A stretch of DNA of 64,000 nt. Origin: an uncultured Gammaproteobacteria bacterium. GTDB lineage: Bacteria; Patescibacteriota; Microgenomatia; Levybacterales; UBA12049. The notes below the pieces were generated by a model. It was not told where the DNA came from. It did not search any database and saw only the letters and a program-made list of their open reading frames with translations. This document shows positions 1 through 64,000 of this stretch, piece after piece; position 1 is the stretch's first letter, and each line of letters begins with the position of its first letter. Location of the stretch: NCBI GenBank assembly GCA_964610465.1, contig CAZSWA010000005.1, positions 8,456-72,455 of the forward strand, written 5' to 3'. Both the position numbers and the translations under genes were made by a program.

Positions 1-10
1 AAGTTTGGCT

Positions 11-703
11 ATGAATCAATCAGAGAAAGAAGCATATATGCAGTTGCATGACTCTCTTATGCAAGCTGGCCAACAAGGAGACCAAATTGCTTCGTCAATT
101 CTTTCTGTCACCGATAAAACTTCGATTACTGATATTACAAAGATAGAAGAGCAATTAAGAGAAGCAAAAGAAAAAGGTAATTCCAATGTGCAGGCAGTAC
201 TTGCTCAAACTGAAAGAAAAAAACCACTTAATCTTCCTAATTCCAACAGAATTCAAACAGTAAGCCTTGAGGATTATGAAGCAGTACGTAAAATGTGGGA
301 AGAAAATTATAAAACAGTTCCAGTTCCAGAAGGATGGAGTAATGATAAGAATGGAAGAAAAAGTTGGCTTAAGAAAGAAATTGAGAATATTATGGAAATA
401 ATTAACTTACTTATGTCCAGCGACCCGGAACAACAGGAAGAAGGTTTACGACGTGTACAACGTGTTTTGCCTTTCCTTATGCTTGGAGGTTTTTCAATTG
501 ATGAAATTGTTTCTTACCTGAAGTCAAAAATGGAAGCAGCTAAAGCAGTACTTACCATGCTTGAAGGAGAAGATAGCTCTGATGAAATGGTAGATGAGAA
601 AAATCATTCAGAAGTACCAAATACTATGACAATGTCCCAGGAAGTACCGGATACTACGTTACCTGAAAATACTATTTTGAACAAAAATGAGAATGAAAAA
701 TAA
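11..703 (+). CDS. Hypothetical protein with an N-terminal ~60-aa repeat domain (LHDxLMQ..QQG..IA..IL..T..T.D.D....QLEEAKE.G) shared with the C-terminus of the downstream Clp ATPase. The frame is open to the window edge, so the gene may be 5'-truncated; the ORF track starts at a TTG at 5 and the first ATG is at 11.
   Basis: Long ORF. Internal similarity to two repeats in ORF 753..4130 can be read directly from the translations. No recognisable catalytic motif. Confidence 0.5.
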   Translation: MNQSEKEAYMQLHDSLMQAGQQGDQIASSILSVTDKTSITDITKIEEQLREAKEKGNSNVQAVLAQTERKKPLNLPNSNRIQTVSLEDYEAVRKMWEENYKTVPVPEGWSNDKNGRKSWLKKEIENIMEIINLLMSSDPEQQEEGLRRVQRVLPFLMLGGFSIDEIVSYLKSKMEAAKAVLTMLEGEDSSDEMVDEKNHSEVPNTMTMSQEVPDTTLPENTILNKNENEK

Positions 704-752
704 ATAGATATTGATGTTTCCTGTTTTTTAGTATTTAATAAATAATGAGTCT

Positions 753-3700
753 ATGTTAGGTAGCCTATTTAATCAAAAGAAAAATCCTTCACAACCGCAA
801 GGGGACACGCAACAAATGTCTCCTAATGGGCAACCATATGGACAAAATTCTCAACAATTTGAGAACAATCAATATGCAAATCAGCAATATCAAAATCAAC
901 AGTACCCAAATCAACCGTATCCAAACCAAAACCCACAATATATGCCACAACAAATGCAACCAATGCCAATGCAACAGCAGTCTATGCCAGGGAATAATCC
1001 TCAGACAAATGTAATTAGCTCAAGAATGAACCCTGTGATGCGGCAGAATTTATCTGCATTATCTCATCTTGATACACGTACTACTCAGGCACTTACTCAT
1101 GCACAGGAGGAGACAAGAAGAATTCGTCAGCAATTTATTGAACCTGAACAGCTTTTGTATGGATTATTGTATGATCAGCAAGTATTCAAACTTCTTGAAG
1201 ATTTTAATGTCGATGTGGCCAAACTTTCAAAAGAACTCCAAACCAAAGAGAGAATTGGAACCTTTATGGGGCAGCCGACTCTTAGCAAGACATCACAAGA
1301 AGTATTTGAACAAGCATACAGAGATACTAAAATGAGAGGACAAAGTTTTGTTGTTCCTGAGGATGTATTAGTAACTCTTTTTAACATTAATTTGACTACG
1401 GCAAGTTATCTTCAAGCACAAGGAGTGAAAAAAGAGCAAGTAGTTGAAAAACTTTCCAAAACAATATCTGCGACATACGGCAAAAAAAGCGCACTTGATA
1501 AATATGGTACTGATCTTACAGAACAGGCACGTCAAGGGAAACTTGATCCAGTTGCAGGACGGGATAAAGAACTTGATAGATTGATTCATATTTTACTTCG
1601 TAGAACTAAAAATAATCCTATTATTATAGGGGAGCCGGGAGTTGGGAAAACTGCAATAGTTGAAGGACTTGCAGAAAAGATAGTTTCAGGAAGTGTCCCA
1701 AAGGAGCTTCAGGATAAAAGAATTTTTCAGCTGGATATTTCTGCATTAGTTGCAGGAGCAAGCCATAGAGGTGAGTTTGAAGAGAGACTGAAAGAAGTAA
1801 TTACTGATACACTGGCATCAGCAGGGCACACGATTCTTTTTATTGATGAGATACATACAATTATTGGTACAGGTGACAATGAAGGCTCACTTGACGCATC
1901 AAATATTATAAAACCATATTTAGCCCGGGGACAATTGCAAATTATTGGTGCTACTACAACAACAGAATTTAGAAAGAAATTTGAGAAGGATAAAGCATTT
2001 GAGAGACGTTTCCAGTCAGTACAAGCTGATGAACCGAGTGAAGAGAGCGCAATTGAGATGCTGAAAATTTTAAAACCAAAATATGAAATATTTCATAAAG
2101 TAACTTTTCCAGATGATACCTTAGAGGCAGCAGTAAAACTTTCCAAAAAATATGTCGGAGAGAGATTTTTGCCAGATAAAGCAGTAGATCTTCTTGATGA
2201 AGCAGCATCAGAAGTAAAGCTACAAATCGCAGCTGGAAAACGGCAGGATAACGTAGTGAAAAAAACAGATATCGAAACAGTAGTTAGTACCTGGACTGGA
2301 ATTCCAATTACCAAGTTGACAGAGGATGAAAGTGAAAAGCTCTTACGTCTTGAAGAGCGTATTCACAAACGTCTTGTCGATCAGGAAGAAGCATGCGTTG
2401 CAGTGGCAGAAGCAGTAAGAAGAGGACGTATTGGGCTTGCCAGTGCCAATAGGCCAATTGCTTCTTTTGTGTTCTTAGGTCCGACAGGTGTGGGGAAAAC
2501 AGAACTTGCCAAGACGCTTGCTGAAATACTTTTTGGGAGAGATGATGCAATGGTGAGACTTGATATGAGTGAGTACATGGAGAAACATGAAGTGGCAAAA
2601 CTTATTGGAGCGCCTCCTGGATATGTGGGGTATGAAGAAGGAGGACAATTAACAGAGGCTGTACGGAAAAAACCCTATTCTATTGTACTACTTGATGAAA
2701 TAGAAAAAGCCCACCCTGATGTATTTAATCTTTTGTTGCAGTTATTAGAGGATGGGAGACTGACTGATAATAAAGGGAATACTATCTCGTTTAAAAATAC
2801 TATTGTAATTTGTACTTCTAATATCGGAAGTGCACTTATCCAACAAAGATTAAGCCTTGAAGATCCAAAAATCAAGAAAACTCCTGAGGAATATAATAAA
2901 ACTTTTAAAGAGCTTAACGATGTAGTCAAAGAAGAACTTATCAAATTTTTCAGACCAGAGCTTCTTAATCGTTTTGATGAGGTAGTTATTTTTAAACCTC
3001 TACGGCTTGAACATATGTATGGTATTGCCAAGTTTAGTATCAAAAAAACTGCAGGACTTCTTAAAGAACAAGGGTTTGATTTACAAATTACCGATAAAGC
3101 AATTGAAAAGTTGGCAAAAGATGGCTATGACCCTGTATATGGAGCACGTCCTTTACGTCGTCTTGTGCAAACTGCAGTAGAAAATCCTATCGCCCTTGAA
3201 ATTATTTCCAAGAAATTCGCAGTGGGTGATACTATTGTTATAGATTACGACGAGAATACCAACCAATTTATATTTTCAAAGCCCAACGAAGGGAAAGTAG
3301 CAGCAACAGAAAAATATGATGCACTCGTATATCGCACTGCATTCCGGAGAATAGCAAGTCCTATGGATGTGCAAAATCCAGCTGAGCACAAAATGCTCAC
3401 TGAGCTTCATGATAAACTTATGGCACAAAGTCAACAAAATAATCAAATTGCAGCAGCTATCCTTGCAATTACAGAGATGACCTCAGATGGTGATGTATTG
3501 CGGATGAAACAACAGCTTGAGCAAACAAAAGAACAAGGTGACCCGTTGGCAACAGAAATTCTTCAAACAGTTGAGCAAACAATCATCATGGAAGAATTGT
3601 GGAATCTCAAAGTAGTACTTATGCAGATGATAAATCCTTTGACTGTCTCGAAAGAAAATAAAGAAACGTACACAAAACTACATGATACCGTATTACAGTT

Positions 3701-4130
3701 GAGCCAACAAGGGAATCCACTTGCAGGCGTATTACTTGCTATCAATGAAACAACTCCAGATGCAGATTTACAAAATATAAAACAGCAATTAGAGGAAGCA
3801 AAAGATCAAGGAGATACTACTGCTATTACAATTTTAACTTTAGCAAATCCTTTCCATGATCCAAACGTCAAAGTATCACAACAAGAACAAGCTTCACAAA
3901 ATAATCAAAATCCCCAACCAGTACCACAACAAATGCAACCAATGCCTTCTGACCAAACATATCCTTTTGGTTTGGGTCAGCAAGATGCAAATGCTCCTGA
4001 AACGCCATCTCAAGGTGATATAAGACAACAAATGCCTTTTGATGAAAATAATCAGACAAACCAGCCAATACAAAATGGTATGGCAAATATTTCCTCTTCA
4101 AATGGTATGATGCAATCGGGAAATAATTAG
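753..4130 (+). CDS. Clp/Hsp100-family AAA+ unfoldase with two NBDs. NBD2 is ClpB-like ([11 protein letters not shown]). The M-domain is deleted and there is no ClpP-binding [ILV]G[FL] loop. It has an N-terminal Q/N/Y/P-rich prion-like region, a Clp_N-like region, and a C-terminal extension with two ~60-aa repeats and a Q/N-rich tail. Most pipelines would annotate it as ClpC/ClpB.
   Basis: NBD1 Walker A GEPGVGKT and Walker [13 protein letters not shown]2 Walker A GPTGVGKT, Walker [11 protein letters not shown] and sensor-2 GARPLRR. Only ~14 aa lie between [11 protein letters not shown] and TWTGIP, where ClpB carries the ~120-aa M-domain. N-terminus: [33 protein letters not shown]. Confidence 0.85.
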
Positions 4131-4152
4131 TACTGATTGTATATGATGGTAA

Positions 4153-4181
4153 TTGACACATATTCTTTTTTCTACTAATGT
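4153..4181 (+). promoter_or_regulatory. Sigma70-like promoter candidate TTGACA-N17-TAATGT immediately upstream of the subtilisin gene. The ATG lies ~10 nt after the -10 box, so the mRNA would be near-leaderless.
   Basis: TTGACA at 4153-4158, 17-nt spacer, TAATGT at 4176-4181. Read directly from the sequence. Confidence 0.4.
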
Positions 4182-4190
4182 AGAAAGAGA

Positions 4191-5924
4191 ATGGAAGAGG
4201 TGAAAGAGAAAACAACTCCAGCGGAAAAATTCTTTTGGCTGTATTTTAAAAATAATAGAAAAGAAATTTCTCTAGGTGTTTTACTTCTATTTATATTGCT
4301 GTTTTTCATTCTTATCTTTTTTAGTAGAATACATAAGAAATCAACAAGTATTCCTGCACAACCAATACCAACACCTGCACAGACTTCAGAGAAAGTGCCA
4401 GGACAAATTTTGGTTAAATTCAAACGTGCAGTACCCGAGGCAGTTATAGCAGAACACTTACAAGTATATAACGCATCTGTTTCAGGAACGATTAAGGATA
4501 TTGGAGTAAGTATAGTACAGGTACCAAAAGGGCAAGAAGATGCTATACTTACTGCGCTTTCACATGATGCAATTGTTCAATATGTGGAAGCGGATTATTA
4601 TTCCCATGCATTCGCATTTCCAAATGATCCCTATTTCTCAAATCAGTGGGGACTTCATAATACTGCACAAGCCATACAAGGAAAAACAGGAGCATCAAAT
4701 GATGACATTCATGCAGTTGATGCATGGAATGTGACACAAGGTGATGGAATAAAAGTTGCGATTCTTGATACAGGTATTAATCAAAATCATCCTGACTTAG
4801 CATCAAAAATTGTACTACAAAAAATATTTTATACGAATTCTCTTGAAGATAACTTTGGACATGGAACGCATGTTGCCGGTATTATCTCAGCAGTAACCAA
4901 TAATTCTCAAGGAGTTGCAGGTGTTTGTCCAAATTGCCAGCTTATGATTGGGAGAGTATTGGATGATAATGGTAGCGGGCCAACTTCAAATATCGCCACA
5001 GGAGTAACATGGGCTGCAGACAATGGCGCCAAAGTCATCAATATTAGTGCTGGAGATACTGTTTTTGTACAAGCACTTGCAGATGCAATAACATATGCGT
5101 GGAATAAAGGCGTAGTAATTACCGCTGCAGCAGGTAATTCGAACACAACACAAAAATTTTATCCTGCTGCCTATCCTAATGTGATAGCAGTTGCCGCAAC
5201 CGATAATAATGATACAAAAGCGTCTTTTTCAAACTATGGAAGTTGGGTATTAGTAGCTGCTCCTGGAAGTAATATCTTTTCAACTCTTCCTGATCATACA
5301 TATAATATGCAAAAAATGAGCACTCTCAATTTAAATTATGATTATCTTTCTGGTACTTCAATGGCAAGTCCATTTGTTGCAGGTGCTGCTGCATTAGTTT
5401 GGGCATCGCCGTATGGCACATCAAATACAGCAGTCGTACAAAGACTTGAGAATACCGCAGATAAGATAACAGGAACTGGTACCTACTGGAAATATGGACG
5501 AATAAATGTGGCAAATGCAGTAGGTTTTAGTGTAACTACACCAACTGTACAGCCTTTAACTCCACCAACGTCTACTCCTACTCAACAACCAAAACAAACA
5601 ATTGCACCAACTATTCCTCATGTAACACCAACTCCTACCTTGCCTTTTGCAACTCCTACTTTTTATTGCGCTGGGGGAGTAAATTGCCTACCATCAACTA
5701 TTCCATCTCCTACTGTTCCAGTTATCCAAAATACTCCTCGCCCAACTCAAGTTTTTCAAAACGGAACTCCTACTTCAGTGATTACATTTGGAGTACCTAC
5801 TAATGTTCCAGGTATTTTAGGAGGAAGAAATCATGGTGGAAACAATAATAACTTCCAGCGACTTCGAAACTTTCTTATGCAGCTTGTTAAGCTACTCTTA
5901 AAAATGCTTTTTCCATTCTTCTAA
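4191..5924 (+). CDS. Subtilisin-like serine protease (peptidase S8) with an N-terminal TM anchor, an I9-like propeptide and a C-terminal P/T-rich region.
   Basis: Catalytic triad motifs: D (ILDTGI), H (HGTHVAGII), S (GTSMASPFVAGAAALV). Hydrophobic helix LGVLLLFILLFFILIFF near the N-terminus. P/T-rich linker TPPTSTPTQQPKQTIAPTIP. Confidence 0.85.
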   Translation: MEEVKEKTTPAEKFFWLYFKNNRKEISLGVLLLFILLFFILIFFSRIHKKSTSIPAQPIPTPAQTSEKVPGQILVKFKRAVPEAVIAEHLQVYNASVSGTIKDIGVSIVQVPKGQEDAILTALSHDAIVQYVEADYYSHAFAFPNDPYFSNQWGLHNTAQAIQGKTGASNDDIHAVDAWNVTQGDGIKVAILDTGINQNHPDLASKIVLQKIFYTNSLEDNFGHGTHVAGIISAVTNNSQGVAGVCPNCQLMIGRVLDDNGSGPTSNIATGVTWAADNGAKVINISAGDTVFVQALADAITYAWNKGVVITAAAGNSNTTQKFYPAAYPNVIAVAATDNNDTKASFSNYGSWVLVAAPGSNIFSTLPDHTYNMQKMSTLNLNYDYLSGTSMASPFVAGAAALVWASPYGTSNTAVVQRLENTADKITGTGTYWKYGRINVANAVGFSVTTPTVQPLTPPTSTPTQQPKQTIAPTIPHVTPTPTLPFATPTFYCAGGVNCLPSTIPSPTVPVIQNTPRPTQVFQNGTPTSVITFGVPTNVPGILGGRNHGGNNNNFQRLRNFLMQLVKLLLKMLFPFF

Positions 5925-5987
5925 GAACAACCTTATTTGTAATTTATATTTAAACTTTCTATACTAAAACTATACTCAAAAAAAATT

Positions 5988-6326
5988 ATGAGAGAATATA
6001 TGTTACTTCCTGGAGCATTTTTAAAATTTTGGTTTATTGAAGCGCCTTTGATAATGATAAAGTTTTTCGTATCTCTTAATCAAGCATTTTTCCAATTATT
6101 TTCCTTGTCATTATTTTTAAAAACTTTTTTTAAACCTCTTAAGAATGAATATCGGCCTGGTTTAGTACGGTTTTCAATTATCATGGGCATTGTAGTAAAA
6201 ACTGTATTTATTCTAGTTGACTTACTTTTATTTTCTTTATTACTTAGTGTTGAGCTAATAAGCCTCATTGTGTTTCTCATTTTCCCATTCGTATCTTTGA
6301 TTTTATTGATAATGCCAAACATATGA
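5988..6326 (+). CDS. Small, very hydrophobic predicted membrane protein. It could be an independent gene or the frameshifted N-terminal part of the downstream Clp paralogue.
   Basis: ORF of 112 aa made almost entirely of hydrophobic stretches (LIVFLIFPFVSLILLIM). It ends 4 nt into the next ORF, in a different frame. Confidence 0.3.
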   Translation: MREYMLLPGAFLKFWFIEAPLIMIKFFVSLNQAFFQLFSLSLFLKTFFKPLKNEYRPGLVRFSIIMGIVVKTVFILVDLLLFSLLLSVELISLIVFLIFPFVSLILLIMPNI

Positions 6327-8719
6327 TCACGTATGCCAGACTCTATCATTTCTACCGCACTGCAACACTCCGCAGTATAAGGCTATTAGTATTCTTTCTT
6401 TTACTTTTTGTAATAGTCAATGTAATATCAAGAGGTTTATTTCCTCGGTTTCCTCTTTTTTTGTTAAACCTTTTTATTATGAGTGAAATTTTTTTTCGTT
6501 TTAAAATCGCGCGAACTACACCATATATAAAAGTAACTGCGAATAAAGGAGAAAATCCGCTCATTTCTTTTAGTATGAATGCTCTTTATACGTACTTAGT
6601 GAATCAAAAGTCGTCATCCATTATTGCAAAGCTTATGAGTAATTCTCAAGTTCGTGCAATATTTGAGAAAGCAAATATTCAGGAGAAAGAGTTGTCTCTT
6701 CTTGACTATGAAAAAAATCTACTGGCAAAGACGGCATTTGATGTGGCAAGAAATAGAAATGGCCAATTTGTAACTACAATGGATTTGATAACTGCGTATC
6801 TTCTTGATACAGAAGGACAAACAAAACTACTCTTTAATAAGAAACTCAAGTCAGAAGAATTATATGCTATTTTGCATTGGGCAAGCAAGAATTTTCCTGA
6901 TGAAGAAATGCCCAAGCAGATAGCAATCCATTTATATGGTTCAGGAATTGGTGAATTTCTCACCACCGGATGGACTCCTGAAACAGAGAAATATACTCGT
7001 GAAGCAATATCAGGAGAAAAACCTCTTCTTATTGGCCGTGAAGGAGAATTTAAATCTCTTACTGATACATTATTGAAACCTGAAAACAACAATGTGTTAT
7101 TAGTAGGTGAACAAGGAGTTGGAAAAGAGACACTTGTACAAGCGCTTGCATATTATAGCATTGATAATGCTCTCTCTGCAAAATTAAATGATAAAAAAAT
7201 ACTCGAATTTCTCGTTGGACCATTTATTGCAGGCGCAAAGGAGAGAGGCGAATTGGAAGAACGATTACAGGCAATACTTGCTGAGCTTTCTCATTCAGGA
7301 CAGGTCATTATCTATATTCCTGAATTTCAAAATATTATTGGTGCATCGTCTTACAATCTTGATATTTCAGGAGCACTGCTTCCTTATCTTCATGATGGCA
7401 ATGTGCTTATTATTGCTACTATGACAAACGGGAATTACAAGAATTACATGGAGAAAAATCCCTTAAAGGAAGTATTTGGCATAATTGAATTGAGAGAACC
7501 TGATACACATACTGCATTACAAATGGTGTTTGAAAAAGCATCTGAGATAGAAAAGAAAACAGGTGTTATCCTGAGTTATCGCGCACTCGTTGCTGCAGTT
7601 GAATTTGCCAACCGCTACTTTCAGGATACTGTACTTCCAGGCAGTGCAATCTCACTTCTTGAAGATGTAGCAGCTAGTACTGCAGTATCAGGCAGCAGTC
7701 AGTATGGGAGTTCTCATCGAAAAATCGTTTTGGAGGAAGATGTCACTCGTAAAATAGAAGAGAAAATGCATGTCGCTATTTCAGCTCCTACTGGACAGGA
7801 AAAAGACTTACTCCTTCATCTAGAAGACAAATTACATGAACGGGTTATTGATCAAGTGGATGCAATTACTGCAATAGCAGAAGCAATGCGAAGAGTACGT
7901 TCCGGTATGATAACCTCAACACGGCCCATTTCATTTCTTTTCTTAGGTCCAACAGGTGTTGGGAAAACTGAAACTGCAAAGGCTTTGGCTGATTTATATT
8001 ATGGAGGAGAAAAAAATATGCTACGGCTTGATATGAGTGAATATGGAGACGAAGAGGGAGTAAAAAGACTTTTGGGTGCTGCACCTGGTGAAGGACGAGA
8101 ACGGGGAGAATTAACCGACAAAATTGCTGATAATCCTTCTTCTTTGGTGCTTCTTGATGAATTTGAAAAAGCACACCCTAAGATACTTGATCTTTTTTTA
8201 CAAGTTCTAGAAGATGGAAGACTTACTGATAATAAAGGACGAACAGTATCATTTATCAATACTATTATTATTGCAACATCCAATGCTGGAGCAGAATTCA
8301 TAAGAGAAGAAATCGAGAAGGGAACGCCAATTGATAAAAATTTCCAGCATAGGCTTTTTGAATATATACAATCCAAACTTATCTTCAAACCTGAACTTCT
8401 CAATAGATTTGATGATGTAGTTACTTTCAAGCCCTTGGGTGAAACAGAAGTCACACAAATAGTAAAACTTATGCTCAATAGCATCAGTAAAGCATTATAT
8501 GAACAGGATATTGATGTCGTATTTACTGACAAAGTTATTGCCAAAATTGCCAAAGAAGGATCTGATAAGGAATTTGGCGCTCGACCTCTTAGGCGTTATA
8601 TTCAGGATACAATCGAAGACGTATTGGCAAAGAAGAAACTTGCAGAAGAAATAAAGAGAGGAAACAGAGTATCTCTGACAACTGATGAAAATAATAACTT
8701 ACAGGTAGTTATTAGCTAA
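6323..8719 (+). CDS. Second Clp/Hsp100-family ATPase paralogue with a hydrophobic, possibly membrane-anchoring N-terminus and a Clp_N-like region. NBD1 is degenerate: Walker A is GEQGVGKET and the Walker B DE is replaced (IIYIPEF). NBD2 is intact. There is no M-domain and no ClpP loop.
   Basis: NBD2 Walker [17 protein letters not shown], Walker B LVLLDEFEKAHP, GARPLRR. The NBD1 motifs can be aligned by eye against ORF 753..4130 ([11 protein letters not shown] vs GEQGVGKETLV; ILFIDEIHT vs IIYIPEFQN). Confidence 0.8.
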   Translation: MITYARLYHFYRTATLRSIRLLVFFLLLFVIVNVISRGLFPRFPLFLLNLFIMSEIFFRFKIARTTPYIKVTANKGENPLISFSMNALYTYLVNQKSSSIIAKLMSNSQVRAIFEKANIQEKELSLLDYEKNLLAKTAFDVARNRNGQFVTTMDLITAYLLDTEGQTKLLFNKKLKSEELYAILHWASKNFPDEEMPKQIAIHLYGSGIGEFLTTGWTPETEKYTREAISGEKPLLIGREGEFKSLTDTLLKPENNNVLLVGEQGVGKETLVQALAYYSIDNALSAKLNDKKILEFLVGPFIAGAKERGELEERLQAILAELSHSGQVIIYIPEFQNIIGASSYNLDISGALLPYLHDGNVLIIATMTNGNYKNYMEKNPLKEVFGIIELREPDTHTALQMVFEKASEIEKKTGVILSYRALVAAVEFANRYFQDTVLPGSAISLLEDVAASTAVSGSSQYGSSHRKIVLEEDVTRKIEEKMHVAISAPTGQEKDLLLHLEDKLHERVIDQVDAITAIAEAMRRVRSGMITSTRPISFLFLGPTGVGKTETAKALADLYYGGEKNMLRLDMSEYGDEEGVKRLLGAAPGEGRERGELTDKIADNPSSLVLLDEFEKAHPKILDLFLQVLEDGRLTDNKGRTVSFINTIIIATSNAGAEFIREEIEKGTPIDKNFQHRLFEYIQSKLIFKPELLNRFDDVVTFKPLGETEVTQIVKLMLNSISKALYEQDIDVVFTDKVIAKIAKEGSDKEFGARPLRRYIQDTIEDVLAKKKLAEEIKRGNRVSLTTDENNNLQVVIS

Positions 8720-8769
8720 CGAAGAAATATTCCATCTACGAGCTATCTATGTTAGTCTATAAATAGGAT

Positions 8770-11700
8770 ATGAAAATAAGGAAAATTTTGCTTTTCATTA
8801 TCATAAGTTCTGTTCTCTTGTTTGTTTCAGAAATTTTTTCCCCTTCACAAGTAGTAGCACAAACGATAACCCCGACATCTACTTCCAGTTCAACATATAC
8901 TATAACAGGAAATTTTTTCTACGATACTAATGGAGATTTAAAGAAAGATAATGGAGAGGTGAATACGAACTATATAGATGTAGCCGGATGTAATAATGGA
9001 ACTCTTTCCTATACTACTCCAGGACAATACAGGATAAGTATAATAGGCGGAGGAACGTGTACCATCAATTACGGAAGTATTACATCGCCACCTGCCGGGT
9101 ATCAGATTACTTATCCTTCCGGAAATCCTCATAGTTTTACGGTAACTATTGGTTCTACCTGTAACGTGGATGGAACAACAGGAGGAACATGTAGTGGAGG
9201 AAATATCAGTAATCTTAATATTCCTCTTGGTGCTACTGCTGCACCTACGCTAACACCTACTCCTACATCAGTTCCCGCTACCTATAAAATTTCAGGTACT
9301 GTATTTGTGGATGCAAATAATGATGGAAAATTGGATAATGGAGAAAGTCCCTACAAAGCAAGCACTATTACTATTTCTCTTTCCGGTCCTGTAAATACAT
9401 TTACTACGACCGCAAATGGTGCATATACCTTCTCAAATTTACCTATAGGAACCTATACGCTAACTATGACGGTACCGGCAGGATATAATACAACTTCTGT
9501 TAATCCAGCAACAGTAACGGTGAACGCTAATGCAACGCAAAATTTTGGAGTTAGTAGTAATGTATGTACTGCGGGTAGTGGAGCTTCCGAGGTTATGCTT
9601 ATGTTTGATCATTCACAAAGTATGGCAGATAAAGACCCTGCAACAGGCAATACTAAAATAAGTGAAGCAATAAAAGCAGCACAAACATTTCTTAATCTGC
9701 TCAATCAAAATAATCCTGGGGTAAAAGTAGGTCTTATTGAATTTGCTGCCGCAGATAACTACCCCAATCTTGCTGATACCTCGGTTGTTGTGCCTCTCAT
9801 TCAACTCTCGAGTAACTATTCAAATCTTTCTAATGCTGTGAATCAAATGAAGATTGCATCAACACAGGGTACCTGTTTTGACTGTGCGGTTGATCTTCTC
9901 AACAAAGAACTGAAAGCCAATAGCACTCCCTCTGCAAAACATTTAGCAATTCTTCTCACAGACGGGAAGGCGAATGAAGATATTGCAAATGGTACCAATA
10001 ATGTCGATCCTACCACTGCAGAAAACGCTGCTATGAATTTAGTCAATTATGGTGATAATAATTTAAACATAGATTATTATACTGTTGGGGTTGGGAATGG
10101 GAATAATATCGACCCTGCATTTCTTCAGCAGATTGCAAACTCAACCGGTGGTCAATACTTTAACGATCCAACCAATGGTGATTTAACTTCTATTTACACA
10201 CAAATTGCCGGTAAACTAAATACTGCAGCAATTAAAGGTATGGTATATAAAGATGCCAATAATGATGGCAAGTACGACACAGGTGATACTCCACTGCAAG
10301 GATGGACAGTGCAAAATACTGGACCTTCAGGTAAGCAAACAGCAACAAGTGATAACAATGGCAAATTTTCATTTGGCAATCTCTGTATTGGACAATATAC
10401 TACTCAGGAGACTCTTCAGTCCGGGTGGATACAAACCCAACCGCAAAATCCCAATTTCTGGACTACGCTAGTAACGAGCGGAAATTCATTTAATAATATC
10501 AATTTTGGAAATTTACAAGGATATACTGTTTTAGGAAGTGTATTTGTAGATGTAAATAAAAATACTACTAAAGATAGTGGAGAACCAAATTACACAGGAT
10601 TACCTATACAGATTAACACGAGTGCTCCAGGAGCAACTGTGAGTTACCCAAGTCCTGGTACATTTAAAATAAGCGGAATAACTACAATTAGTGCACCAAT
10701 TAGTGTACAGTTTACAAACGCTTCTACAATACTGAATACAGGGTACCAAATGATTTACCCGTTAGGTACGCCTCCAGCTTTTTCTGTTACTGTAGGTCCG
10801 TCATGTAATATCAAGAGTGTATCAAACGGAGCACAATGTGACGCATCAGGCAATATCTCAAATCTCAATTTTGCTATCAGTAATTCATATCCTTGGATGC
10901 AATCTTCTGATTTAAATATCCGTGATGATTTCGGATTTAGTGACAATATCTCTTCTACTTCTTTGTGCACCGATTATACCTCAAAACCTGATGCATCATC
11001 AGCGAATCCCGGATATCCAGGAATAATTTTTTCTGGGCAAGTAAATGCGTTCTTCTGGCAGGGCAAGGCATCAAAAAAAAATTGGATAGTGGGAAGTTCA
11101 CTTTACCCTGAGGTATTCCAGAGTAGCAGTAATTTAAAAACAGAATACGATTATTTGCTCTCTACTATTAAGAATTCTGGAGCAACTATTACTGATTTTA
11201 CTGCGATTACTGATGCAAGTGGGAATCATACATGTAATAATCTTTCGAATTGTTCATTACCACCTAATCTGGCTCCAGGAGTGTATCAGGCATCAGGAGA
11301 TGTAATACTTACCGGGAGTGGGAGTCCTGTAGCCTATACGTTTTCTGCCAATAACGGACACTATATATTTCTCGTCAATGGAAACATAACGATAAAGGAA
11401 CGAATTGTTACCCCCAATGGGACCAATGCAATATTTTCATCGGCTGGTAATATTATCATTGATAAAACAGTTGGTGCTTCAAGTTTAACTTGCAATGATT
11501 CTCCGGGAGAAATTCAAGGAATTTATAGTGCTGATAACCAATTTATTGTCGATGGCTATCATGATTGTGTTACTCCTCAAGTTGATAGTATATTGACGAT
11601 TGAAGGAACAGTTATTGCCAACGCTGCAAGACAAAATACCCAAGAATCATTCATCTTTAACAATAGAGACTTGTGTGGTAATGACCCAAGTTATCCTGTT

Positions 11701-11790
11701 GTTTTCTTACGAGCTCGTCCTGACTTTATTCTTTCTGCACCTGATGTGGTAAAACAAAATACATTTGTTACACAAGAAGCCTTGCCATAG
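8770..11790 (+). CDS. Large secreted surface protein (~1000 aa). It has a signal peptide, three SdrD-B/Cna-B-like repeat units and a von Willebrand factor A domain with a MIDAS motif.
   Basis: N-terminus MKIRKILLFIIISSVLLFVSEIFSPSQVVAQ. Repeats GTVFVDANNDGKLDNGE, GMVYKDANNDGKYDTGD and GSVFVDVNKNTTKDSGE. vWA DxSxS motif (MFDHSQSM) and LLTDGKANED. Confidence 0.75.
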   Translation: MKIRKILLFIIISSVLLFVSEIFSPSQVVAQTITPTSTSSSTYTITGNFFYDTNGDLKKDNGEVNTNYIDVAGCNNGTLSYTTPGQYRISIIGGGTCTINYGSITSPPAGYQITYPSGNPHSFTVTIGSTCNVDGTTGGTCSGGNISNLNIPLGATAAPTLTPTPTSVPATYKISGTVFVDANNDGKLDNGESPYKASTITISLSGPVNTFTTTANGAYTFSNLPIGTYTLTMTVPAGYNTTSVNPATVTVNANATQNFGVSSNVCTAGSGASEVMLMFDHSQSMADKDPATGNTKISEAIKAAQTFLNLLNQNNPGVKVGLIEFAAADNYPNLADTSVVVPLIQLSSNYSNLSNAVNQMKIASTQGTCFDCAVDLLNKELKANSTPSAKHLAILLTDGKANEDIANGTNNVDPTTAENAAMNLVNYGDNNLNIDYYTVGVGNGNNIDPAFLQQIANSTGGQYFNDPTNGDLTSIYTQIAGKLNTAAIKGMVYKDANNDGKYDTGDTPLQGWTVQNTGPSGKQTATSDNNGKFSFGNLCIGQYTTQETLQSGWIQTQPQNPNFWTTLVTSGNSFNNINFGNLQGYTVLGSVFVDVNKNTTKDSGEPNYTGLPIQINTSAPGATVSYPSPGTFKISGITTISAPISVQFTNASTILNTGYQMIYPLGTPPAFSVTVGPSCNIKSVSNGAQCDASGNISNLNFAISNSYPWMQSSDLNIRDDFGFSDNISSTSLCTDYTSKPDASSANPGYPGIIFSGQVNAFFWQGKASKKNWIVGSSLYPEVFQSSSNLKTEYDYLLSTIKNSGATITDFTAITDASGNHTCNNLSNCSLPPNLAPGVYQASGDVILTGSGSPVAYTFSANNGHYIFLVNGNITIKERIVTPNGTNAIFSSAGNIIIDKTVGASSLTCNDSPGEIQGIYSADNQFIVDGYHDCVTPQVDSILTIEGTVIANAARQNTQESFIFNNRDLCGNDPSYPVVFLRARPDFILSAPDVVKQNTFVTQEALP

Positions 11791-11858
11791 AAATTGCTAC
11801 GTAAAAAACATCTATAAGGGTTGAAGGTTATGCCTCTATCTGGTATACTTACCTCACT

Positions 11859-12875
11859 ATGCCAGCGATACAAAGAAGCGAATTTGCATTAGCATTAAAT
11901 CAAGTTGCCTCAGAACGTGGAGTTGATGTAAATGTTGTGCTTGATACAGTAAAAAATGCTATTTTGGCAGCCTACAGAAAGGACCATCCTGGAATTGAAG
12001 TTACCGAATACACAGCAGAACTTAATCCCAATACCGGTGAAGCACGAATTCTTCATAATAGTGAAGATGTTACTCCCCCTGGATTTGGAAGAATTGCAGC
12101 TCAAACTGCAAAGCAGGTAATTCTTCAAAAGATACGAGAGAAAGAAAAGGAAGCAATTTTATCAGATTATAAAGTACGAATTGGGACAGTAGTGAATGGA
12201 ATGGTTCTCAGATTTGCAGGGCCAAATATCATTGTTGATATTGGGAAAACAGAGGCAATCATGCCTCCATCAGAACAAATTCCAAGTGAAAAGTATCATC
12301 TCAATCAACGTCTTTCATTTTATCTTCTTGATATTCGGGAAGGACTCAAAGGTGAGGAGGTTATCGTATCAAGAAGCCATAATGGTCTTATTGAAGGGCT
12401 TTTCAAAAGAGAAGTACCGGAAGTTTCTCAGGGCAGTGTAGAAATTAAAAACGTAGTTCGGGAAGCAGGAAATCGATCAAAAGTTGCAGTCTTTTCAAAA
12501 CAGCCTGGTATTGATCCTGTTGGGTCATGCGTTGGACAAAAAGGCGTACGTGTACAAGCAATCATTCAAGAATTAAATGGTGAAAAAATCGATATTATCC
12601 AATGGTCAGATGATGCCAAAACCTATATTGCTCAGGCACTTTCTCCTGCCAAAGATGTACAGGTAGAAGTAGATGAAGATGAAAAAACTGCTCATGTAAT
12701 GGTACCCAAAGAAGAATTATCTCTGGCAATAGGAAAAGATGGACAAAATGTACGCTTGGCATCAAAACTCACTGGCTTCAGGATTGAAATTGAAGGAAAA
12801 GGCGGCAGTGAAGTTAATGAACCATCGCATGAAGAAGCGAAAAGTACAGAACCTGTAGAAACACACCCGGCATAG
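11859..12875 (+). CDS. nusA: Transcription termination/antitermination factor NusA (N-terminal domain, S1, KH1 and KH2).
   Basis: The N-terminus (FALALNQVASERGVDVNVVLDTVKNAILAAYRK) is typical of NusA. KH region GSCVGQKGVRVQAIIQELNGEKIDII. Followed directly by infB in conserved synteny. Confidence 0.9.
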   Translation: MPAIQRSEFALALNQVASERGVDVNVVLDTVKNAILAAYRKDHPGIEVTEYTAELNPNTGEARILHNSEDVTPPGFGRIAAQTAKQVILQKIREKEKEAILSDYKVRIGTVVNGMVLRFAGPNIIVDIGKTEAIMPPSEQIPSEKYHLNQRLSFYLLDIREGLKGEEVIVSRSHNGLIEGLFKREVPEVSQGSVEIKNVVREAGNRSKVAVFSKQPGIDPVGSCVGQKGVRVQAIIQELNGEKIDIIQWSDDAKTYIAQALSPAKDVQVEVDEDEKTAHVMVPKEELSLAIGKDGQNVRLASKLTGFRIEIEGKGGSEVNEPSHEEAKSTEPVETHPA

Positions 12876-12920
12876 TATGAAGCAAGGAGTACTTTTAGAT
12901 ACAAGTGAAGAAGCAAAAGT

Positions 12921-14411
12921 ATGGATAGCAAGAAAAAGATTACTCACAATGAATCAGTTACCTCATTTCCTCCAGTAGTTGCAGTACTTGGTCATGTTGA
13001 CCATGGCAAAACCACCTTACTTGATGCAATACGCAAATCTTCAATCGCACAAAGAGAAATTGGAGGAATTACTCAAAAAATCGGCGCATCATCAATTGAA
13101 ATAATCCATGAAGGTAAAAAGAGAACAATCACATTTATTGACACTCCAGGTCATGAAGCGTTTTCAAAAATGAGAGGAAGAGGTGCCCAAGCAGCAGATG
13201 TCGCACTTCTTATTGTTTCTGTAACTGATGGAGTAATGCCGCAAACCAGAGAAAGTATTGAAATTCTTAGAGAAACAGAGACTCCTTTTATTGTAGTACT
13301 TACCAAAATCGACCTCCCAACCAAAAATCCTGATAAAGTAAAACACGATTTGCTCAAAGAACAGGTTATGCTTGAAGGTTATGGTGGAGAAGTGCCAGTC
13401 ATTGAAGTTTCTGCAAAAACCAATCAGAATGTAAAGGAGCTTTTGGATTTGATTCTTCTTATGTATGATTTTCGTAAAACGCCTGAATATGAAAAAGAAA
13501 TAACAAGCGATGCGTCTTTTCGTGCAGTCGTGATAGAGTCAAAAATGGATAAAAAAACCGGTCCTCTCGCCACAGTTGTGATAAAAAATGGAACAGTTCA
13601 TCTTCGTGATGAACTCCTGGTAGATAAGCAACTATTTAAAGTAAGAGCACTCATCACTACTCAAAACATACAAGTTCAGAAGGCAACTGTTGGTGAAGCA
13701 ATTGAAGTGTTGGGTTTTACAACGGTTCCCGCTGTTGGCAGTATTGTTTCATCCACGGCAAATGCATTACCTCTTGTACAAAACAACTTGCCGGCAACTA
13801 CAAAACAACTCAAAAGAGAACTCATCTATAAAAGAGATGAGACTAAATCCGGGATTTCCGCAATCCTTGTTGCTGATACCCAAGGATCACTCGAGGCAAT
13901 TATGAATGCACTTCCAAAAGATGTTGAGCTTCTTCTTTACAAAACAGGAGAGGTTACAGAAGCAGATATTCTGCTTGCGAAATCCACTGGCTCAATAGTG
14001 CTGAGTTTCAATACTAAAATCCGGCCGGAAGTCCAGAAGCTCGCAATTACTGAGAAAGTCCTTTTCCGCAATTATCAAATCATCTATGAGTTACTTGATG
14101 AGGTACAGGATGCCTTAGAAGGTAAGAAACTTGCTGAGATGGAGCAAGTCTTTGGCAAAGCCAAAGTTTTGGCCAAATTTCCCTTTGAGAAGACCAATGT
14201 ATTTGGCATATCAGTTTCAGACGGGCGTATCGCGCGTGGAGATAGGGTAAGGATTCTAAGAGGTGAGATTCTCATCGGAGAAAGCTCAATCTCATCCCTT
14301 AGAGTTGGGAAAAATCCTACTTCAAAAGTCGAAAAAGGACACGAAGCAGGCATACTTTTGTCTCCTTATCTTGACATACAAGTAGGGGATGTTATAATAC
14401 CCCATAGTTGA
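12921..14411 (+). CDS. infB: Translation initiation factor IF-2, a short form lacking the long N-terminal region.
   Basis: G-domain VVAVLGHVDHGKTTLLDAIRK and DTPGHEAF. nusA-infB synteny. 496 aa. Confidence 0.9.
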   Translation: MDSKKKITHNESVTSFPPVVAVLGHVDHGKTTLLDAIRKSSIAQREIGGITQKIGASSIEIIHEGKKRTITFIDTPGHEAFSKMRGRGAQAADVALLIVSVTDGVMPQTRESIEILRETETPFIVVLTKIDLPTKNPDKVKHDLLKEQVMLEGYGGEVPVIEVSAKTNQNVKELLDLILLMYDFRKTPEYEKEITSDASFRAVVIESKMDKKTGPLATVVIKNGTVHLRDELLVDKQLFKVRALITTQNIQVQKATVGEAIEVLGFTTVPAVGSIVSSTANALPLVQNNLPATTKQLKRELIYKRDETKSGISAILVADTQGSLEAIMNALPKDVELLLYKTGEVTEADILLAKSTGSIVLSFNTKIRPEVQKLAITEKVLFRNYQIIYELLDEVQDALEGKKLAEMEQVFGKAKVLAKFPFEKTNVFGISVSDGRIARGDRVRILRGEILIGESSISSLRVGKNPTSKVEKGHEAGILLSPYLDIQVGDVIIPHS

Positions 14412-15388
14412 TGAATTCAGTAGCTATGGATAACAATACAGTTCAACGGATAAAAGATATCATTGCAAAGGGTGAGAATCTCTCAATTGCGGTTGGGAAA
14501 AACCCTTCACTGGACGAGATGGCGGGAGCGCTATCTCTCTTTTTGGCCTTCAGAGAAGCAAATAAAAGAGTAAGTATTGCATGTCCAACAGACCCACTTG
14601 TTGAGATTTCCTCTCTTGTCGGAATTGACAAAGTCCAAAATAAACTCTCAGGAGATGGGGGAGATCTCACTGTTTCTTTTCCTTATCAGGAGGGAGAGAT
14701 AGAGAAGGTTTCCTACACTGTTGAAAATGGCTATCTCAATATTATTGTAAAAGCTGGCGAGCATGGACTTTCATTTGACGAACGGGATATTAAATATATC
14801 CGCGGTGGAGGATTAATTGATTTGCTTTTTATCGTTGGTACCCCAAGCCTTTCTGATCTTGAAGGATTATACGATGAAGAAAAATTCCGCGATACAACTG
14901 TTATCAATATCGACAATAAACAAAATAATCAAGGGTTTGGAGACGTAGTACTCGTATCTCCCAAATTCTCATCTGTGAGTGAACAGATTACCGATTTTAT
15001 CCTTTCTTTAGGTCTTCGAATTGATAAGGATACTGCACAAAATCTCTTAAGCGGTATTATACAGGCAACTGATAATTTTCAAAGCCCAAATACAAGTATG
15101 GTTGCATTTGAGATGTCAGCATTTCTCATGAGAAAAGGCGCACAAAGGCCAGGCGCTCGTGAACATCTTGAACAAAGAGAACAAAGACAACGTCCTCAAC
15201 TTTCTCAGAGGCAAAATCAACAGAGAAGGTTTGATGATACCAGACAACAGCATCAGTCTCAACCTCAACAGCAAGCTCAATCTAATCGACCTGCACCTGA
15301 AGAACCAGAAGAAAATCAACAAGATGAGGAAAATCCGCCATCTGACTGGCTGACTCCTAAAGTCTTTAAAGGCTCATCCAATGTCTAA
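14408..15388 (+). CDS. DHH-family (NrnA-like) protein with degenerate catalytic motifs and a Q/R-rich low-complexity C-terminal tail. Start overlaps the infB stop (ATGA).
   Basis: NrnA-like layout at the position NrnA/RbfA genes usually occupy after infB. Motif I reads KNPSLDEMAGALSL instead of HxNPDGDAxGS, and the DHH position reads IDNKQNNQGFGDVVLVSP. Confidence 0.4.
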   Translation: MMNSVAMDNNTVQRIKDIIAKGENLSIAVGKNPSLDEMAGALSLFLAFREANKRVSIACPTDPLVEISSLVGIDKVQNKLSGDGGDLTVSFPYQEGEIEKVSYTVENGYLNIIVKAGEHGLSFDERDIKYIRGGGLIDLLFIVGTPSLSDLEGLYDEEKFRDTTVINIDNKQNNQGFGDVVLVSPKFSSVSEQITDFILSLGLRIDKDTAQNLLSGIIQATDNFQSPNTSMVAFEMSAFLMRKGAQRPGAREHLEQREQRQRPQLSQRQNQQRRFDDTRQQHQSQPQQQAQSNRPAPEEPEENQQDEENPPSDWLTPKVFKGSSNV

Positions 15389-15440
15389 TCACAGTAGAGT
15401 ACTCTTGTGAATCTCCTTTTCGCATGATATAATACAGTTT

Positions 15441-15710
15441 ATGCCATTATCAACTACACAAAAGCAGGAAATTATAAAAGAATATCAAACCACAGACGGC
15501 GATACAGGAAGTCCTGAAGTGCAAATTGCTCTTTTGTCAAAAAGAATTGAGCGACTTGCAGGGCACTTAAAAGAGCACGATCATGATGTACACAGCAGAC
15601 GAGGTCTTCTTTCAATGATTGCCAAAAGACGACGCTTGATAAACTTTCTTAAAAAAGTTGATGAAACTAGAGTCCGTTCCATCTTAAAAAAAATTGGACT
15701 TTCGGATTAA
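15441..15710 (+). CDS. rpsO: 30S ribosomal protein S15
   Basis: Full-length match to the S15 consensus ([39 protein letters not shown]). rpsO-pnp synteny. Confidence 0.9.
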
Positions 15711-15714
15711 TTAA

Positions 15715-17985
15715 ATGGAAAAAACCTCAGTAACACTCGATTTTGCAGGAAAAACTTTAACACTTGAAACAGGTGATTTAGCAACTCAAGCAACATCTTC
15801 AGTACTTGCCAGACTTGGTGATACTATGGTATTGGTAACGGTAGTTGAAGGACTTGAGAGAAAAGATGTTGATTATTTCCCTCTTTCAGTTGAATACGTC
15901 GAAAGACTCTATGCAGGTGGACGCATCAAAGGAAGCAGATGGGTTAAGCGTGAAGGACGACCATCTGATGAAGCAATTCTTACTGGACGTTTAATTGACA
16001 GATCAATTCGTCCACTTTTTCCAAAAGAGTTCAAAAAGGATGTACAGGTAGTTATAACTGTACTTTCAGTTGATGGAGAAAATGAACCGGATATTTTGTC
16101 CCTTATCGCAGTATCTGCAGCGCTTAGTATTTCACGAATTCCTTGGAAAGGGCCAATTGGTGCAATACGAATAGGACTTGTCAAAGATGAAGAAGGAAAT
16201 ACAGAGTATCTTCTCAATCCAACAGTATCAGAACTCGAATTTTCAGAGCTTGATTTGGTAGTATCCCAAACAAAAAATAAAACACATATGATAGAGGCAG
16301 GGGGTTTGCAAGTTCCAGAAGAACAAGTGGAAGAAGCCATAAAAAGAGCTCACGCAGAAACTGAAAAAGTAATTGAGTTTATCGAAGACTTAACCAAAAA
16401 AATCGGACAGAAAAAAACTGCTGTTACTCCAAATGTACAACTTTCAGAAACAGTCGCACGTCTTGAAAAAACATACAAAGAAGAGATTCTTGAATTAGCG
16501 AAAGCACGCGCCAATAGAGAAACTGGACATGAGGAGACAGACGAACTTATTGATAGAATTTTTGAGCAGGAAAAACTTGCCAATCCATCACTTGAGATTG
16601 ACAAGAAAGTTATTGCCGCTGCAATTGAGTACATCATGTTTAAGCAAATCAGAAAAGATGTTGTTGAAAAAAGCAAAAGAATTGATGGAAGAAAAATTGA
16701 TGAGATTCGTCCATTGGGAGCACGAGTTTCCGTACTTCCTAGAACTCACGGTTCAGCACTTTTTCAGAGAGGATTAACACAAGCTTTAACTGTTGCAACA
16801 CTTGGTTCTCCCCGTCTTGAGCAGATTATTGAATCAGCAGAAGGAGAAGAAACCAAACGCTATATTCATCATTATTCAATGCCGCCATATTCAGTTGGAG
16901 AAACAGGAAGAATGGGGACTCCAAGTAGACGGGAAATAGGTCATGGAGCACTCGCAGAACGTGCACTGCTTCCGGTAATTCCAAGCAAAGAAAAATTTCC
17001 CTATACTATCCGGGTAGTTTCAGAAATTCTTTCATCAAACGGAAGTACGTCAATGGCATCAACATGTGGTTCAACCCTTGCATTAATGGATGCCGGAGTA
17101 CCAATTGAAAGTCCAGTTGCCGGTATCTCAATTGGCATGATGTCCAATGAAGAGAAATATGTACTTCTTACAGATATCATTGGACTTGAAGATTTTTCAG
17201 GAGATATGGACTTTAAAGTCGCAGGAACTGAAAAAGGAGTTACCGCAATTCAACTTGATGTAAAAATTCCAGGTCTTACACTTGAGCAAGTAAAAGAAAC
17301 CTTCAAACGCGCACGGGAAGCACGTATGATTATTTTGGAAAAAATGCTTTCTGTAATTCCTCAATCACGTGAAGCTGTATCTGAATATGCGCCAAAGATT
17401 GAACTTATCAAGATTCCTCTTGATAAAATCGGAGAAGTAATAGGCCCCGGAGGACGAAATGTCAGAAATATTATTGCCCAGACAGGTGCTACAGTTGATA
17501 TAGAAGATGATGGTACAGTTACTGTTACTGGTCTCTCGGAAGAAGAAGTCAAGAAAGCATCAGACTGGATTAAAGGCATGACAAGGGAGGTTACACCTGG
17601 AGAAGTATTTGAAGGAGAAGTAAAAAGAATTCTTCCTTTTGGTGCATTTGTTGAGTATTTGCCAGGAAGAGAAGGAATGGTACATGTTTCTAAAATGGGA
17701 CGCGGATTTATCAAAAGTCCTGAAGAAGTAGTATCAATCGGTCAAAGGGTCAAAGTAAGAGTGAGTGAAATTGATGATCAAGGAAGAATCAATCTCTCTA
17801 TGCTTTTTGGAGAAGACGCAGAACAAAAGCGTAGAGATGTGCATGAAGATAGAGGAGACAGAGGAGAACGCCGTCCACGACCTGGAAGTGGAACCGGCAT
17901 GCATCCTTTATCACGTCAATTCCAGAGAGAACGAAGTGGTAGCCGTACTAATAACCGTAATTCCGGCCGCAAACGCTTTAGATAG
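15715..17985 (+). CDS. pnp: Polynucleotide phosphorylase (two RNase PH domains, KH, S1) with a C-terminal R/G-rich tail.
   Basis: RNase PH core motifs, KH (GPGGRNVRNIIAQTGATVDI), S1 (GEVFEGEVKRILPFGAFVEY). Follows rpsO. Confidence 0.9.
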   Translation: MEKTSVTLDFAGKTLTLETGDLATQATSSVLARLGDTMVLVTVVEGLERKDVDYFPLSVEYVERLYAGGRIKGSRWVKREGRPSDEAILTGRLIDRSIRPLFPKEFKKDVQVVITVLSVDGENEPDILSLIAVSAALSISRIPWKGPIGAIRIGLVKDEEGNTEYLLNPTVSELEFSELDLVVSQTKNKTHMIEAGGLQVPEEQVEEAIKRAHAETEKVIEFIEDLTKKIGQKKTAVTPNVQLSETVARLEKTYKEEILELAKARANRETGHEETDELIDRIFEQEKLANPSLEIDKKVIAAAIEYIMFKQIRKDVVEKSKRIDGRKIDEIRPLGARVSVLPRTHGSALFQRGLTQALTVATLGSPRLEQIIESAEGEETKRYIHHYSMPPYSVGETGRMGTPSRREIGHGALAERALLPVIPSKEKFPYTIRVVSEILSSNGSTSMASTCGSTLALMDAGVPIESPVAGISIGMMSNEEKYVLLTDIIGLEDFSGDMDFKVAGTEKGVTAIQLDVKIPGLTLEQVKETFKRAREARMIILEKMLSVIPQSREAVSEYAPKIELIKIPLDKIGEVIGPGGRNVRNIIAQTGATVDIEDDGTVTVTGLSEEEVKKASDWIKGMTREVTPGEVFEGEVKRILPFGAFVEYLPGREGMVHVSKMGRGFIKSPEEVVSIGQRVKVRVSEIDDQGRINLSMLFGEDAEQKRRDVHEDRGDRGERRPRPGSGTGMHPLSRQFQRERSGSRTNNRNSGRKRFR

Positions 17986-18161
17986 TTTAAAATTAAGAAG
18001 CATCCCACAGGCCTCTGCGAGGGATCTTCGAAGAATCAAGAAATAAGGAAATAAAATCGTAAACCCCAAATACCAGGCTCTAAATAAATTCGAAATTACA
18101 AAAAACAAATATAAACTCCATCTCTCTTTTGTCTTTTTATAAAATCATGTAATATATTATT

Positions 18162-19289
18162 ATGGATATTAATGGGAAAACGCAGTCGTCTTCTGGAGAT
18201 TCTTCATCTCAAAATGCAGGTGATCACGGTGAATCATATGATCAGGTAAGACATCTTGGAGAACTTGTGGAAAATGCTGAGTTGCCAGATGATCTAAAGC
18301 AAACTTTAAATGATAGAATTTCGCGTCTTGCACTTATCCGCTCAAGCTCCGGCTTTATGAGTACTACGTACATATTGGAATATGAGAGCACATCTTCCTA
18401 TATAAACTGGATTGTTGGACTTCCCTGGGATAAAAGCAGCAAAGATATTCTTGATTTACAAAAAGCAAAGGAAATCCTTGATAAAAATCATTTTGGATTG
18501 GAAGGTATAAAAAGCAGAATTCTTGAATATCTTGCAACCATTATTCTTAATACCAAAAACAATACCAAAGAGAATTTGCAGCATGCGCCTATTCTTTGTA
18601 TCATCGGACTTGCAGGAACAGGAAAAACGACCTTGGCAAAATCAATTGCAGAAGCATTGGGGAGAAACTTTGAGAGAATTCCGTTTGGAGGTATGGCAGA
18701 CTCACGTGCTTTAAGAGGCCAATCGCGAGCCTTTGCGGATGCAGAACCTGGCTCAATTATCAAAAAATTGGTGCATGCCAAAACCAATAATCCCGTGATT
18801 CTTCTTGATGAACTGGATAGGGTTACTGAATCTGCACGTGCAGATATTATGGGAGTACTTCTTGAAGTGCTTGACCCTGGACAAAATACAGCATTTACTG
18901 ATCATTATATTGATTATCCATTTAATCTTTCTCAAGTTTTATTTGTCGCAACAGGGAATAATACTACTAATATTTCAACTGCTGTTCTTGATAGACTTGA
19001 TATTTTACAAATGCCTTCCTACACTGATGAAGAAAAACTGGTGATTGGGGAGAAATATCTTTTTGAGAGGATTCGTAGAGAAGTTGGGCTTACTCCACAA
19101 CAACTGCAAGTTGATGAAAATGTCTGGCCCAATGTCATCAGACCTCTTGGATTTGATTCAGGAATCAGAAGCTTAGAACGTACTATAAATGGAGTATGTA
19201 GAAAAGCAGCACGGCTTATTGTTGAAGGAAGTGCACAAAATATACGGATAACTCCTGAGAATGTGAAAGAATTTCTCCCGAGTTGGTAA
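18162..19289 (+). CDS. Lon-like AAA+ ATPase module only. It lacks the N-terminal LAN substrate-binding domain and the entire C-terminal S16 protease domain.
   Basis: Collinear with the Lon ATPase region: LPWDKSSKDILDLQKAKEILDKNHFGLEGIKSRILEYLA, Walker A GLAGTGKTTLAKSIAEALGRNFERIPFGGMADSRALRGQSRAF, Walker B ILLDELDRV. The ORF stops where the Lon protease domain would begin. The next gene is RNase J. Confidence 0.75.
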   Translation: MDINGKTQSSSGDSSSQNAGDHGESYDQVRHLGELVENAELPDDLKQTLNDRISRLALIRSSSGFMSTTYILEYESTSSYINWIVGLPWDKSSKDILDLQKAKEILDKNHFGLEGIKSRILEYLATIILNTKNNTKENLQHAPILCIIGLAGTGKTTLAKSIAEALGRNFERIPFGGMADSRALRGQSRAFADAEPGSIIKKLVHAKTNNPVILLDELDRVTESARADIMGVLLEVLDPGQNTAFTDHYIDYPFNLSQVLFVATGNNTTNISTAVLDRLDILQMPSYTDEEKLVIGEKYLFERIRREVGLTPQQLQVDENVWPNVIRPLGFDSGIRSLERTINGVCRKAARLIVEGSAQNIRITPENVKEFLPSW

Positions 19290-19350
19290 CTGGCGCCTTT
19301 TTTCTACTTGTGAAAGTTCAACGATATCAGTATACTGTACAACATAAAAT

Positions 19351-21036
19351 ATGGTTGATGAAATAACTACTGTTCCCCAAAAAGAAGATACTGTTTCATT
19401 TATCCCTCTTGGTGGAATTGAAGATGTAACTCGCAATATGTATCTGTATATTTACAAAGATCAAATACTGATAGTAGATTGTGGGCTAGGGTTTCCTGAT
19501 GAAACAATGCTTGGGGTTGATTTATTGCTTCCTGATATTTCTTATTTATTAAATACCACTAAAAAAATCGTTGGAATGGTTTTGACTCATGGACATGAAG
19601 ATCATATTGGCGGTTTGCCTTTTATCTTGCCGCAATTGCCGTCCTTTCCAATTTATGCCAGTCCGCTGACTGCAGCACTTGCCAATGAAAAACTAATAGA
19701 GTTTAGTCTAGCTCCATCCGTTCAAACAGTGCCATTTGATAGCGGAGATATAAAAATTGGTGATTTTACTACGTCTTTTCTTAGAGTAACCCATTCAGTT
19801 CCGGATAGTGCCAATATTGTCATTAAAACTCCTGTTGGGAATTTGTTTCATGGAAGTGACTTCAAATTTGATTTGACTCCTGCTGACGGGAAAAGAACGG
19901 AATTCTCAAAAATACTCAAAGCTTCAGAAGAACAAGTGCTTTGTCTTATGTCTGACTGTTTGGGAAGTGAAAGATCAGGATTTACACCATCTGAGGAAAT
20001 GCTTGAACAAAATTTTGAGCGGGAAATGCGTGAATGCAAAGGCAAATTTATCATTACTACCTATTCATCCAATGTCTCACGTCTTAATCAAGCCATACAA
20101 GTTGCACAAAGACTTAACAGAAAAGTATGTTTTGTAGGACGCTCGCTTGTGAAAGTCAAACTTATTGGACAAAAGATGGGGTACCTCGCCCTGAATAAAG
20201 GAACAGAGGTAGCAATTGATGAATTATATAAATATAAAGATAATCAACTTCTTCTTCTGGTTGCAGGAAGTCAAGGGCAGGAAAATTCCGCAATGTCGCG
20301 CATTGCAGAAGGTGAACATAAGGAAATAAAACTTACTCCACAGGATGTAGTAGTTTTTTCATCTGATCCAATACCAGGCAATGAAGTAGCAATTAATGCG
20401 CTCGTTGATACTATTTCCAAAAGGGGAGCACGTGTTGTCTCATCTGCTAATTCACACGAAATCTTTCATGTCTCAGGGCATGGCTCATCAGGTGATCATA
20501 TGCTTCTTATTGCCCTTACCAAACCTCGTTTTATGGTTCCAATATCAGGCACGTATCGGCAGATGGTCAACTATCGGGACCTGACCCAAAAAATGGGATA
20601 TAAAAGGAGTGACTTATTCCTTATTGAAAACGGCCAGGAAGTGGTATTTGGAAAAAATTCCATGAAACTTGGAAATTTAATTGATATTAAAAATGTATAT
20701 GTAGATGAAATGTCAGGAGAGGAACTTGAAAATTTCGTCATAAGAGATAGAGAAAAGCTTGGTAAGGAAGGAATCGTCATTGTAATGGCAGAAATTAATG
20801 CGTCAAACGGAAGACTTGCCAGCAAACCGGAATTTATTATGCGCGGGTTTGTATTGCAGGATGATAAACTCTCGTCATCTCTTATGAAAGAGATGGAGAA
20901 AAGTTTTGCAAACTACAAGGGAAGAGTATCTAATTGGCCGCATATGAGAAAACTGGTTGGTGATACCACAGAGCGGTTCCTCTACAAACGCTATCATCGC
21001 CGTCCACTCGTCATCCCCGTTATCATAGAGGTCTAA
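19351..21036 (+). CDS. rnj: Ribonuclease J (metallo-beta-lactamase / beta-CASP family)
   Basis: HxHxDH motif LTHGHEDHIGGLPF. Size and layout typical of RNase J. Confidence 0.85.
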   Translation: MVDEITTVPQKEDTVSFIPLGGIEDVTRNMYLYIYKDQILIVDCGLGFPDETMLGVDLLLPDISYLLNTTKKIVGMVLTHGHEDHIGGLPFILPQLPSFPIYASPLTAALANEKLIEFSLAPSVQTVPFDSGDIKIGDFTTSFLRVTHSVPDSANIVIKTPVGNLFHGSDFKFDLTPADGKRTEFSKILKASEEQVLCLMSDCLGSERSGFTPSEEMLEQNFEREMRECKGKFIITTYSSNVSRLNQAIQVAQRLNRKVCFVGRSLVKVKLIGQKMGYLALNKGTEVAIDELYKYKDNQLLLLVAGSQGQENSAMSRIAEGEHKEIKLTPQDVVVFSSDPIPGNEVAINALVDTISKRGARVVSSANSHEIFHVSGHGSSGDHMLLIALTKPRFMVPISGTYRQMVNYRDLTQKMGYKRSDLFLIENGQEVVFGKNSMKLGNLIDIKNVYVDEMSGEELENFVIRDREKLGKEGIVIVMAEINASNGRLASKPEFIMRGFVLQDDKLSSSLMKEMEKSFANYKGRVSNWPHMRKLVGDTTERFLYKRYHRRPLVIPVIIEV

Positions 21037-21063
21037 GACAAAATTTGATATAGTTAAGTAAGT

Positions 21064-23085
21064 ATGGAAAACCAGGATGCAGGTTTTGCGGTCGCTACAG
21101 CAGATAGACAAAAATCACATGAAACAGAAACTGATACAAAAGATTTCAATGGGTTCCATGCACGGCTTCTTATCGGTGGAGAAGCCATAAATCCTGACAA
21201 GACTGATTTACCTCTTTTATCAGAAGATTCTTTACATCCAGAAGGCACGTATACAGTTTTGCAAAAAGCTTCAGATAACGAGCGGCTAGAGCATTGGCAA
21301 AGGAAAGGTATTACCAAATTTGAAGATCAAAAGACAAATTGGATAGAGAGTTTTAAAAAATCGATAGATGCTAAAAAAGATTTTTTTACGAATGCAGGAA
21401 AAGAACAAGCTGACCTATATCTAAAGCTTGGAATAGATGTTCAAAGTTTTACTGATGAACAAGCGGAAAATTTTTATAAGAACTATTTCACCGGAGAAAA
21501 TAAAAACTCTCAAATAGATAAATTTATTAATGATATAAAGAATGCGTATACAGAAAATGGCACACTAAATCGTGAAGCTTTAATGCGAAATATTGAAGGG
21601 ATAAAATGGTTGGCAAATGTATTTGGGAGCAATTCTGCAGAAATTATAAAACACGTAACTGATTTTACCACGAGAAATGAAGAAGAAATACGTGAGTCTT
21701 TAAATAGTGTGAATAAAGAAGTAGAGGAAAATGGAAAAAAAGGGCCACGAATTAATATACTTAATTCGTATGAAAAAGAGTTGCTTGCATTTTTATGGAA
21801 ACATGGAAAACCAACTCCTCAGCCAGAACCACAAACAGCACAGCAACATCAACCTGAAGCCACACAAATGCAAAATCCAATTCCTCCAGAAGCAGCACCT
21901 GTAATACAGAATGTTGAGGAATCGTCAGTGTTGGAAGAATTTCCTGAAGCAGAACGTGCGAATGCAGCTTCATATATTGATACGTTAAAAATATTATTGA
22001 ATAATATGCCAGAAAAAAAGCAAGAAGAGTCCTTTCTATTTAAGAAAATATACGATGAGCATCAAGGGAATATGGAAGCATGGGTAAAATCTTTATTAGA
22101 ATTTTATAAAATTAGTTCAAACGGTTCAAGTTACGTGCTTTCAATTTTAAGAAACCATATAGGAGAAGTAACACAATTAGTTGGAGGAGAATTTAGGGCA
22201 AAAGCGCTTATCGCAGAGGTACATCGAAAAGAAAAATTAAGTAATCAGGAACCTCAAGAACAAACAGGTGAAGTAAGGAGAACAATAAAACGACATATAA
22301 GACATATTGCCAAAAAAATACTTCCAGCAGAACGCAGAGCTGCAGTTGATAGAAAAACAATCAAAGAAAATCTTCGCTATCTATTCGATAACTATGGAAT
22401 TATTGTAAATATTGGAAGCGCTACTCAAGGAGATGTTGCTCCAACATTTAAAGAAGTTGATATTTCAGAAGCAGCAAAGGCTTTAAGAGCATTAAAAGAA
22501 GAAATAGCAGAATACCCTCGTGAGTATATTGATAATTGTCATTTAGGAAGAATAAGAATTGGAAGTAAAGTTTCTATGACGACTGAAAAAAGTGCAGCAG
22601 AACCTGTAGGTGGTTTTGCAGATTGGCGAGAAGGAGAAAAAAGGCAACTATATTTAGCCTTAGAAGAGTCAGATTCAGCTGATTCAGATCATTTTAGATC
22701 TTCAGTTCATCATGAGCTCTTCCATATGAGTGATAAAAATTTAGAACATAGTTTTGAAGAAATTGATGAAGAGTGGAGTAGATTAAATCCTGGAGGGAAA
22801 TCTGATTATTTAAGACGCGGTTATAGCGTATGGCACGACCCCAACAGCACAACACAACAAACTGAGCGTTCGTCAGGGTTTGCAAATGCATACGGAAAAG
22901 AAAATGAATGGGAAGATAGAGCTACTGTTGCAGAACTCTTGATGACAAATCCGAAGGAAGCAGAACGATTAGCAGAAGAAGATCCGGTATTAAAAGCAAA
23001 AATTGAAAAAATAAAAGAACTCTATAAACAAAGAAGTAACGGGAAAATGGATGATGAATATTTTAGAAACCTTGCATATAAATAG
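21064..23085 (+). CDS. Hypothetical cytoplasmic protein with a C-terminal zincin-like HExxH motif (HHELFHMSDKNLEHSF), reminiscent of the DUF45/SprT/WLM pattern. Function unknown.
   Basis: Long ORF with no signal peptide. A single HELFH with a downstream EHS..F and acidic residues. Central P/Q-rich linker. Confidence 0.5.
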   Translation: MENQDAGFAVATADRQKSHETETDTKDFNGFHARLLIGGEAINPDKTDLPLLSEDSLHPEGTYTVLQKASDNERLEHWQRKGITKFEDQKTNWIESFKKSIDAKKDFFTNAGKEQADLYLKLGIDVQSFTDEQAENFYKNYFTGENKNSQIDKFINDIKNAYTENGTLNREALMRNIEGIKWLANVFGSNSAEIIKHVTDFTTRNEEEIRESLNSVNKEVEENGKKGPRINILNSYEKELLAFLWKHGKPTPQPEPQTAQQHQPEATQMQNPIPPEAAPVIQNVEESSVLEEFPEAERANAASYIDTLKILLNNMPEKKQEESFLFKKIYDEHQGNMEAWVKSLLEFYKISSNGSSYVLSILRNHIGEVTQLVGGEFRAKALIAEVHRKEKLSNQEPQEQTGEVRRTIKRHIRHIAKKILPAERRAAVDRKTIKENLRYLFDNYGIIVNIGSATQGDVAPTFKEVDISEAAKALRALKEEIAEYPREYIDNCHLGRIRIGSKVSMTTEKSAAEPVGGFADWREGEKRQLYLALEESDSADSDHFRSSVHHELFHMSDKNLEHSFEEIDEEWSRLNPGGKSDYLRRGYSVWHDPNSTTQQTERSSGFANAYGKENEWEDRATVAELLMTNPKEAERLAEEDPVLKAKIEKIKELYKQRSNGKMDDEYFRNLAYK

Positions 23086-23197
23086 TTTCATCTAAACGGG
23101 ATTTTCGAGATCTCTCGCTGATGCTCGAGATGACAAAATTATGTCAGAAGTGTGAACTTTTACAATACTCTGGAAATTTTGTCAAATTCGGCAATTT

Positions 23198-25393
23198 GTG
23201 TTATTATTTTTATCACTCTATAATAGGATTATGGGTTTTAAAAAGAGGAGTTCCAGAAGAAAAGGTAAGTTTAAGCTTAAGAAGAAAACTGTCTATACGA
23301 TATTTGGTATTGGTTTTATCATCGCAGGTATTATCCTCCTTGTTTCCTTTTTCAATACAGGTGATTCAGCAATGAGACTTCATACAAAACTGACTGACAG
23401 TTTTGGTTTCTTAGCTTTTTTTGCTCCTTTTGTCCTTATCTTTTTTGGTTTTCTTTTCTTGCATCTTAAAATGTATATCTCAAGACTCAATGTGCCAATT
23501 GGCTATACACTTTTTTTTGCTTCACTTCTTGGACTTATGCGGACAGGAGCAGTAGGAGATAGAGTCTCACAAGTGTTTACTGAAATTTTGACCAGAACAG
23601 GTGCTGATCTTATCTTTATCGGCGGACTTTTGGTTGGAACAATTGTATTTTTTGATACTTCAATGGATGATATTTTCCAAGTATTTATGTCTATTGGCAA
23701 GACGATTCCTAAATTATTTCCAAGAAAAGTATTTGTAGGCGGAAACGGGAAGAAAGAAAAAGCAATGCTTGATAGAAGCAAACCAATTACCATAAAAGGC
23801 GGAGGGCAAAAAGAAGAATTCGCTCCAGCAATGGCTGCTGTAAAAACAGCACGTGCAACAGTGCCTTTACCTAACATTAATAAAAAAGAAGTAGAGCTTC
23901 TTCCTGAAAAACTCGTGAGTAACGTCTTATCAGGAACTGCAGGAGGAATCTGGGAATATCCGCCTCTTTCACTTCTTTCAGATGATGCAGGAAAAAAAGC
24001 AGAAAGAGGAGATATTAATAAAATTGCATCAACGATTGAGAAAACGCTTCAGAGTTTTGGTATTGATGCGCGTGTTGCAGAAGTCAATCTTGGCCCTGCA
24101 GTTACTCAGTATGCACTCGAAATTGCATTAGGTACCAAAGTATCCAAAATCACCTCTCTTGCCAATGATTTAGCGCTTGCAACAGAGGCGCCCACAGGAC
24201 AAATCCGTATTGAAGCACCTATCCCAGGACGCAATCTAATCGGTATTGAAATCCCAAATCGCTCTTTGGAACTTGTACCGCTTCGGGTGATGCTTGCCTC
24301 AACTGTTATGCAAAAAAGCAAATCAAAACTTACGGTTTCTTTAGGTCTTGATGTATCTGGAAACCCAGTGGTCGCAGATATTGCCAAGATGCCACATGTA
24401 CTGGTTGCGGGAACTACGGGTTCCGGAAAATCAGTGCTTATCAATGCATTTATCTCTTCATTATTATTTAGAGCTTCTCCTCAAGAGGTAAGGCTTATTT
24501 TAATTGATCCAAAACGGGTTGAATTTACAGGATATAATGGGATTCCCCATCTTTTAACACCTGTCATTGTAGAACCTGAAAAAATTCTTTCAGCATTAAA
24601 ATGGGCAATGCATGAAATGGATAAGCGGTATAAATTATTTGCAGAACGCGGAGTCAGAAATATTGACGCATACAATGAATTATCAGGATTTCAAGCACTT
24701 CCGTATATTGTCATATTTATTGACGAACTTGCTGATCTTATGATGTTTGCGCCGGTTGAGGTCGAAGACGCTATCGCACGGCTTGCCCAAATGGCTCGTG
24801 CAACAGGAATTCATCTGGTTATTGCAACACAGAGACCATCTGTGAATGTAATTACAGGACTTATCAAAGCCAATATTCCCTGCCGTATTGCGTTTAGCGT
24901 TTCATCTATGATTGACTCACGTGTTATTATTGATTCACCAGGAGCTGAAAAATTATTAGGACGGGGAGATATGCTTTATATCCCTCCCGATCAAGCCAAA
25001 CCCACTCGTATTCAAGGTGCATATATTGAAAAAGAAGTCAAAAAGTTAGTTGATTATCTTAAATCCAAAAATTATCCTGTTGAATATACAGAAGAAGTGA
25101 CAAGTCAACCGCTCCCTCTCAAAAAAGGCGGAGCAGGCAGTACTTCATCAACAGGCGCTGATGGACGTGATGAACAGCTTGAGGAAGCAATACGAACGGT
25201 CTGTCAATTCAATACTGCCTCTGCATCATTTTTACAGCGAAAAATGTCAGTTGGATATGCGCGAGCAGCACGAATTCTTGATCAATTGGAGGAATTAGGA
25301 ATTGTCGGGCCTGCTGAAGGAGCAAAGCCAAGAGATGTATTGGTGAGAAACGCTGAAGAATATATCGCAAATTTACATCAACAGAACCAATAA
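23198..25393 (+). CDS. ftsK: DNA translocase FtsK/SpoIIIE (N-terminal TM helices, motor domain, C-terminal winged-helix gamma domain).
   Basis: Walker A VAGTTGSGKSVLINAFI, Walker B IVIFIDELADLMM, gamma domain FLQRKMSVGYARAARILDQLEELGIV. Confidence 0.9.
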   Translation: MLLFLSLYNRIMGFKKRSSRRKGKFKLKKKTVYTIFGIGFIIAGIILLVSFFNTGDSAMRLHTKLTDSFGFLAFFAPFVLIFFGFLFLHLKMYISRLNVPIGYTLFFASLLGLMRTGAVGDRVSQVFTEILTRTGADLIFIGGLLVGTIVFFDTSMDDIFQVFMSIGKTIPKLFPRKVFVGGNGKKEKAMLDRSKPITIKGGGQKEEFAPAMAAVKTARATVPLPNINKKEVELLPEKLVSNVLSGTAGGIWEYPPLSLLSDDAGKKAERGDINKIASTIEKTLQSFGIDARVAEVNLGPAVTQYALEIALGTKVSKITSLANDLALATEAPTGQIRIEAPIPGRNLIGIEIPNRSLELVPLRVMLASTVMQKSKSKLTVSLGLDVSGNPVVADIAKMPHVLVAGTTGSGKSVLINAFISSLLFRASPQEVRLILIDPKRVEFTGYNGIPHLLTPVIVEPEKILSALKWAMHEMDKRYKLFAERGVRNIDAYNELSGFQALPYIVIFIDELADLMMFAPVEVEDAIARLAQMARATGIHLVIATQRPSVNVITGLIKANIPCRIAFSVSSMIDSRVIIDSPGAEKLLGRGDMLYIPPDQAKPTRIQGAYIEKEVKKLVDYLKSKNYPVEYTEEVTSQPLPLKKGGAGSTSSTGADGRDEQLEEAIRTVCQFNTASASFLQRKMSVGYARAARILDQLEELGIVGPAEGAKPRDVLVRNAEEYIANLHQQNQ

Positions 25394-25424
25394 AGTTAAA
25401 GCTGCTGTTTAAGATTTTTACACT

Positions 25425-26054
25425 ATGATTACAGTAGGACAAAAATTGCGTGATGAACGCATCCATAGAAAACTTTCTCTTGAAGAAGTATCAGAAGCAA
25501 CCCGTATTCAGGAAAAATTTCTTGCTGCAATAGAAAAAGGAGAATATAATAAGCTTCCCTCTGCTGCCTATGCGCAAGGATTTGTCAAAAACTATGCACA
25601 GTATCTTGGTGTACCCAAAAAAGAAATAGGGGCACTTTTTAAACGTGAATTTGACGAAGAAAAAATCTACAGAGTTCTTCCTGAAAGTTTGGCAAGAGTG
25701 AAAGAATATCCGCTCAAGGGAATACGGGTACAACAATCATTTATCATTGCTGGTATTGTACTTATCGCAATAGCATTTTATTTACTTTTCCAGTATAGGT
25801 ATGTTTTTATCGCACCGCCTCTTTCACTTACTTCGCCTCAAGACACAAAAATTACCTCAAAAGTAGTAACTGTTTCAGGAACTACAGACTCTAATGCAAT
25901 AGTTTTTATTAATACCTATTCAGTACCGGTAAACACGAAAGGAGAATTTACCAAACGTTTTAATGTATTTCCGGGAAAAGTGACTATCACTGTTACAGCA
26001 AAGAGTAGATTTGGCAAAGAAGCAGTAGTGCAAAAAATACTTCAGGTACAATAA
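25425..26054 (+). CDS. rodZ: RodZ-like cytoskeleton protein (XRE-type HTH, single TM, C-terminal domain).
   Basis: N-terminus LRDERIHRKLSLEEVSEATRIQEKFLAAIEKGEYNKLPSAAYAQGFVKNYAQYLGV matches the RodZ HTH region. TM segment IIAGIVLIAIAFYLLF. Confidence 0.6.
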   Translation: MITVGQKLRDERIHRKLSLEEVSEATRIQEKFLAAIEKGEYNKLPSAAYAQGFVKNYAQYLGVPKKEIGALFKREFDEEKIYRVLPESLARVKEYPLKGIRVQQSFIIAGIVLIAIAFYLLFQYRYVFIAPPLSLTSPQDTKITSKVVTVSGTTDSNAIVFINTYSVPVNTKGEFTKRFNVFPGKVTITVTAKSRFGKEAVVQKILQVQ

Positions 26055-26094
26055 AACGTTCTTACCCTTCTCTTTCTTGACATAGTTAAGTTTC

Positions 26095-26412
26095 TTGCGA
26101 TATGGTATATATATGGACTCAGTTCAGCTTGTGTTACTTTTTGTGATAGTAGTACTTGCCATAATGCTGGTACTTCTGGGAGTACAGGTATTTTTTATCC
26201 TTATGGAAATTAGAAGAACGGTAATGAAGGCAAATAAACTTTTGGATAATGCTGATACAATAACTCAAAGTATTCAAGGTCCGCTTTCAGCATTCTCATC
26301 CATTGCGCTTGGGTTTAAGGCAACTTCATTTATTGCAGTGGCAAAAATTATCAAAAGTCTTCTTGGCAAAGAAGAAGATTCACATGAGGGGCATCATCAC
26401 CACAAGGAGTAA
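26095..26412 (+). CDS. Small membrane protein (DUF948-like) with a His-rich C-terminus
   Basis: N-terminal TM segment plus a coiled region. Ends EGHHHHKE. Paired with a YtxH-like ORF downstream, as ytxG/ytxH are in Firmicutes. Confidence 0.35.
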   Translation: MRYGIYMDSVQLVLLFVIVVLAIMLVLLGVQVFFILMEIRRTVMKANKLLDNADTITQSIQGPLSAFSSIALGFKATSFIAVAKIIKSLLGKEEDSHEGHHHHKE

Positions 26413-26417
26413 CTGCT

Positions 26418-26864
26418 ATGGATAACACACATCATGAGGGAAACAATCTAGGAAATGGTTTTGTATTGGGAGTAGTAGTAGGCGTAGTGATTGCGCTTCT
26501 TTTTAGTACCAAGAAAGGAAGGGAGATTTTACGGACACTTACTGAAGAGGGACTGAGTAAAGTGTCAAATCTTGAGGATTTGCTCAAAGAAGAATCAGAA
26601 CTGGAAGAAGAAGATACAGATGTTGATGGTGATGATTATATACAACCTGAAGAACAGAAAGAAATTCGTTACCTTGCATCTGAAGAAGCTCATCAGGAAA
26701 AAGAAGAACTTTCTGAGACACTAACACAAGCTGAGGAGAGACACAGTGTTCACGAAGCCCATGAAGAGAAAAGAGAGACTGAAAGTGAAAATAAAACAAA
26801 TGGAGGAGTACATAGAGTTAAAAAACTTCCCCGCTTCTTCAGAGGAATCCCAAAGAAAAGCTAA
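26418..26864 (+). CDS. YtxH-like membrane protein with an acidic coiled C-terminus
   Basis: GFVLGVVVGVVIALLFSTKKGREILR resembles the YtxH-domain N-terminus. Confidence 0.4.
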   Translation: MDNTHHEGNNLGNGFVLGVVVGVVIALLFSTKKGREILRTLTEEGLSKVSNLEDLLKEESELEEEDTDVDGDDYIQPEEQKEIRYLASEEAHQEKEELSETLTQAEERHSVHEAHEEKRETESENKTNGGVHRVKKLPRFFRGIPKKS

Positions 26865-26946
26865 AATTTTCTAACAAGACCTCCTCTTGTGTAACTATTT
26901 CAGGAATTGAAGAATTTGTTGATTTCAAAAATATTATTTGCTATAA

Positions 26947-27777
26947 ATGATCATTCCTTATCAAGAAGAACAACGTCTTCAATTTTCAAGAGAATCACAA
27001 GTAAGACAAGAAACTGAACTAAAACTTTCTCCGCAAACCTTTTACGCACTTAGAATTCATACACCTCAACAGATAAACATTGCAGAGCAAGTATCATCAT
27101 GGCATAGTAGATATGGGTACGACTCACGAAATGTAGAACAAATAGATGAAAAGACGTGGAAAATATGGGAAACAACTAAAGTCGTGGATGCAAATGAGGA
27201 AGGGATAATCTTAGAGCAAATTGGTATTAATGGAGAAAGACAACCTCTTAGACGAATGACGATAGAAAATACTTCTTATATTCGAGGAGAACAAAATAAA
27301 AAAGGAACAGATTTAACAATTGTTTCAGAAAACGAAGATGCAACGTTCTCAACGGAATCCTTTTTCAGAAATATCTATTACCCTACAAGAAGAGCTGGGT
27401 TAGATATAGTGAGGAAAAGAAATCAGGGAGCATCCCTTCAAGCAATACATTTATATAATGTGCAAACAGGTGATGAGAGAGATATATACTTAGGTAGGAG
27501 ACTAAAACTTGGTACTAGCGCAAAAATATATCCAGGACTTCGTGTCCTTGACTACACTATCGAAGCGGACGTTGATGAATCTCCTTTAAAAATGACAACA
27601 CTTAGTGTTGACAAATTGTCACAATCGATAGTATTTTCTGCAGACTCAAGTACTTTGTTTACCCCAAGCACTGAAGCAGCAATTATAAATAGCGCGTTTG
27701 CATTAACTGATAAAGTATATAGAGGTGAAAGAGTAATTGCGCCTAGGGGAGAAATATTTAATCCTTCAAATAAATAA
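26947..27777 (+). CDS. Hypothetical protein
   Basis: 276-aa ORF in a coding-dense context. No recognisable motif. Confidence 0.4.
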   Translation: MIIPYQEEQRLQFSRESQVRQETELKLSPQTFYALRIHTPQQINIAEQVSSWHSRYGYDSRNVEQIDEKTWKIWETTKVVDANEEGIILEQIGINGERQPLRRMTIENTSYIRGEQNKKGTDLTIVSENEDATFSTESFFRNIYYPTRRAGLDIVRKRNQGASLQAIHLYNVQTGDERDIYLGRRLKLGTSAKIYPGLRVLDYTIEADVDESPLKMTTLSVDKLSQSIVFSADSSTLFTPSTEAAIINSAFALTDKVYRGERVIAPRGEIFNPSNK

Positions 27778-27778
27778 T

Positions 27779-28750
27779 CTACAATCCGTATTTTTTGATA
27801 TTGGCAGCGTGTTCTTCAAATGTTTTTGCATAATGATTGTGGCCTGATTTGTCGGAGAGATAATACAGATAGGCAGTAGCCGGTGCATCAACAACTGCTT
27901 TTAATGCATCAAGACCAGGATTTGAAATTGGTGTTGGCGGAAGACCGGGATTGGCATAGGTATTAAAGGGAGAGCTAATTTTTAAATCATCCGCTGTTAA
28001 ATCCTTTTTCCACCAGGTTTTTTCTTCAGGTTGAAAACCCAACGCATATTGCACTGTTGCATCAATATCAAGTGCCATACCAAGATTGATTCTATTTAAA
28101 ATAACAGATGCAACAAGTGGCCTATCTTCTGCAAATTTTGCTTCCCGCTCGACAAGAGATGCAATTGTCACAATTTGCTGTTGTGATAAATTGCTATTTC
28201 TCCCATTGGGAATAGATGCATATTTTTTATCAAAATTATTTTTCAGTGTTGAGATTATCAAGTTAATATCAGCTTCTCTTGGGAAAAGATAGCTATCAGG
28301 GAAAAGATATCCTTCCTGTGTCTCAAGTTGTGCTCTCCAACTCTCCTGATAGGAGGAAAGTTTTTCTTTTAAAATATCTGCAATCTCATCAGCTCTTTTG
28401 CCTTCTGGAATAGTAACCCAGATATCAATCATCCCTTGAGTCAACCCTTGGGCAATATCTTTGGGAGACATGGAAGGAGAAAATTTAAAATCACCTACTT
28501 GAATTTTATTGCCAAGGTTTAGCTCTTTAACCAGGAGATAAAATATTATCGGGTCTTTTATCAAGCCTTCCTGTTTTAGTCCATTGGCAATTTCTCTGAC
28601 TCCTTCACCTTTTTGCACAGTAAATATTTTCTGCGTAGTATCTAAAGAATTTGCCGGTTTCAATCCATTTGCCCACCATAAATAGATACCAACAATTGCA
28701 ATACCAATAACTATAATGACCGTTATGATTTTATTCATATAATAATACAA
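27779..28750 (-). CDS. mltG: Endolytic murein transglycosylase MltG (YceG-like)
   Basis: N-terminal TM segment. YceG signature region LVEREAKFAEDRPLVASVILNRINLGMALDIDATVQYA ... YNTYANPGLPPTPISNPGLDALKAVVDAP. Confidence 0.8.
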   Translation of the reverse strand: MYYYMNKIITVIIVIGIAIVGIYLWWANGLKPANSLDTTQKIFTVQKGEGVREIANGLKQEGLIKDPIIFYLLVKELNLGNKIQVGDFKFSPSMSPKDIAQGLTQGMIDIWVTIPEGKRADEIADILKEKLSSYQESWRAQLETQEGYLFPDSYLFPREADINLIISTLKNNFDKKYASIPNGRNSNLSQQQIVTIASLVEREAKFAEDRPLVASVILNRINLGMALDIDATVQYALGFQPEEKTWWKKDLTADDLKISSPFNTYANPGLPPTPISNPGLDALKAVVDAPATAYLYYLSDKSGHNHYAKTFEEHAANIKKYGL

Positions 28751-30008
28751 GTGGAAAGTTTGGGATAGAGTCTACTGCTTCCTTGAGATTATATTCACTT
28801 TCTGCATATAATGTATAGAGGGTTTCTCCAATTTTTACTTCCTCGCCGATTTTTTTGTATAAATATATCCCGGCTTTTTTCACTTTTGGTGCACCCAGAA
28901 TTTTTGCAATACTGGAAGCATTTTTGCTATCAACTTTTTTTACTATTCCTTTTTTCTTTGCAAGTACCTGATAGGTATGTTTTCCTGGTTTAAGGTCATC
29001 ACTTTTTATACTGGAATTTCCACCTTGTACTTGTATTATCTCCATCATTTTTTTATAAGCGTGTCCGCTAGTAAGAATATACTCTGCCCATTTATAAGGA
29101 GTTTCAAATTCTTTTATGATTCTCTCTTTGAGTGTTTTGGGAGAATCATGGAGACATAACTCAAGAAGTATACTGGCAAGACCTAATGCTTTTTTCTCTA
29201 AATCATAGGGTTTGTCTTTGTGTTGTTCAAGTACCCGAAGTGCTTCACGAGCTTCAAGAACAGGGCCAATACCACGACCTGCAGGTTCATCAACTTTATG
29301 GACGAGAACTCTCAGTTTTACATGAAATCTTTCTGCCAGATACTCAAATCTCTTTTTCAATGCTTGCGCATCAGGAAGATTATGAACCTTTACATTATCA
29401 CCGTAAGGCAAGTCAATAACAATATGATTTGAGCTAAAGGCAATTTTCTTCGCCATAATAGACACAAGTATTTTATCAAAGCTTTCAAAAGACAAAGGTT
29501 TTTCAACTTCAATAAGAATATCATCAGCTGGTGCGATATCAACACTTCCGCCCCACACAATACACCCATTGGTTTTCTCAACAATACGATAAATTTCTTC
29601 TTTTGAGAAAGTAACAGGGCACAAGACTTCCATATCATCTGCTGTCCCGCCCGGAGTAGTGATTGCGCGCGAGGAACTTTTGGGAATGGTAAATCCGGCT
29701 GATGCGACAATTGGAATGACAATCATAGAAGTTCTTGTGCCAGGTACTCCGCCAATTGAATGTTTATCAGCAACAATACCTTTGAATGATAATGTATCAC
29801 CGGTGTCAATCATGGCTTTTGTAAGATAGTAGATTTCTTCGTTACTAAACCCTTTTGAGTAACCTGATGCGGCAAAATAAGTTGTGAGAACAGGACTAAA
29901 TTTTTTGTGGGCAATCTCATCCATTACCGCAAAAATTTCCTTATAGGTAAGTTGTTGGCCAACTAATTTCTTGCGTATTGCTTCAAGGGCTAATTCGTCC
30001 TCTGTCAT
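28731..30008 (-). CDS. Thymidine/pyrimidine-nucleoside phosphorylase family (glycosyltransferase family 3). It could be an AMP/thymidine phosphorylase of a nucleoside salvage pathway.
   Basis: HSIGGVPGTRTSMIVIPIVASAGFTIPKSSSRAITTPGGTADDMEVL matches the TP phosphate-binding and active-site core. Confidence 0.8.
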   Translation of the reverse strand: MTEDELALEAIRKKLVGQQLTYKEIFAVMDEIAHKKFSPVLTTYFAASGYSKGFSNEEIYYLTKAMIDTGDTLSFKGIVADKHSIGGVPGTRTSMIVIPIVASAGFTIPKSSSRAITTPGGTADDMEVLCPVTFSKEEIYRIVEKTNGCIVWGGSVDIAPADDILIEVEKPLSFESFDKILVSIMAKKIAFSSNHIVIDLPYGDNVKVHNLPDAQALKKRFEYLAERFHVKLRVLVHKVDEPAGRGIGPVLEAREALRVLEQHKDKPYDLEKKALGLASILLELCLHDSPKTLKERIIKEFETPYKWAEYILTSGHAYKKMMEIIQVQGGNSSIKSDDLKPGKHTYQVLAKKKGIVKKVDSKNASSIAKILGAPKVKKAGIYLYKKIGEEVKIGETLYTLYAESEYNLKEAVDSIPNFPLVLLYE

Positions 30009-30185
30009 AGATTACAAGCCTTTTATCTGATCCAGTGCAGATTTTACTGAAACCTTAATAAGATTAATAAGAAAATAGAAAGAAGTAGTAATAGCTTTAG
30101 AAATGTAAGGCCAAATTTTTACTGCAATTGACATGATTTGTCCTCTGTGGACTCGTTCATCAAAATCTGGCATATATTCTCCTTT

Positions 30186-30926
30186 TTACATTTTCTCAAG
30201 TTTTGCTTTAATAATCAACCTTTTCCATGTAGTTCCAGGAGGTGTGCAAGTAACAAGAGTGAGATAGCTATCAGTAAAGTCTTGAATGAGTGGAGAAGTG
30301 TCTGTGGCATCAACAATAGTTATAGAAAATATTCTATAGCTATAGGTAACATCTGCGACATGAGCCATGATAATATCATCTATTTTTAATGTATGAGCAG
30401 TTGCAAAAATCGCAGTATAGTCTTTGGGATTAAACCATTGAGGAAGAGTGGAATGTCCAAAAATTACTGCATTGCCTTTATTGGGTGGAATTGCCGTACC
30501 TGCATAATTTACCAGATGGTCTTTTAAATTATTATCAACTGTTGTGACTTCTGCATTTTCAATATTCAATTTTGGTATTGAGATTGTATATGATGAAACC
30601 TGTGAATCAACAGAACCATCCTCATATCCATTTTTTGCGGTAGGAAACCAGTTTTTCGCGTTGTTATAATCAATTCCGCGTAGAGAATTTTCAGTTGCTT
30701 CAAAAAGACTTTTTATAATATTGGGAGTCAAAATGGTAGTTCTTGGAATTGGTGCAACAATTTCCTCTGATGCAAACGCGGGCTGTAAGTAGAGTTGCCA
30801 TGAGATAAGAGGAAAAAACAAATAAAGTCCCAACACCAAACCCGTTATGATAAGACCAAGTCCTAAAAAATGGAGTACTTTTTTTGTAAAAAGTGTATCT
30901 CTTTTTGTGTAGATATATTTACTCAT
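30186..30926 (-). CDS. Sortase-family transpeptidase
   Basis: N-terminal TM anchor. Catalytic His region AVIFGHST. Signature TLxTC (YLTLVTCTPPG) with the catalytic Cys. Confidence 0.8.
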   Translation of the reverse strand: MSKYIYTKRDTLFTKKVLHFLGLGLIITGLVLGLYLFFPLISWQLYLQPAFASEEIVAPIPRTTILTPNIIKSLFEATENSLRGIDYNNAKNWFPTAKNGYEDGSVDSQVSSYTISIPKLNIENAEVTTVDNNLKDHLVNYAGTAIPPNKGNAVIFGHSTLPQWFNPKDYTAIFATAHTLKIDDIIMAHVADVTYSYRIFSITIVDATDTSPLIQDFTDSYLTLVTCTPPGTTWKRLIIKAKLEKM

Positions 30927-33333
30927 CAGATTTTATGGAAAGCGTTATATGTGAACTACTATGAGGAAGAGACTTTGGAATAAAAGGAATATAAGGGGAT
31001 AATTTGATATCACTGCTTTCAATTTGGGGAAGTGCTGAAAGGAGAGTAAGTGCATCTTTATATGATTTTCCTGCAAGTTTATTAATAATATCTTGTTGGT
31101 TGATATTGGGCAAAATACCAGCTTGTACGGCAATGGATGCGGCAATCTCTTTCTCATTTTTTTGTTTCATATTAGTAAATGAACTTTTAATACTTTTATC
31201 TGAGAAGGATGTGTCTGATGCATAATGTTTTCTTAAGAATTGTTGTGCAAAAGTTAGGACATCATCATTTTTGTATGCGATTCCCTGAAAGGTTACATCA
31301 GCGGTAAGTTTGACAGTAGTTGCCTGATCGCCTATATTTTTATCAACATTTGTTTTGCCAAGCGAACTGTTTATAATAATAGGAAGTACAGTTTGCCCGC
31401 TTTGCGCTTTTGAAGAAATATCGCTTTGCGCTTTATCCTGTAGGCTATTAATCACATCAGTTTTTAATTTATCAATATCAGCTTTGGCTACCACCGTTAC
31501 TGTCTTCTTGGTTCCTCCTGAAAAGGCACTGTCATTTTTCCCAGCAAGTGAACTGCTGCTTGCCACAGTAAATTTTGTTGCAGAAGGCAGATTGTAATCT
31601 GTTCCAATATCTTTGGCTGTCACTGTAACTTGTGCAGTTCCAGGTTTGGTTCCTGAAAAGATATCGCCAGAGGCTGAAGCAACATTTATGTCTTTATCTA
31701 AAGTAAATAACAAACCATTTGATGATTTAATTTGGGTTCCTGCACTTAATTGAGCATTAGAAGATACATCACTGTTATATATTGTGACAGTTCCCTTCGC
31801 AGGTGTTCCAACTTCCGTTTTGCCTGTTGCATTGGTTGAATCTGATCCACTTAATGTATCTGAAACGGATTGAGCAGCGATGATGTTATTGCCAAAATCA
31901 TTGGTACCATCAGTATTGAAAATCACTGAATCAGTTTGCTCAACTATTTTTGGCTTTATTGAAACAATGACACTCGCTTGTAATTTTGAACTATACAGAT
32001 AGTAAGCGCCTATAATTAAGAGAACAAGGATAACAATTCCTGCGATTGGTAATATGACACTATTTTTGCCGAAAGGGAGAGAAGGAAGGCGAGGGAGAGA
32101 AATTTTGTCCTTGAGTGACAAAAGATTAGATAAAAATGCAAAGTTTGCTGTTTTGCTTTTATAATCCCCACTACCAATTCGTGTTCTATTAGTTGATTGA
32201 ACAGTTTCATCAAATTGTTTGGGTTGCATATGCAATGTATTAGTATCTTCTTCATCCTCATCAGTTTCTTCTTTTTGTTCAGAGGATGAGTGGATAGTAA
32301 AATGAGGTTCTGTATCAATGGTATCTTCATCAATAGCATCTTTTCTTTCTGGATTTTCTTCATAGACTTCTTCAATATCTTTATCCATTACAAAACCAAA
32401 ATTATCCGAAGCGATATTTTTAGGAAGAGTATCTACTGGAGTTGTACTTGATAGAACCGGCGCATCTTTTATTTTCACCGGTTGTGAGGTATCAGACCCT
32501 AGAGGTGTTTCCGGTCTGGTTGCTACTTTCTGGTCGTAATTTTTGATTGTTTCAGACGGAGCATCAGACATGGAAGGCAGCATTTCAAGCCCCATTTGAT
32601 TTGCAGCACCCGCGACAACTGCTTTTGCATCAAAGTCAACAGGAAGTACGGTTATCTGAGGCATATGAAGGAAGGGAAGACTTTTACTCCACTGAAAGGA
32701 AATAAATTGTTGAGCGATATCTTCTGAATTTTGGGTGTGAAAAAGAATAATGCGGGAAGGGAGGACATCAATAGTGAAATGTTTAAGCTGCGTATCTACT
32801 GTCTGGGTAACTGATTCCTCTATAGGTCCGCTTATTGTTTCAAGATTTTTTCCGCCTCTTACAAGAGTAAGAGTTGTATTGGTATTTCCTATCTCAACGA
32901 GAACTGCTGAAATAGGTGCTCCTTCTTCTTCTTGCATGAGGTTGGCAATTGCCTCACTTATCACAATAAACCCCATGGGAGACAAATCAAGACTATTACA
33001 GACCTTTTTCAGTTTTGCAAGATACTCTTTTTTTATCTTTTTTTCTTCAACCCAATTTTCTTTGACGCCAAAAACCGTTTTGTGAGTTTCGATATGAGGA
33101 GGAAGTATCTCTTCTGCATGACTTATCGTCTTATCAATAGTTTCAATTAAGTCTTCAAGTTCAATTTCTTCAATTGACTTGCTGAACTTTTCGGTTTGCT
33201 TACTTAAGACTTTTATTTTACCTTCTGTTTCTTCAAGAATAACAGCACTTACTTTCTCATCATTGAGTAAGAGCGTGAGGTAATAGTCTGATTTGTCCTT
33301 ATTATTTCCAAATGAAGGTATAGGCAGTTTCAT
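30919..33333 (-). CDS. Bitopic membrane protein. The N-terminal cytoplasmic domain is actin-like (PilM/FtsA-like). It is followed by a single TM helix and a large S/T-rich extracellular region. Its last 8 nt overlap the start of the sortase gene.
   Basis: PilM/FtsA-like phosphate-2 region AVLVEIGNTNTTLTLVRGGKNLETISGPIEE. N-terminal DYYLTLLLNDEKVSAVILEE. TM segment ILPIAGIVILVLLIIGAYYLY. Confidence 0.45.
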   Translation of the reverse strand: MKLPIPSFGNNKDKSDYYLTLLLNDEKVSAVILEETEGKIKVLSKQTEKFSKSIEEIELEDLIETIDKTISHAEEILPPHIETHKTVFGVKENWVEEKKIKKEYLAKLKKVCNSLDLSPMGFIVISEAIANLMQEEEGAPISAVLVEIGNTNTTLTLVRGGKNLETISGPIEESVTQTVDTQLKHFTIDVLPSRIILFHTQNSEDIAQQFISFQWSKSLPFLHMPQITVLPVDFDAKAVVAGAANQMGLEMLPSMSDAPSETIKNYDQKVATRPETPLGSDTSQPVKIKDAPVLSSTTPVDTLPKNIASDNFGFVMDKDIEEVYEENPERKDAIDEDTIDTEPHFTIHSSSEQKEETDEDEEDTNTLHMQPKQFDETVQSTNRTRIGSGDYKSKTANFAFLSNLLSLKDKISLPRLPSLPFGKNSVILPIAGIVILVLLIIGAYYLYSSKLQASVIVSIKPKIVEQTDSVIFNTDGTNDFGNNIIAAQSVSDTLSGSDSTNATGKTEVGTPAKGTVTIYNSDVSSNAQLSAGTQIKSSNGLLFTLDKDINVASASGDIFSGTKPGTAQVTVTAKDIGTDYNLPSATKFTVASSSSLAGKNDSAFSGGTKKTVTVVAKADIDKLKTDVINSLQDKAQSDISSKAQSGQTVLPIIINSSLGKTNVDKNIGDQATTVKLTADVTFQGIAYKNDDVLTFAQQFLRKHYASDTSFSDKSIKSSFTNMKQKNEKEIAASIAVQAGILPNINQQDIINKLAGKSYKDALTLLSALPQIESSDIKLSPYIPFIPKSLPHSSSHITLSIKSDE

Positions 33334-33343
33334 ACTATTGTTG

Positions 33344-35263
33344 TTATCCCTCGACCGTCATATAAATTCTTCGTTGATTTTTGCCGAGGTTCTCCTGTCT
33401 TTCTATTTTAACTGATTTTAGCTCACCTGTAAAATTTACATGCGGTCCGCCGCAAAATTCAATTGAATATGCTTTCTGTGGCTCATTTTCCGAACCATCT
33501 TGTAGTGAGCCTGCCGAACCGCCAATAAAGTAAATTTTCACTTTATCACCATAGCTTTCTTCAAATAAACCAATAGCTCCCAGTTTGTACGCTTCTTCCT
33601 TTGGAAGTAATTTGTAATAGACTAGGAGATTCTCTTTTATTTTCTTATTGATGATATCTTCCACTTTTTTTATTTCCTCATCAGTGAGTTTTTTGTCATA
33701 ATTAAAATCAAAACGTACTCTTTCTGTTGTGATATTACTTCCAGTCTGATGAACTTTATTGCCCAAAATATCACGAAGCGCTTGATGGAGGAGGTGAGTT
33801 GCGGTATGTCCCATGATAGTTTTCTTCTCATGATCTGCCAAACCACCTCTGAATTTTTTCTCAATGCTTGCTCTTGAAACTTTCTGATGTTCCTGCTGCC
33901 ATAGCTGGATTGTTTTTCGCGCTTGCTCTTCTTTAAATTCGCTACCTAATTTTTGTTGAGCCAGATTAAAACTTTGATCAAACGGAAATCCTTGTGAAGA
34001 TTTTTCCTCAAAGGCTATAGTACCAGCTGCAACCGTAGCAAGAGAACTTAAACTATGAAGAGTAAGAAAAGATTCAAGAGGTATATCTATTCTAAACTTA
34101 TCCAATTGTGATTGGATATATATTGGATATTTATCTTCTGCTTCTAATAATTTTTCAACTCGGGGTGTTCCCTTAGCTATTGTTTCTCCATATAATTTTA
34201 ATTCATTTTCTATGACATCTACTATATTGTTTGTAAATTCATATCTTCCTGAATATACTTGTTTAAAATGCTCAAATGCTTTTCTCCACCAATTGAATGT
34301 ATTAGTGTGCTTTTTATCAGAAAGAAGAATGGTAAGTTGATCATTGGCTGTTCTAATTAATCGTCTCAGGACTGATTCCCGTTCATTTTTTCCAGGGAGA
34401 ATCCCATCATTAATAAGAAAAATTGAAGCTCTTGAATGATCGAGAAAAACCCTGATTCTTCTTTCTCTCGTTTCGTTAATTTCCTGATTGATTGATTTCT
34501 TTAATTCCTCATATAATGGGAGAAATAAGTCTGTTTGATAATTATTTTGTTTACCTTCAAGAACTGTAGTAATTCTTTCAAGCCCCATTCCTGTATCAAC
34601 ATTTCTTTGCTTGAGATGCTCATATGTCCCATCTTCTTTTTTATTAAATTCCATAAAAACATCATTCCATATCTCAACCCAGTTTGGATTTTTGTTTGGT
34701 TCTCCATGCGGTTTGTTTTTTCCTGTCCAGATAAACATTTCAGTATCAGGTCCACATGGACCTGTTTTGCCTACAGGTCCCCACCAGTTGTCTTTTTTAG
34801 TTCCTAAGAAAATTCTATCTTTTGGCATTCCAACTTTTCTCCAAATTTGAAAAGAGTCCTCATCCTTTGGAACGTCTTTATCTCCTGCAAAGACAGTAAC
34901 TGCTAATTTTTCTAATGGGATGTTGAGTTCTTTTGTTAAAAACTCAAAAGACCAGGTTATAGCATCTTCTTTCCAATAATCACCCAATGACCAATTCCCA
35001 AGCATTTCATAAAAGGTATGGTGAGTTGCATCGCCAACCTCAGCAATATCATCTGTTCTTAGGCATTTTTGTACATCTACTAGTTTTTTTCCTAAAGGAT
35101 GTGGTTTACCTAATAAATAAGGAACAAGAGGTTGCATCCCCGCTGTTATAAAAAGTGTTGTGCGGTCATTTTCCGGTGGAACAAGAGGAGCACTTGGAAT
35201 TCTTTTATGTCCTTTTTCTTCAAAAAAAGCAATATATTTGTCAATGATATCCTTTGCCGTCAC
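33344..35263 (-). CDS. alaS: Alanyl-tRNA synthetase, a short form. It has the catalytic, tRNA-binding and editing domains but no C-terminal C-Ala/DHHA1 domain. The start is probably the GTG at 35263 (minus strand) rather than the ATG at 35362 that the ORF track uses.
   Basis: TTLFITAGMQPLVPYLLGK, WNDVFMEFNKKEDGTYEHLKQRNVDTGMGLERI, editing HxxxH (GHTATHLLHQA) and CGGPHV. The first ~30 residues of the tracked ORF do not match AlaRS. The AlaRS-like N-terminus begins at TAKDIIDKYIAFFEEKGH. Confidence 0.85.
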   Translation of the reverse strand: MTAKDIIDKYIAFFEEKGHKRIPSAPLVPPENDRTTLFITAGMQPLVPYLLGKPHPLGKKLVDVQKCLRTDDIAEVGDATHHTFYEMLGNWSLGDYWKEDAITWSFEFLTKELNIPLEKLAVTVFAGDKDVPKDEDSFQIWRKVGMPKDRIFLGTKKDNWWGPVGKTGPCGPDTEMFIWTGKNKPHGEPNKNPNWVEIWNDVFMEFNKKEDGTYEHLKQRNVDTGMGLERITTVLEGKQNNYQTDLFLPLYEELKKSINQEINETRERRIRVFLDHSRASIFLINDGILPGKNERESVLRRLIRTANDQLTILLSDKKHTNTFNWWRKAFEHFKQVYSGRYEFTNNIVDVIENELKLYGETIAKGTPRVEKLLEAEDKYPIYIQSQLDKFRIDIPLESFLTLHSLSSLATVAAGTIAFEEKSSQGFPFDQSFNLAQQKLGSEFKEEQARKTIQLWQQEHQKVSRASIEKKFRGGLADHEKKTIMGHTATHLLHQALRDILGNKVHQTGSNITTERVRFDFNYDKKLTDEEIKKVEDIINKKIKENLLVYYKLLPKEEAYKLGAIGLFEESYGDKVKIYFIGGSAGSLQDGSENEPQKAYSIEFCGGPHVNFTGELKSVKIERQENLGKNQRRIYMTVEG

Positions 35264-35332
35264 ACACGTATTATAACATGAGCGTAAGCGTACATGTACT
35301 ATTATATATAGAGATAAAAAAGAAATGGGGGC

Positions 35333-35361
35333 TTGACAAATTAAAACGAGTATAGTATACA
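35333..35361 (+). promoter_or_regulatory. Sigma70-like promoter candidate TTGACA-N17-TATACA upstream of rpoB. It lies in the divergent alaS/rpoB control region.
   Basis: TTGACA at 35333-35338 and TATACA at 35356-35361, read directly. On the opposite strand a TGnTATAAT extended -10 sits ~7 nt upstream of the proposed alaS GTG start. Confidence 0.4.
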
Positions 35362-35431
35362 TACTATACGCTCTTACTTTTTAGATACAAGGGTAAAGCC
35401 CTGTGTATCTTTTATTGCTGTAATTAGAGTC

Positions 35432-38400
35432 GTGCCTGCCCAAGAGAGTTCAACGATGCCTAGGCAATCAGAAGTAAAAAACAACAAGACGAGTATAGTT
35501 AGACAAAACTGGGGAAAGACGTATTCAGTATTACCACCTCTTGATTTGTTGGAAGTACAAAGACAATCATATACATGGTTTGAAAATCATGGTATAAGAG
35601 AAGTACTGCAAGAAATTTCACCTGTTGATGATTTTACGGGCAAAAATTGGAGCCTTAGTTTTCATGAACACAAAATCGGCAAGCCTTCCATTACTCCAAA
35701 GACCGCACTTGCAAAAGGTCTCACCTACGATGCGCCTCTTACCGTCAAAGTTTCCCTCACCAATAAAAAAACCGGACACACAGAAACCACAGAAGTATTT
35801 TTAGGCGATATTCCTCAAATGACAGATAGAGGGACATTTATTGTCAATGGTATTGAAAGAGCTGTAGTAAATCAGCTTGTTCGTTCTCCTGGGGTTTTCT
35901 TCACCGGAAATCAAGATCCAATCACAGGCAAAACACTTTATTCTACAGAAATTCGTCCAATTCATGGTTCATGGCTTGAATTTTCAACTACAAGATACGG
36001 AACTATTACTGTCAAAATTGACAGAAGAAGAAAATTCTTAGTTACTACATTTTTACGCGCATTAGGACTTTCCGATAATGATGCAATCAAAGCAAAATTC
36101 CAGGAAGTCGAAGCAGGAGATAGAGCAGAATCATTTATTGAAAATACCCTTCAAAAAGATGAGACAGGGAGTGAGACAGAAGCAATTGTTGAGATATTTA
36201 AAAAAATGCATCCTGGAGAACCAATTGTCTTGGATAAAGTAAGAGAATACTTCACCAATCTTTTCTTTAACAACAGAAGATATGATTTGGGAGTTGTGGG
36301 AAGATACAAGATTAACAAGAGACTCAAATCAGTTCCTGGATTTAATTCCTCAGAAGAGAGAGTTTTAACCATTGATGATATTTTTGCAACAATTTCCTAT
36401 CTTATTATGCTTGAGCAAGGCCGTGGTGATGTCGATGATATTGATAGTCTTGCCAACAGACGTGTGAGAAGTGTTGGAGAACTCGTTACTATCAATGCCT
36501 TTAGAGTCGGAGTATTGAGAATTGAGAGAAGTATTAAAGAAAGAATGAGTCTTCTGCAGGCAGATGGTACCGTATCTGTTTCAAATCTTATTAATGCACG
36601 TCCTATCATGGCAGCAATTAATGAATTCTTTAGAACTTCACAACTTTCAACTATTCTTGATCAAACCAATCCGCTCTCAGAAATTGATAATTTAAACCGC
36701 TTAACTGTCATGGGAACCGGTGGTATTTCAAGAGAGAGAGCAGCCTTCTCAATTCGTGATATCAACAGCTCACAATATGGGAGAATTGACCCAATCAGAA
36801 GCCCAGAAGGTCCAAACATAGGACTTGTAACCTACATGTCACTTTATTCACGAGTTAACGATTACGGATTTCTTGAAGCACCATATAGAAAAGTAGAAAA
36901 AAGAAAAGTCGGAAATAAAGAGAAAGTATTTGTTACTGATGAAATTGTTTATCTTGATGCAGCTGATGAAAGAAGTAATTATATTACTCATGCAGGTATT
37001 ACTGTAGGTGACGATAACGAAATTCTCGATGAGAGAGTACCAGCACGCTACCATGGTGATTTTATGGAAGTTGATAGACAAATGATTAATTATATTGATG
37101 TTGTTCCACGACAAGTAGTTGGAACTTCTGCGTCTCTTATTCCTTTTATTGCTCATGATGAAGCAAACCGCGCACTCATGGGAACTCATATGCAATGTCA
37201 GGCAGTACCACTCGTGAAACCTTCAAGTCCAGTTGTAGGGACTGGAATGGAAACCACAATTTCTGAAGTAATGGGAAGAGTAGTAAAAGCACCATTTGAT
37301 GGAAAAGTAACCTTTGTTGATTCAGATAAAATAATTCTCGAAGGACAAAAAGGAGAAAAAGCGACTTTCTCTCTTGAAACATTCAGTAGAACTTCTCAAG
37401 CAACCTGTTATACCCAAAGACCACTTGTGAATGAAGGACAAATTGTCAAAAAAGGTGATGCGCTTATTGATGGTCCTTCCAGTCAAAATGGAGAACTCGC
37501 ACTTGGACAAAATCTTCTTATCGCGTATGCATCTCTTGACGGGTTAGGCTATGAAGATGCTATCGTTATTTCAGACAAGCTTGTCAAACAGGACGCGTTA
37601 TCATCAATTCATATTGAAAAATATGAAGCAGCAGTGGTTGAAACCAAACTTGGACCTGAGGAAACAACTCGAGATATTCCAAACATTTCAGAGGAAGATT
37701 TAGCCAACTTGGATGAGGAAGGAATTGTAGTTGTCGGAAGTGAAGTCGGTCCTGGAGATATATTAGTTGGTAAGATTGCGCCAAAAGGTGAAACAGAACT
37801 TACTGCAGAAGAAAGATTACTTCGCGCAATCTTTGGGGAACAAGCCCGTGAAGTACGGGATACTAGTCTTCGCATGCCACATGGTGAGCGTGGAACGGTA
37901 ATTAGTGTACAAATTCTTGATAGAAAAGAAGGCGATGAACTCGAGCCTGGAACTATTCGAAAAATTCTTGTAGAAGTTGCCCAATTCCGTCATGTAGTCG
38001 TAGGAGATAAACTTGCAGGACGACATGGCAACAAAGGTATTATTTCTCGTATTCTCCCAGTTGCTGATATGCCATACCTGACTGATGGAACTCCAGTTGA
38101 TATTGTTATTTCACCAATTTCAGTACTTGCTCGTATGAATTTAGGACAACTTCTTGAAGCACATCTTGGATGGGCTGCACAAAAATTGAATACAAAAATC
38201 GGTGTACCGGTATTTGAAAAAATAGATGAAGAGAAGATTGTTTCTCTCCTCACCCAGGCAGGACTTCCAGTCAATGGGAAAGCCCAACTTTTTGATGGAA
38301 GAACAGGAAGAGCATATGAAAATCCAGTTGTTGTCGGAATTGAATACATGATGAAACTTATTCACATGGTTGAAGATAAAACCCATGCACGTTCAACTGG

Positions 38401-38875
38401 TCCATACTCTTTGGTTACTCAGCAGCCACTTGGAGGAAAAGCGCAAATGGGAGGACAGAGACTTGGAGAGATGGAAGTATGGGCACTTGAAGCACATAGA
38501 GCACGATATATCTTGCAAGAAATGCTTACTATCAAATCAGATGATGTAGTCGGACGTGCCAAAGCATTTGAAGCAATTGTCAAAGGAACCGATATCCCAA
38601 CACCAAAAGTTCCTGAATCATTTAAAGTACTTATCAAAGAATTACAATCATTAGGTCTTAATGTCGTTCCAATGGGAGCAACGGTGTATAATGAGGAAAT
38701 CGAAGAGAAGGCAGAAGCACAGGCTGAAGCAGAAGGAGTACGTCAAGAGGCACAGCAATTGCAGGAAAGTTTAGAAGGCGGAAATGTTCCTGATGGTGCA
38801 ACAGAAGGTACATCTGAACCAGAGACAGTAGATTCTGAAACAACAGAAACAGAACCAGGGGAGGTAGCAGCATAA
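35432..38875 (+). CDS. rpoB: DNA-directed RNA polymerase subunit beta
   Basis: Full-length match to the conserved beta-subunit regions. Immediately followed by rpoC, overlapping as TAATG. Confidence 0.95.
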   Translation: MPAQESSTMPRQSEVKNNKTSIVRQNWGKTYSVLPPLDLLEVQRQSYTWFENHGIREVLQEISPVDDFTGKNWSLSFHEHKIGKPSITPKTALAKGLTYDAPLTVKVSLTNKKTGHTETTEVFLGDIPQMTDRGTFIVNGIERAVVNQLVRSPGVFFTGNQDPITGKTLYSTEIRPIHGSWLEFSTTRYGTITVKIDRRRKFLVTTFLRALGLSDNDAIKAKFQEVEAGDRAESFIENTLQKDETGSETEAIVEIFKKMHPGEPIVLDKVREYFTNLFFNNRRYDLGVVGRYKINKRLKSVPGFNSSEERVLTIDDIFATISYLIMLEQGRGDVDDIDSLANRRVRSVGELVTINAFRVGVLRIERSIKERMSLLQADGTVSVSNLINARPIMAAINEFFRTSQLSTILDQTNPLSEIDNLNRLTVMGTGGISRERAAFSIRDINSSQYGRIDPIRSPEGPNIGLVTYMSLYSRVNDYGFLEAPYRKVEKRKVGNKEKVFVTDEIVYLDAADERSNYITHAGITVGDDNEILDERVPARYHGDFMEVDRQMINYIDVVPRQVVGTSASLIPFIAHDEANRALMGTHMQCQAVPLVKPSSPVVGTGMETTISEVMGRVVKAPFDGKVTFVDSDKIILEGQKGEKATFSLETFSRTSQATCYTQRPLVNEGQIVKKGDALIDGPSSQNGELALGQNLLIAYASLDGLGYEDAIVISDKLVKQDALSSIHIEKYEAAVVETKLGPEETTRDIPNISEEDLANLDEEGIVVVGSEVGPGDILVGKIAPKGETELTAEERLLRAIFGEQAREVRDTSLRMPHGERGTVISVQILDRKEGDELEPGTIRKILVEVAQFRHVVVGDKLAGRHGNKGIISRILPVADMPYLTDGTPVDIVISPISVLARMNLGQLLEAHLGWAAQKLNTKIGVPVFEKIDEEKIVSLLTQAGLPVNGKAQLFDGRTGRAYENPVVVGIEYMMKLIHMVEDKTHARSTGPYSLVTQQPLGGKAQMGGQRLGEMEVWALEAHRARYILQEMLTIKSDDVVGRAKAFEAIVKGTDIPTPKVPESFKVLIKELQSLGLNVVPMGATVYNEEIEEKAEAQAEAEGVRQEAQQLQESLEGGNVPDGATEGTSEPETVDSETTETEPGEVAA

Positions 38876-41800
38876 TGAATTCAAGAAACAGTAAAAACAG
38901 CTTAACAAAAGATCTTAATATTTCCGACTTTAAGTCACTCAAACTTCTTTTGGCAAAGAAAGAGGATATCCTTTCATGGTCTTATGGTGAAGTGACCAAA
39001 CCTGAAACTATTAACTATAGAACCCTTAGACCTGAGAAAGATGGATTATTTGATGAAAGAATTTTTGGTCCAACCAAAGATTGGGAATGTTACTGCGGAA
39101 AATACAAGAGAATACGATACAGAGGTATTATCTGCGACAAATGTGGAGTTGAAGTTACTCTTTCCAGAGTGAGACGCGAAAGGCTGGGACATATTACGAT
39201 TGCATCTCCGGTTGCTCATGTGTGGTTCTTCAAAGGAGCATCATCTGCAATGTCACTTCTTTTGGATATTCAGCAAAAGAGCTTGGAATCAATCATTTAT
39301 TATGCATCATATCTAATTACCAAAATTGATGAAGACAAAAAAAGAGAGGCGCTTGATATATTTTCTCAAAATATTGAAAAGAGAAAAGAAGCGCTCCAAA
39401 AACGTGGAAAGGATGATGAAGAAAAAGTTACCAAAGAAGCTGATGAAAAAGCAAAAGATATAAAAGCAAGCAAAACAAGTGCCGAACAAAAACAACTTAT
39501 CTTACAGGAAATTGAACTCGCCAAACGTCAAAAACACACTCAACTTCAAGAATCTCTTGAAACCGAATCAAAGAAGATAGATGAAATTGCTGATACCTTT
39601 ACCAAGCTTCTCAAAGGCTTGCGCGTTGGAAGTGTGCTTTCAGAAGATGAATACTTCAAACTTCTTGAATATGATATTCCAGTCTTCTTTACCATCAAAA
39701 CCGGTTCTGAAGCACTCTATGAAGTAATCAATAATCTTGATTTATCAACTCTTATTGCGAACTTGAGAAGCGAATCTGAGAAAGCATCAGGACAAAGATA
39801 TCTAAGAATTGTCAAAAGACTCAGACTTATTGAAAACATGAGAAAAGCCGGAGTGACGCCATCCGCAATGATTCTTTCTGTACTTCCGGTTATCCCGCCA
39901 GATCTTCGACCAATGGTACAACTCTCAGGCGGAAGATTTGCAACATCTGATTTAAATGATTTATATAGAAGAGTTATCAATAGAAATAACCGTCTGAAAC
40001 ATCTTTTAGCACTTGGTGCGCCTGAAATCATTCTTCGCAATGAGAAAAGAATGTTACAAGAATCAGTTGATGCCCTTATTGATTCAACCCAAAGAGGAGG
40101 AACTGCAACTGCGTCACCACTTCGCTCACTTTCTGACATGCTTCGAGGGAAACAAGGACGATTTAGACAAAATCTTTTGGGTAAAAGAGTTGATTATTCA
40201 GGCCGTTCAGTTATCGTAGTTGGACCAGAACTTAAGCTTTCCCAGTGTGGATTGCCAAAGGAAATGGCGCTTGAAATGTTTAAACCATTTGTTCTTCGTG
40301 AAGTAATTGTTAGAGGACTTGCGACCAATATCAAATCAGCCAAGCGCTATATTGAGAAAAGACCACCGGAAGTATTTGATATTCTTGAAGAAATCACAAA
40401 GAACCATCCGGTACTCTTAAATCGTGCACCCACTCTTCACAAACTTGGTATACAGGCATTCTATCCAGTGCTTATTGAAGGTGCAGCAATTCAACTTCAT
40501 CCTTGTGTCTGTAACGGATACAACGCAGACTTTGATGGAGATCAAATGGCCGTCCATATTCCACTTTCAACAAAAGCGCAGGAAGAAGCAGCAGAACTCA
40601 TGATGCCACGCAACAATCTCTTAAAGCCAGCTGATGGAAGTCCAATTACTCTGCCAAACAAGGAAATGGCACTTGGAATTTATTACTTGACTACTCTTGA
40701 TGAATCTTTGAGAAAAAGTGAAGAGGAACAAAAGTACTTTAGCAATATGAACAACGCACTTTTGGCATTTGATTTAGGAAAAGTAGGTCTTCGGGAACCA
40801 ATCAAAGTACGTATCGGACAAAACGGCACTGGCAAACTTATTGAGACCAATATCGGAAGACTTCGCTTTAACGAACTTCTTCCTGAGGATTTTGGTTTTA
40901 TCAATGAAAGTATTAACGCAGCAGGAATCAAGAAAATTATCACGCGAGCAATGAAAACCTACTCTTCACATGAGGTAGCAGAACTTATTGATAAAGTGAA
41001 AAATCTTGGATTCTATGGCGCAACTATCTCAGGAGTCAGTGTATCAGTATTTGATAATGAAATTATTCCTGAAAAAGACAAAATGATAGAAGATGCAGAG
41101 CAAAAAGTAGCAGGAATTGATGATGAATACCAGCAAGGACTTATCACTCTTGAAGAGAAGAAAAGACTTTCAAATGAAGTCTGGCTTAAAGTTACCGATG
41201 CAATTTCCAGTCTTACGTGGAAGACACTCAAGCCTTCCAATCCAATAAAAATCAGTATTGATTCCGGAGGATCTCGTGCAGGTATTGAACAGCTCAAACA
41301 GCTTTCTGCAATGAGAGGACTTATTATTGACCCTCTTGGAAAGATTGTTGAGCTTCCAATTAAATCCAATTTCCGTGAAGGTCTCTCAATCTTTGAGTAT
41401 GTAGCATCAGCCAGAGGTTCCAGAAAAGGACTTACTGATTCAGCACTTAAGACCGCAAACGCAGGATATCTCACTCGAAGACTCGTTGATGTTACCCATG
41501 ATGTGATTGTCAGAGAAGAGGATTGCGGCACAACTGAAGGAGTTACTATTCCATACACTGAAAAAGATAGAACATCAGCCTTTGCGGATAGATTAATAGG
41601 AAGAGTTTTGGCAGCCAATGCGGTTTCTTCAAAAACCAAGAAGATTGTATTAAAAGCAGGAGAAGAAATTAATGAAGAAACTGCAGCGTTTATATCTGCA
41701 AGTGATGTCCAGGAAGTAGTCGTACGTTCTCCTCTTACGTGTAAACTGACGTACGGTATTTGTGTAGCATGTTATGGATGGGATTTTTCAATCAAGAAGA

Positions 41801-42684
41801 AAGTAGATTTGGGTGTTCCAGTTGGAGTAGTTGCAGCCCAAAGTATTGGAGAGCCAGGTACACAGCTTACTATGCGTGTTCGACATTTCGGAGGAGTTGT
41901 TATGTCTGATGTGACACAAGGTCTTCCACGTGTTGAGGAACTCTTTGAAATGAGAACTCCCAAGAATCTGGCTCCTGTATCTGAGATTACCGGAAAAGTA
42001 AAGATTGAAAAAACGGATGAAGGATACAGAATTCAGGTACGAAACGCGCGTATTAAACCAATTGAAGTGCAAGAATATTTTGTACCTCTTTCTGCAACAC
42101 TTTCAGTAGCAGACGGTGACGAAATAACAGCCGGTACTCCACTTGCTGAAGGATATCTTGATCCAAAGGAAGTTCTAAAAATTGGCGGTCTTACTATGGT
42201 ACAAAGATATCTGGTTACTGAAATTCAAAAAGTATATGAGTCCCAGGGAATTGCAATTAATGACAAACATTTTGAAGTAATTATCCGCAAAATGTCTGAT
42301 AAAGTAATTGTTGAGAGTGTTGGTGATACGTCACTTATTCCTGGAGATTTTGTCAGTAAAGCACGCTTTGAGGAAATGAATGCAGAAGTTCTCTCAGAAG
42401 GTGGAGAACCAGCAACCGGAAGACAAGTAGTATTGGGTATTACCAAAGCTGCATTATTCTCAGATAGCTGGCTTTCAGCAGCTTCATTCCAGGAAACAAC
42501 CAAAGTTTTGACCGAAGCAGCACTTGAAGGACGCGAAGATAAATTGGTTGGACTTAAGGAAAATGTTATTATTGGAAGACTTATCCCGGTTGAAAGTAAA
42601 AATCTTTTACCTGAGCTTCAACCTGAGTCTGAACAAAGTAGTGACACACCGTCTGAGCCTGCCAGTGCCAGTGAGATAGTATAA
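38875..42684 (+). CDS. rpoC: DNA-directed RNA polymerase subunit beta'
   Basis: Zinc-binding CxxC...CxxC N-terminus, catalytic NADFDGD motif and the conserved trigger-loop region. Confidence 0.95.
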   Translation: MNSRNSKNSLTKDLNISDFKSLKLLLAKKEDILSWSYGEVTKPETINYRTLRPEKDGLFDERIFGPTKDWECYCGKYKRIRYRGIICDKCGVEVTLSRVRRERLGHITIASPVAHVWFFKGASSAMSLLLDIQQKSLESIIYYASYLITKIDEDKKREALDIFSQNIEKRKEALQKRGKDDEEKVTKEADEKAKDIKASKTSAEQKQLILQEIELAKRQKHTQLQESLETESKKIDEIADTFTKLLKGLRVGSVLSEDEYFKLLEYDIPVFFTIKTGSEALYEVINNLDLSTLIANLRSESEKASGQRYLRIVKRLRLIENMRKAGVTPSAMILSVLPVIPPDLRPMVQLSGGRFATSDLNDLYRRVINRNNRLKHLLALGAPEIILRNEKRMLQESVDALIDSTQRGGTATASPLRSLSDMLRGKQGRFRQNLLGKRVDYSGRSVIVVGPELKLSQCGLPKEMALEMFKPFVLREVIVRGLATNIKSAKRYIEKRPPEVFDILEEITKNHPVLLNRAPTLHKLGIQAFYPVLIEGAAIQLHPCVCNGYNADFDGDQMAVHIPLSTKAQEEAAELMMPRNNLLKPADGSPITLPNKEMALGIYYLTTLDESLRKSEEEQKYFSNMNNALLAFDLGKVGLREPIKVRIGQNGTGKLIETNIGRLRFNELLPEDFGFINESINAAGIKKIITRAMKTYSSHEVAELIDKVKNLGFYGATISGVSVSVFDNEIIPEKDKMIEDAEQKVAGIDDEYQQGLITLEEKKRLSNEVWLKVTDAISSLTWKTLKPSNPIKISIDSGGSRAGIEQLKQLSAMRGLIIDPLGKIVELPIKSNFREGLSIFEYVASARGSRKGLTDSALKTANAGYLTRRLVDVTHDVIVREEDCGTTEGVTIPYTEKDRTSAFADRLIGRVLAANAVSSKTKKIVLKAGEEINEETAAFISASDVQEVVVRSPLTCKLTYGICVACYGWDFSIKKKVDLGVPVGVVAAQSIGEPGTQLTMRVRHFGGVVMSDVTQGLPRVEELFEMRTPKNLAPVSEITGKVKIEKTDEGYRIQVRNARIKPIEVQEYFVPLSATLSVADGDEITAGTPLAEGYLDPKEVLKIGGLTMVQRYLVTEIQKVYESQGIAINDKHFEVIIRKMSDKVIVESVGDTSLIPGDFVSKARFEEMNAEVLSEGGEPATGRQVVLGITKAALFSDSWLSAASFQETTKVLTEAALEGREDKLVGLKENVIIGRLIPVESKNLLPELQPESEQSSDTPSEPASASEIV

Positions 42685-42761
42685 TACATGCTCATAGTTT
42701 GCCTCTTTTTTCTCTAGTTTTAAGTATCGAATGAGGCAAAATATGATATAATACGAGAATT

Positions 42762-43208
42762 ATGCCAACATTATCACAGTTAGCAAAAAGAGGCAGAAAA
42801 AGAAGAACCAAGAAGTCACGTTCGATGGCTTTACGAAGGCTCTTCAATGCAAAAGATAGAGAATACAAGGACCTTAGTGCTCCACAAAAACGTGGTGTGG
42901 TAACGCTTGTCAAAACCATGACTCCTAAGAAACCAAATTCAGCACTTCGCAAAGTCGCAAGAGTCAAGCTTTCCAACAAAATGGAAGTTACGGCCTACAT
43001 TCAAGGAGTTGGACATTCGCTTTCAGAACACGGTATAGTCCTTGTTCGCGGAGGAAGGGTCAAAGATTTACCAGGAGTGAAATATCATTTGGTACGTGGC
43101 AAATTTGATTTGCTCGGAGTTGAAGGACGCAAAACTTCACGAAGTACCTATGGTACCAAATTACAAAAAGGGGGAGGCGCAGGAGCTAAAGCTGCTCCAG
43201 CTGCATAA
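42762..43208 (+). CDS. rpsL: 30S ribosomal protein S12, with a Gly/Ala/Lys-rich C-terminal extension
   Basis: [13 protein letters not shown]...[18 protein letters not shown]...[19 protein letters not shown]. An extra ~20 aa ([15 protein letters not shown]) at the C-terminus. Confidence 0.95.
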
Positions 43209-43215
43209 GTAACAT

Positions 43216-43689
43216 ATGAGACACGCAAAAGTAGCAAAAAGAAAAATTGAAGGAGATGTAATGTACAACAATCTTCTCGTGGCCAAGCTTATCAACTATG
43301 TTATGGAAAGCGGCAAAAAGACAGTTGCACAAGAACAAGTCTACAAAGCATTCCAACTCTTAACAGATAAAGGTCAAGATCCTCTTAAAGCCTTTGAAAA
43401 AGCGATTCAAAATGTCGGTCCAAAAGTAGAAGTAAGAGCACGACGTGTCGGCGGAGCCAATTATCAGGTTCCTGTTGAAGTTCGATACGAAAGACGTATT
43501 GCCTTGGCACTTCGATGGATGCTTGAGGCAGCACGCAAACGATCAAACAAGGATTTCCATACCTTCTCAGAAAAACTCGCAGCAGAGATTCTTGATGCCA
43601 ATAACAATATGGGAGAAGCAATCAGAAAACGTGATATTACCCTCAAACAGGCAGAAGCCAATCGCGCCTTTGCACATTTTAGATGGTAG
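43216..43689 (+). CDS. rpsG: 30S ribosomal protein S7
   Basis: Matches S7 along its whole length (ARRVGGANYQVPVEVRYERRIALALRWMLEAARKRS). rpsL-rpsG synteny. Confidence 0.95.
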   Translation: MRHAKVAKRKIEGDVMYNNLLVAKLINYVMESGKKTVAQEQVYKAFQLLTDKGQDPLKAFEKAIQNVGPKVEVRARRVGGANYQVPVEVRYERRIALALRWMLEAARKRSNKDFHTFSEKLAAEILDANNNMGEAIRKRDITLKQAEANRAFAHFRW

Positions 43690-43852
43690 ATTTGCAAAGA
43701 TCTTCGACCTTCGCACACTTCAGGTGGTAAACCTCATTATATATAGTATCTCATCTATGACCCTATAGTATTGACAAATTGTCCAGTTTATGATATGTTT
43801 TATACTGTACGTTGACAATGTGCGGTGTGAAGTACCCTTAAAGGAGGGGAAA

Positions 43853-44560
43853 ATGTTGGCCGGTACGTTTGGCTCTGACAGTTCTGTAGCGCGTATTGAA
43901 GCTGCTCTCAAGGTAGTTTCAGATCGAGTCGAAGAAGAGATAGGGTTATCCTATCTTGGAGTAGGCCGTCGCCGTCGTTTTCAAGACGGGCACACAGAAC
44001 CAGATTACCTCTGGGAAATTTGTACATACTGTGGCTACCATGGCCATGGTATAGCTTTCTCAGGAAGCAAGGAGAGCCGTGATTGGACGATGTATAACCT
44101 AAGGCGCCAGCACGTCAGGGAAAATCCCTGGTGTGAACACCCATTGAGTGTGAGCGATTTTAGCATAGGTTGGATTGCATGTCCTCAACTCTCTCACGAA
44201 GAGGCAGAAGGAGTGCACCGACCTATGGCGGAGTACATCTATGGTATGGATAATGTTTGGGGGGTCACGGAAGACCTCTATAAGGCTTATGCTCGGCATC
44301 TTACAAGATGCCAGGCATGCCAACAAGCATACCATACTGAAGTAGTGGACGTTATAGACAACAGCGAGGAGTTCCTCTTCCTCAAAATGGCAGAAGAAGA
44401 TTGCCTTGAAGCTGCTGAAGAAGCAGCTAAGGAAGAGCGTCGTCTTCAAAAAGAGGAGGAGATACTCATGGATTCACCGGAGGACATGTTTCCTTTTGCA
44501 CATAGCAATCGGAAAAGCAAACAAAAGCCACAAAAAGCTCGACAAAAGAGCTTGAGGTAA
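43853..44560 (+). CDS. Orphan Cys/His/Trp-rich hypothetical protein in a GC-rich segment, with an acidic/basic C-terminal tail. Possibly a zinc-binding protein of foreign origin. The start is probably the ATG at 43853 behind a strong AGGAGG RBS, not the upstream ATG at 43790 used in the ORF track.
   Basis: Local GC is visibly higher than the flanks. AAAGGAGGGGAAAATG lies upstream. CxxC/HxH clusters (CTYCGYHGHG, WCEHP, CQACQQAYH). It sits where fusA would normally follow rpsG. Confidence 0.5.
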   Translation: MLAGTFGSDSSVARIEAALKVVSDRVEEEIGLSYLGVGRRRRFQDGHTEPDYLWEICTYCGYHGHGIAFSGSKESRDWTMYNLRRQHVRENPWCEHPLSVSDFSIGWIACPQLSHEEAEGVHRPMAEYIYGMDNVWGVTEDLYKAYARHLTRCQACQQAYHTEVVDVIDNSEEFLFLKMAEEDCLEAAEEAAKEERRLQKEEEILMDSPEDMFPFAHSNRKSKQKPQKARQKSLR

Positions 44561-44733
44561 CACCAACAACCGCACAAAGGAATGTGCATAAAGCACGGTA
44601 AGGGCGAAAGGATTCGCCCATTTGACTCATTCACCCTCATTTATTGCGAGGGTTAAAATGGAAAGAGCCATTGGGCAAACATCATTTCATCAAAACCCCC
44701 AACGTGCTTTTTCCATGGGAAAAATTTGTTTAC

Positions 44734-44845
44734 ATTCTAAATCATAAATGCCAAATACCAAATTACAAAAAACAAATACAAAATTATTTGTTTGAAATTT
44801 GGAATCTTGAAATTTATTTGGATTTTGGGATTTGTAATTTAGAAT
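44734..44845. repeat. Cluster of nested/adjacent inverted repeats in an AT-rich spacer: attctaaat/atttagaat, aaattacaaa/tttgtaattt and aaacaaata/tatttgttt.
   Basis: Read directly: 44734-44742 vs 44837-44845, 44760-44769 vs 44831-44840, 44770-44778 vs 44785-44793. Confidence 0.5.
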
Positions 44846-44913
44846 TTTATTTAACCCCTTGATTCTTTACTGAGATGACAAAGAAGAGGGTTAAAGCAAC
44901 AACGTGGAGAATA

Positions 44914-45552
44914 TTACTGAATAGTTATTCCGAGGATTGTGTCGCCGATTTGGATTTTATTTACTACATCCATTCCTGATTTTACTATTCCAAAATTGGT
45001 ATATTGTTTATTCAGCCAGGAGGCATCGGTTTTGGTAATGAAAAATTGCGCATCATTTTGTGTTTTGCCGTCTCCTCTACTGGCAACACCAAGAGAACCG
45101 ACTACAAATGGTTTGCTATTAAATTCGACAGGCATACTACCACCGCCTGTGCCATTGCCAAGCGGGTCACCGCCCTGGATTACCCAATCTTCAACGCGAT
45201 GGAAAGTAAGGTTGTTATAGAATCCGCTTTTGGCTTTATTCACAAAATTTTTGACAGTGTTAGGAGCATCTTTTGGATAGAGTTCAAGTATGATATCTCC
45301 TTTTGCGGTTTTGATAGTTGCAGTTGTTGCATTCACATGAGCTATTGTAGCAGAAGAAGGGGTAGGTGTAAAAGCAGCAGATGTCGAAGATGGACTTATT
45401 TTAAGAGAAATGCCTGATGGAACAATGGAAAGTTTTGAAAGTTTATCCAAAGCACTATTTTGAGAAGGACTTTTGGCAGGTTGGAAAGAATAATAGAGAG
45501 CGGCACATACAATTATTACAATAGCAATAAGTGCAGCATAGAATAGTTTCAT
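44914..45552 (-). CDS. Cyclophilin-type peptidyl-prolyl cis-trans isomerase, membrane-anchored or secreted (paralogue 1)
   Basis: Cyclophilin signature NNLTFHRVEDWVIQGGDPLGNGTGGGS. N-terminal hydrophobic segment. Confidence 0.85.
   Translation of the reverse strand: MKLFYAALIAIVIIVCAALYYSFQPAKSPSQNSALDKLSKLSIVPSGISLKISPSSTSAAFTPTPSSATIAHVNATTATIKTAKGDIILELYPKDAPNTVKNFVNKAKSGFYNNLTFHRVEDWVIQGGDPLGNGTGGGSMPVEFNSKPFVVGSLGVASRGDGKTQNDAQFFITKTDASWLNKQYTNFGIVKSGMDVVNKIQIGDTILGITIQ
45174..45237. repeat. ~65-bp tract identical to 45937-46001 inside the two tandem cyclophilin genes (recent duplication or gene conversion).
   Basis: ccctggattacccaatcttcaacgcgatggaaagtaaggttgttatagaatccgcttttggcttt is present at both positions. 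Confidence 0.8.
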
Positions 45553-45677
45553 AGGATTTTTATTGTATCATGTTGCCGATGATTTTCAACCCTCCTTCGC
45601 TAAAGTTTCGGAAGGGCAAGGAGTTTTGTTCTCAGGCTGAAAAATTGTCAAAATAGAATTTTTTGAATTTTGACTAG

Positions 45678-46382
45678 TTATTCTACCGTAATGCCTAGAA
45701 TTTTATCTCCGATTTGAATCTTATTTACCACATCCATACCGCTTGTGACCTGGCCAAAATTGGTATATTGCTGATTAAGCCAGGATGCGTCTTGTTTAGT
45801 GATAAAAAACTGTGAGTCATTGGAAACTTTGATATCGCTTCCACGAGCTACACCCAACGAACCAGTGATAAACGGCACATTGTTAATCTCTGTTGGCATA
45901 AGGCCGCCGCCTGTGCCGTTACCTAATGGGTCGCCACCCTGGATTACCCAATCTTCAACGCGATGGAAAGTAAGGTTGTTATAGAATCCGCTTTTGGCTT
46001 TGATAATAAAATTCTTCACTGTATTGGGAGCGTCTTTCCCGTCAAGCGTTAAGACTATATCTCCTTTGCTTGTTTTAATCGTTGCTGAATAAGAAGCTTT
46101 AATACCATCTTCAACTCCAAATGTTGGTGCAATACCAGTTGGAGTTGGCGGAAGTGCCTGTCTATTTGTTTCTTGTCCTTGTTTTTGGGGAAATGCCTGC
46201 TGCAGTTTCATTTTATCAGCACCTAGAGTCGGTATTTCATAGGGTTGTGAGAGAGATGCGCGCAGTGAATTTCCTTGAGTAGAAAAGTAAATACCTACAG
46301 AAACCAATGCCAAAAGCACAAAAAGCAGAATATACGATTTATTCATTACATAGTATTTTAGCATAAAGAAAGATTTTGCCAA
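45678..46382 (-). CDS. Cyclophilin-type peptidyl-prolyl cis-trans isomerase, membrane-anchored or secreted (paralogue 2)
   Basis: Same cyclophilin signature. Shares a ~65-bp stretch of identical DNA with paralogue 1. Confidence 0.85.
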   Translation of the reverse strand: MAKSFFMLKYYVMNKSYILLFVLLALVSVGIYFSTQGNSLRASLSQPYEIPTLGADKMKLQQAFPQKQGQETNRQALPPTPTGIAPTFGVEDGIKASYSATIKTSKGDIVLTLDGKDAPNTVKNFIIKAKSGFYNNLTFHRVEDWVIQGGDPLGNGTGGGLMPTEINNVPFITGSLGVARGSDIKVSNDSQFFITKQDASWLNQQYTNFGQVTSGMDVVNKIQIGDKILGITVE

Positions 46383-46439
46383 CAGTTTTACTAAGTCCTA
46401 AATTCGTACTTCTTTTGACTTTCTGGTACAATAAGGAGC

Positions 46440-48176
46440 ATGAATAGGCTTGAATTAATACGAAATTTTGCAATTATTGCCCATATCGATCATGGCAAAT
46501 CAACTTTGTCTGACAGGTTCCTGGAGATTACCAATACAATTCCAAAAGATAAATTACAGGAGCAATTTCTTGATCAAAATATTATCAGTAGAAAACGGGG
46601 AATTACCATAAAGCTCGCACCGGTACGCATGAATTATATTTTTGATGGTCAGACCTATACGCTTAATCTTATCGATACGCCAGGTCATGTTGATTTTTCT
46701 TATGAAGTATCACGGACTCTGGCAGCATGCGAAGGAGTTGTGTTATTGGTAGATGCAACGCAAGGAATTCAGGCGCAAACTGTCGCACATTACTTTGCCG
46801 CCAAAAAAGAAAACCTTGTGATGATACCAGTTATCAATAAAATTGATTTACCAAATGCTCAAACTCAGGCTGTGATAAAAGAGTTGCATGATGTGTTTGG
46901 ATTTGAAGAGGAAGAAATTCTTCTTATCTCTGCCAAAACAGGTGAAAATGCTGAAAAATTATTACAAACTATTATCCATAAAATTCCAGCTCCCAAAGGC
47001 TCAAGTGATGCGCCGTTGCGCGCACTTATTTTTGATGCTGTTTATGATGAGTATAGAGGAGTTATTGCCTATATACGGGTAATTGACGGAGAGGTAAAAA
47101 CGGGAGATAAGATTGAATTTTATCAAAATAACATTGGAGCAGATGTTACAGAAGTAGGTTTTTTTACTCCTTTTTTGAAAAAGTCAGATAGGCTTGCAAC
47201 AGGGGAAATAGGATATATAGTAGCAGGTATAAAAGATATTCGGCAAACAAGAGTAGGAGATACACTTATGCTGCAAAATCATCCTACACAACCTCTGCCA
47301 GGCTACACGACTCCTAAGCCAATGGTTTTTTTTGGTATGTACCCAAAGTCAGCAGATGATTATGTGAGTCTTAAAGAATCTCTTGGGAAACTTACGCTCA
47401 ATGATACCTCGCTTGCTTACACAGATGAGTATTCTGCGTATCTGGGAAGCGGCTTTCGGGTCGGATTCTTGGGATTGCTACATGCTGAGATTATAAAAGA
47501 ACGGCTCAAACAGGAGTTTGGATTGGATTTACTTTTGACTATGCCACAAGTACTCTATGAGAGGAAAGACGGTGAGAGAATATTTGAACCATATATGATG
47601 TTGCATATTTATACCCCAAAGGAGTATGTAGGAGGTATTATGACAGTTTGTCAAAAAAGAAAAGGAATGCTTATTGATATGGCTTATCATGATACCTATG
47701 CAGTACTTTCATATGAAATTCCTTACACAATGTTTATTAGAGGACTCGCTGCAGAACTAAAATCCATATCAGCCGGATTTGCCAGTATTGATTATGAACT
47801 TACGGACTATAAAGAAGCAGATCTGGTTTCTCTTGAAATTCGTATCAATGACAATCCAATTGATGTATTATCTGAACTTGTGTATAGGGATGAAGCAGCA
47901 TATATTGCCCGTATAAAAGCGACCAAATTAAAAGAAGTATTGCCGCGGCAACAGGTACGTCAGATTATTCAAGCATTGGTGAATAATACTATTGTTGCTA
48001 GAGAAGAAATTCCGCCATTTCGAAAAGACGTATTAGCCAAAATGAGCGGAGGAGATAGAACACGGAAAGATAAGCTACTTGAAAAACAGAAAAAAGGCAA
48101 AGCCAAAATGCAATCAACTGCAAAAGTATCATTACCGCAAGAGGCACTGTTTTCTTTGATTAGTGATTCTAAGTAA
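46440..48176 (+). CDS. lepA: Elongation factor 4 (LepA)
   Basis: N-terminus IRNFAIIAHIDHGKSTLSDRFLE, DTPGHVDFSYEVSR and a LepA-specific C-terminal domain. Confidence 0.9.
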   Translation: MNRLELIRNFAIIAHIDHGKSTLSDRFLEITNTIPKDKLQEQFLDQNIISRKRGITIKLAPVRMNYIFDGQTYTLNLIDTPGHVDFSYEVSRTLAACEGVVLLVDATQGIQAQTVAHYFAAKKENLVMIPVINKIDLPNAQTQAVIKELHDVFGFEEEEILLISAKTGENAEKLLQTIIHKIPAPKGSSDAPLRALIFDAVYDEYRGVIAYIRVIDGEVKTGDKIEFYQNNIGADVTEVGFFTPFLKKSDRLATGEIGYIVAGIKDIRQTRVGDTLMLQNHPTQPLPGYTTPKPMVFFGMYPKSADDYVSLKESLGKLTLNDTSLAYTDEYSAYLGSGFRVGFLGLLHAEIIKERLKQEFGLDLLLTMPQVLYERKDGERIFEPYMMLHIYTPKEYVGGIMTVCQKRKGMLIDMAYHDTYAVLSYEIPYTMFIRGLAAELKSISAGFASIDYELTDYKEADLVSLEIRINDNPIDVLSELVYRDEAAYIARIKATKLKEVLPRQQVRQIIQALVNNTIVAREEIPPFRKDVLAKMSGGDRTRKDKLLEKQKKGKAKMQSTAKVSLPQEALFSLISDSK

Positions 48177-48323
48177 TAATCTATTTCTTCTGTGAAAGCA
48201 TTAAAGAGTGCAAAACATAAAATACAATGTGCAAAAAACAACTAAAAAATTTAAAGCAAATTTCATTAAATTCAAACTTTTTGTTTTAAATTTTAAACTG
48301 TAGTTTTTCGCTTTACGCTTATT

Positions 48324-49535
48324 TTAGAAGATAAAGAAGAGTAATCCTCCGCCCAAGATAAGAATTGCTGCAAGTGTTCCAGCTCCCAGTGCTACGTCAG
48401 ATGAACCAGTCGGTGCTAAAGTTGGGGAGGGATTAATATTTCCTGAACTACTGCCAGTGTTGCTTCCATTATTGTTACCTCCTGCAATAATAGTAGGTTG
48501 TGGACCTCCTGATGCGGGAGTTGGTGTGTTAGTTGAAGTGACTGTTACTGTTTGTTTACATGACGTAGAATTACTAAGATTGCCCGCGTTATCTGTTAGC
48601 ACAGCAGATACTTGATAGGTACCTCCATTTTGATAGGTATGAGCAGCTTGTGCATTTACTGAGTTGGATCCAACTCCGCCTGAATCAGTTACATCTACTG
48701 TTTGACCGTCACCGAAGTTAAATGTCACTTTATTAATAACACCTGTCGTACTTGTTCCATTTGCAGTTGTGGTAATTGAGAAAGGTGCAGGTCCTGAAGT
48801 AGAAGGATTGATTGCAAGATTACTACAAACAGGAGGCGTGCCGGTACCCCCGCCACCAGTTGGTACAGGAGTTGAAGTTGGAAAATTTTGTGTAGGAATT
48901 GGAATTGGTGTACTGGTAGGAGTCGGTACGCCTCCTGATGGAGTTGGCGTTGAGAAATTATCTGTAATTAAGATATACGCAGGATTTGCAGTTGAAAGTA
49001 CATTCTCACTGAACGTATCAGATGAACCAATAGAGAGCACTTCAGTATTTGGACTCGGGCCGAAAGTTACTTGTGAAGGAGTATCTGCAGGAGTTGCTGC
49101 AAGAGCTATAAGCGTTAATGTTCCTGCTTTGGCTATTTGTTGAATAGCCTTTGTTGGGTCTGAGCCAACAGAAAGCGTTAAATCAATTTTTCCTTGAGAA
49201 TAAAATGGTCCAGAAACTGTCGGAAAGACAGCGGTATTGGCTACAAAGCCATTGGCACTTGCAGTTGCAAATTTATCAGAATTATAATTAATTTCCAATT
49301 TTACAAATGAAACTAAATTTTGTCCTGGATTTATCATAATATCCAGAGGAATAACATCTGATACCTTATGTTGCAATGGATTTGTTTGACTAGAGTCAGG
49401 GGTAATTGAAATTGTCGTTGATTTTTGGGCTCGGCTTCGTATCTCTTGCTGTTGCTGCAGAAAATAAAGAGTGATAGGTATACCTACCAGAAGCACCAGG
49501 ATAAATCCAAACAAAAATAATCTTTTAATACTCAT
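48324..49535 (-). CDS. Cell-surface protein with an N-terminal signal/TM, a PKD domain, P/T-rich linkers and a C-terminal LAPTG motif followed by a hydrophobic segment. Candidate sortase substrate (LAxTG type).
   Basis: PKD hallmarks FNFGDGQTVDV ... HTYQNGGTYQVSAVLTDNAGN. C-terminus ...PTLAPTGSSDVALGAGTLAAILILGGGLLFFIF. LAPTG is encoded at 48405-48419. Confidence 0.7.
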   Translation of the reverse strand: MSIKRLFLFGFILVLLVGIPITLYFLQQQQEIRSRAQKSTTISITPDSSQTNPLQHKVSDVIPLDIMINPGQNLVSFVKLEINYNSDKFATASANGFVANTAVFPTVSGPFYSQGKIDLTLSVGSDPTKAIQQIAKAGTLTLIALAATPADTPSQVTFGPSPNTEVLSIGSSDTFSENVLSTANPAYILITDNFSTPTPSGGVPTPTSTPIPIPTQNFPTSTPVPTGGGGTGTPPVCSNLAINPSTSGPAPFSITTTANGTSTTGVINKVTFNFGDGQTVDVTDSGGVGSNSVNAQAAHTYQNGGTYQVSAVLTDNAGNLSNSTSCKQTVTVTSTNTPTPASGGPQPTIIAGGNNNGSNTGSSSGNINPSPTLAPTGSSDVALGAGTLAAILILGGGLLFFIF

Positions 49536-49697
49536 ATAATTTGGTACTCTTTTTTATCGTATAGAAGAAAAATAGATGTGTCAAGCCTTATTGCAGATGT
49601 TCACCCTTCTTAGACACAAAATGATAGATGTAAGATAGAGTAAAGGAGATAAAAATTTTGCCAATTTAGAATAAAAGAAGAGTTTAACTATAGGTTA

Positions 49698-49727
49698 TTG
49701 ACAAGACTAACATACTTGTTGTATAAA
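49698..49727 (+). promoter_or_regulatory. Sigma70-like promoter candidate TTGACA-N18-TATAAA upstream of groES. No CIRCE element was recognised.
   Basis: TTGACA at 49698-49703 and TATAAA at 49722-49727. Confidence 0.35.
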
Positions 49728-49775
49728 TTAGCAGAAGAAACATGTAAGTGATTACTTAACAATAAATATATTGCT

Positions 49776-51747
<1,972 letters not shown>

Positions 51748-51874
51748 AATTAGTTCTAAGTTCTTAGTTAAAAGCTCTAAGTTTATAATATTCGCTGAGA
51801 GGCGGTTTTTTTTGTGGAAACCATTCAAACAGAAAACTGAATAAGTTACGAAACATATTAGACAATTCATAATT

Positions 51875-52303
51875 ATGGAAAAGATACGTCAGGAATTGAG
51901 AGAACCTGTCAGGCAAGAAGATGGATTAGGATGCGCAGTTGCTTCTACAGCATTTGTGCTTGGAATTCCATATCAAGAAGCACTAAAACTTTTCAAAGAC
52001 GATGAAAGACGGGTAAAGGAAGAAGCTAACTTCTATTGTCCTGAGTTAGTGAGTATTTTAAATAGTCAAGGTTTACAGTATTCATGGAAAAAACTTGAAG
52101 AGAGTGATACCCAAATTATTAACAAAGACTTTACAATTATATTTATTGATACATCTCCTCAATACCCATTTGGTCACTTTTTGGCAAGATATAAAAATAA
52201 ATGGATGGACCCTTGGATAAATTTACCTGACTCAAAAATAGCAGCAGGATTTAGAGAAGAGCTACCTGGAAAACCTACTTATGCAGTATTCAAGAGTAAG
52301 TAA
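51875..52303 (+). CDS. Small hypothetical protein with a Cys...His arrangement suggestive of a papain-fold (C39-like) peptidase domain
   Basis: GLGCAVASTAFVLG (Cys in a Gly-rich context) and a downstream GHFLARY. Weak pattern-level evidence only. Confidence 0.3.
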   Translation: MEKIRQELREPVRQEDGLGCAVASTAFVLGIPYQEALKLFKDDERRVKEEANFYCPELVSILNSQGLQYSWKKLEESDTQIINKDFTIIFIDTSPQYPFGHFLARYKNKWMDPWINLPDSKIAAGFREELPGKPTYAVFKSK

Positions 52304-52325
52304 CCATTAAAGACAATGTGAATTG

Positions 52326-53993
52326 TTATGGATTGATTCTGTTGCCGTCGATAATTTCTCCACTCTTGGATAGAATTTCTCTCCAGTTTCCTAGTTTGCG
52401 AAGAACCAGAATATAGGTTTGGGCTTCTTTTACGTTGAAAAGCCAAGTGAGGAAAAGATAAAGTATAAGTCCGGCAAAGCTTGAAATGCCGGTCAGGAAA
52501 ATAAGATTGATGGTGCGGGTTGTATCAAATACTAATTTATCCAAAAGTTTAAGAGGAATATAAAGAGCAAAGGCAGTAAAGAAGGATGAAACAAAAAATT
52601 TCCCCCAGGATGAAAGAAGAGCAAGTTTATCAAATCCTCCAATTTTTTTGCCAAGTAAAATAACGAGTACTAAAAGCTGTATCATGCTCGCAAGAGAGTA
52701 AGCAATCGCAAGGCTTTCAATTCCCATATGAGAGAGGAGTATAAAAATATATGCTAAAATAAGCATGAGTATCGTTGAGATTATGCCAACGATAAAAGGA
52801 AGTTTCGTATCATGGAGCGCATAGAATGCGCGAAGAAGTAACGCTATAAGCGCCTGCGCAAAGATAGATACACTGAAAAACGCTAATGTCCTGCCGGTTA
52901 CTACTGTTGCAGCCCAGTCAAATTTTTCCGCTCCAAACACAAGACGAACTAGAGGAATACGTAAAACTAATATCAAGACAGATATTGGTAAGACAAGATA
53001 CAACATTTGATTGAAGCTATTGATAAAAGTAGTTTTGAATTCCTGAGGTTTGTCTTTCTCACGGGCAAGTACTGGAAATGCCGCTTGAGCTATCGTTTGT
53101 CCAAATAACGCAACAGGAGCAAATGCCAAAGTTTGGGCAAAATCAAATAACACATTCATACGTCCAGGTGATGGAAGAAAAGAAATAAATGAAGCGATGG
53201 CAATAGTTCCAAACTGGAATACTATTATAGAAAGCGTTCTTGGCCACATCAGTTTTCCGATTTTTTTCACACCAGGAGAGCTTATACTATCCATAGAAAA
53301 TTTCAAACGGAATCCTACTTTTGTTGCAAGCGGAATTTGAATAATTACAAAAATTAATGCACCAAGGATAGTTCCAATTGCTGCAGAATATATTCCAAGC
53401 ATTGATGAAAAAAGAAGTACCCCTAAAATAATGCCTGGATTATAAAGTGCTAAAGCGATCCCTGGTATAAAAAAGTGATTATATGATTGAAGAAGTGCGG
53501 TAAAGAAAGTTCCTACAATAAAAAGCATTTGGCCAATGATAATAATGCGCATAAGGTTCACCATCATGTTCATATCATGGTGTGAAAAGTTAGCGCCGAG
53601 ATTGAATATCTGAAGGAAGAACTGGGCAAAAATACAAAGGATAAGCGAGAGTGCCATAAATATGACAAGACCTACAAAAAGCAACGTTGATGCCATTTTA
53701 TGTGCTTCTTCTTCTTTTCCTTTGGCAAGATATTCTGAGAATACAGGAATAAAGGCAGAAGATAAGGCAGCCGCGATAGTCAGTTGAAATATGGCATCAG
53801 GAAGCCTGAATGCATAAAAGTAAATACCAAGCGTATTTGACGCACCAAAAATTCCAACAAGTAATCTTTGACGAACCAGGCCAAGCAGTTGGGAAAGGAT
53901 AACAGTCGCCATGATGACGAAAGCAGCTGAAAGGATATTCGTTTGCCGCTTCGTAATCAAATCAAGGCTTTTTTTTAAGAAGTCAGTAGGCAT
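52326..53993 (-). CDS. murJ: Lipid II flippase MurJ (MviN)
   Basis: ~555 aa polytopic membrane protein. The N-terminus (LSAAFVIMATVILSQLLGLVRQRLLVGIFGAS) matches the MurJ consensus. Confidence 0.8.
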   Translation of the reverse strand: MPTDFLKKSLDLITKRQTNILSAAFVIMATVILSQLLGLVRQRLLVGIFGASNTLGIYFYAFRLPDAIFQLTIAAALSSAFIPVFSEYLAKGKEEEAHKMASTLLFVGLVIFMALSLILCIFAQFFLQIFNLGANFSHHDMNMMVNLMRIIIIGQMLFIVGTFFTALLQSYNHFFIPGIALALYNPGIILGVLLFSSMLGIYSAAIGTILGALIFVIIQIPLATKVGFRLKFSMDSISSPGVKKIGKLMWPRTLSIIVFQFGTIAIASFISFLPSPGRMNVLFDFAQTLAFAPVALFGQTIAQAAFPVLAREKDKPQEFKTTFINSFNQMLYLVLPISVLILVLRIPLVRLVFGAEKFDWAATVVTGRTLAFFSVSIFAQALIALLLRAFYALHDTKLPFIVGIISTILMLILAYIFILLSHMGIESLAIAYSLASMIQLLVLVILLGKKIGGFDKLALLSSWGKFFVSSFFTAFALYIPLKLLDKLVFDTTRTINLIFLTGISSFAGLILYLFLTWLFNVKEAQTYILVLRKLGNWREILSKSGEIIDGNRINP

Positions 53994-54044
53994 GGGAAGT
54001 TCAGTAATATTGTTTTTTTAAGTATATCATGCTAAAATAACAGA

Positions 54045-54374
54045 ATGCCAGTACTAAAACACGCAAAAAAGAAACTACAACAAGACAAAGCAAGATTGGC
54101 TCGTAATGCAAAAGTAAAGGAGACCTTTAAAGAGCTCGTAAAGAGTGCAAAGGCAAATCCTTCAGCTGATGCTTTGAGTAAGGCATTTAGTGGTCTTGAT
54201 AAAGCAGTAAAAGAGAATGTAATTCATAAAAACAAAGCAGCAAGAATGAAATCATCTCTTTCAAGACTTGTTGCAGGTGCCGGCGTTGAGAAGCGTGAGA
54301 ACAAGACATCTGAGCATAAAACAACTGAAAAGAAAACCAGCAAGAAAGCTAAAACAACTTCTAAAAAGAGCTAA
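54045..54374 (+). CDS. rpsT: 30S ribosomal protein S20 with a Lys/Thr-rich C-terminal extension
   Basis: MPVLKHAKKKLQQDKARLARNAKVKETFKELVK is typical of S20. Confidence 0.85.
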   Translation: MPVLKHAKKKLQQDKARLARNAKVKETFKELVKSAKANPSADALSKAFSGLDKAVKENVIHKNKAARMKSSLSRLVAGAGVEKRENKTSEHKTTEKKTSKKAKTTSKKS

Positions 54375-54421
54375 ATTGACCACCTAAGTTAAAAGCGATA
54401 TAATCTCCTCAAGACTAATCT

Positions 54422-55669
54422 ATGATTGATATAAAAGCCCTAAGAGAGAACCCAAAAATAATAGAACATGCTGCAAAAATTAAAGGTGTGGATATCGATA
54501 TTCAACAAGTCTTAGAGGTAGACCGGAAGTATCAGGAACTTCAGCAAACAATACAAAAACTCCGAGAAGATAGAAACGCAGCAGCAAAAGAACGAGATAT
54601 TGAAAAAGGGAAAGAAATAAAAACACAACTGGACGAAGCAGAGCAGGAACTTCAAGAGATTACCGCACGAAGAAACTTACTTCTTCTTAATATTCCCAAT
54701 TTCCCAAAGCCGGATGTAAAAGTAGGCAAAGATGAATCAGAAAATGATGTCATACGAACCTACAAAACTCCAACCAAATTTGATTTTAATCCCAAAGATC
54801 ATTTAACACTTGGACAAGCCTTAGACATTATTGATGTTGAAAGAGCGACAAAAGTATCGGGAAGCCGTTTTGCATATCTTAAAAATGAAGGAGTGCTTTT
54901 GGAGTTTGCTCTTGTTGAATTTGCACTGCATACATTACTCAAGGAAGGATTTACTCCGATAGTGCCGCCAGTACTTATTAAAAAAGAAATTACAGAAGGG
55001 CTTGGGTATTGGCAAGCTGGGGGAAGTGAAGATTATTTCTGGGTCAACAGCGGTGAGAAAGATGAAGGATTTTATCTTATTGGTACTGCAGAACATGCAT
55101 TAGTTCCGATGTTGAAAGATGAAGTAGTAGATGCTTCCAAAATGCCGCTTCGTTTTGTCGGATTTTCAACTGCGTTTAGACGTGAAGCAGGTTCATATGG
55201 CAAGGATACCAAAGGAATTTTAAGAGTCCATCAATTCGATAAAGTCGAGATGGTTTCCTTTGTTGAGAAGGGAAAAGATGATAGTGAACATGAATTTTTG
55301 TTATCTCTTGAAGAAAAATTATTTAAAGCACTTGATATTCCATATCAGGTTATTAAAATGTGTACCGGTGATTTGGGTTTTCCGGCAGCCCGCAAGTACG
55401 ATATTGAAGCCTGGATGCCTGGACAGAACAAATACAGAGAAGTGACGTCTGTCTCAACAGTTACTGATTTCCAATCAAGAAGATTAAAAATTCGTTATAA
55501 GAAAGAAGGACAAACAGAATTTGTCTATATATTAAATGGCACTGCATTTGCCATAGGACGAACTATTATCGCAATTTTGGAAAACTATCAACAAAAAGAT
55601 GGATCAGTTGAAATTCCCAAAGTGCTGCAAAAATACATTGGCAAAAAAGTAATAAAACCAAAGAGCTGA
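54422..55669 (+). CDS. serS: Seryl-tRNA synthetase
   Basis: N-terminal coiled coil MIDIKALRENP. Class II motifs FRREAGSYGKDTKGILRVHQFDKVE and GTAFAIGRTIIAILENYQ. Confidence 0.9.
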   Translation: MIDIKALRENPKIIEHAAKIKGVDIDIQQVLEVDRKYQELQQTIQKLREDRNAAAKERDIEKGKEIKTQLDEAEQELQEITARRNLLLLNIPNFPKPDVKVGKDESENDVIRTYKTPTKFDFNPKDHLTLGQALDIIDVERATKVSGSRFAYLKNEGVLLEFALVEFALHTLLKEGFTPIVPPVLIKKEITEGLGYWQAGGSEDYFWVNSGEKDEGFYLIGTAEHALVPMLKDEVVDASKMPLRFVGFSTAFRREAGSYGKDTKGILRVHQFDKVEMVSFVEKGKDDSEHEFLLSLEEKLFKALDIPYQVIKMCTGDLGFPAARKYDIEAWMPGQNKYREVTSVSTVTDFQSRRLKIRYKKEGQTEFVYILNGTAFAIGRTIIAILENYQQKDGSVEIPKVLQKYIGKKVIKPKS

Positions 55670-55733
55670 TTTTCCACAAATATTTCAGATTTGCTGACTT
55701 GCAATTTTTCCCCCTTTATCTCATGATTAATTT

Positions 55734-58235
55734 ATGTCAGGGAAAAACGTTTTCTTAGCTTCCACGTTCTTTGTTTTCGTGCTATTTATTACAGTTTTTA
55801 TTCCTTATACAAAAAGTGTAACGCAAAAATATTTTTCCTTCGCGAGTAATGAGAATACTAACATTCCTATTACTATTACTCCAATCCCAACATTTACAAA
55901 ATTAAATCTAACGAATTTGAATGATATACAAATAAATGAAGACAGACTCAAGAAATATTTAACTGTTGAAGCAGTACTTTTAGGAGTAATAGAGCATATA
56001 AGTTTATATTTTCAGGATTTAAACCATGCTACAACAATTGCATTTGATCCAACACGTTCTTGGATTCCTGCAAGTACGATAAAATCTTACGTCGTTCTTG
56101 AAGCATTTCGCCAAAAACGAGTAGGAATGATTGATTTCAACAATATAATAACGATAAAAGCAGAAAATGTTGTCCCTACTGAACTTGAAACCGATGAATT
56201 TCCTCGTTTGCGTGAAGGTATGCAAGTTACTATCAAACAGCTTGTTGAAGCAATGATCATCCAAAGTGATAATACTGCTTATAATACCTTGCTAGATATT
56301 TTAGATAGAAGAAATATTAATGCAACTCTTCGTAATTTAGGAATAACAGAAACTGTAGTTGGAGAAAAACTCAATCTGGATGATTCGCAGTTCCAGCTAG
56401 ATCTTACAGTACCCGGACGGCAATCCAATACAACAACGGCAAAAGACTTAGCTTCTTTTTTTCATATCTTATATAGTCACGAAGTCCCTGATGCTGATGA
56501 GATTTTAGGAATTTTTAAGCAACAAAAGATTAATAGTATGATTCCCGCTCTTCTTCCTTTTCAAGTAGCTATCGCACATAAAACCGGAGATTGGGCACCT
56601 ATTTATCATGATGGGGGATTAGTATATAAACCTCAGGATCCATTTATACTTGTTATTTTTTCTAATAGTAATGATCCCTCAATTATAGCGAAGCTAGCAA
56701 AAGTTGCATACTATCAGAATGCCGATGCAGTTGGAAAAGATGTCTCATTTCAGACACCACAAAGGAATACAAAAAGTATCTCTTATCAGTATATTCTTGA
56801 TGATACATATAAAAAAGTTTTAGCGGCAAGTACTGTTGTCACTCACAATAGTATTTATACAATTCAACCTGGTGATAGTTTGTGGGATATCTCAAACAAA
56901 TTTTACAATACCGGAGATAGATGGGATGATATTGCAAAGCGTAATTATATTACCGACCCACTTAATCTTACTCCTGGCCAACGTCTTGTCATTCCTCTTC
57001 TTCAGAATATGACGCAAGTTCCTCAAACTCAAACATTTCCCGACATAACTGCTGCAGATTTAGGTATCACACAGGAAGATGTAAGTACGAGTAATCAAAA
57101 AGCAAATACCATAAGGAGTGCGCTCATTACCCCTAATTCACCGATTTACTGGTTAAAACGGAATTTTGAATCTATGCAATTACACAATGCAAAAACAGAT
57201 AGCGAAAAAATGAAGGTATATTTAGATTTTTCCAGAAATCGATTATCAGAAATAAAAAGAAATTTGCAGGAAAATAATATACAGAACTTAGATATACTCC
57301 TTAACGATTCAGAAGAAAGCCTTCGCCAAGCAGCATTACTTGTACAGAAAGGGAAAGTAAGTGACTTACAAGCATTGAATCTAAAACAGGTAGCTGATCT
57401 CCACTTCTCAGTATTTGCAAACATGCTTTCTCATATTAGTCTTTCCAATAAAGAGAAATATATCGATGAAATATATACCTTTTACTCAAAGGATAAAAAA
57501 GACATCATACCTGTAACAAATACTTCATCTCTTGCAAATCCTTTACAACAAAAACCAGTTATAGGTACAATTAAAGATATAAACGCAAATACTGTTACAT
57601 TACAATTTGATGATGGTACAAGTAAGGAGATGGTAGTTTCAACAGAAACTACTACACGTGATTTTACTAAGCCACGAAGTAATGAAGACCGAGAATTATA
57701 TATAGGACTACGAATAGCAGTCATTGGACAAAAAACAGATGATGCAAAACTATTTCCGCTTATGATTTTAAAAAACATCCCAAAAGAATTACCAGATGAG
57801 CATCAAGGAAAGGTAGTACAAATTGATAAAAGTACTAATAAAATAGAAATTGAAAATAACAATGGATATAAGGAAGATATAAAAATCAATAACAATACTA
57901 TTATTAAATCAAGCGATACAGGAGTTACACTTGATGGTATTAAAGCTGGTTCTCAAGTAACAGTTTTTGGCCAGTTACAGAATACTCAATCGATTAGTCC
58001 CACACAATCTTTATCAAAAGAAACTCAAACTCAAACAGTACCAATAATAAATGCAACTTCTATATCTGTTACTAATAATAGCTCAGGAGCACAAGAAAAA
58101 ACAGTAATTCCTTCCGTCTCTCCTCAACAAAATACCAACCAAGATTCTACCACACATGATGACAATAAAAAGTCAAATAATACGAATAAAAATACTCCAC
58201 CAAGCCAGGTTCAAGAGAAAGGAGAGAAAAAGTGA
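55734..58235 (+). CDS. Membrane-anchored serine hydrolase of the class-A beta-lactamase / DD-peptidase fold, fused to a LysM domain and a long Ser/Thr/Asn-rich C-terminal region. Probably a peptidoglycan DD-carboxypeptidase or endopeptidase.
   Basis: SxxK (PASTIKSYV), SDN (IIQSDNTAYN), KTG (AHKTGDW). LysM YTIQPGDSLWDISNKFYNTGDRWDDIAKRNYITDPLNLTPGQRLVIP. Confidence 0.7.
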   Translation: MSGKNVFLASTFFVFVLFITVFIPYTKSVTQKYFSFASNENTNIPITITPIPTFTKLNLTNLNDIQINEDRLKKYLTVEAVLLGVIEHISLYFQDLNHATTIAFDPTRSWIPASTIKSYVVLEAFRQKRVGMIDFNNIITIKAENVVPTELETDEFPRLREGMQVTIKQLVEAMIIQSDNTAYNTLLDILDRRNINATLRNLGITETVVGEKLNLDDSQFQLDLTVPGRQSNTTTAKDLASFFHILYSHEVPDADEILGIFKQQKINSMIPALLPFQVAIAHKTGDWAPIYHDGGLVYKPQDPFILVIFSNSNDPSIIAKLAKVAYYQNADAVGKDVSFQTPQRNTKSISYQYILDDTYKKVLAASTVVTHNSIYTIQPGDSLWDISNKFYNTGDRWDDIAKRNYITDPLNLTPGQRLVIPLLQNMTQVPQTQTFPDITAADLGITQEDVSTSNQKANTIRSALITPNSPIYWLKRNFESMQLHNAKTDSEKMKVYLDFSRNRLSEIKRNLQENNIQNLDILLNDSEESLRQAALLVQKGKVSDLQALNLKQVADLHFSVFANMLSHISLSNKEKYIDEIYTFYSKDKKDIIPVTNTSSLANPLQQKPVIGTIKDINANTVTLQFDDGTSKEMVVSTETTTRDFTKPRSNEDRELYIGLRIAVIGQKTDDAKLFPLMILKNIPKELPDEHQGKVVQIDKSTNKIEIENNNGYKEDIKINNNTIIKSSDTGVTLDGIKAGSQVTVFGQLQNTQSISPTQSLSKETQTQTVPIINATSISVTNNSSGAQEKTVIPSVSPQQNTNQDSTTHDDNKKSNNTNKNTPPSQVQEKGEKK

Positions 58236-59194
58236 TCCATTTTGAAGAAATAGCCGATAAGGATTTTCATATCTTTTTAAAAGACTTAACTAGTCATTTT
58301 ATCTATACATTGGGAATAATTTTTGTTTCATCAATCATTACCTACGTTGCCGTTATCTTTTTTCTCAAAAGCAATATTAAACTTTTGTCTTCACCAAAGA
58401 TAACAAACACTGTTGTTCTTCCTAATCCGAAAGAAGATTTATATGTTGAGAAGGGAAGCCCTTATGACGATAGAACAGTGGGAAGTGAAAGCGCAGATGT
58501 CATTTTTCATGGCCCAAGGAACAAAAAACAAATTGCAATTACATTTGATGCAGAGATGACAGACGGGATGAAGGCTGCATATCTTTCAGGACAAGTAAAA
58601 AGCTCATATGATAAACGCATTATTGATATTCTCAATAAGACTCATACCAAAGCAACACTTTTCTTAACAGGCATGTGGATTGAGTTGTATCCTAATGAAA
58701 CGAAAGAGTTTTCTGAAAATCCATTATTTGAGTTGGGGAGTCATTCATATACTGATAGTTCATATCACGGATTTTGTTATGGCTTAAAACAGATTCCATC
58801 AACTCTAGCAATTGAAGAAATCGGTGCAACTGAAAAACTTCTTAGAGAACATGCTGGAATTGATAATAGACTTTTTCGATTTCCAGGAGGATGTTATACT
58901 CCAGATGACGTAAAACTGGTCAATCAAGCCAATGATATCGTAGTGCATTGGGATGTAGTTGGAGCAGATGGATTTAATACAAATACCAGTCAAATTATCA
59001 GAAATGTTGTTGATAATACTCAAAATGGGTCCATTATTGTTCTTCATATGAACGGAGCACCAACAGCACCAAAAACAGCAGATGCATTACCGGAAATAAT
59101 TTCAGAGCTGAAAGCAAAAGGGTTTGAATTTGTCAAAGTAAATGAATTATTAGGTATGCCTCCTGAGCCACATGATAGAAATTATTACAAATAG
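58232..59194 (+). CDS. Polysaccharide deacetylase (NodB homology domain), membrane-anchored. GTG start overlapping the upstream stop.
   Basis: NodB-like motifs ITFDAEM(TDG), GSHSYTD, LFRFPGG, IVLHMNG. N-terminal TM segment. Confidence 0.7.
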   Translation: MIHFEEIADKDFHIFLKDLTSHFIYTLGIIFVSSIITYVAVIFFLKSNIKLLSSPKITNTVVLPNPKEDLYVEKGSPYDDRTVGSESADVIFHGPRNKKQIAITFDAEMTDGMKAAYLSGQVKSSYDKRIIDILNKTHTKATLFLTGMWIELYPNETKEFSENPLFELGSHSYTDSSYHGFCYGLKQIPSTLAIEEIGATEKLLREHAGIDNRLFRFPGGCYTPDDVKLVNQANDIVVHWDVVGADGFNTNTSQIIRNVVDNTQNGSIIVLHMNGAPTAPKTADALPEIISELKAKGFEFVKVNELLGMPPEPHDRNYYK

Positions 59195-59227
59195 AAGAGG
59201 CTAAGATTTTAATTAAATCTTTTTCTT

Positions 59228-59428
59228 TTAAGTTTGAGGTGAACCTTTCCATGCTTTTCCCAGTTTTCTTCGTTGTCTTTCAGGATTCGCCAGCGGTAAT
59301 TGATTATCCTGTCTCAAATTGTAATAATCTTTTTTTCCGAAATACGTGTTCGTGCGAAGTTTCTGGAGATTTTTATATGCTGTAGCAGAAAAATCAAGCC
59401 CCGAATATTTATATTGTTCCTTTGCCAT
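59228..59428 (-). CDS. Possible small basic protein (66 aa) of unknown function
   Basis: Only an ORF in an otherwise non-coding 330-bp spacer. Basic composition. No recognisable motif. Confidence 0.25.
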   Translation of the reverse strand: MAKEQYKYSGLDFSATAYKNLQKLRTNTYFGKKDYYNLRQDNQLPLANPERQRRKLGKAWKGSPQT

Positions 59429-59523
59429 AACTCATAAATAATATTTTATACCAAAATATTTAAAACACGCAACTGGTAAATATTCCTTTTGAAGCTAATT
59501 TATGGTAAGATAGAAAGACTCAT

Positions 59524-62244
59524 ATGAATATTTTAGCCAAATTTTTTGATACCAACTCACGAGAAATTACCCGATTTAAACCAATTATTGAGAGAATAAA
59601 TAATCTTGAGGAACAGTATAAAAAATTAAAGCCTACTGATTTTCCTAAAAAAACAGAAGAGTTTAAAGACAGAATCGCAAATGGACAATCACTTGATATG
59701 GTATTGCCTGAAGCCTTTGCATTAGTCCGGGAAGCAGCAAGACGCACAATTAGTCTTCGGCATTTTGATGTGCAGCTTATGGCAGCAATTACCTTGGCTG
59801 AAGGGAAAATCGCAGAACAAAAAACAGGAGAAGGAAAAACACTTTCCGCAATCCCAGCACTCTATTTGCATAGCCTGACTGGAAAAGGAGTACATCTTGT
59901 CACAGTCAATGATTATCTGGCACGACGTGACGCAGGATGGATGGGACCAATTCTTCATTTTCTAGGAGTATCAGTTGCATCAATTATCAATGAAACGTCC
60001 TACCTCTTTGACCCGGAATATACTGACACCCAGGCGATTGATTATCGACTCCTTCATCTTAGACAAATAAGCCGTCAGGAAGCATATAAGGCAGATATTG
60101 TCTATGGCATCAATTCAGAATTTGGTTTTGATTACTTGCGGGACAACATGGAACAAGATATCCACAATCTTCGACAGCGTGACTATTATTATGCAATTGT
60201 TGATGAAGTTGATTCAGTACTTATTGATGAAGCAAGAACTCCTCATATTATTTCAGCACCCGACGAAGCGCCATCTCAACGCTATTATGAATATGCTAAA
60301 GTAGTTGAAAAGCTTGTCCCAGATACTGATTATAAAATTGATGAGAAATTACGAACAGCCCATTTGACTGATCATGGCATAGGCAAGATTGAAAAACTCT
60401 ATGGTATTGCGGATATTTATGAGAAAGATTTTGATACTGTCTATCATTTGGAAGCAGCGCTCAAAGCTCGTGCCCTTTTCCATCGCGAGAAAGATTATAT
60501 TGTGAGAGACAATCAAGTAATCCTTGTTGATGAATTCACGGGTCGTCTTATGGAAGGTCGCAGACTTTCAGAAGGAATTCATCAGGCAATAGAGGCAAAA
60601 GAACGAGTCTCCATTCAAAGAGAATCAAAAACTCTGGCAACTGTGTCTCTTCAGAATTATTTCCGAATGTACGAGAAACTTGCGGGCATGACTGGAACTG
60701 CAGTGACAGAGGCAGAGGAGTTTAAAAAAATCTACAAACTTGATGTCGTAGTTATCCCAACGCACCGTCAAGTAACCCGTATCGATAATGCTGATGCAGT
60801 CTACAAAACAACCCGAGCCAAATATTCAGCAGTAGCAGTAGAGATTGAAAAAACGCACAGACGCGGACAACCGGTACTTGTCGGAACTACATCAATTGAA
60901 AAAAATGAAATTATTTCAGAGCTTCTCAAAAGAAAAGGGATAAAACATGAAGTATTAAACGCCAAGAATCATCCACGGGAAGCACAAATTATTGCCCAAG
61001 CCGGTAAAAAAGGCGCAGTAACGGTTGCAACCAACATGGCAGGCCGGGGTGTTGATATTATTTTAGGCGGAGATACGCCAAAACAAGATAATGGTTCTGC
61101 AAAGCAGAATACGCCGGAATGGAAAGCATGGGAGAAAGAGCATGAGGAAGTACTAAAGCTTGGGGGATTGTATGTTATCGGTACAGAGCGCCATGAATCA
61201 CGCCGCATTGATAATCAGCTTAGAGGTCGTGCAGGACGTCAGGGAGATCCAGGAACTTCACGTTTTTTTGTCGCCTTGGATGATGAGATCATGAGACTTT
61301 TTGGAGGAGATAGAATCGCCGGTATTATGACACGTTTTAATATGCCGGAAGATGTTCCTCTTGAGCATCCATTAGTGTCTCGAGCAATAGAGAACGCTCA
61401 GGTAAAAGTAGAAGGATTTTATTTTGATTCCCGTAAACATCTTGTTGAATATGATGATGTACTTAATAAACAAAGAGAAATTGTCTATAAATTGAGAAGA
61501 AAAGTATTAGAAACAGCAGCAGAATCAGGTGAAGCAATAAAGCTTGAAGTAAAAAAGAGATTGTCAGATGCAATTACGACCCTTGTTACTATTTCTCCTG
61601 CCAATGCATATGATGGGCATGCATCAGTGAATGAAAAAATTATTTCAGATTTTATCACGATAATTCCTTTTGATGAGATATCACAAAAACAGCTCGTAAC
61701 GCAGCTTGAACAACTGCATACATCAGAACAAAAAATCGACTTTCTCAATAAACTGACAAATGATGTATATGAACAAAAGGAAAAACAAGTGGGCGAAACG
61801 CTTATGCGGCAAATTGAACGGTTTGTGATGCTTTCTGTGATTGATAATTTGTGGATGAATCATCTGGATGCGATGGATAATTTGCGACAAGGTATTGGTC
61901 TTCGAGGATACGCACAAAAAGATCCGTTAGTTGAATACAAAAATGAAGGATTCCGTATGTTTGAACAACTGATGTGGGGAATAGATGATGAAATAGTTCA
62001 TAGAATCTTTAAGTTCCAAGTACAACCATCTGATGCTCCAGCTCCACAACCTCAACCTACTCATATAGATATTCATGCGATAACAAATGCACCGGCGAGT
62101 GAAATAGGAGAAGATGCAGCACAAAAGGCAAGACAATTACAACAACAGCATTCTTCAGAAAAAAAACTCGGCCGCAATGACCCTTGCTGGTGCGGAAGCG
62201 GCAAGAAATGGAAAAAGTGTCACTACCCATCCCTTGGACAATGA
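59524..62244 (+). CDS. secA: Preprotein translocase ATPase SecA with a C-terminal zinc-binding motif
   Basis: MNILAKFFDTNSREI..., Walker A GEGKTL, DEVDSVLIDEARTPHIIS and C-terminal CWCGSGKKWKKCH. Confidence 0.95.
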   Translation: MNILAKFFDTNSREITRFKPIIERINNLEEQYKKLKPTDFPKKTEEFKDRIANGQSLDMVLPEAFALVREAARRTISLRHFDVQLMAAITLAEGKIAEQKTGEGKTLSAIPALYLHSLTGKGVHLVTVNDYLARRDAGWMGPILHFLGVSVASIINETSYLFDPEYTDTQAIDYRLLHLRQISRQEAYKADIVYGINSEFGFDYLRDNMEQDIHNLRQRDYYYAIVDEVDSVLIDEARTPHIISAPDEAPSQRYYEYAKVVEKLVPDTDYKIDEKLRTAHLTDHGIGKIEKLYGIADIYEKDFDTVYHLEAALKARALFHREKDYIVRDNQVILVDEFTGRLMEGRRLSEGIHQAIEAKERVSIQRESKTLATVSLQNYFRMYEKLAGMTGTAVTEAEEFKKIYKLDVVVIPTHRQVTRIDNADAVYKTTRAKYSAVAVEIEKTHRRGQPVLVGTTSIEKNEIISELLKRKGIKHEVLNAKNHPREAQIIAQAGKKGAVTVATNMAGRGVDIILGGDTPKQDNGSAKQNTPEWKAWEKEHEEVLKLGGLYVIGTERHESRRIDNQLRGRAGRQGDPGTSRFFVALDDEIMRLFGGDRIAGIMTRFNMPEDVPLEHPLVSRAIENAQVKVEGFYFDSRKHLVEYDDVLNKQREIVYKLRRKVLETAAESGEAIKLEVKKRLSDAITTLVTISPANAYDGHASVNEKIISDFITIIPFDEISQKQLVTQLEQLHTSEQKIDFLNKLTNDVYEQKEKQVGETLMRQIERFVMLSVIDNLWMNHLDAMDNLRQGIGLRGYAQKDPLVEYKNEGFRMFEQLMWGIDDEIVHRIFKFQVQPSDAPAPQPQPTHIDIHAITNAPASEIGEDAAQKARQLQQQHSSEKKLGRNDPCWCGSGKKWKKCHYPSLGQ

Positions 62245-62278
62245 TCCTGAAAGAATTAGTAAAGAATAGCTATTGTTT

Positions 62279-63976
62279 TTATCTTGAAGATTTTACCGTA
62301 ATACTTTTAGATGCTGTATTGCCTGTTGGATCAAATGCTCTTGCAGTAATCGTATAAGTAATACTGGATTTATTAGGGACATTCCATCCACAATTATATG
62401 GTGATAGTATGTCAGTACATAAGAGAGTTCCATTTACCAGTATTTGTACTTGTGTAACATTGACATCATCAGTTGCAGAGACTTTTATTACTATTTTTGT
62501 ACCTTTTGTCACAATACTATTATTTGTAGGATTGGTAATAGCTACTATTGGTGGTGTTGTGTCAGGAGGAATCGGAGTAGGTGTTGGCGTATTTGTCGGC
62601 ATTGGTGTACTAGTTGGAGTATTTGTTGGGATAGGTGTAGGAGTGAAAGTTGGAGTATTTGTTGGGATAGGTGTAGGAGTGAAGAATGGTGTTGGAGTCG
62701 GAATACCATTAGTACAATATCCAGGGGGTGGAGTTTGGATACCATTTGTATAGTTATAGAGTGTATCTAAGGATGGCCAATTCGCACTATTATTAAGTAC
62801 ATTCGCATACCATTCAATTGCTGATGTACGGTAACAATAAGCTAATTGAATAGTGGCCGGTAAATCGGAAGTAGTTAGACCGGATTGTGTCTGCCATTGA
62901 ATGAAATAGTCTGTTGGCCAGGAAGTTCCATCAGTTGCTTGTTGACCTGCATGCGCATAAGCATATTGGATACTGGAACAGGTCTGAGCAAAATCACACA
63001 CTCCTCCTGATAAACTCTGCGTTCCAAAGCCAAACCCTTTCTCAAGTGCCCAGAAACTTGCTGTTTGCTGCCAGCTCTCACCACTTACTCCTGTTACCGG
63101 GTCAACCCCACTATTTTTTGCTCCCCAGAAGCTATTAATCCCAAAAACTGTCTGAGTGGCACCATGATGTGTCCCTTTCCCAAACTGGCTAAAATCATTT
63201 TGACAAGTCGGTAAGGCATAATGCTGCCAGTTAGTAATATACTTATCCCAAGTGAACCCAAAAGTTGTATTGAAGTAATTCCATCGAGTATTTTGTGGAC
63301 CGTGACGAAGAGGGAATGATTCTCCGCCAAAACCAATAGCGCATCTGTCATACAATAATCTATCTTGATAATTCTGTGGAAGTGTTGCTATCCAAGATGC
63401 AACCTGGTCGACAAAATTCGTTTTCCAATCTTGTTGCCAAGTACCAGACCAATAGGCTGGTACTGCAGAGCCATCGTCTGTATCGCAAAAAAGTGCAGAC
63501 TGACTTGCTAATTTTTGTACTTCATAATCAGGGATTTCTTGTACTCCCCAGGAAGTATCTGAAGTACAGCCCGTGCTTTGTCCATTGTCTGCAATATCTT
63601 CTGTAACAATTGACCAAAATATAGGATGATTTGCACTAGTCATCAATTTATCAAGTTCATAACGATACATTGAAAAATCATAAACTCCAGGAGAAGGGTT
63701 TACTCTCGCCCAAATAACTTTCATCATAGCATAATTTCCGTCAGGATTAGTAAGAATTGCTTGATTAAAGTTCAAAGGATCTGTTGAAGCTGAATCAAAC
63801 TGTCCATTTACTTGAATAGGAGTCTGGGGATTCGAGCTTGCTGCTGCTCTTAAGGAAAGAGGTTTATTTCCATGAAAAGTACGCATTAAGAAAAGTATCG
63901 TGAGAGAAAAAAACGCAACAATAAAAAAACTTGACAGATATTTAAAGTTTATATTATCTTTTTGAGGTTTCTTCAC
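62279..63976 (-). CDS. Secreted or membrane-anchored protein with a large N-terminal domain of unknown function (possibly carbohydrate-active), a tandem P/T-rich linker and a C-terminal Ig-like domain. The N-terminus lies close to the window edge.
   Basis: N-terminal TM/signal segment FIVAFFSLTILFLM. PT repeats TPTPIPTNTPTFTPTPIPTNTPTSTP. C-terminal beta-rich domain VTKGTKIVIKVSATDDVNVTQVQILVNGT. Confidence 0.6.
   Translation of the reverse strand: MKKPQKDNINFKYLSSFFIVAFFSLTILFLMRTFHGNKPLSLRAAASSNPQTPIQVNGQFDSASTDPLNFNQAILTNPDGNYAMMKVIWARVNPSPGVYDFSMYRYELDKLMTSANHPIFWSIVTEDIADNGQSTGCTSDTSWGVQEIPDYEVQKLASQSALFCDTDDGSAVPAYWSGTWQQDWKTNFVDQVASWIATLPQNYQDRLLYDRCAIGFGGESFPLRHGPQNTRWNYFNTTFGFTWDKYITNWQHYALPTCQNDFSQFGKGTHHGATQTVFGINSFWGAKNSGVDPVTGVSGESWQQTASFWALEKGFGFGTQSLSGGVCDFAQTCSSIQYAYAHAGQQATDGTSWPTDYFIQWQTQSGLTTSDLPATIQLAYCYRTSAIEWYANVLNNSANWPSLDTLYNYTNGIQTPPPGYCTNGIPTPTPFFTPTPIPTNTPTFTPTPIPTNTPTSTPMPTNTPTPTPIPPDTTPPIVAITNPTNNSIVTKGTKIVIKVSATDDVNVTQVQILVNGTLLCTDILSPYNCGWNVPNKSSITYTITARAFDPTGNTASKSITVKSSR
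62560..62720. repeat. Tandem ~33-bp DNA repeats encoding the P/T-rich linker of ORF 62279..63976
   Basis: gttggagtatttgttgggataggtgtaggagtgaa occurs twice in tandem, with related flanking copies. Confidence 0.7.
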
Positions 63977-64000
63977 AAAATTATAAGCTATATATTTTTA

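Follow-up and report, generated by a model that had tools for sequence, protein, structure and literature searches.

Two probable units, each built around an unusual Hsp100, on the chromosome backbone of Levybacteria

The proteins described here invite comparison with ClpB/Hsp104 (TIGR03346) and ClpA/ClpC, with the VirB6/TrbL proteins (PF04610), with torsins and with mycosins (TIGR03921). An aromatic pore-loop residue is needed for threading. VirB6 paralogues with giant C-terminal extensions are known from Rickettsiales (PMC7648143). In a survey of the T4SS in Patescibacteria, VirB6 homologues were found to be scarce in Microgenomatia, and Clp proteins are not mentioned there (PMC12102498). 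Torsins are membrane-associated AAA+ proteins related to Clp/Hsp100 (PMC5425593).

The window is the whole stretch of DNA that was analysed, 64,000 nucleotides in length. The locus belongs to a Levybacteria (CPR/Patescibacteria) chromosome backbone with the order hrcA-grpE-dnaK-dnaJ ... nusA-infB-pnp, the genes being identified by Pfam. The earlier note had described five consecutive genes of this locus as one functional unit. Most of its observations on the sequence hold, but the first gene had been taken for a small one and a sixth, p4 at 5988-6326, had been overlooked. The features are as follows.

1..703, + strand: p1, a large gene truncated at the window edge and represented by its 3' end (last 233 codons), with a frame open to base 2
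about 23-199, + strand: repeat copy of p1, within the window
about 254-541, + strand: C-terminal module of p1, within the window
753..4130, + strand: p2, Hsp100 of 1125 aa (Pfam, PDB alignments, motif columns in 14 orthologues)
753-1067, + strand: Q/N-rich N-terminal tail of p2 (composition)
3387-3560 and 3657-3833, + strand: repeat copies of p2 (repeat search)
3870-4127, + strand: Q/N-rich C-terminal tail of p2 (composition)
4153..4181, + strand: TTGACA-N17-TAATGT, a promoter-like site between p2 and p3, just ahead of p3 (a consensus match alone)
4191..5924, + strand: p3, membrane-anchored S8 subtilase of 577 aa (Pfam PF00082, 188.5 bits, and PF22148; TM scan)
5988..6326, + strand: p4, conserved membrane protein of 112 aa (ORF list; motif FFKPLKNEYRxGLVxFS)
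6323..8719, + strand: p5, membrane-anchored Hsp100 paralogue of 798 aa (Pfam, PDB alignment, 20-sequence alignment)
8770..11790, + strand: p6, secreted mosaic surface protein of 1006 aa (Pfam; TM and signal scan)
11859..14411, + strand: nusA and infB, downstream anchor of the backbone, given as context and outside both units (Pfam)

As the earlier note stated, the consecutive genes are on one strand with short spacers (49, 60, 63 and 50 nt), and the block is not a canonical clpC operon: the window ORFs covered by the Pfam scan include no mcsA, mcsB, ctsR or clpP. Gene order was compared in 51 related loci, almost all from Levybacteria, and the accompanying neighbour-joining tree is a rough one. 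The proposal of a single five-gene unit failed in this comparison, which the earlier note had itself named as a means of refutation, with the complete set present in 0/51 loci. The p4 gene is directly upstream of p5 in 44/48 loci and p1 directly upstream of p2 in 18/18 evaluable loci, whereas a subtilase adjoins p4 in 3/45 evaluable loci and in L016, and a vWA gene comes immediately after p5 in 3/39. The nusA gene is downstream of p5 in 32/39 loci. We consider it likely that the block consists of two conserved units, each around an unusual Hsp100, together with two lineage-variable genes for exported proteins, and that it is not one module. Both units are conserved and undescribed; no description of either was found in the literature.

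The single system proposed earlier, in which the Hsp100s of a block of five (now six) genes would feed or regulate a subtilase that matures the vWA protein, is very unlikely. It could explain the shared strand, the short spacers and the lack of terminator-like sites between the block genes on the + strand, and it agrees with the position of the subtilase in relatives (L012, L016, L024 and L039), which is always directly upstream of p4. However, the subtilase is found in about four loci and the vWA protein in about three, no other locus has both the p4-adjacent subtilase and a vWA gene directly after p5, and a promoter-like site precedes the subtilase. In addition, the predicted location of the subtilase catalytic domain and of the vWA protein is outside the cytoplasm, whereas the AAA+ rings are inside it. 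It is even harder to regard the block as an anti-phage defence system or mobile island of the AAA+/protease/vWA type, an extremely improbable reading. The PADLOC models DolB, PDC-M37B, subtilase and IetS do match p2, p5 and p3 at the domain level, but these are matches to generic AAA+ and S8 domains. The genes lie within a housekeeping backbone, dnaK ... nusA-infB-pnp, inherited vertically across the whole lineage, and the coarse composition profile has no marked shift.

The first unit includes p2, which is located downstream of hrcA-grpE-dnaK-dnaJ. This protein has a Clp_N domain, two intact NBDs with Walker A/B motifs and Arg fingers, a canonical GYVG pore loop in NBD2 and a D2-small domain, and its motifs are conserved in 14 orthologues. 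All these elements, as well as the location by dnaK-dnaJ, are shared with ClpB/Hsp104, and ClpB is the best-scoring family. However, the score of 895 bits is below the cut-off of 1232, and p2 also falls below the NCBIfam cut-offs for ClpA (741 against 993), ClpV, ClpK and ClpG. It further differs from ClpB/Hsp104 in its added low-complexity tails and C-terminal helical repeats and in pore loop 1, where SHR replaces KYR. This replacement of Tyr by His had been missed in the earlier note.

The earlier note held that p2 lacks both the M-domain and a ClpP-docking loop, and the alignments bear this out. The alignment with E. coli ClpB skips from residue 411 to 525, leaving only a linker of about ten residues, so that the ClpB-type docking site for DnaK is absent and control by DnaK in the ClpB manner is probably impossible. 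ClpA has no M-domain either, and at the ClpP-loop position the loop of p2 is similar in length to that of ClpC. However, the [LIV]-G-[FL] tripeptide occurs in 0/14 p2 orthologues, so that docking to ClpP is probably impossible as well. The p2 protein is probably a catalytically intact Hsp100 unfoldase that has lost both connections. Its tails had been called prion-like. Their Q/N richness is real, Q+N making up 40% of aa 1-105 and 36% of aa 1040-1125, but the label depends on a composition that is not kept in orthologues, where the content is 10-29%.

The p1 protein, taken earlier for a small protein, is in fact much larger, and the window contains its final 233 residues. Extension with Logan contigs gives at least 402 aa, and the closest representative relative, P0123, has 1510 aa. 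The search gave 333 representative homologues with lengths of 700-2800 aa. The family layout consists of a signal peptide, a VirB6/TrbL-like domain of about five TM segments, 2-16 repeats of 59 aa and a conserved C-terminal module of about 100 aa. The membrane domain of the window protein itself lies outside the window and is attributed to it from relatives; in P0123 it is present with an hhalign probability of 100%. Pfam TrbL PF04610 matches 7/9 representatives of the family, two of them at or above the gathering score; the scores are borderline. When a model of the family was compared with the PDB by Foldseek, TrwI/VirB6 chains made up 7 of the top 10 matches, with probability up to 1.00, TM 0.45 and E=0.02 for the best, although the E-values against these chains (0.02-0.7) are weak; profile searches of PDB sequences with the family found nothing. 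The AF2 model of the 233 residues in the window is all-helical with a pLDDT of 80.7. These sequence and model comparisons allow p1 to be classed, as a borderline case, as a very divergent VirB6/TrbL-like protein.

The neighbourhood of p1 adds to this likeness. In 13/13 Levybacteria loci p1 is immediately preceded by a VirB2-like pilin gene, which lies just outside the window here, and the pilin-p1 pair is also found on contigs L058, L059 and L060 and on one JGI contig. The family model is nearest to R388 TrwI/VirB6, and the long repetitive C-terminal extension resembles that of Anaplasma VirB6-4. The differences from VirB6/TrbL are, besides the divergence of the domain, a tail repeat that is a family-specific 59-aa helical unit, an Hsp100 neighbour, and the lack of VirB4 or other T4SS genes in the loci whose gene calls were inspected. 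Because of this last difference, p1 may be a protein of the VirB6 fold with another role.

It is important to consider the repeat of about 59 aa that p1 shares with the C-terminus of p2, a link claimed in the earlier note that proved real and conserved (BLASTP E=2e-12 and 1e-11, 33-37% identity). The two copies in p2 span aa 879-936 and 969-1027. Among the genes examined at these loci, the repeat is restricted to p1 and p2. According to repeat HMM counts, it is present in the p2 of the window's clade and absent from deep-branching p2 orthologues. The p2 copies are positionally orthologous between genomes with 50-77% identity, compared with 25-45% to the p1 repeats of the same genome. Such a pattern suggests a single old acquisition, maintained by vertical descent and kept under selection.

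The first unit would thus comprise the VirB2-like pilin, the VirB6/TrbL-like p1 and p2. A rough hydropathy count of five TM segments in the p1 family would place its long tail of helical repeats and conserved end module in the cytoplasm, and p2 in the window's clade appears to have gained a C-terminal array of p1-type repeats. From sequence and neighbourhood, we infer that the repeats may bring the p2 unfoldase to the membrane, to a platform of the VirB6-like type, and that it could unfold or extract proteins there. Since deep-branching p2 has no repeats, such a tether cannot underlie the p1-p2 partnership in general.

In fact, these repeat-free orthologues still occupy the same position, as would be expected if p2 were a stand-alone disaggregase, a streamlined substitute for ClpB in the heat-shock cluster that is next to p1 through inherited order and whose repeats and tails bind substrate or aggregates, or self-assemble, instead of tethering. 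The place of p2 downstream of hrcA-grpE-dnaK-dnaJ, its two intact ATPase sites and NBD2 pore loop, and the precedents of stand-alone disaggregases with extra domains (ClpG and ClpK models) are all consistent with this possibility. However, it leaves unexplained the constant adjacency of p1 at every evaluable locus, the Hsp100 gene downstream of the p1-family gene on L058 and L060 too, and a repeat that, among the genes examined, is confined to these two proteins and vertically kept in p2. Moreover, CIRCE elements are found upstream of hrcA only, with none before p1 or p2. We regard the stand-alone role as rather unlikely, and association of p2 with the p1 platform is preferred.

The second unit consists of p4 and p5. 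The small p4 protein has no match in Pfam, NCBIfam or PADLOC. Its stop codon overlaps the start of p5 as ATGA, and an overlap or near-abutment is seen at this junction in most loci. The p5 protein begins with a hydrophobic hairpin and has no M-domain. Its NBD1 is degenerate, with Walker A GVGKE (G.GKE in the family), Walker B IPEF (Y.P.F.N in the family), loss of the Arg fingers and a pore loop 1 without Tyr. In NBD2, Walker A/B, sensor 1, the Arg finger and sensor 2 are all intact, while the pore loop reads GA.PG.G.ERGE, again without Tyr. These features, including the degenerate motifs, are invariant in an alignment of 20 homologues. Full-length homologues are about 800 aa long with 55-62% identity. 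The hydrophobic N-terminus and the degenerate NBD1 had been recognized earlier, and both Hsp100s are truly atypical as stated then. The loss of the pore-loop Tyr in both rings of p5 had been missed.

The first ring of p5 would no longer hydrolyse ATP and the second looks active, with neither retaining the aromatic pore-loop residue. On the same grounds of sequence and gene order, we infer that p5, with p4 as its partner, may be a membrane-bound ATPase for non-threading remodelling or scaffolding, closer in action to a torsin than to ClpB. The Hsp100 origin, the N-terminal hydrophobic anchor, the lack of aromatic pore loops and the partner gene for a membrane protein are all torsin-like. However, p5 has retained two rings, of which one is dead, as well as an Arg finger of its own in NBD2, it is bacterial and faces the cytoplasm, and its partner is a tiny non-AAA+ protein. 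The resemblance would therefore concern the mode of action and not membership at the level of homology.

It might also be suggested that p5 joins p2 in mixed hexamers, as their membrane anchor or regulatory subunit, forming one machine with p4 as membrane receptor. The NBD2, D2-small domain and Arg finger relevant to oligomerisation are kept in p5 without the pore-loop tyrosines, and no more than 10 kb separates p2 from p5 in 19/33 loci. However, dnaJ and p4-p5 occur with no p2 within 8-10 kb upstream in at least 12 loci, and p5 is roughly 30-40% identical to Hsp100 NBDs. Such mixed hexamers are improbable, and two separate units are the preferred arrangement.

The remaining two genes appear to code for exported proteins and are located at variable junctions of the backbone in a few lineages. 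The TM-anchored subtilisin noted earlier is indeed p3, with a single N-terminal TM segment (aa 26-44), a fervidolysin-type propeptide, a catalytic domain with the D/H/S triad motifs AILDTG, HGTHVAG and GTSMASP, a Pro/Thr-rich linker and a hydrophobic C-terminal tail. Its best NCBIfam match is the T7SS mycosin, likewise a membrane-anchored S8 protease. However, the score of 234.9 bits is below the cut-off of 278.75, the anchor is N-terminal and no T7SS genes are present at the p3 locus. As judged by its occurrence, the subtilase is lineage-variable and no obligate partner of either unit, and its position upstream of p4 even in the distant lineage L039 may reflect a loose association with p4. 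The promoter-like site reported for one spacer is the single match in the window; since 5/100 shuffles also contain at least one match, it is weak evidence. If working, it could allow independent transcription of the subtilase.

The p6 protein agrees with the earlier description of a secreted vWA/SdrD_B protein of about 1000 aa. It contains in order a signal peptide, an SdrD_B domain, a vWA domain with the DxSxS MIDAS motif, a second SdrD_B domain and a separate C-terminal module of about 310 aa (aa 694-1006). By its distribution, p6 too is lineage-variable and no obligate partner of either unit: a full-length orthologue is found in L013 only, while L004 and L018 have partial orthologues, the C-terminal module being carried there by a different protein.

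The region 1-11790 carries six genes on the + strand, not five. An earlier note had seen a row of five same-strand genes there and read it as one module; the common strand was confirmed, but a sixth gene, p4, had been overlooked.

Genes of the region 1-11790
2-703, + strand: p1, VirB6/TrbL-like repeat protein, open at the window edge
753-4130, + strand: p2, first Hsp100, 1125 aa
4191-5924, + strand: p3, S8 subtilase, 577 aa
5988-6326, + strand: p4, small membrane protein, 112 aa
6323-8719, + strand: p5, second Hsp100 paralogue, 798 aa, its start overlapping the p4 stop as ATGA
8770-11790, + strand: p6, vWA/SdrD_B surface protein, 1006 aa

Downstream of p6 the window contains nusA, infB, a DHH-family gene and pnp, as identified by Pfam. 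The shortness of NusA and IF-2 and the names of the homologues assign the organism to Candidatus Levybacteria (CPR/Patescibacteria, Microgenomatia). The GC content is about 37% across the window, and an Rfam scan of the window found no RNA gene. No terminator-like site was found in the + strand spacers between the p1-p6 genes. The promoter-like TTGACA-N17-TAATGT reported earlier was located at 4153-4181, immediately 5' of the subtilase gene. A match of this kind appears at least once in 5 of 100 shuffles, and the site is therefore weak evidence.

The p5-specific alignment of the N-terminal half (A2) was scanned against one genome per GTDB species, which yielded 50 loci, almost all of them under the names Levybacteria or Levyibacteriota. 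A number of records are evidently mislabelled: L010, L017, L018, L021, L047, L031 and others bear the titles "uncultured Gammaproteobacteria", "Woesearchaeota", "Methylomirabilota" or "Acidiferrales", and their gene content disagrees. The loci were compared by BLASTP of six-frame ORFs with the window proteins and with HrcA, GrpE, DnaK and DnaJ, and the arrangements were counted on 51 non-redundant loci.

Gene arrangements at the related loci
p4 immediately 5' of p5: 44/48 evaluable loci
p2 within 8-10 kb upstream of p4-p5: 19/33 loci
p1 immediately 5' of p2: 17/18 loci (the remaining one is a 4-nt overlap, effectively 18/18)
Subtilase gene adjoining p4: 3/45 loci, and L016
vWA gene immediately 3' of p5: 3/39 loci
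nusA downstream: 32/39 loci
dnaJ within 10 kb upstream: 21/33 loci
dnaJ upstream, no p2 in the 8-10 kb before p4-p5: 12 loci
All five genes of the proposed module together: 0 of 51 loci

These counts and a rough neighbour-joining tree of p5 give the backbone order hrcA-grpE-dnaK-dnaJ-[pilin-p1-p2]-[variable]-p4-p5-[variable]-nusA-infB-DHH-rpsO-pnp, with two variable junctions. In the tree the repeat-bearing p2 is limited to one crown clade, the window included, and the vWA protein to one sub-clade and the window, while the subtilase is scattered. The synteny check in relatives thus gives the single module no support: the five-gene set is not conserved, but two sub-units are, namely pilin-p1-p2 (Unit A) and p4-p5 (Unit B). 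The subtilase and vWA genes appear to be independent, lineage-variable genes for exported proteins. A tidy row of genes on one strand can prove to be a mosaic of unrelated units. The block was also considered as an anti-phage defence island, and this was rejected because the PADLOC matches to its genes are at the generic level of AAA+ and S8 domains and the genes stand in a vertically inherited housekeeping backbone.

The main rival explanation for Unit A is that p2 is a plain stand-alone disaggregase and its neighbourhood an inherited gene order. The protein has the Pfam architecture Clp_N, AAA, AAA_lid_9, AAA_2 and ClpB_D2-small. Throughout 14 orthologues the Walker A and B motifs and the Arg fingers are intact and NBD2 keeps its GYVG loop; the M-domain is missing, and pore loop 1 reads SHR where KYR would be usual. 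Aligned with E. coli ClpB, p2 passes directly from ClpB residue 411 to 525 and thus skips residues 412-524, the whole M-domain. Its position is occupied only by a linker of about 10 residues in 13 of 14 p2 orthologues and by a low-complexity insert in L030. The earlier statement that this Hsp100 had lost both the M-domain and the ClpP loop is therefore supported, as no [LIV]-G-[FL] docking tripeptide was found in the NBD2 loop region of p2 and 13 orthologues. No clpP, mcsA, mcsB or ctsR was found among the Pfam-scanned ORFs of the window, a set without rpoB/rpoC and a few other large ORFs.

The score of p2 falls under the NCBIfam cut-offs for ClpB, ClpA, ClpV, ClpK and ClpG. The values are 895.2 bits for the ClpB equivalog TIGR03346 (cut-off 1232.1) and 673 bits for ClpV/TssH, TIGR03345 (cut-off 884.95); neither the window nor the loci showed T6SS genes. 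The tails had been called Sup35-like, and in the window protein the composition holds, with 40% Q+N at aa 1-105 and 36% at aa 1040-1125. It does not hold for the family: on the N-terminal and C-terminal 100 residues the Q+N fraction is 0.42 and 0.33 in the window p2 and 0.10-0.29 in 13 orthologues, which makes the window protein the extreme among them.

The neighbouring p1 forms the tail end of a large membrane protein that shows features of VirB6, and its gene always follows one for a VirB2-like pilin. It had been taken for a small protein, which is incorrect: the frame is open to the first base of the window, and identical genes on Logan contigs lengthen it to at least 402 aa and show one more repeat copy. 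Only 2 matches came from a word-indexed search with the p1 fragment as query, so an exhaustive HMMER scan was needed, which yielded a family of 333 representative homologues of 700-2800 aa. The full-length homologues at the loci begin with a signal peptide; then come a polytopic membrane domain under strong conservation (alignment A3), a repeat array and a conserved end module of about 100 aa (alignment A4) with invariant Trp, Pro and Arg and an LPFLxxGGFS motif. The nearest homologue, P0123 (1510 aa, 62% identity), has the same membrane domain with an hhalign probability of 100%; an exact look-up of P0123 returned no contig.

The fragment of p1 in the window carries no membrane domain, and the comparison with VirB6 was made on its homologues. 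In 7 of 9 representatives the membrane domain is hit by PF04610 (TrbL/VirB6); two of these reach or just exceed the gathering score of 25.9 (P0193, 26.1; P0201, 26.6), and the others score 16.6-24.3; among the Levybacteria members 2 of 12 match, weakly. The AF2 model of P0201 has a pLDDT of roughly 70-96 in the membrane domain. In a Foldseek search of this model against the PDB, the R388 TrwI/VirB6 chains take ranks 1, 2, 5, 6, 7, 8 and 10 (7 of the top 10), with a probability up to 1.00 but weak E-values of 0.02-0.7 and a TM-score of about 0.45. The membrane-domain profiles A3 and A5 gave nothing meaningful against PDB sequences. By a rough hydropathy count, the signal peptide is followed by five TM segments, and the repeat tail of p1 would therefore be cytoplasmic.

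A protein of about 100 aa with two TM segments, matching Pfam T4SS_pilin, lies directly 5' of p1 in 13 of 13 loci containing the p1 start and on four further contigs. In L058 the match to PF18895 scores 26.9 bits versus 26.6. The p1 family consistently adjoins an Hsp100 gene, not VirB4, and no VirB4 was seen in the loci with inspected gene calls. VirB6 paralogues with giant C-terminal extensions, with which the repeat tail of p1 may be compared, occur in Anaplasma (PMC7648143). A 2025 survey of Patescibacteria T4SS reported that VirB2-like pilin arrays are abundant and that few VirB6 homologues occur in Microgenomatia, a scarcity ascribed by its authors to extreme divergence; Clp proteins are unmentioned there (PMC12102498). 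The p1 family may be this missing, divergent VirB6. We found no description of a pilin-VirB6-Hsp100 cassette in the literature.

The repeat noticed earlier in both p1 and the C-terminus of the first Hsp100 was recovered by BLASTP (E=2e-12 and 1e-11, 33-37% identity). By a repeat HMM, each p1 contains 2-16 copies; the p2 of the crown clade carries 2-5 at its C-terminus, and the deep-branching p2 has none. The p2 copies are 50-77% identical to their positional orthologues between genomes and 25-45% identical to the p1 copies of the same genome. They are thus closer to their orthologues, which argues that the array was gained once and then kept. Gene conversion, or homogenisation of the p1 and p2 repeats by recombination, was rejected on the same low identity within genomes. 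The common repeats could tether p2 to the p1 platform, where p2 would unfold or extract proteins.

In some lineages an N-terminally anchored exported protein of about 460 aa, with no match among the window proteins, is encoded between the VirB6-like and Hsp100 genes (L039 3132..4511; L045 3580..4968; L046 3474..4862; L060 3283..4560). It was considered as the source of the p2 extension and dismissed, since it contains no repeats.

Unit B begins with p4, a membrane protein of about 110 aa with hydrophobic segments in the hydropathy scan and a motif, FFKPLKNEYRxGLVxFS, that hardly varies. Searches of Pfam, NCBIfam and PADLOC gave no match for p4. In most loci its stop overlaps or abuts the start of p5. 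Automatic callers begin p5 52 codons too late (746 aa; window 5988..6479), and at L001 6587..6856 the automatic call in place of p4 is an 89-aa ORF on the opposite strand. The conserved N-terminal hairpin of p5 and the p4 family indicate that these calls are wrong.

The homologues of p5 are full-length proteins of about 800 aa with 55-62% identity, and its Pfam domains are AAA_lid_9, AAA_2 and D2-small. The hydrophobic N-terminus and degenerate NBD1 that had been described for the second Hsp100 are invariant in 20 homologues, the hydrophobic hairpin being kept in 20 of 20. Throughout the 20 aligned sequences the NBD1 Walker A is G.GKE, with Glu for Thr, the Walker B is Y.P.F.N, with Pro for Asp, pore loop 1 (AGA.[NED]R) lacks Tyr, and the Arg fingers are absent. 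Judged by these motifs, NBD1 is dead. NBD2 retains GARP and further conserved motif letters (18 protein letters not shown), as well as an invariant N694-R695 motif, while its pore loop, GA.PG.G.ERGE, has no Tyr and is one or two residues shorter. The family also has its own GWTPET motif, no M-domain insert and, in the alignment, no ClpP-docking loop. The score of p5 against TIGR03346 (ClpB) is 462.1 bits, under the cut-off of 1232.1. The alignments indicate that the atypical features of both p2 and p5 are family characters under selection.

The closest comparison for p5 is with the torsins, which are Clp/Hsp100-related, membrane-associated and without aromatic pore loops (PMC5425593). Like them, p5 has a hydrophobic membrane anchor and no pore-loop aromatics; one of its two rings looks live. 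However, the torsins miss the Arg finger, which is supplied by a cofactor of AAA+ fold, whereas p5 has its own Arg finger in NBD2 and p4 has no AAA+ fold. For this reason p5 may be torsin-like in its mode of action at most, and not a member of the torsin family. A membrane-bound, non-threading ATPase formed by p4 and p5 would be consistent with these features. No description of a membrane-anchored Hsp100 without pore-loop tyrosines was found in the literature.

What remains of the proposed module is thus two uncharacterised, lineage-wide variants of known protein kinds, Units A and B, whose proposed mechanisms are of interest. In the most far-reaching proposal, p2 would be the dedicated cytoplasmic motor of a minimal apparatus with a VirB2 pilin and a VirB6 platform, and p4-p5 the first bacterial torsin-like, non-threading membrane Hsp100; we consider this whole rather improbable. 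Its scope would be the Levybacteria and some relatives without taxonomic placement. Here p2 would dock on the repeat tail of p1, extract and feed the pilin or unfold export cargo, and replace or supplement the VirB4 ATPase. If true, an AAA+ unfoldase would be paired with parts of type IV secretion in ultrasmall symbiotic bacteria, a combination not known before. The CPR/Patescibacteria make up a large part of bacterial diversity and are apparently epibionts, and the assembly of their surface and secretion machinery is little understood. With p2 lacking the M-domain and ClpP loop, and p5 anchored and lacking pore-loop aromatics, the two proteins challenge assumptions on how an Hsp100 is coupled to partners and substrates.

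The two variable genes encode the kinds of proteins that had been described. The subtilase p3 matches PF00082 (peptidase S8) with 188.5 bits versus 21.8, has a fervidolysin-type propeptide (Pfam) and the triad motifs AILDTG, HGTHVAG and GTSMASP, and is anchored by one TM segment at aa 26-44 in the hydropathy scan. Its top NCBIfam match is the T7SS mycosin TIGR03921, with 234.9 bits under the equivalog cut-off of 278.75. Relatives that have a subtilase carry it immediately 5' of p4 in every case, yet these are four lineages only.

The surface protein p6 has SdrD_B and VWA domains (PF00092, 59.9 bits versus 23.8), a MIDAS DxSxS present as DHSQS and a signal-like N-terminus in the hydropathy scan, in agreement with a secreted protein of about 1000 aa. 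The protein is built as a mosaic: aa 172-691 (SdrD_B-vWA-SdrD_B) correspond to the vWA proteins in L004 and L018, while aa 694-1006 (window 10849..11790) form a separate module of about 310 aa, which in these two loci matches the C-terminus of a different neighbouring CBM/Laminin_G protein. In L004 this is a CBM_4_9/DUF2341/Laminin_G_3 protein at 15397..18897, with 39% identity over 317 aa. A full-length orthologue of p6 was found in L013 only.

Neither the canonical CIRCE nor its local Levybacteria variant is present in the window. In the relatives a CIRCE-like TTAGCAGT-N11-ACTGCTAA lies 5' of hrcA in 13 loci, including L006 5136, L029 2702, L037 4003, L040 3608 and L041 4775, and was never found before p1, p2 or p4. 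Control of these three genes by HrcA could therefore not be shown. An additional copy of the variant stands in L006 at 20375, roughly 80 nt 5' of a mechanosensitive-channel gene.

Several other genes of the window deserve mention. At 18162..19289 (+), 3' of pnp, is a 375-aa AAA+ protein with a Lon lid and without the Lon protease domain; a similar gene is at the same place in a related Levybacteria chromosome (L003 21761..22409). For the ORFs at 21064..23085 (+, 673 aa) and 26947..27777 (+, 276 aa), Pfam gave no match at E <= 1e-5. At 30186..33333 (-) a sortase gene is followed by the gene of an 804-aa protein whose sole Pfam match is a weak Baseplate_J (25.9 bits), an odd pairing in a housekeeping region. 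Finally, in the 833-aa protein at 55734..58235 (+) a domain of the class-A beta-lactamase family is joined to LysM and DUF5667, a fusion that is unusual in a cell-wall-poor CPR organism.

Follow-up and report, generated by a model that had tools for sequence, protein, structure and literature searches.

Introduction

ClpB, ClpC and ClpA share a core of Clp_N, two AAA+ rings and D2-small. ClpB and ClpC also carry the M-domain, a coiled coil regulated by DnaK or MecA, and clpB is often found in or beside the dnaK operon. ClpV/TssH of the type VI secretion system (T6SS), as well as Francisella ClpB, is an Hsp100 committed to a membrane-associated secretion apparatus alongside which it is encoded, and it is recruited by a specific peptide or domain contact rather than by ClpP. 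Clp adaptors such as MecA, ClpS, McsB and SspB direct an Hsp100 to a place or client; to our knowledge, none of the known adaptors shares a homologous domain with its ATPase. On the membrane side, extended VirB6 proteins such as RvhB6 of Rickettsiales and TraG of the F plasmid have a long C-terminal extension.

Few VirB6 homologues have been reported in Microgenomatia, which may be due to extreme divergence of their sequences (PMC12102498). The same paper makes no mention of a cluster of pilin, membrane-protein and Clp genes, and no description of this cluster or of its repeat was found in the published literature searched. Here we analyse such a cluster at the edge of a 64-kb stretch of DNA (the window). 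The original prediction for this locus was that a ~60-aa repeat common to a small upstream protein and the C-terminus of a Clp ATPase mediates homotypic docking, for example of an adaptor or anti-adaptor.

Results

The Clp ATPase and the upstream protein contain the same repeat

The start of the upstream open reading frame (ORF 11..703, in a frame open from base 2) aligns to residues 875-942 and 970-1038 of the Clp ATPase. The features of the two genes are as follows.

2..703, + strand: last module (233 codons and the stop codon), at the 3' end of a much longer gene that encodes a modular, VirB6/TrbL-like membrane protein, assigned from its homologues and from the lack of an in-frame stop upstream within the window
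2..217, + strand: repeat unit of the membrane-protein tail, predicted to form two helical hairpins (repeat HMM domain E = 8e-32)
236..562, + strand: helical domain conserved at the C-terminus of the module (NRIQTVSLEDYEAVRKMW ... LPFLMLGGFS ... YLKSK; domain HMM E = 9e-56)
563..700, + strand: acidic C-terminal tail of the membrane protein, predicted to be disordered (residues 194-233, pLDDT < 50)
753..4130, + strand: Hsp100/Clp double-ring AAA+ ATPase of 1125 aa, ClpB/ClpC-like in sequence (Pfam Clp_N, AAA, AAA_lid_9, AAA_2, ClpB_D2-small)
753..782, + strand: N-terminal peptide of the Clp, conserved as M[FL]GN[LI]F.QKK in 58 of the 61 full-length orthologues listed
783-~1052, + strand: disordered Q/N/P-rich linker after this peptide
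1053..3302, + strand: Clp core (Clp_N, D1, D2, D2-small), with Walker A motifs at 1629-1652 and 2478-2501
3342..3578, + strand: first repeat unit at the Clp C-terminus (domain E = 1e-35 with the repeat HMM)
3618..3851, + strand: second repeat unit at the Clp C-terminus (domain E = 6.5e-34 with the repeat HMM)
3852..4127, + strand: disordered Q/N/P-rich C-terminal tail of the Clp, present in all orthologues, with a short conserved motif at 3951-3980

BLASTP with composition-based statistics matched the upstream unit to the two Clp units at E = 1e-11 and 5e-12, with 35-37% identity. Smith-Waterman scores between the window copies were 131-140, compared with 28-31 +/- 5.5 for 2000 shuffles, none of which reached the observed values (z = 17.6-19.8). 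The predicted similarity is therefore real, although the unit measures ~80 rather than ~60 residues once a conserved [IV]-x-N-P lead-in is counted. No further copies were found in the window beyond these three. No similarity among the three was found at the DNA level, indicating that the copies are old.

The consensus of the unit is ..qIANP..v.s..ere.yt.Lhe.L.keSq.GN.LAtsILsv.e.Ts..eiekl.eqL.eAk.kGnpLA..iLs., with half-units of ~33 residues and a G-[ND] turn. The AF2 model of the unit in the membrane protein has helices at residues 6-24, 28-34, 42-57 and 61-70 (pLDDT 75-80), so that each unit is predicted to be all-helical and to consist of two helix-turn-helix hairpins. A search of 1.84 billion protein representatives with a profile of the repeat gave 132 matches at E <= 1e-3. 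Four of these are unrelated repeat proteins, leaving ~128 clusters; 108 proteins match at E <= 1e-10, and single proteins contain up to 18 copies. A word-index search with an alignment of 11 units returned no match, which reflects a limitation of the word index, since the exhaustive profile search found the 132.

We considered whether the similarity could be a coiled-coil or low-complexity compositional artefact. The region is helical and rich in Q, E, K and A, and single units give weak matches to coiled-coil Pfam families (E = 0.001-0.1). However, the composition-corrected BLAST E-values of ~1e-11 and the z-scores of 18-20 against shuffles do not fit an artefact, the predicted hairpins are separated by turns rather than forming one continuous coil, and the profile search retrieved a single coherent, specific family with conserved N-P, G-N and A...L positions. 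These results leave the artefact with a negligible probability, and we rejected it.

The repeat matched no family in Pfam, NCBIfam, PADLOC, PHROGs or the PDB, and neither the module domain nor the Clp tail was assigned to a family in the first four of these. Searches of the PDB with sequence profiles of the repeat, of the module and of the transmembrane (TM) domain gave chance-level matches only; the best, to a helical repeat designed de novo, covered 25 residues at E = 8.6e-4. There is a weak resemblance to Sel1/TPR repeats, whose hairpins of 34-40 residues have conserved small residues at the turn, in the ~33-residue half-units and their ...A..+G[ND]..A...L helix-turn-helix signature, and the profile matched one bona fide Sel1 protein (P0129) at E = 4.6e-5. 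Unlike Sel1/TPR repeats, each unit always combines two dissimilar hairpins and has an N-P lead-in. The Sel1 (PF08238) and TPR models of Pfam matched neither the ORF, the Clp tail nor the 11 units even at E <= 10, and hhalign against the Sel1 units of P0129 gave a weak 42% probability over 21 columns. A Sel1 assignment was therefore dropped. Judged by these searches, the repeat is a lineage-specific, previously undescribed family, as had been suspected, and the guess that it would be found in CPR bacteria was also right (Levybacteria, Patescibacteria).

The upstream gene encodes the end of a giant membrane protein

The upstream ORF does not encode a small protein. In the versions of this contig obtained from two sequencing runs (L001/L002), the frame remains open for 507 nt further, to the contig end, giving a protein of at least 402 aa. 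The added sequence encodes an earlier, degenerate repeat copy and the end of a preceding module. The small size was thus an artefact of the window edge, and the full-length homologues (P0001-P0004, P0005-P0136) are large membrane proteins of 0.7-2.8 kaa with an N-terminal polytopic domain. Full-length relatives begin with a signal peptide and a TrbL/VirB6-like polytopic domain, followed by one to five modules, each composed of a leader helix, one to six repeats and a conserved helical domain of ~110 aa. An architecture census found ~85 representatives with a signal peptide and 6-9 hydrophobic segments ahead of the modules. The main home of the repeat is the C-terminal tail of this giant Levybacteria membrane protein.

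The ~110-aa domain has 30 invariant columns across seven modules and is modelled by AF2 with a pLDDT of ~90. It matched nothing in Pfam or the PDB, and Foldseek found no PDB match at E < 0.5 for the module model or at E < 3 for the TM-domain model. Two new domain families are defined here, the repeat and the ~110-aa domain.

The TM domain likewise found no match in the PDB by sequence or fold. TrbL/VirB6 (PF04610) was the sole recurrent family among the matches of 43 N-terminal domains; 22 of the 43 matched it at E <= 0.1 (best E = 1.2e-5), and individual scores of 15.9 and 21.7 bits lie below the Pfam gathering cut-off of 25.9. The protein would resemble VirB6/TrbL in its modelled N-out polytopic core with ~5 TM helices and a large external loop, in its long hydrophilic C-terminal extension, and in the VirB2-like pilin gene adjoining it. 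It differs from VirB6/TrbL in that the Pfam similarity is sub-threshold, the extension is built of a new repeat and a new domain, and the gene lies in a heat-shock operon, with no VirB4, VirD4 or other T4SS genes found nearby at locus L010.

Which side of the membrane the modular tail occupies bears on any contact with the Clp. Simply counting the hydrophobic segments that follow the signal peptide gives six, which would put the C-terminus outside, and the AF2 model of the TM domain, with a signal peptide and five long helices, is of low confidence (pLDDT 58.7). The tail might then be surface-exposed, as proposed for some extended VirB6 proteins, and the domain shared with the Clp would reflect only common ancestry of a stable fold. 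We regard this as improbable. The six-TM reading violates the positive-inside rule twice, whereas an N-out/C-in arrangement fits the positive-inside loops, the net-positive juxtamembrane C-terminal segment (K+R 8.3 compared with D+E 3.4) and the five long helices of the model. Moreover, on the Clp the same repeat fold is clearly at work in the cytoplasm, and no cysteines were seen in the copies of the modular tail that were read. We infer that the tail is cytoplasmic, below an extracytoplasmic N-domain and five long TM helices.

The Clp ATPase lacks the M-domain and the ClpP-docking loop

The downstream gene encodes two AAA+ modules (Walker A at residues 293 and 576) together with Clp_N and D2-small, which places it in class I of the Hsp100/Clp family (Pfam AAA, E = 2.6e-23; AAA_2, 8.5e-72; AAA_lid_9, 1e-24; ClpB_D2-small, 6.4e-22; Clp_N, 1e-8). 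It shares this core with ClpB, ClpC and ClpA, its best sequence matches being ClpB and ClpC (E ~1e-209), and like clpB it lies in or beside a dnaK operon. Unlike ClpB and ClpC, it has no M-domain: PDB alignments skip ClpB residues 400-526 and ClpC residues 389-465 while the query is contiguous, and the alignment to ClpA is collinear. Unlike ClpA and ClpC, it has no ClpP-docking loop, as no [ILV]G[FL] tripeptide was found between the TSN and FRPE motifs of D2 (NTIVICTSN to NRFDEVV). The NCBIfam scores for ClpB, ClpA and TssH were below cut-off (ClpB, 895 against 1232; ClpA, 741 against 993; TssH TIGR03345, 673 against 885). With these results, assignments to ClpB/ClpC and to ClpP-coupled ClpA/ClpC/ClpE were both rejected. 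ClpV/TssH was also rejected, on its TIGR03345 score and because no T6SS families were found among the neighbour genes scanned, where the dnaK operon, the pilin, a subtilase and a VWA protein were identified. The locus does resemble that of ClpV in that an Hsp100 is encoded with a membrane-associated apparatus; the ClpV N-domain, however, recognises the sheath, while the neighbour here is a VirB6-like membrane protein.

Compared with ClpB, ClpC and ClpA, the protein gains an N-terminal peptide on a disordered linker, a disordered C-terminal tail and, in this clade, two to five helical repeats after D2-small. This Hsp100 has lost both usual regulatory handles, the M-domain and the ClpP loop, in place of which it has terminal peptides and repeats. 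The tail motif YPFG.GQ is common to the window Clp and those of L004, L008, L010 and L016, and reads NFPFGTAQ in L009.

The gene pair is conserved in a heat-shock operon, and the Clp repeat is derived

We compared the locus across 80 species-level genomes, mostly labelled Levybacteria (CPR/Patescibacteria). The Clp gene follows the membrane-protein gene on the same strand at 61 of the 80 loci, and within 500 nt at 56. Directly upstream of the membrane-protein gene, 68 loci have a VirB2-like pilin gene (PF18895, T4SS_pilin-like; 25.8-28 bits against a cut-off of 26.6), and hrcA-grpE-dnaK(-dnaJ) lies upstream at 51. The order of the cluster is hrcA-grpE-dnaK-(dnaJ)-VirB2-like pilin-membrane protein-Clp-(S8 protease)-small TM protein-TM-anchored Clp. 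The locus lies on the chromosome, its synteny extends over a whole lineage, and no anti-phage or phage models (PADLOC, PHROG) matched. At one locus (L010), the flanks hold the dnaK operon and genes for the Clp, a bestrophin-like protein, a cupredoxin and a UvrD-type helicase-nuclease, and no VirB4, VirD4 or other T4SS ATPase was found within 10 kb. The gene pair sits inside a Levybacteria heat-shock operon, and its synteny in 61 of the 80 genomes strongly suggests the functional link between the two genes that the original prediction had supposed.

The repeat itself is missing from most of these ATPases. It is absent from ~50 of the ~61 orthologous syntenic Clps, an outcome that the original prediction had named as counting against it. 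Repeat-bearing Clps, with two to five copies each between D2-small and the disordered tail, were found in ten GTDB species, one metagenome contig (L004) and the window. In a tree built from Clp cores they form a monophyletic group; among the representatives of the architecture census, only P0022 and P0023 combine repeat and Clp core. The Clp units are positional orthologues, with 40-79% identity between genomes and only 26-47% to the units of the neighbouring gene, and for unit 1 of the window the nearest Clp units of other genomes are at most 47% identical. Since Clp units are closer to Clp units elsewhere than to those next door, and no DNA similarity was found, recent gene conversion between the adjacent genes was rejected in favour of an old, retained acquisition. 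By this distribution and phylogeny, the repeat on the ATPase is a derived feature gained once in one sub-clade.

Discussion

We propose that the repeat is a helical interaction module of the VirB6/TrbL-like tail, gained once by the Clp, and that it couples the unfoldase to the membrane protein; judging from sequence, we give this reading a probability of roughly 55%. The repeats would act as cytoplasmic scaffolds that bind proteins or peptides, and the tail may gather the Clp hexamer, probably together with the DnaK system, at the membrane. There the unfoldase could act on a membrane-associated client, candidates being the co-encoded pilin and cargo of the VirB6-like protein. Since most orthologues are syntenic yet have no repeat, the ancestral contact must use a universal feature of the Clp. 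The best candidate ligand, guessed from its conservation, is the invariant N-terminal MFGNLF.QKK peptide on its flexible linker. A repeat scaffold capturing the short terminal peptide of a chaperone would be analogous, hypothetically, to TPR-EEVD docking, in which Hop and CHIP bind Hsp70/Hsp90 tails. In the sub-clade, the Clp repeats might bind the same ligand or stack on those of the membrane protein, adding avidity or self-regulation. The element that really binds the Clp or DnaK could also be the conserved C-terminal module domain rather than the repeat.

The adaptor comparison holds only in part. As with MecA, ClpS, McsB and SspB, the product of a neighbouring gene would direct an Hsp100 to a place or client, but the partner is a polytopic, VirB6/TrbL-like membrane protein of giant size, seen in the window as its C-terminal module, and not a small soluble adaptor or anti-adaptor, and ORF 2..700 matched no adaptor family in Pfam or NCBIfam. 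The direct homotypic docking that was predicted, with Clp C-terminal repeats pairing or stacking with the neighbour's and so tethering the hexamer, is attractive in that two adjacent genes on the same strand share the domain, stacking is common among helical hairpin repeats, and the Clp copies have been kept in 12 lineages. We nevertheless consider it rather unlikely. The ~50 syntenic Clps without the repeat argue against it as a general mode, and coupling in most genomes cannot be a repeat-repeat contact. Nor is there a sign of pairwise co-evolution, the Clp units being 26-47% identical to those of their own neighbour and 33-49% to units in other genomes. No more probable, in our estimate, is accretion of the domain with no contact between the two proteins, the Clp using a borrowed module for client recognition, for oligomer regulation or as a spacer before the disordered tail. 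The single acquisition in one clade, the divergence of the Clp units from those of the donor and the orthologues that work without repeats are all compatible with accretion. Against this, the tight pairing of the two genes is older than the acquisition and is kept in 61 of 80 genomes, for which a shared functional context is the simpler account, and the Clp units retain the conserved positions of the family. If the repeats are a docking code, they would give a Clp ATPase a new means of localisation; otherwise, the locus still shows cleanly how a domain passed from one gene to its neighbour.

The cluster provides a concrete, testable connection of an Hsp100 unfoldase to a T4SS-derived membrane protein. 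That tiny Patescibacteria genomes keep multi-kilobase, repeat-bearing membrane proteins in a core heat-shock operon suggests an important function, possibly in an episymbiotic lifestyle. A bolder and quite unlikely extension is that the cluster encodes an unrecognised Levybacteria membrane machine. Its parts would be the VirB2-like pilin, a VirB6-like channel or platform that recruits the M-domain-less Hsp100 and the DnaK system through its cytoplasmic repeats, and another Clp anchored in the membrane. Docking would be encoded in the shared repeat, and the unfoldase would replace VirB4 as the motor, extracting pilin or pushing unfolded cargo through the membrane. This would make it a chaperone-driven, T4SS-derived export or dislocation system, loosely like Hrd1-Sel1L-Cdc48 of ERAD.

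A repeat common to the Clp ATPase and its upstream neighbour

The original prediction described a ~60-aa repeat in a small upstream protein and in the C-terminus of the Hsp100/Clp ATPase (753..4130, +). The N-terminal ~70 residues of the upstream ORF (11..703) aligned to Clp residues 875-942 and 970-1038 with E-values of 1e-11 and 5e-12 (BLASTP, composition-based statistics). Local alignments of the repeat copies scored 131-140 compared to 28-31 ± 5.5 in 2000 shuffles (z = 18-20). The common repeat is real. The unit spans ~80 residues, counting a conserved [IV]-x-N-P lead-in, and no copies beyond the three were found in the 64-kb window. The window's copies had no nucleotide-level similarity to one another and must have diverged long ago.

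Repeat units and neighbouring genes in the window
2-217: repeat unit in the tail of the modular gene
3342-3578: Clp repeat unit 1
3618-3851: Clp repeat unit 2
4191-5924: S8 subtilase (N-terminal TM segment, fervidolysin-like prodomain)
5988-6326: ~112-aa hydrophobic protein
6323-8719: second Clp-like ATPase, its start overlapped by the ~112-aa protein gene
8770-11790: VWA/SdrD_B/SpaA-domain protein

The small size of the upstream protein proved to be an artefact of the window edge, as its frame is open from base 2 and is longer elsewhere. The identical Clp protein is present on four public contigs. On the two inspected, L001 and L002, the ORF does extend upstream, by another 507 nt to the contig end, giving at least 402 residues. 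The additional part holds one more repeat, a degenerate one, together with a conserved 'leader' (IPTIRDIVQYETTLLSKD...KIANP) and the last stretch of the module before it. A word-indexed search returned only four homologues, all of them modular proteins, one of which (P0004) begins with a polytopic membrane domain. L001 and L002 have their first base at one and the same position within the modular gene (507 nt before window base 1), which suggests that assemblies break on its internal module repeats.

The repeat family and its main host

With a 7-row profile of the unit as query, a search of 1.84 billion cluster representatives matched 132 proteins at E <= 1e-3 and 108 at E <= 1e-10, a single protein holding as many as 18 copies. 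Four weak matches were rejected as unrelated repeat proteins (Sel1, contractile-injection tape-measure, STAND NTPase and one other). In an architecture census made with local HMMs, ~85 representatives start with a Sec-type signal peptide followed by 6-9 hydrophobic segments over ~430 aa. These are followed by 1-5 modules, each consisting of a leader (...P-T-x-R-D-I-x-x-Y-E...R-I-A-N-P), 1-6 repeats and a conserved ~110-aa domain (N-R-I-Q-T-V-S-L-E-D-Y-E...L-P-F-L-L-L-G-G-F-S). The remaining representatives were mostly fragments, and only P0022 and P0023 in the census combined the repeat with a Clp core in one protein. The consensus of 175 full-length units was ..qIANP..v.s..ere.yt.Lhe.L.keSq.GN.LAtsILsv.e.Ts..eiekl.eqL.eAk.kGnpLA..iLs. 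Neither the repeat nor the ~110-aa domain matched Pfam, NCBIfam, PADLOC, PHROGs or PDB sequences. The repeat is a new family, carried mainly by a VirB6-like modular membrane protein.

AlphaFold2 was applied to the window module, with six homologous modules supplied alongside it. The window module (mean pLDDT 73.9) was predicted to form four helices in the repeat, arranged as two long-short hairpins (6-24/28-34 and 42-57/61-70; pLDDT 75-80), then a confident helical bundle for the C-terminal domain (pLDDT ~90) and a disordered acidic tail. The best Foldseek match of this model in the PDB had E = 0.59. The half-unit signature ...A..+G[ND]..A...L resembles that of Sel1-like repeats, and the repeat profile matched one Sel1 protein at E = 4.6e-5. 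However, profile-profile comparison with Sel1 gave only 42% probability, and the Pfam Sel1 model matched none of the units. Kinship with Sel1 is taken as a lead rather than as membership.

Membrane domain and topology

Of 43 aligned N-terminal domains, 22 matched the Pfam TrbL/VirB6 model (E <= 0.1, best 1.2e-5). No other family recurred, and the individual scores examined fell under the gathering threshold. The membrane domain had no PDB match by sequence or fold. The mature N-terminus and the Cys-pair loop are net negative. Two turns are positive, the short one between TM1 and TM2 and the one past the third long helix, and the juxtamembrane C-terminal segment has 8.3 K+R vs 3.4 D+E. Such a pattern of charges favours an N-out/C-in topology. 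The AlphaFold2 model, at a pLDDT of only 58.7, has five long helices (81-110, 115-153, 194-240, 242-279 and 320-353), which together with the charge pattern fit the known topology of VirB6. From the charges and this low-confidence model, we infer that the modules are probably cytoplasmic.

A conserved cluster in the heat-shock operon

Gene context was scanned in one genome per GTDB species, yielding at least 124 relatives, of which the best 80 loci were kept.

Gene order in the best 80 loci
Modular gene, + strand: detected in 78/80
VirB2-like pilin gene (PF18895, around threshold), directly upstream of the modular gene: 68/80
dnaK, upstream on the same strand, usually as hrcA-grpE-dnaK-dnaJ: 51/80
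Clp, downstream on the same strand: 61/80
Clp, <=500 nt from the modular gene: 56/80

The order pilin, membrane protein, Clp is strongly conserved inside the heat-shock operon. Farther downstream, as in the window, come recurrent genes for an S8 subtilase, a ~112-aa TM protein, a second, TM-anchored Clp and a VWA protein; the subtilase and the VWA/SdrD_B/SpaA protein are found in this cluster across many genomes, and the ~112-aa protein and second Clp recur as a pair in most longer related loci. The second Clp has N-terminal hydrophobic, apparently transmembrane, segments, and its D1 gave only weak AAA_16 and lid matches and no Pfam AAA match. In L010, a complete Levybacteria chromosome locus, neither VirB4 nor VirD4 was found within 10 kb. 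A 2025 survey of Patescibacteria T4SSs reported that pilin arrays are abundant and VirB6 homologues scarce in Microgenomatia, and does not mention Clp or DnaK (PMC12102498).

Further pilin-like genes, longer and divergent, lie upstream of hrcA in L010 (1937-2653, - strand) and in the upstream regions of L011, L020, L037 and L040, encoding 237-440 aa with PF18895 at the C-terminus. Tandem pilin-like genes precede the VirB6-like gene in L038, L052, L053, L058 and L060. In some genomes dnaJ has moved to directly after the protease. Most of the informatively titled loci among the best 80 carry the name Levybacteria/Levyibacteriota or 'Patescibacteria group'; TPA MAGs titled 'uncultured Gammaproteobacteria' make up many of the others. 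Among GTDB-representative MAGs with the Levybacteria-type cluster, L007, L009, L011 and ~45 other loci bear this title or, in a few cases, Limnocylindrales, Sulfotelmatobacter or Acidiferrales, apparently as placeholders or erroneous taxonomic labels.

The Clp ATPase and its acquisition of the repeat

The Clp is nearest in sequence to ClpB and ClpC (E ~1e-209), whose M-domains are skipped in the alignments, and only ClpA is collinear with it. It scores under the NCBIfam equivalog cut-offs of ClpB, ClpA and TssH, and the [ILV]G[FL] ClpP-docking tripeptide is absent. Nearly all syntenic orthologues (L004-L085) keep an N-terminal peptide, M[FL]GN[LI]F.QKK (window 753-782), which resembles a short linear docking motif; in syntenic orthologues a 40-180-aa disordered P/Q/N-rich linker and then Clp_N follow it. 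Nearly all also end in a disordered, P/Q-rich C-tail (roughly 50-180 residues) that bears short motifs specific to individual clades. Those noted at window 3951-3980 and in the tails of L004, L008, L009, L010, L016 and others are YPFG.GQ, DGTQMQP, NPPFL and, at the extreme C-terminus, NAYNYSGIP..RP.GYVSPQTRQEE[VI]E. A 44-nt segment encoding PQQMQPMP is common to both low-complexity tails (924-967 vs 3903-3946, 82% identity). In L005 (1996-5012, with unrelated sequence past the D1 lid), L032 (5646-8941) and L050 (9634-13292), the syntenic Clp falls into a pair of overlapping ORFs, which could reflect a frameshift, insertion or intein.

Repeat-bearing Clps were found only in 10 GTDB species, metagenome contig L004 and the window, with 2-5 copies between D2-small and the C-tail. 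A neighbour-joining tree built from 61 Clp cores placed all 12 in one clade nested among repeat-less orthologues, with the window branching earliest. The repeat in Clp is a derived, clade-specific insertion. Clp units are positional orthologues, with best Clp matches across genomes of 40-79% identity vs 26-47% to units of their own neighbouring gene. These identities point to a single old acquisition, presumably from the adjacent gene and retained since, with no ongoing gene conversion.

Possible coupling of the Clp to the membrane protein

The original prediction took the common repeat to suggest a homotypic interaction, for instance an adaptor or anti-adaptor docking onto the unfoldase. This is only partly supported. 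Most orthologous Clps lack the repeat, so the general contact is not homotypic and must use a universal Clp feature. The membrane-protein tail may act as a cytoplasmic scaffold, recruiting the unfoldase to the membrane. The best candidate for the universal contact would be the Clp's conserved N-terminal peptide on its flexible linker; alternatively, the highly conserved C-terminal domain of the module may be the binding element. The feature varies on known kinds (helical-hairpin repeat, Hsp100 plus accessory domain, extended VirB6), and its genomic context is unusual and well conserved. One less likely reading of the cluster is a chaperone-driven membrane machine. In the window clade, the Clp's own repeats could increase avidity, either through binding of the same ligand or through stacking onto those of the partner; alternatively, they could regulate self-association, taking over from the lost M-domain.

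Follow-up and report, generated by a model that had tools for sequence, protein, structure and literature searches.

A Patescibacteria Hsp100 without M-domain and ClpP loop that shares a helical module with a VirB6/TrbL-like neighbour

Hsp100 relatives and the placement of the protein

In ClpB and ClpC the M-domain is taken to be the control switch, coupling these proteins to Hsp70 or MecA and repressing an unfoldase that is potentially toxic. PMC4023160 and PMC5699869 describe the domain as the Hsp70-binding and repression element of both proteins. In ClpB it is a long coiled coil within the small subdomain of NBD1. ClpC, which works with MecA/McsB and ClpP, has a short (~60-aa) coiled-coil M-domain, where MecA docks and by which the resting state is formed, and a VGF-type ClpP tripeptide; ClpA has an IGL loop and no M-domain. 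ClpG/ClpK and ClpL are stand-alone Hsp100s, i.e. they are independent of both ClpP and Hsp70, and they owe this autonomy to extra domains. HSP101 of Plasmodium PTEX and ClpV of the T6SS are ClpP-less Hsp100s that serve a membrane or secretion apparatus. Proteostasis and secretion are nearly unexplored in Patescibacteria, and a search of the literature on Patescibacteria/CPR with ClpB, disaggregases or M-domain-less Hsp100s found nothing specific. A well-conserved family with neither the M-domain switch nor ClpP docking can be regarded as a natural experiment on the rewiring and targeting of Hsp100s.

The window, i.e. the whole 64-kb stretch of DNA that was analysed, contains an intact ORF (753..4130, on the forward strand like all features given below) that runs from ATG to stop and encodes a 1125-aa ATPase of the ClpB/ClpC clade from the Patescibacteria (Levybacteria/Microgenomatia-like). 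Four public contigs carry an identical protein, and a promoter and terminator scan around the gene gave nothing convincing. Pfam matches were found to Clp_N, AAA, AAA_lid_9, AAA_2 and ClpB_D2-small, and none for residues 1-105 or 840-1125. The Clp N-terminal domain (residues ~101-245, 1053..1487) includes the Clp_N match at 117-163, aligns to the N-domain of ClpB and is predicted with pLDDT >90. It is followed by NBD1 (AAA-1, 1488..2249), with Walker A GEPGVGKT at 1629..1652 and Walker B ILFIDEIH at 1833..1856, motifs that are invariant in 120 relatives, and by NBD2 (AAA-2) with D2-small (2250..3278; Walker A at 2478..2501, Walker B at 2685..2711). Part of NBD2 has low confidence in the full-length AF2 model. 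Of the features of class I Clp/Hsp100 proteins, the Clp_N domain, D2-small and a pair of AAA+ modules complete with Walker A/B, arginine fingers and sensor 2 are present. Both rings are intact, as the initial annotation had stated, and the Walker, arginine-finger and sensor 2 motifs hardly vary among the relatives. Judged by its sequence, the protein is a hexameric two-ring ATP-driven unfoldase of the ClpB/ClpC clade, of a Microgenomatia/Levybacteria type.

The best overall match is E. coli ClpB (699 bits), nearly equalled by S. aureus ClpC (695 bits), and ClpC-type genes of many phyla are about 41-50% identical to the protein (among the matches listed). ClpA is more distant (512 bits). In NBD2 the preference is clearer, with 108 bits for ClpB versus 84-87 for ClpC and 46 for ClpA, which agrees with the earlier description of this ring as ClpB-like rather than ClpA- or ClpC-like. 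The ClpB profile TIGR03346 is the top NCBIfam match, yet it reaches 895 bits against a cutoff of 1232. The cutoffs of PRK10865 (ClpB, 763 vs 1417 bits), TIGR02639 (ClpA, 741 vs 993 bits), PRK11034 (ClpA, 570 vs 1350 bits) and TIGR03345 (ClpV/TssH, 673 vs 885 bits) were also missed, and ClpK (691 bits) and ClpG (664 bits) fall far short of the NCBIfam exception cutoff of 1900 bits. The match to HSP101 scores 491 bits. In common with ClpB/Hsp104, the protein has an N-domain and two AAA+ rings, lacks the ClpP loop and is associated with dnaK in the genome. It differs in that the M-domain, the hallmark of coupling to Hsp70, is missing and histidine replaces the NBD1 pore tyrosine; in addition, its NBD2 loop carries a 13-aa insertion, both tails are long and disordered, and helical modules are present at the C terminus. 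The length of the NBD2 loop is ClpC-like. ClpG/ClpK and ClpL retain their M-domains, and what they have gained are N-terminal domains with no relation to the module described below.

The aromatic pore-loop residues, a further feature of this class, differ between the two rings. In pore loop 1 of NBD1 (a 10-residue segment, 1752..1781) His338 replaces the tyrosine of the KYR motif of ClpA/B/C, giving SHR. Histidine is found in 118 of the 120 relatives, whereas in ClpC-type controls from other phyla the residue is Y or F in 73 of 74 (among the matches listed). Pore loop 2 of NBD2 (13 residues, 2607..2645) has the canonical GYVGYEEGG, and threading would rely mainly on this loop.

Loss of the M-domain and of the ClpP loop

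The site of the missing M-domain lies at 2196..2306, where an 11-residue segment, a spacer and TWTGIP follow each other and residues 412-524 of ClpB have no counterpart. The spacer measures 20 aa, not ~14 aa as first given. E. coli ClpB aligns to the protein as two pieces (ClpB 6-411 and 525-851), meaning that the M-domain is absent, whereas ClpA, which also lacks it, aligns in a single stretch. In the AF2 model the site is just a short loop joining helices 474-493 and 504-515, with no coiled coil. The gap between DEA and WTGIP is 28-30 aa in nearly all of the 120 relatives; its median is 84 aa in ClpC-type controls from other phyla (n=71, among the matches listed). The deletion reported in the initial annotation is thus seen in the alignment, in the model and across the family. 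Longer gaps occur in five relatives and were considered as M-domain remnants; this was rejected, as they are P/S/T/E low-complexity inserts. With the M-domain lost, the protein cannot be switched by Hsp70 or MecA, or brought into an M-domain resting state, in the way known of ClpB and ClpC.

The NBD2 loop at the P-loop position of ClpC/ClpA (2814..2960) has no [ILV]G[FL] tripeptide, again as initially annotated. Searched with a regular expression for [ILVM]G[FLM], the stretch from TSNIG to FRPE gave no match, neither in the query nor in those relatives (about half of the 120) in which both anchors were located in the same way. The query has only two tripeptides of this kind elsewhere: IGL560 belongs to the conserved RRGRIGLA segment, FGL1072 to the C-tail. 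Among the matches listed, 55 of 65 ClpC-type controls from other phyla have the docking tripeptide. From its absence it follows that the protein is, as far as can be read from the loop, not a canonical Clp protease subunit. Neither clpP nor dnaK was found in the 64-kb window, and in six related loci a ClpP signature is absent from the 10 kb on either side of the gene.

By analogy, the protein could still be a non-canonical protease subunit, with ClpP or another peptidase docked elsewhere, e.g. at a YPFG[LMT]G motif in the C-tail. The motif is YPFGLGQ in the query (3960..3980), and proteasomal ATPases have C-terminal tail docking motifs that are comparable in principle. The conservation of YPFGxG, a hydrophobic-Gly motif, in 36 of the 120 C-tails and the ClpC-like length of the NBD2 loop would fit this idea, as would the closest relatives outside the family, which are ClpC-type (among the matches listed). 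Nevertheless, we consider it very unlikely: the majority of the relatives lack the motif, seven loci have no clpP within +/-10 kb, and the adjacent S8 protease bears a TM anchor and a prodomain, i.e. it is extracytoplasmic.

The initial annotation considered a disaggregase-type ATPase with prion-like domains, and with terminal repeats in place of the M-domain, unusual. Both absences hold, but their combination is less unusual than it seemed, since a similar ~740-aa family found across Thermotogota shares both losses. Its M-gap is 23-24 aa in 96 of 96 members and the P-loop tripeptide is found in 0 of 73; the identity to the query core is about 46% (among the matches listed). It differs from the present family in its aromatic pore loop 1 (KFR in 120/120), in lacking disordered tails as well as C-terminal modules, and in that dnaK is not adjacent in the one locus seen. 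We note that its members (Fervidobacterium, Thermosipho, Thermotoga) are annotated as ClpC, ClpB or 'ClpX'. A ClpC-like homolog from Saccharibacteria (L065), another class of Patescibacteria, has a His pore loop 1 of the KHR type and no P-loop tripeptide like the query; on the other hand it keeps a ClpC-sized M-domain, lacks both tails and modules, and does not neighbour dnaK. This homolog suggests that loss of the M-domain took place inside the radiation, later than the changes in pore loop 1 and the P-loop.

The helical module and the neighbouring membrane protein

Beyond NBD2 the protein continues in a folded, all-helical extension (3303..3854) consisting of a lead-in helix and two four-helix modules of ~70 aa, copy 1 at residues 875-944 (3375..3584) and copy 2 at residues 966-1034 (3648..3854). 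The module is confidently folded in the structure prediction, and 99 of the 120 relatives carry it in 1-6 copies each. Modules in the same position are 42-58% identical as compared with 27-32% across positions, a pattern read here as position-specific purifying selection. The initial annotation had terminal Q/N repeats in place of the M-domain; the actual repeats are these folded modules, which went unnoticed there, and they show no similarity to the M-domain of ClpB. Two candidate identities, a displaced ClpB M-domain and a Clp_N repeat, were rejected (hhalign probabilities 2.6% and 0.1%, respectively). The module has no Pfam match and no informative structural neighbour, and a word-indexed search with the module alignment gave no match. 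An exhaustive HMMER search of 1.84 billion proteins found it in just 119 cluster representatives. It is an undescribed, lineage-specific domain.

The 119 representatives fall into two architectures, the Clp tails and a giant polytopic protein resembling VirB6/TrbL. The C-terminal end of the giant lies directly upstream in the window (2..703, running off the window start) and carries a copy of the same 70-aa module (14..211). It also carries a second conserved domain, characterised by EDYxxVxxMWxxNY...LPFLMLGGFS. Against PF04610, 11 of 30 giants matched with E<=0.01 (best 4.4e-6), all of them below Pfam's own cutoff; two individual scores were 21.7 and 22.5 bits versus a gathering cutoff of 25.9. 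The matches fall consistently in one part of the TM domain. A crude hydropathy count for the topology of the tail was ambiguous, and by analogy with VirB6 we presume that the tail is cytoplasmic. For Microgenomatia, VirB6 homologs have been reported to be scarce, divergent or 'missing' (PMC12102498).

The genes follow each other on the same strand in the order hrcA-grpE-dnaK-dnaJ, a pilin-like gene, the giant, Clp, (the S8 protease), a small TM protein and a membrane-anchored second Clp-like ATPase, Clp2. The small gene preceding the giant matches T4SS_pilin PF18895. Clp2 (798 aa, 6323..8719) has TM helices at its N terminus, its NBD1 Walker motifs are degenerate, and aromatic pore loops are missing; a homolog of ~800 aa lies downstream of Clp in 6/6 other genomes, and Clp2 probably belongs to the same conserved cassette. 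This arrangement of Clp with dnaK/dnaJ, the giant and Clp2 recurs in 6/6 other genomes, where the intergenic gaps measure 1-104 bp; dnaK, which the initial annotation had proposed to look for, is there found in the same gene string as Clp. A CIRCE-like site with 3 mismatches was seen upstream of hrcA in one locus (L003), and no CIRCE operator in the window or in a further locus (L008); HrcA control of the cassette is weakly supported.

The sharing of the module with the neighbouring membrane protein is more suggestive of an unfolding machine coupled to the membrane than of a prion-like chaperone. On balance we find it somewhat probable that the protein is a ClpP-independent unfoldase that is functionally coupled to a membrane complex, which provides a candidate function for a conserved and unannotated cassette of the Patescibacteria. 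It would be co-expressed with the DnaK system as an unfoldase or disaggregase, and the shared module may recruit it to the membrane complex of its neighbours or direct its action on that complex. However, about 21 of the 120 relatives (850-985 aa) have a module-less Clp, and the adjoining giant still has 2-20 copies, which means that a simple module-module tether is not universal.

The linkage to dnaK also fits a plain substitute of ClpB, i.e. a cytosolic disaggregase whose N-domain, tails or modules contact the DnaK/DnaJ/GrpE system instead of an M-domain. The gene comes directly after hrcA-grpE-dnaK-dnaJ in 6/6 related genomes, the ClpP loop is absent and, as seen above, NBD2 and the top NCBIfam profile point to ClpB. 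What speaks against it is that the M-domain, the only known Hsp70 docking site of ClpB (PMC4023160), is absent in 120 of 120 relatives, that the module bears no similarity to the M-domain, and that relatives without the module exist. On this view the module of the giant would be an unrelated Hsp70- or substrate-binding element. It would remain unexplained why the module is shared only with the adjacent membrane protein. We regard the substitute as unlikely.

The same neighbourhood can be read by analogy as a secretion or translocation motor, in which the hexamer would dock by the exit face of NBD2, via the modules, on a VirB6-like channel and would unfold and export cargo. The modules are on the C-terminal (exit) side and common only to the VirB6/TrbL-like polytopic protein, the exit face is free of a ClpP loop, a gene for a VirB2-like pilin is an invariable neighbour, genes for secreted VWA/SdrD and S8 proteins follow downstream, and the scarcity of VirB6 in Microgenomatia would be in line with it. 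Yet the cassette has no VirB4 or VirD4, the TrbL matches stay below Pfam's cutoff, and the dnaK linkage favours quality control over secretion. Such a motor seems quite improbable to us, and equally so its wider form, a CPR-specific Hsp100-powered export comparable to PTEX (HSP101-EXP2) or to the coupling ATPase of a T4SS. The likeness to PTEX HSP101 and ClpV is a functional analogy only: these proteins keep their middle domains, and their partners (EXP2/PTEX150 and VipA/B) are unrelated to VirB6-like proteins. We know of no shared repeat module in either system, and no T6SS genes were found in the window or in six related loci.

The most far-reaching version would make Clp, the VirB2-like pilin, the VirB6-like giant and Clp2 a previously undescribed machine of the Patescibacteria, with the Hsp100 docked to a channel by the shared module. 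Its chances appear small. If true, the machine would push unfolded proteins outward, as in PTEX-like export, or extract them from the membrane, and the M-domain and ClpP loop would have been discarded because the coupling to partners had moved to the C-terminal face.

The disordered tails

The initial annotation described the termini as Q/N-rich and prion-like, with lengths of ~85 and ~80 aa. They are about 100 and 88 aa long. The N-terminal tail (residues 1-100, 753..1052) is 42% Q+N and 14% P and has a pLDDT of 30-45; the C-terminal tail (residues 1038-1125, 3864..4127) is also rich in Q/N/P, with a pLDDT of about 30-35, i.e. both are below 50 in AF2. By the criterion of Michelitsch and Weissman (at least 30 Q+N per 80 consecutive residues), the N-tail is above the threshold with 39 Q/N in its best 80-aa segment, while the C-tail is narrowly below it with 29. 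The description holds for Q/N richness in the query, which is missing in ~90% of the relatives.

In principle, such termini could drive the formation of condensates or amyloid and regulate the unfoldase, making it a self-assembling, prion-like chaperone. The N-tail is by far the richest Q/N segment of the 64-kb window (the next ORF reaches 24, and the background is 9.4%), it resembles the prion-like domains of Sup35 and Cb-Rho in being disordered and above 30 Q/N per 80, and seven relatives are Q/N-rich in both tails. In contrast to those domains, the tails are unconserved in the family, proline-rich and, at the C terminus, sub-threshold. Among the 120 relatives, 30 Q/N per 80 aa are reached by 11 N-tails and by 8 C-tails, with a median of 17, and the tails of most relatives are P/A/S/T-rich. 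Proline makes up 12-14% of the tails, and on prion-propensity scales high proline disfavours amyloid cores. The tract is also in part a recent slippage repeat, four tandem copies of 15 bp encoding QYPNQ (870..929, found by TRF). We consider a prion-like chaperone highly improbable; the prion-like reading is weakly supported, Q/N being a lineage-specific composition, and the prion-like aspect is probably compositional noise. In the source genome the richness may have arisen by compositional drift.

What is conserved in the tails is disorder and short motifs, i.e. MFGxLF at the N terminus and YPFGxG in the C-tail. The tails may be pictured as flexible linkers that bear these as short docking motifs. 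The N-terminal motif (10 residues, 753..782) occurs as M[FLI]Gx[LIVF]F in 110 of the 120 relatives.

Catalytic core and missing elements

The Clp/Hsp100-type ATPase studied here (main Clp) is encoded by an intact reading frame at 753..4130 (+) and is 1125 aa long; the identical protein is found on four public contigs. Pfam matches were obtained for Clp_N (aa 117-163), AAA (aa 290-405), AAA_lid_9 (aa 429-498), AAA_2 (aa 567-744) and ClpB_D2-small (aa 750-830), and aa 1-105 and 840-1125 gave no Pfam match. There are more than 100 relatives (55-75% identity, 850-1660 aa), and the few named ones are Patescibacteria, Levybacteria or Levyibacteriota with generic annotations (AAA ATPase, ClpC or ClpB). 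Family-wide counts were taken over 120 sequences. These show virtually no variation in the Walker A and B motifs, the arginine fingers, sensor 2 or the pore loop of NBD2, in agreement with the initial annotation, which had described the motifs of NBD1 and NBD2 as intact. In the NBD1 pore loop a His stands at the position of the KYR tyrosine of ClpA/B/C (118/120 relatives). By its motifs the main Clp is a two-ring Hsp100 competent for ATP, in which the pore loop of NBD2 is canonical and that of NBD1 carries the His substitution.

The main Clp lacks both the M-domain, i.e. the coiled-coil insert of ClpB and ClpC, and the ClpP-docking tripeptide. When it was aligned to solved structures, residues 6-411 of E. 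coli ClpB corresponded to 106-498 and residues 525-851 to 496-835, therefore the ClpB M-domain (~412-524) has no counterpart. The AF2 model of the full-length protein shows a helix (474-493), a short loop and a further helix (504-515), and the coiled coil is absent. The loss proposed in the initial annotation is thus seen in the ClpB/ClpA alignment as well as in the model; the spacer before TWTGIP, there given as ~14 aa, is 20 aa, a minor miscount. In nearly all of the 120 relatives the DEA..WTGIP gap is 28-30 aa. Five longer gaps were considered as coiled coils and rejected, as they are low-complexity inserts rich in P/S/T/E.

As also anticipated, no [ILVM]G[FLM] tripeptide occurs between TSNIG and FRPE. 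The whole protein has only two, one in the C-tail (FGL1072) and one (IGL560) in a conserved segment, RRGRIGLA; no relative whose loop could be delimited has the tripeptide there. At the P-loop position of ClpC/ClpA, NBD2 carries a 13-aa insertion with respect to ClpB. The NBD2 segment scores 108 bits with ClpB, 84-87 with ClpC and 46 with ClpA, which bears out its suggested proximity to ClpB. Overall, the solved structures of E. coli ClpB (699 bits) and S. aureus ClpC (695 bits) score alike, and ClpA is clearly further off (512 bits, one stretch). The top NCBIfam match is the ClpB model, at 895 bits in two stretches (cutoff 1232), and the ClpA model gives 741 bits in a single stretch (cutoff 993). 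The motor is similar to those of ClpB and ClpC, yet the protein lacks the defining M-domain of both, stays below the ClpB profile cutoff and has no ClpC-type P-loop; with respect to ClpA, it falls below the cutoff and again lacks the P-loop.

As a control set we used 80 ClpC-type genes of other phyla. Among the matches listed, pore loop 1 was KYR, RYR or KFR in 73/74, the median M-gap was 84 aa and the ClpP tripeptide was present in 55/65. With regard to the two losses, the nearest natural counterpart is an uncharacterised Thermotogota family of ~735-745-aa ClpB/C-like proteins (Fervidobacterium, Thermosipho, Thermotoga/Pseudothermotoga; P0240-P0359), in which the M-domain is absent (gap of 23-24 aa in 96/96), the tripeptide is found in 0/73 and pore loop 1 is KFR. 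This family was reached from one of the controls, the protein of the Fervidobacterium locus L056, which has no M-domain. The losses are therefore real but not unique to the lineage. We note that members of the Thermotogota family are annotated inconsistently as ClpC, ClpB or 'ClpX'. Another of the controls, a ClpC-like protein of Candidatus Saccharibacteria (L065, 9893..12280), retains a ClpC-sized M-domain, lacks the tripeptide and has KHR in pore loop 1, i.e. it has the His pore loop in common with the main Clp family. This hints that the His pore loop and the tripeptide loss arose before the M-domain loss within Patescibacteria.

Disordered tails

The initial annotation had described both termini as prion-like and rich in Q/N/Y. 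Their Q/N richness is evident: aa 1-100 are low-complexity, with 42% Q+N and 14% P, and the best 80-aa window of the N-tail holds 39 Q/N, the highest value across the 64-kb window (next ORF 24, background 9.4%). The C-tail, also low-complexity, reaches 29, and both tails have pLDDT <50 (AF2). A conserved prion-like character was not recovered. All relatives carry N- and C-terminal low-complexity extensions (N-extension median ~110 aa), the composition of which varies and is mostly P/A/S/T/Q-rich; at least 30 Q/N per 80 aa occur in 11/120 N-tails and 8/120 C-tails (median 17). Within the N-tail tract, a 15-bp tandem repeat (four copies, 870..929) encoding QYPNQ is a signature of slippage expansion. 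At the very N-terminus, M[FL]GxLF(NQKK) is kept as a motif in 110/120 relatives, and YPFGxG is found in 36/120 C-tails. Because Q/N content is variable, the repeat points to slippage and the terminal motifs are conserved, we read the tails as flexible linkers bearing short linear motifs, and their Q/N richness as lineage-specific drift in a genome of 36-38% GC rather than as a conserved prion domain. A functional, prion-like self-assembling chaperone, which the tails of this one protein might suggest, is very improbable given those of its relatives, and the prion-like angle is the weakest part of the finding.

A helical module common to the main Clp and a giant membrane protein

The C-terminal region also contains structured repeats that the initial annotation had overlooked, namely two copies of a ~70-aa four-helix module (aa 875-944 and 966-1034) with the consensus ..KEKFT.LHDKV..ASQKGN.LAAAILAVTD.T.D..I..LK.QLE.AKEQGD.LA.EIL... 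In the AF2 model of the two-module region (pLDDT 90.7, pTM 0.81) each unit consists of a lead-in helix with a conserved ..INP.. motif and four helices. By a module HMM, 99/120 relatives carry 1-6 copies, most often 4, with a period of ~92-100 aa, and 21 shorter ones carry none. Modules at equal positions in different proteins are 42-58% identical and those at unlike positions 27-32%, therefore the array is old and every position is conserved individually. No relatives of the module were detected: it has no Pfam match, and relationships to the ClpB M-domain (hhalign 2.6%) and to the N-domain of the main Clp itself (0.1%) were considered and rejected.

When 1.84 billion cluster representatives were scanned exhaustively with HMMER, only 119 proteins had the module (82 at E<=1e-10). 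Apart from fragments, these sort into two architectures, Clp tails and polytopic membrane proteins, i.e. the folded modules are exclusive to the main Clp and the adjoining VirB6-like protein (giant). The polytopic proteins (760-2790 aa) begin with a signal or TM segment, have ~6-8 hydrophobic segments within the first ~380 aa and continue with 2-20 modules interleaved with a second ~100-aa domain (EDYxxVxxxWxxNY...LPFL.GGFS). The giants encoded upstream of Clp are 827-2790 aa long; outside the window, the gene was noted at L001 2..1210, L003 6447..9896 and L007 1453..9825 (2790 aa). In the window only the C-terminal end is present (2..703, +), an ORF truncated by the window start that holds a third module copy and the second domain. 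Every contig bearing this Clp ends inside the giant gene, which is a repeat-induced assembly gap.

The TM domain of 11/30 giants matches TrbL/VirB6 (PF04610; best E 4.4e-6), with scores below the Pfam cutoff, and the ~100-aa VirB2-like gene that in every case precedes the giants matches T4SS_pilin (PF18895). A survey of the T4SS of Patescibacteria published in 2025 noted that few VirB6 homologs occur in Microgenomatia, 'suggesting extreme sequence divergence' (PMC12102498); Clp is not mentioned in it. We regard an export motor of the PTEX or T4SS kind, with which these matches are compatible, as rather unlikely. The link between module and membrane partner is the most interesting aspect of the finding. 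Module-free Clp relatives still adjoin module-rich giants (12 copies in L005, ~20 in the 2790-aa protein of L007), therefore a simple module-module tether is not the whole story.

The gene cassette and its proposed role

The main Clp is fixed in a dnaK-linked cassette. All six related loci (L003-L008) have the order (hrcA-grpE-dnaK)-dnaJ, pilin-like gene, giant, Clp, small TM protein, Clp2, ..., nusA-infB, in some with an S8 peptidase between Clp and the small TM protein; the cassette genes share a strand and are separated by 1-104 bp. The downstream portion has the same order in the window. Neither clpP nor dnaK, the two genes that the initial annotation had singled out, lies within the 64 kb. 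As dnaK belongs to this gene string in 6/6 related genomes and the downstream order is the same, dnaK exists, linked, past the contig break. No ClpP signature was found within +/-10 kb at six related loci.

It is established that ClpB binds Hsp70 and is repressed through its M-domain (PMC4023160), and that this domain forms the resting state of ClpC (PMC5699869). With dnaK linked, there is a minor but appreciable chance that the main Clp is a plain ClpB substitute of the cytosol, still working with DnaK but by another contact. With slightly more confidence than doubt, we infer instead that the main Clp would be a ClpP-independent unfoldase or disaggregase, active beyond the reach of M-domain regulation, the targeting or regulation of which has shifted to the tails and C-terminal modules; these would couple it in function, and perhaps by direct contact, to the membrane complex that the neighbouring genes encode.

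Directly 3' of the main Clp lies a TM-anchored S8 subtilase (4191..5924, +). Its prodomain is of the fervidolysin type and its C-terminal region is rich in P/T. An S8 peptidase is at the equivalent position in L007 and L008, not in L003-L006. A non-canonical ClpP or peptidase partner of the main Clp is hardly to be expected. A 112-aa multi-TM protein without Pfam match (5988..6326, +) overlaps the start of Clp2, and a ~109-aa ORF is equivalently placed in L005, L006 and L008. Clp2 (6323..8719, +; 798 aa) is a Clp-like AAA+ protein with two N-terminal TM helices. Its NBD1 motifs are degenerate (Walker A GEQGVGKE, Walker B IIYIPEF), the pore loops of both rings are without aromatics (AGAKERGELE; GAAPGEGRERGE), the NBD2 Walker motifs are intact, and M-domain and P-loop are absent. 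In 6/6 related genomes a membrane-anchored homolog of ~800 aa is encoded downstream of the main Clp. The His pore loop, the motif-bearing disordered tails, the module common with a VirB6-like neighbour and the conserved cassette with a degenerate membrane-anchored Clp2 set the main Clp apart and are apparently undescribed; a literature search found no description of them.

Downstream of Clp2 is a secreted 1006-aa protein (8770..11790, +) with VWA, SdrD_B and CarboxypepD_reg domains, and VWA proteins are at the equivalent place in L003 and L005. A CIRCE-like site with 3 mismatches lies upstream of hrcA in L003 (1932..1958). No such site was seen in L008, and no match to CIRCE, the HrcA operator, with at most 3 mismatches was found in the 64 kb, groEL (50104..51747, +) included. 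The remaining window genes are housekeeping genes (nusA, infB, pnp, rnj, ftsK, alaS, rpoBC, groEL, secA). Three further observations were made in the window. A 375-aa protein (18162..19289, +) has a Lon-type AAA+ module and Lon lid without the protease domain, i.e. it is an ATPase-only Lon-like protein. At 30186..33333 (-) a sortase gene overlaps the end of that of an 804-aa protein with a weak Baseplate_J-like match (E 7.5e-6). Two neighbouring cyclophilin-type PPIase genes (44914..46382, -) each encode an N-terminal extension of ~80-100 aa.

Follow-up and report, generated by a model that had tools for sequence, protein, structure and literature searches.

What does a Clp/Hsp100 protein do when its first ATPase ring has lost catalytic residues and its N-terminus is strongly hydrophobic, and does the small hydrophobic ORF that runs into its start codon belong to it? 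Both questions arise at one locus in a 64,000-nucleotide stretch of DNA, which we call the window. Sequence comparisons show that the locus is a two-gene operon, conserved and widespread in the CPR/Patescibacteria, in which a 112-residue membrane protein is followed by a membrane-tethered relative of ClpC. The features on which the analysis rests are collected in Table 1.

Table 1. Positions in the window of the two genes, their domains and motifs, and nearby signals.
Feature	Position	Strand	Basis
Weak sigma-70-like promoter matches, TTGTAA-17-TATACT and TTTAAA-16-TATACT (9/12 positions)	5937..5976	+	Consensus matching only
Gene for small membrane protein (partner), 112 aa	5988..6326	+	ORF, conserved adjacency, AF2 model
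Most conserved stretch of small protein, residues 46-63	6123..6176	+	Invariant columns, 105-sequence alignment A3
ATGA overlap, Clp paralogue start codon on small gene stop codon	6323..6326	+	ORF positions
Gene for Clp/Hsp100 paralogue, 798 aa, membrane-anchored (predicted)	6323..8719	+	ORF, Pfam, orthologues, model
N-terminal membrane hairpin (helix 14-36, short loop, helix 42-62)	6362..6508	+	Family hydropathy, Lys/Arg distribution, AF2
Helical N-domain, residues 79-190	6557..6892	+	AF2 model, eight short helices
Linker from N-domain to NBD1, EE.PK...G.GIGE...GWTPET.KY	6893..7027	+	Alignment, unusually conserved
NBD1, large domain plus lid	7028..7702	+	Motif alignment; catalytically degenerate, strongly conserved
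NBD1 Walker A, GEQGVGKET, Glu269 at Ser/Thr position	7106..7132	+	Alignment
NBD1 pore-loop-1 region, AGAKERGELE vs canonical AGxKYRGEFE	7229..7258	+	Alignment, Tyr absent
NBD1 Walker B, VIIYIPEF, Pro333 at Asp position	7304..7327	+	Alignment
NBD2 large domain, intact ATPase site	7823..8434	+	Motif alignment, Pfam AAA_2 4.9e-49
NBD2 pore loop, GAAPGEGRERGE	8075..8110	+	Alignment; shortened, charged, no aromatic residue
NBD2 small (D2-small) domain, sensor-2 GARPLRR	8435..8716	+	Pfam ClpB_D2-small 6.9e-23, alignment

The larger protein shares with ClpC, ClpA and ClpB two AAA+ modules, an AAA_lid_9 domain (Pfam, 3.5e-9) and a ClpB_D2-small domain, and is a double-AAA+ member of the Clp/Hsp100 family. 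It matches ClpC structures in the PDB at 5.7e-113, and its AF2 model (mean pLDDT 84.6) resembles ClpC with a Foldseek E of 5.9e-52 and a target-normalised TM-score of about 0.87 over the double-ring core. Its closest solved relatives are B. subtilis, S. aureus and M. tuberculosis ClpC and ClpB. A canonical ClpC is encoded 2 kb upstream in the window, and the two proteins are 39% identical. NCBIfam scores stay well under the equivalog cut-offs for ClpB (462 vs 1232), ClpA (404 vs 993), TssH (372 vs 885), and ClpK and ClpG (389 and 374 vs 1900). The 120 listed orthologues are mostly about 802 residues long and 55-62% identical to the window's protein. Mean pairwise identity within the family is highest in NBD2 (0.78), second highest in the large domain of NBD1 (0.67), and 0.46-0.48 in the N-terminal parts.

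A preliminary description of the locus had pointed to the hydrophobic N-terminus as a possible membrane anchor. We found two hydrophobic helices there throughout the family, and the hairpin that they form is conserved in orthologues and modelled by AF2 at a pLDDT of 90-96. Lysines and arginines flank the hairpin on both sides, which predicts an N-in/C-in topology with a cytoplasmic ATPase. The N-domain that follows may be a diverged Clp_N domain. Pfam gave no Clp_N match to the protein even at an E of 10, and hhalign against the ClpC N-domains of the same genomes returned one Clp_N-type repeat as a weak match over 56 columns (E 0.004 in a single comparison, probability 8%). The linker between this domain and NBD1 is better conserved (mean pairwise identity 0.59 vs 0.48 for the N-domain): E194, G208, W217, T218 and E220 are invariant and E195, G206, G210 and T221 nearly so. 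Its motif is recognisable in distant CPR members as GG[IF]G..W..G[WY]T, and the linker is family-specific. The AF2 model contains no long coiled-coil M-domain, and Pfam finds no Peptidase_M41 domain.

We scored motif states in 121 aligned Levybacteria-type sequences. The first ATPase module had been described as inactivated, and this proves to be a property of the whole family: the Walker A Ser/Thr position is Glu in 120/121 sequences (and in 17/18 distant CPR members), and the Walker B motif, hhYIP[DE], carries Pro for Asp, again in 120/121. The details need revision. The preliminary description had the Walker A Thr/Ser displaced, but the ungapped alignment (GEQGVGKET vs GEPGVGKTA) reads as a Thr-to-Glu substitution. 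The Thr that follows this Glu in the window is not a family feature, because that position is Asn in 109/121 sequences; distant CPR relatives carry GKET. The acidic pair of Walker B had been considered lost, but only the Asp is gone and the second acidic residue is kept (IIYIPE vs ILFIDE; D in 62, E in 53 and Q in 6 sequences, hence D/E in 115/121). The arginine fingers are replaced by K-E-[VA]-F, the window's K-E-V-F aligning with E-R-R-F of the neighbouring ClpC, and none of the 121 sequences has Arg at these columns. The pore-loop Tyr position is N, D, S, T or E across the family, and the Tyr is missing in distant CPR members too; Arg308 is invariant. Loss of the arginine fingers (KEVF for RRF), of this Tyr and of the ClpP-docking loop considered below had not been noted previously.

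Judged from the alignment, the changes in NBD1 remove Mg2+/catalytic ligands and the arginine fingers, both of which ClpC, ClpA and ClpB have. The same changes are found in records labelled Woykebacteria, Portnoybacteria, Saccharibacteria, Parcubacteria, Liptonbacteria and Paceibacter. One Woykebacteria sequence (L063) keeps the canonical GKT, so inactivation of NBD1 may be graded across the clade. The altered residues are fixed (about 120/121), and only NBD2 is better conserved than NBD1, so NBD1 is under strong purifying selection and represents a selected design, not decay. Fixation in 121 aligned sequences and recurrence in distant CPR lineages place these features far beyond what chance would be expected to give.

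NBD2 agrees with ClpC, ClpA and ClpB in all motifs of the catalytic site. Its Walker A, Walker B, sensor-1, arginine finger (LLNRFD) and sensor-2 are invariant or nearly so in the 121 sequences, with R695 of the finger present in 121/121, and the ATPase site is complete. The earlier characterisation of NBD2 as canonical is correct for these five motifs and fails for pore loop 2, which is two residues shorter than the canonical loop and lacks the Tyr of GYVG. In distant CPR members this loop is still shorter (GSPDG----xxxG). At the positions where canonical loops carry an aromatic residue (K-Y-R in NBD1, G-Y-V-G in NBD2) we found one in 0/121 sequences and in none of the distant CPR members; the window's protein reads AGAKERGE in NBD1 and PGEG--RERGE in NBD2. 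The [ILV]G[FL] loop that docks ClpP is also absent: the region of B. subtilis ClpC that reads 'KYVGFNV' is 'IEKGTPI' here, and no aligned CPR member has the docking tripeptide.

In 57/57 Levybacteria-type loci that hold both genes, the small gene is the immediate upstream neighbour of the Clp paralogue (39-62% identity), and it keeps this place in more distant CPR loci at a weak 18-29%. In its AF2 model (mean pLDDT 94.4), a helix at residues 2-38 plus a short one at 40-45 is joined by a loop (46-58) to a long hydrophobic helix (59-108). The loop is basic and conserved (TFFKPLKNEYRxG); T46, P50, K52, N53, E54, Y55, R56, G58, L59, F62 and S63 are invariant in 105 sequences, and FFxPLYxDY..GR is retained there in distant CPR versions. 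Its enrichment in Lys and Arg fits the positive-inside rule, so residues 46-63 are predicted to be cytoplasmic, and the conserved loop could be the contact site for the ATPase. The 50-residue second helix is longer than a bilayer is thick, which leaves the topology of the small protein uncertain. The protein belongs to no Pfam, NCBIfam or PADLOC family and has no fold match in the PDB.

The pair also occurs in distant CPR records labelled Saccharibacteria, Parcubacteria, Liptonbacteria and Woykebacteria, and the records returned are from CPR only. In some lineages the two proteins are truly fused: a Portnoybacteria-labelled locus (L065) encodes a protein that matches the partner over its residues 1-124 (2e-14), and two metagenome proteins, P0300 and P0301, align across the fused N-terminus with 28-31% identity. 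These natural 'Rosetta stone' fusions indicate that partner and ATPase act as one unit; they support a physical partnership and lend no support to a frameshift at the window's locus. The pair is flanked by canonical clpC and by nusA-infB-rpsO-pnp in conserved synteny, and its context is housekeeping, not a mobile or defence island.

We compared the pair with known systems. Unlike ClpC, ClpA and ClpB, the Clp paralogue has an N-terminal transmembrane hairpin and an obligate small membrane-protein neighbour, and it lacks the pore-loop Tyr in both rings, the ClpP-docking loop and the long coiled-coil M-domain. FtsH and Msp1/ATAD1 likewise have an N-terminal transmembrane anchor and place an AAA+ ring at the cytoplasmic membrane face. 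FtsH combines a pair of N-terminal TM helices with a single AAA module and an M41 zinc-protease domain, and Msp1 is a single-module protein; aromatic pore loops are essential to both of these protein extractors. The Clp paralogue differs from them in its Clp-type double ring and in having neither an M41 domain nor aromatic pore loops. In NSF (D2) and PEX1/PEX6 (D1), one of two stacked rings has lost hydrolysis and has a role in assembly or structure, and the remaining ring is the motor, an arrangement to which the Clp paralogue may be analogous. These proteins differ in being soluble members of the classical AAA clade whose active ring retains pore-loop aromatics.

Torsin ATPases are Clp/Hsp100-related AAA+ proteins that lack aromatic pore loops and attach to membranes through a hydrophobic N-terminus; they are controlled by membrane-spanning cofactors and have been judged unlikely to thread substrates (PMC5425593). 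The Clp paralogue shares the missing aromatic pore loops and the N-terminal hydrophobic membrane association, and its neighbour recalls the membrane partners LAP1 and LULL1 of Torsins in the eukaryotic ER and nuclear envelope. Torsin, however, has a single AAA+ module and receives its arginine finger from a cofactor with a degenerate AAA+ fold, whereas the Clp paralogue has two modules and its own R695 in NBD2, and its partner is a 112-residue helical hairpin without an AAA+ fold. As NBD2 carries its own arginine finger, the partner need not complete an active site. We draw the likeness as an analogy in working principle only and claim no sequence membership.

DolB of the Dodola anti-phage system shares a ClpB-type AAA_2 NBD2 with the Clp paralogue (125 bits, residues 474-774). 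This match is to a generic NBD2, PADLOC returned generic AAA_2 matches only for the ATPase and none for the partner, and the locus lies among housekeeping genes; we rejected membership in a known anti-phage defence system.

On this evidence we think it probable, if well short of certain, that a membrane-tethered, half-dead ClpC-like ATPase and its partner, encoded in a conserved CPR operon, carry out NBD2-driven, non-threading remodelling at the membrane. The ATPase would form a ClpC-like hexamer on the cytoplasmic membrane face, with NBD1 as a non-hydrolysing structural or nucleotide-sensing ring like the D2 ring of NSF, and NBD2 as the only motor. Because the gripping loops are missing, and truncated in distant relatives, this motor would neither thread polypeptides processively nor feed a protease. 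ATP-driven movements would instead reach the small partner, or a membrane complex that includes it, by way of the conserved N-linker and the hairpin, and the partner would touch the ATPase through its conserved cytoplasmic loop. Like Torsin, the pair may serve as a switch for remodelling or assembly at the membrane. Loss of the Tyr is no proof that threading is lost: a substrate could be gripped by residues other than Tyr, and Arg308, which is invariant, and the charged loop of NBD2 could engage one that is charged or not a protein.

A bolder version, which we hold only tentatively and with considerable doubt, is that the pair is a CPR-wide, previously unrecognised membrane machine, a bacterial Torsin-like, non-threading ClpC descendant whose active ring NBD2 drives a small integral-membrane partner, possibly in a 6:6 ring with about 24 transmembrane helices. 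We found no curated family, solved structure or paper on the pair in the databases and literature searched. If true, the machine would serve a membrane task specific to ultra-small, host-dependent bacteria, involving membrane proteins, acquired lipids, or a surface/attachment apparatus, and it would be the first Hsp100 to be integrated in a membrane, as well as the first shown to function with no aromatic residues in its pore loops.

The strongest competitor, which we nevertheless consider unlikely, is that the pair threads its substrates in the conventional way. Like Msp1 or FtsH, it would then act as a membrane-protein dislocase or quality-control unfoldase that draws membrane or secretory proteins from the bilayer through a central channel, with the partner as adaptor or pore and substrates perhaps handed to ClpP or the neighbouring canonical ClpC. 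In its favour are the complete NBD2 motor and the ClpC-like double-ring fold; the N-terminal side, where substrates enter Hsp100 proteins, faces the membrane, most Levybacteria loci have canonical clpC in synteny a few kb upstream, and hexamers of hairpin and partner would bring together about 24 membrane helices, which could form a pore. Known Hsp100 threading, however, depends on an aromatic pore-loop residue, and neither loop has one. The NBD2 loop is, moreover, 2-4 residues shorter and not conserved between CPR clades, which suggests that it is not used for grip. Handover to ClpP is hard to reconcile with the missing docking loop, and no ClpP gene was found in the window or in any fetched locus, although this last point is weak evidence.

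CPR bacteria depend on nucleic acid or lipid uptake, and the motor might move such non-protein cargo at or across the membrane through a charged pore, with the partner as the channel. Charged residues do stand in place of aromatic ones in the pore loops (the invariant Arg308 and an E/R-rich NBD2 loop), the distribution is CPR-restricted in the records returned, and in 10 loci with a Parcubacteria or Saccharibacteria label the ATPase gene has a half-MFS membrane gene right against its 3' end. Yet the charged NBD2 loop is not conserved beyond the Levybacteria clade, domain searches detected no nucleic-acid-binding or lipid-binding domain, and the neighbourhood links the pair to housekeeping genes only. 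We regard this purely speculative reading as improbable.

The preliminary description had correctly observed that the 112-residue ORF ends 4 nt inside the Clp gene in another frame (cat-ATGA-tca), and had offered either a membrane-protein-plus-ATPase pair or a frameshift, whether real, introduced by sequencing or programmed. The overlap itself, and the fused proteins of distant CPR lineages, would suit a single gene for a membrane-Clp fusion of about 910 residues. However, the identical junction is present in two independent assemblies from different sequencing runs, the orthologues of about 802 residues begin at the same Met, and at every one of 57 comparable loci a stop codon lies between the two ORFs. 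The -4 overlap occurs in 15/57 scored junctions (L001, L002 and the window being one sequence); elsewhere the two genes lie 1-125 nt apart or overlap by another length, so that intergenic distance runs from -19 to +125 nt (e.g. -4, -1, +1, +2, +3, +7) and all three relative frames occur (34, 17 and 6 junctions). Such variable gaps and frames leave no conserved shift site, and the window's junction contains no slippery heptamer, Rfam element or repeat. With no constant frame relationship and a stop codon always in between, we rejected programmed ribosomal frameshifting. The fused orthologues that had been envisaged do exist in distant relatives (L065, P0300 and P0301), and there are none among the Levybacteria-type loci. 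The small protein has 343 relatives in the protein database; the best 120 of these are 99-167 residues long, none of them Clp-sized, and every credible match in an exhaustive search is of 152 residues or fewer. Only the small gene's own frame is open in 28/28 loci examined. The pair thus stands and a split single gene is highly improbable: the small ORF is a real, conserved, stand-alone gene.

That the ATPase gene is instead a decaying or neofunctionless clpC duplicate behind a spurious hydrophobic ORF in AT-rich DNA would fit the several broken NBD1 motifs, a GC content of about 0.32-0.38 and two public gene calls, one omitting the small ORF and another truncating the Clp gene, but has next to no chance of being right, given that both ORFs are intact in all comparable loci and across divergent CPR lineages, that the replacement residues are themselves fixed, that NBD1 conservation is exceeded only by that of NBD2, that the small ORF is open in the sense frame only, and that both AF2 models are confident. 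The public call P0001 begins at Met53 of the Clp paralogue, which removes the hairpin.

The promoter-like matches listed in Table 1 fall within the 63-nt gap that precedes the small gene; 29 such matches were counted in the region vs a shuffled expectation of 19.2 +/- 4.1, only a modest excess. Between the small gene and the Clp paralogue gene we found no terminator-like site, and their ATGA overlap is the usual arrangement for genes whose translation is coupled, as may be the case here.

We are highly confident in the structural and evolutionary description of the two genes that meet near position 6323 of the window: both are real, no frameshift joins them, and the downstream one encodes a Clp/Hsp100 paralogue (membrane Clp) with a membrane anchor and a degenerate, fixed first ATPase module (NBD1). 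Membrane Clp matches class I Clp/Hsp100 proteins in Pfam (AAA_2, 4.9e-49; ClpB_D2-small, 6.9e-23; AAA_lid_9, 3.5e-9), and its closest solved structures are B. subtilis, S. aureus and M. tuberculosis ClpC and ClpB (E ~1e-113). An AlphaFold2 (AF2) model built from 99 family sequences (mean pLDDT 84.6) superimposes on the ClpC double-ring core with a TM-score of ~0.87, normalised to the target. It reached no named Clp equivalog cut-off in NCBIfam (for ClpB, 462 bits vs 1232). Membrane Clp shares 39% identity with a canonical ClpC-like protein encoded 2 kb upstream, and the closeness of clpC suggests an origin by clpC duplication. The protein is clearly a Clp/Hsp100 derivative, though several of that family's defining functional features are missing and it has acquired both an anchor and an obligate partner, the small membrane protein encoded just upstream. 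Our searches turned up neither a curated family nor a solved structure nor a paper for a membrane-integrated Hsp100 or for this pair in the Candidate Phyla Radiation (CPR). In full-text literature searches a membrane-anchored or CPR-specific Clp paralogue was nowhere described; TM7x transcriptome papers list generic clp genes only, and a paper on CPR-enriched protein families mentions neither Clp nor AAA.

Positions of the genes and loci discussed (window coordinates unless a fetched locus is named; L001 and L002 are the same sequence as the window)
Feature	Position	Strand	Remarks
Canonical ClpC-like gene	753..4130	+	1125 aa
S8 subtilase gene	4191..5924	+	variable insert; N-terminal TM helix, fervidolysin-like prodomain, Pro/Thr-rich C-terminal region
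Partner gene	5988..6326	+	112-codon ORF; 4 nt (ATGA) shared with membrane Clp gene, other frame
ORF called in L002 in place of partner gene	6080..6349	-	89 aa, antisense
Membrane Clp gene	6323..8719	+	798-codon ORF
Part lost from public gene calls	6323..6478; L001/L002 6830..6985		start placed at Met53
Surface protein gene	8770..11790	+	variable insert; 1006 aa, signal peptide, SdrD-B/SpaA-type domains, vWA domain
Membrane Clp gene in L063 (Woykebacteria)	L063 2773..5229		
Partner-Clp fusion in L065 (Portnoybacteria)	L065 7272..9740		822 aa
Half-MFS gene	L066, L067, L070, L071, L074-L076, L078, L079, L081		

The preliminary description suspected an anchor from the hydrophobic N-terminus of membrane Clp, and this has held up. 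Family-averaged hydropathy resolves two hydrophobic helices (~20-35 and 44-58), the AF2 model places a helical hairpin at residues 14-36 and 42-62 (pLDDT 90-96), and orthologues conserve this region together with the same Met1. Conserved Arg and Lys residues flank the hairpin, with R12, R17 and R20 ahead of the first helix and K61 and R64 behind the second, and the short loop between the helices is weakly charged, with one conserved basic position. From this charge distribution the predicted topology is N-in/C-in, which would place the ATPase on the cytoplasmic side. Behind the hairpin, residues 79-190 form a small helical domain with no Pfam match that may be a diverged Clp_N, to which it shows a weak profile-profile signal (hhalign E 0.004, probability 8%). 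The linker from this domain to NBD1 carries a highly conserved, family-specific motif, G.GIGE...GWTPET.KY. The public gene call P0001 (746 aa) begins within the hairpin and thereby loses it.

We compared the ATPase motifs in an ungapped alignment of membrane Clp with the neighbouring ClpC and with 120 relatives among the matches listed (121 family sequences in all). The NBD1 Walker A motif reads GEQGVGK-E-T, with Glu replacing the Mg2+-binding Ser/Thr in 120/121; the residue described earlier as displaced is thus substituted, and the Thr that follows is not a conserved feature (Asn in 109/121). The acidic pair of Walker B, previously thought lost altogether, is half retained: in IIYI-P-E the Asp has become Pro in 120/121 and the second acidic residue is kept. 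Both arginine fingers of NBD1 are gone (KEVF in place of RRF), as is the pore-loop Tyr (AGAKERGE vs AGxKYRGE). The second module, NBD2, is canonical in its Walker A, Walker B, sensor-1, arginine finger (LLNRFD) and sensor-2 (GARPLRR) motifs, as first described, but not in its pore loop 2 (GAAPGEGRERGE), which is 2 residues shorter than the canonical loop and lacks an aromatic residue in all 121 sequences. Opposite the ClpP-docking VGF loop of ClpC, membrane Clp has GTP. Mean pairwise identity is highest in NBD2 (0.78), followed by the NBD1 large domain (0.67) and the N-terminal parts (0.46-0.48); NBD1, second only to NBD2 and well above the N-terminal parts, is therefore not decaying.

Lacking a Mg2+ ligand, the Walker B Asp and trans-acting arginines, NBD1 would be unable to hydrolyse ATP normally, leaving NBD2 as the only motor. 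Because NBD1 is strongly constrained though degenerate, its conservation points to assembly or nucleotide sensing as its most likely role. Classical Clp/Hsp100 proteins are soluble and work by threading substrates through a pore at their centre, for which known Hsp100 unfoldases depend on aromatic pore loops. Since membrane Clp lacks these aromatic loops, has an NBD2 loop that is truncated and varies between clades, and has no ClpP-docking loop, its motifs make processive threading and protease delivery appear unlikely. We propose that membrane Clp would instead be an ATP-driven conformational or assembly switch acting on or through the small membrane partner. Taken as a whole, anatomy and mechanism together, we regard this explanation as reasonably probable; its specifically non-threading element is tentative, and we would put it at somewhat under even chances. 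The main rival is a threading dislocase with unconventional pore residues, a possible but less likely reading against which the missing aromatic loops and the truncated NBD2 loop weigh. In working principle the proposed switch comes closest to Torsin and its cofactors LAP1/LULL1. Torsins are relatives of Clp that associate with membranes, have no aromatic pore loops and are regulated by membrane cofactors, and threading by them is regarded as improbable (PMC5425593). The parallel has limits: NBD2 of membrane Clp keeps an arginine finger of its own, and the partner lacks an AAA+ fold.

Of the readings earlier offered for the locus, a membrane protein paired with an ATPase is the one borne out, and the upstream ORF is a real gene. 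By tblastn, the partner lies directly 5' of membrane Clp in every Levybacteria-type locus long enough to show it (39-62% identity), and in 28/28 loci examined its sense frame alone is open. In the annotation of L002 the partner gene is replaced by an antisense call, an ORF that is closed in 27/28 orthologous loci. The protein database holds 343 relatives of the partner, the best 120 of which are stand-alone proteins of 99-167 aa, named 'hypothetical protein' where the source names them; comparison with Pfam, NCBIfam and PADLOC families and with PDB folds gave no match for the partner. In its AF2 model (pLDDT 94.4, 105 sequences) a helix at residues 2-38 (plus 40-45) is joined by a loop (46-58) to a helix of 50 residues (59-108). 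An invariant TFFKPLKNEYRxG..FS motif lies in this loop, whose richness in Lys/Arg predicts a cytoplasmic location.

The suggested frameshift or fusion at 6323 is rejected in light of 57 orthologous junctions, in all of which a stop codon separates the two ORFs. Spacing is -4 (ATGA) in 15, +1 (TAATATG) in 11 and +2 in 9 of the 57, with varied values from -19 to +125 nt in the rest, and all three relative frames occur (34, 17 and 6 junctions). The junction in the window is reproduced exactly in two assemblies from different sequencing runs and contains no slippery site, RNA element or repeat; ATGA overlaps are usual where the translation of two genes is coupled. At two loci that seemed to be read-through fusions (L005 and L018), tblastn had aligned across an in-frame TAA. 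Searching 1.84 billion representatives exhaustively with a profile of the small-protein alignment returned 61, all short except P0282 (423 aa), a repetitive protein and a spurious match. The Levybacteria-only profile was too narrow to reach Parcubacteria-type partners.

A scan of the genome collection with two family-specific peptide patterns identified 79 loci, almost all from CPR/Patescibacteria. The same pair occurs in more distant loci, whose records are labelled Woykebacteria, Saccharibacteria, Parcubacteria, Liptonbacteria and Paceibacter. There, a ~115-aa hydrophobic protein with FFxPLYxDY..GR at the equivalent loop is encoded immediately upstream, its gene often sharing 4, 17 or 20 nt with the Clp gene. 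The distant Clp paralogues (~840 aa) have the N-terminal hairpin, an NBD1 with GKET and YIPD[IV] and without arginine fingers or the pore-loop Tyr, and an intact NBD2 with a still shorter pore loop and no ClpP loop. The Woykebacteria locus L063 may be an evolutionary intermediate: partner gene and hairpin are present, NBD1 has a canonical Walker A (GEPGIGKTT) yet a degenerate Walker B (FIPN), and the NBD2 pore loop (PPGSSEYEAGGQ) has a Tyr two positions off the usual place. Many records that share Levybacteria synteny, with nusA-infB at ~80% identity, bear evidently wrong taxon names ('uncultured Gammaproteobacteria', 'Lysobacterales', 'Acidiferrales', 'Methylomirabilota', 'Sulfotelmatobacter'; L005-L007, L012, L014, L018, L035, L061, L064 and others), and look like mislabelled or mis-binned MAG contigs.

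Fused membrane-Clp orthologues, which the preliminary description had proposed looking for, are absent from Levybacteria-type junctions and do exist as diverged fusions in other lineages. In the L065 protein, residues 1-124 match the Parcubacteria partner (2e-14); next come the linker typical of the family and an NBD1 with GKET. Two metagenome proteins, P0300 and P0301, align with it over the full length of the fused N-terminus despite an identity of only 28-31%. Each has its own form of degenerate NBD1 site (GKYT and GKKT), and the degenerate Walker B also varies among the three fusions (VINN, VISE, VVRD). As anchor, the ATPase's hairpin seems to have given way to the partner domain in these proteins, and their existence supports the partner and membrane Clp acting together.

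Across much of the CPR an entire Clp/Hsp100 clade has been retained in rebuilt form, anchored in the membrane, without gripping tyrosines and with its first ring fixed in a dead state. Its study could reveal how a double-ring AAA+ motor turns into a device that is coupled to the membrane and does not thread, a bacterial parallel to the Torsin system, which is itself still poorly understood. It could also assign a function to one of the many uncharacterised CPR-specific membrane proteins. Membrane Clp is publicly named 'ATP-dependent Clp protease ATP-binding subunit', sometimes with its anchor truncated and the partner gene missed, so genome-based inferences on proteolysis in these organisms may be wrong.

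Levybacteria share the order canonical clpC, variable insert, partner, membrane Clp, variable insert, nusA-infB-DHH-rpsO-pnp. The genes flanking the conserved pair encode lineage-variable surface or secreted proteins; those for the S8 subtilase and the vWA/SdrD-B protein each occur in only a minority of orthologous loci. In 10 Parcubacteria/Saccharibacteria-labelled loci, a gene for a ~220-aa half-MFS protein (PF07690, ~6 TM helices), absent from the window, overlaps or abuts the 3' end of membrane Clp, ~2.5 kb downstream of the Clp start, and in these lineages its product may belong to the module as a third member. This gene alone among Parcubacteria-type neighbours was checked against Pfam; from their sequences, we take the others to include a uracil-DNA glycosylase-like gene, an apparent PolX-type DNA polymerase and infC/rplT look-alikes. 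Both neighbourhood types are housekeeping rather than mobile or defence islands, and a defence-system reading is rejected on this ground, the only PADLOC signal being a generic AAA_2 match to DolB. An E. coli ClpP query gave no match in the window (64 kb) or in the fetched loci and their flanks, a span too small for this absence to be informative. The canonical ClpC-like protein shows no [ILV]G[FL] ClpP loop in the alignment. It bears a Q/N-rich N-terminal tail (~100 aa) and a ~290-aa C-terminal extension with a ~70-aa internal repeat and a Q/N-rich end. Its NBD1 pore loop has His for the canonical Tyr in 28/29 Levybacteria orthologues, and the NBD2 pore loop has the canonical sequence GYVGY.
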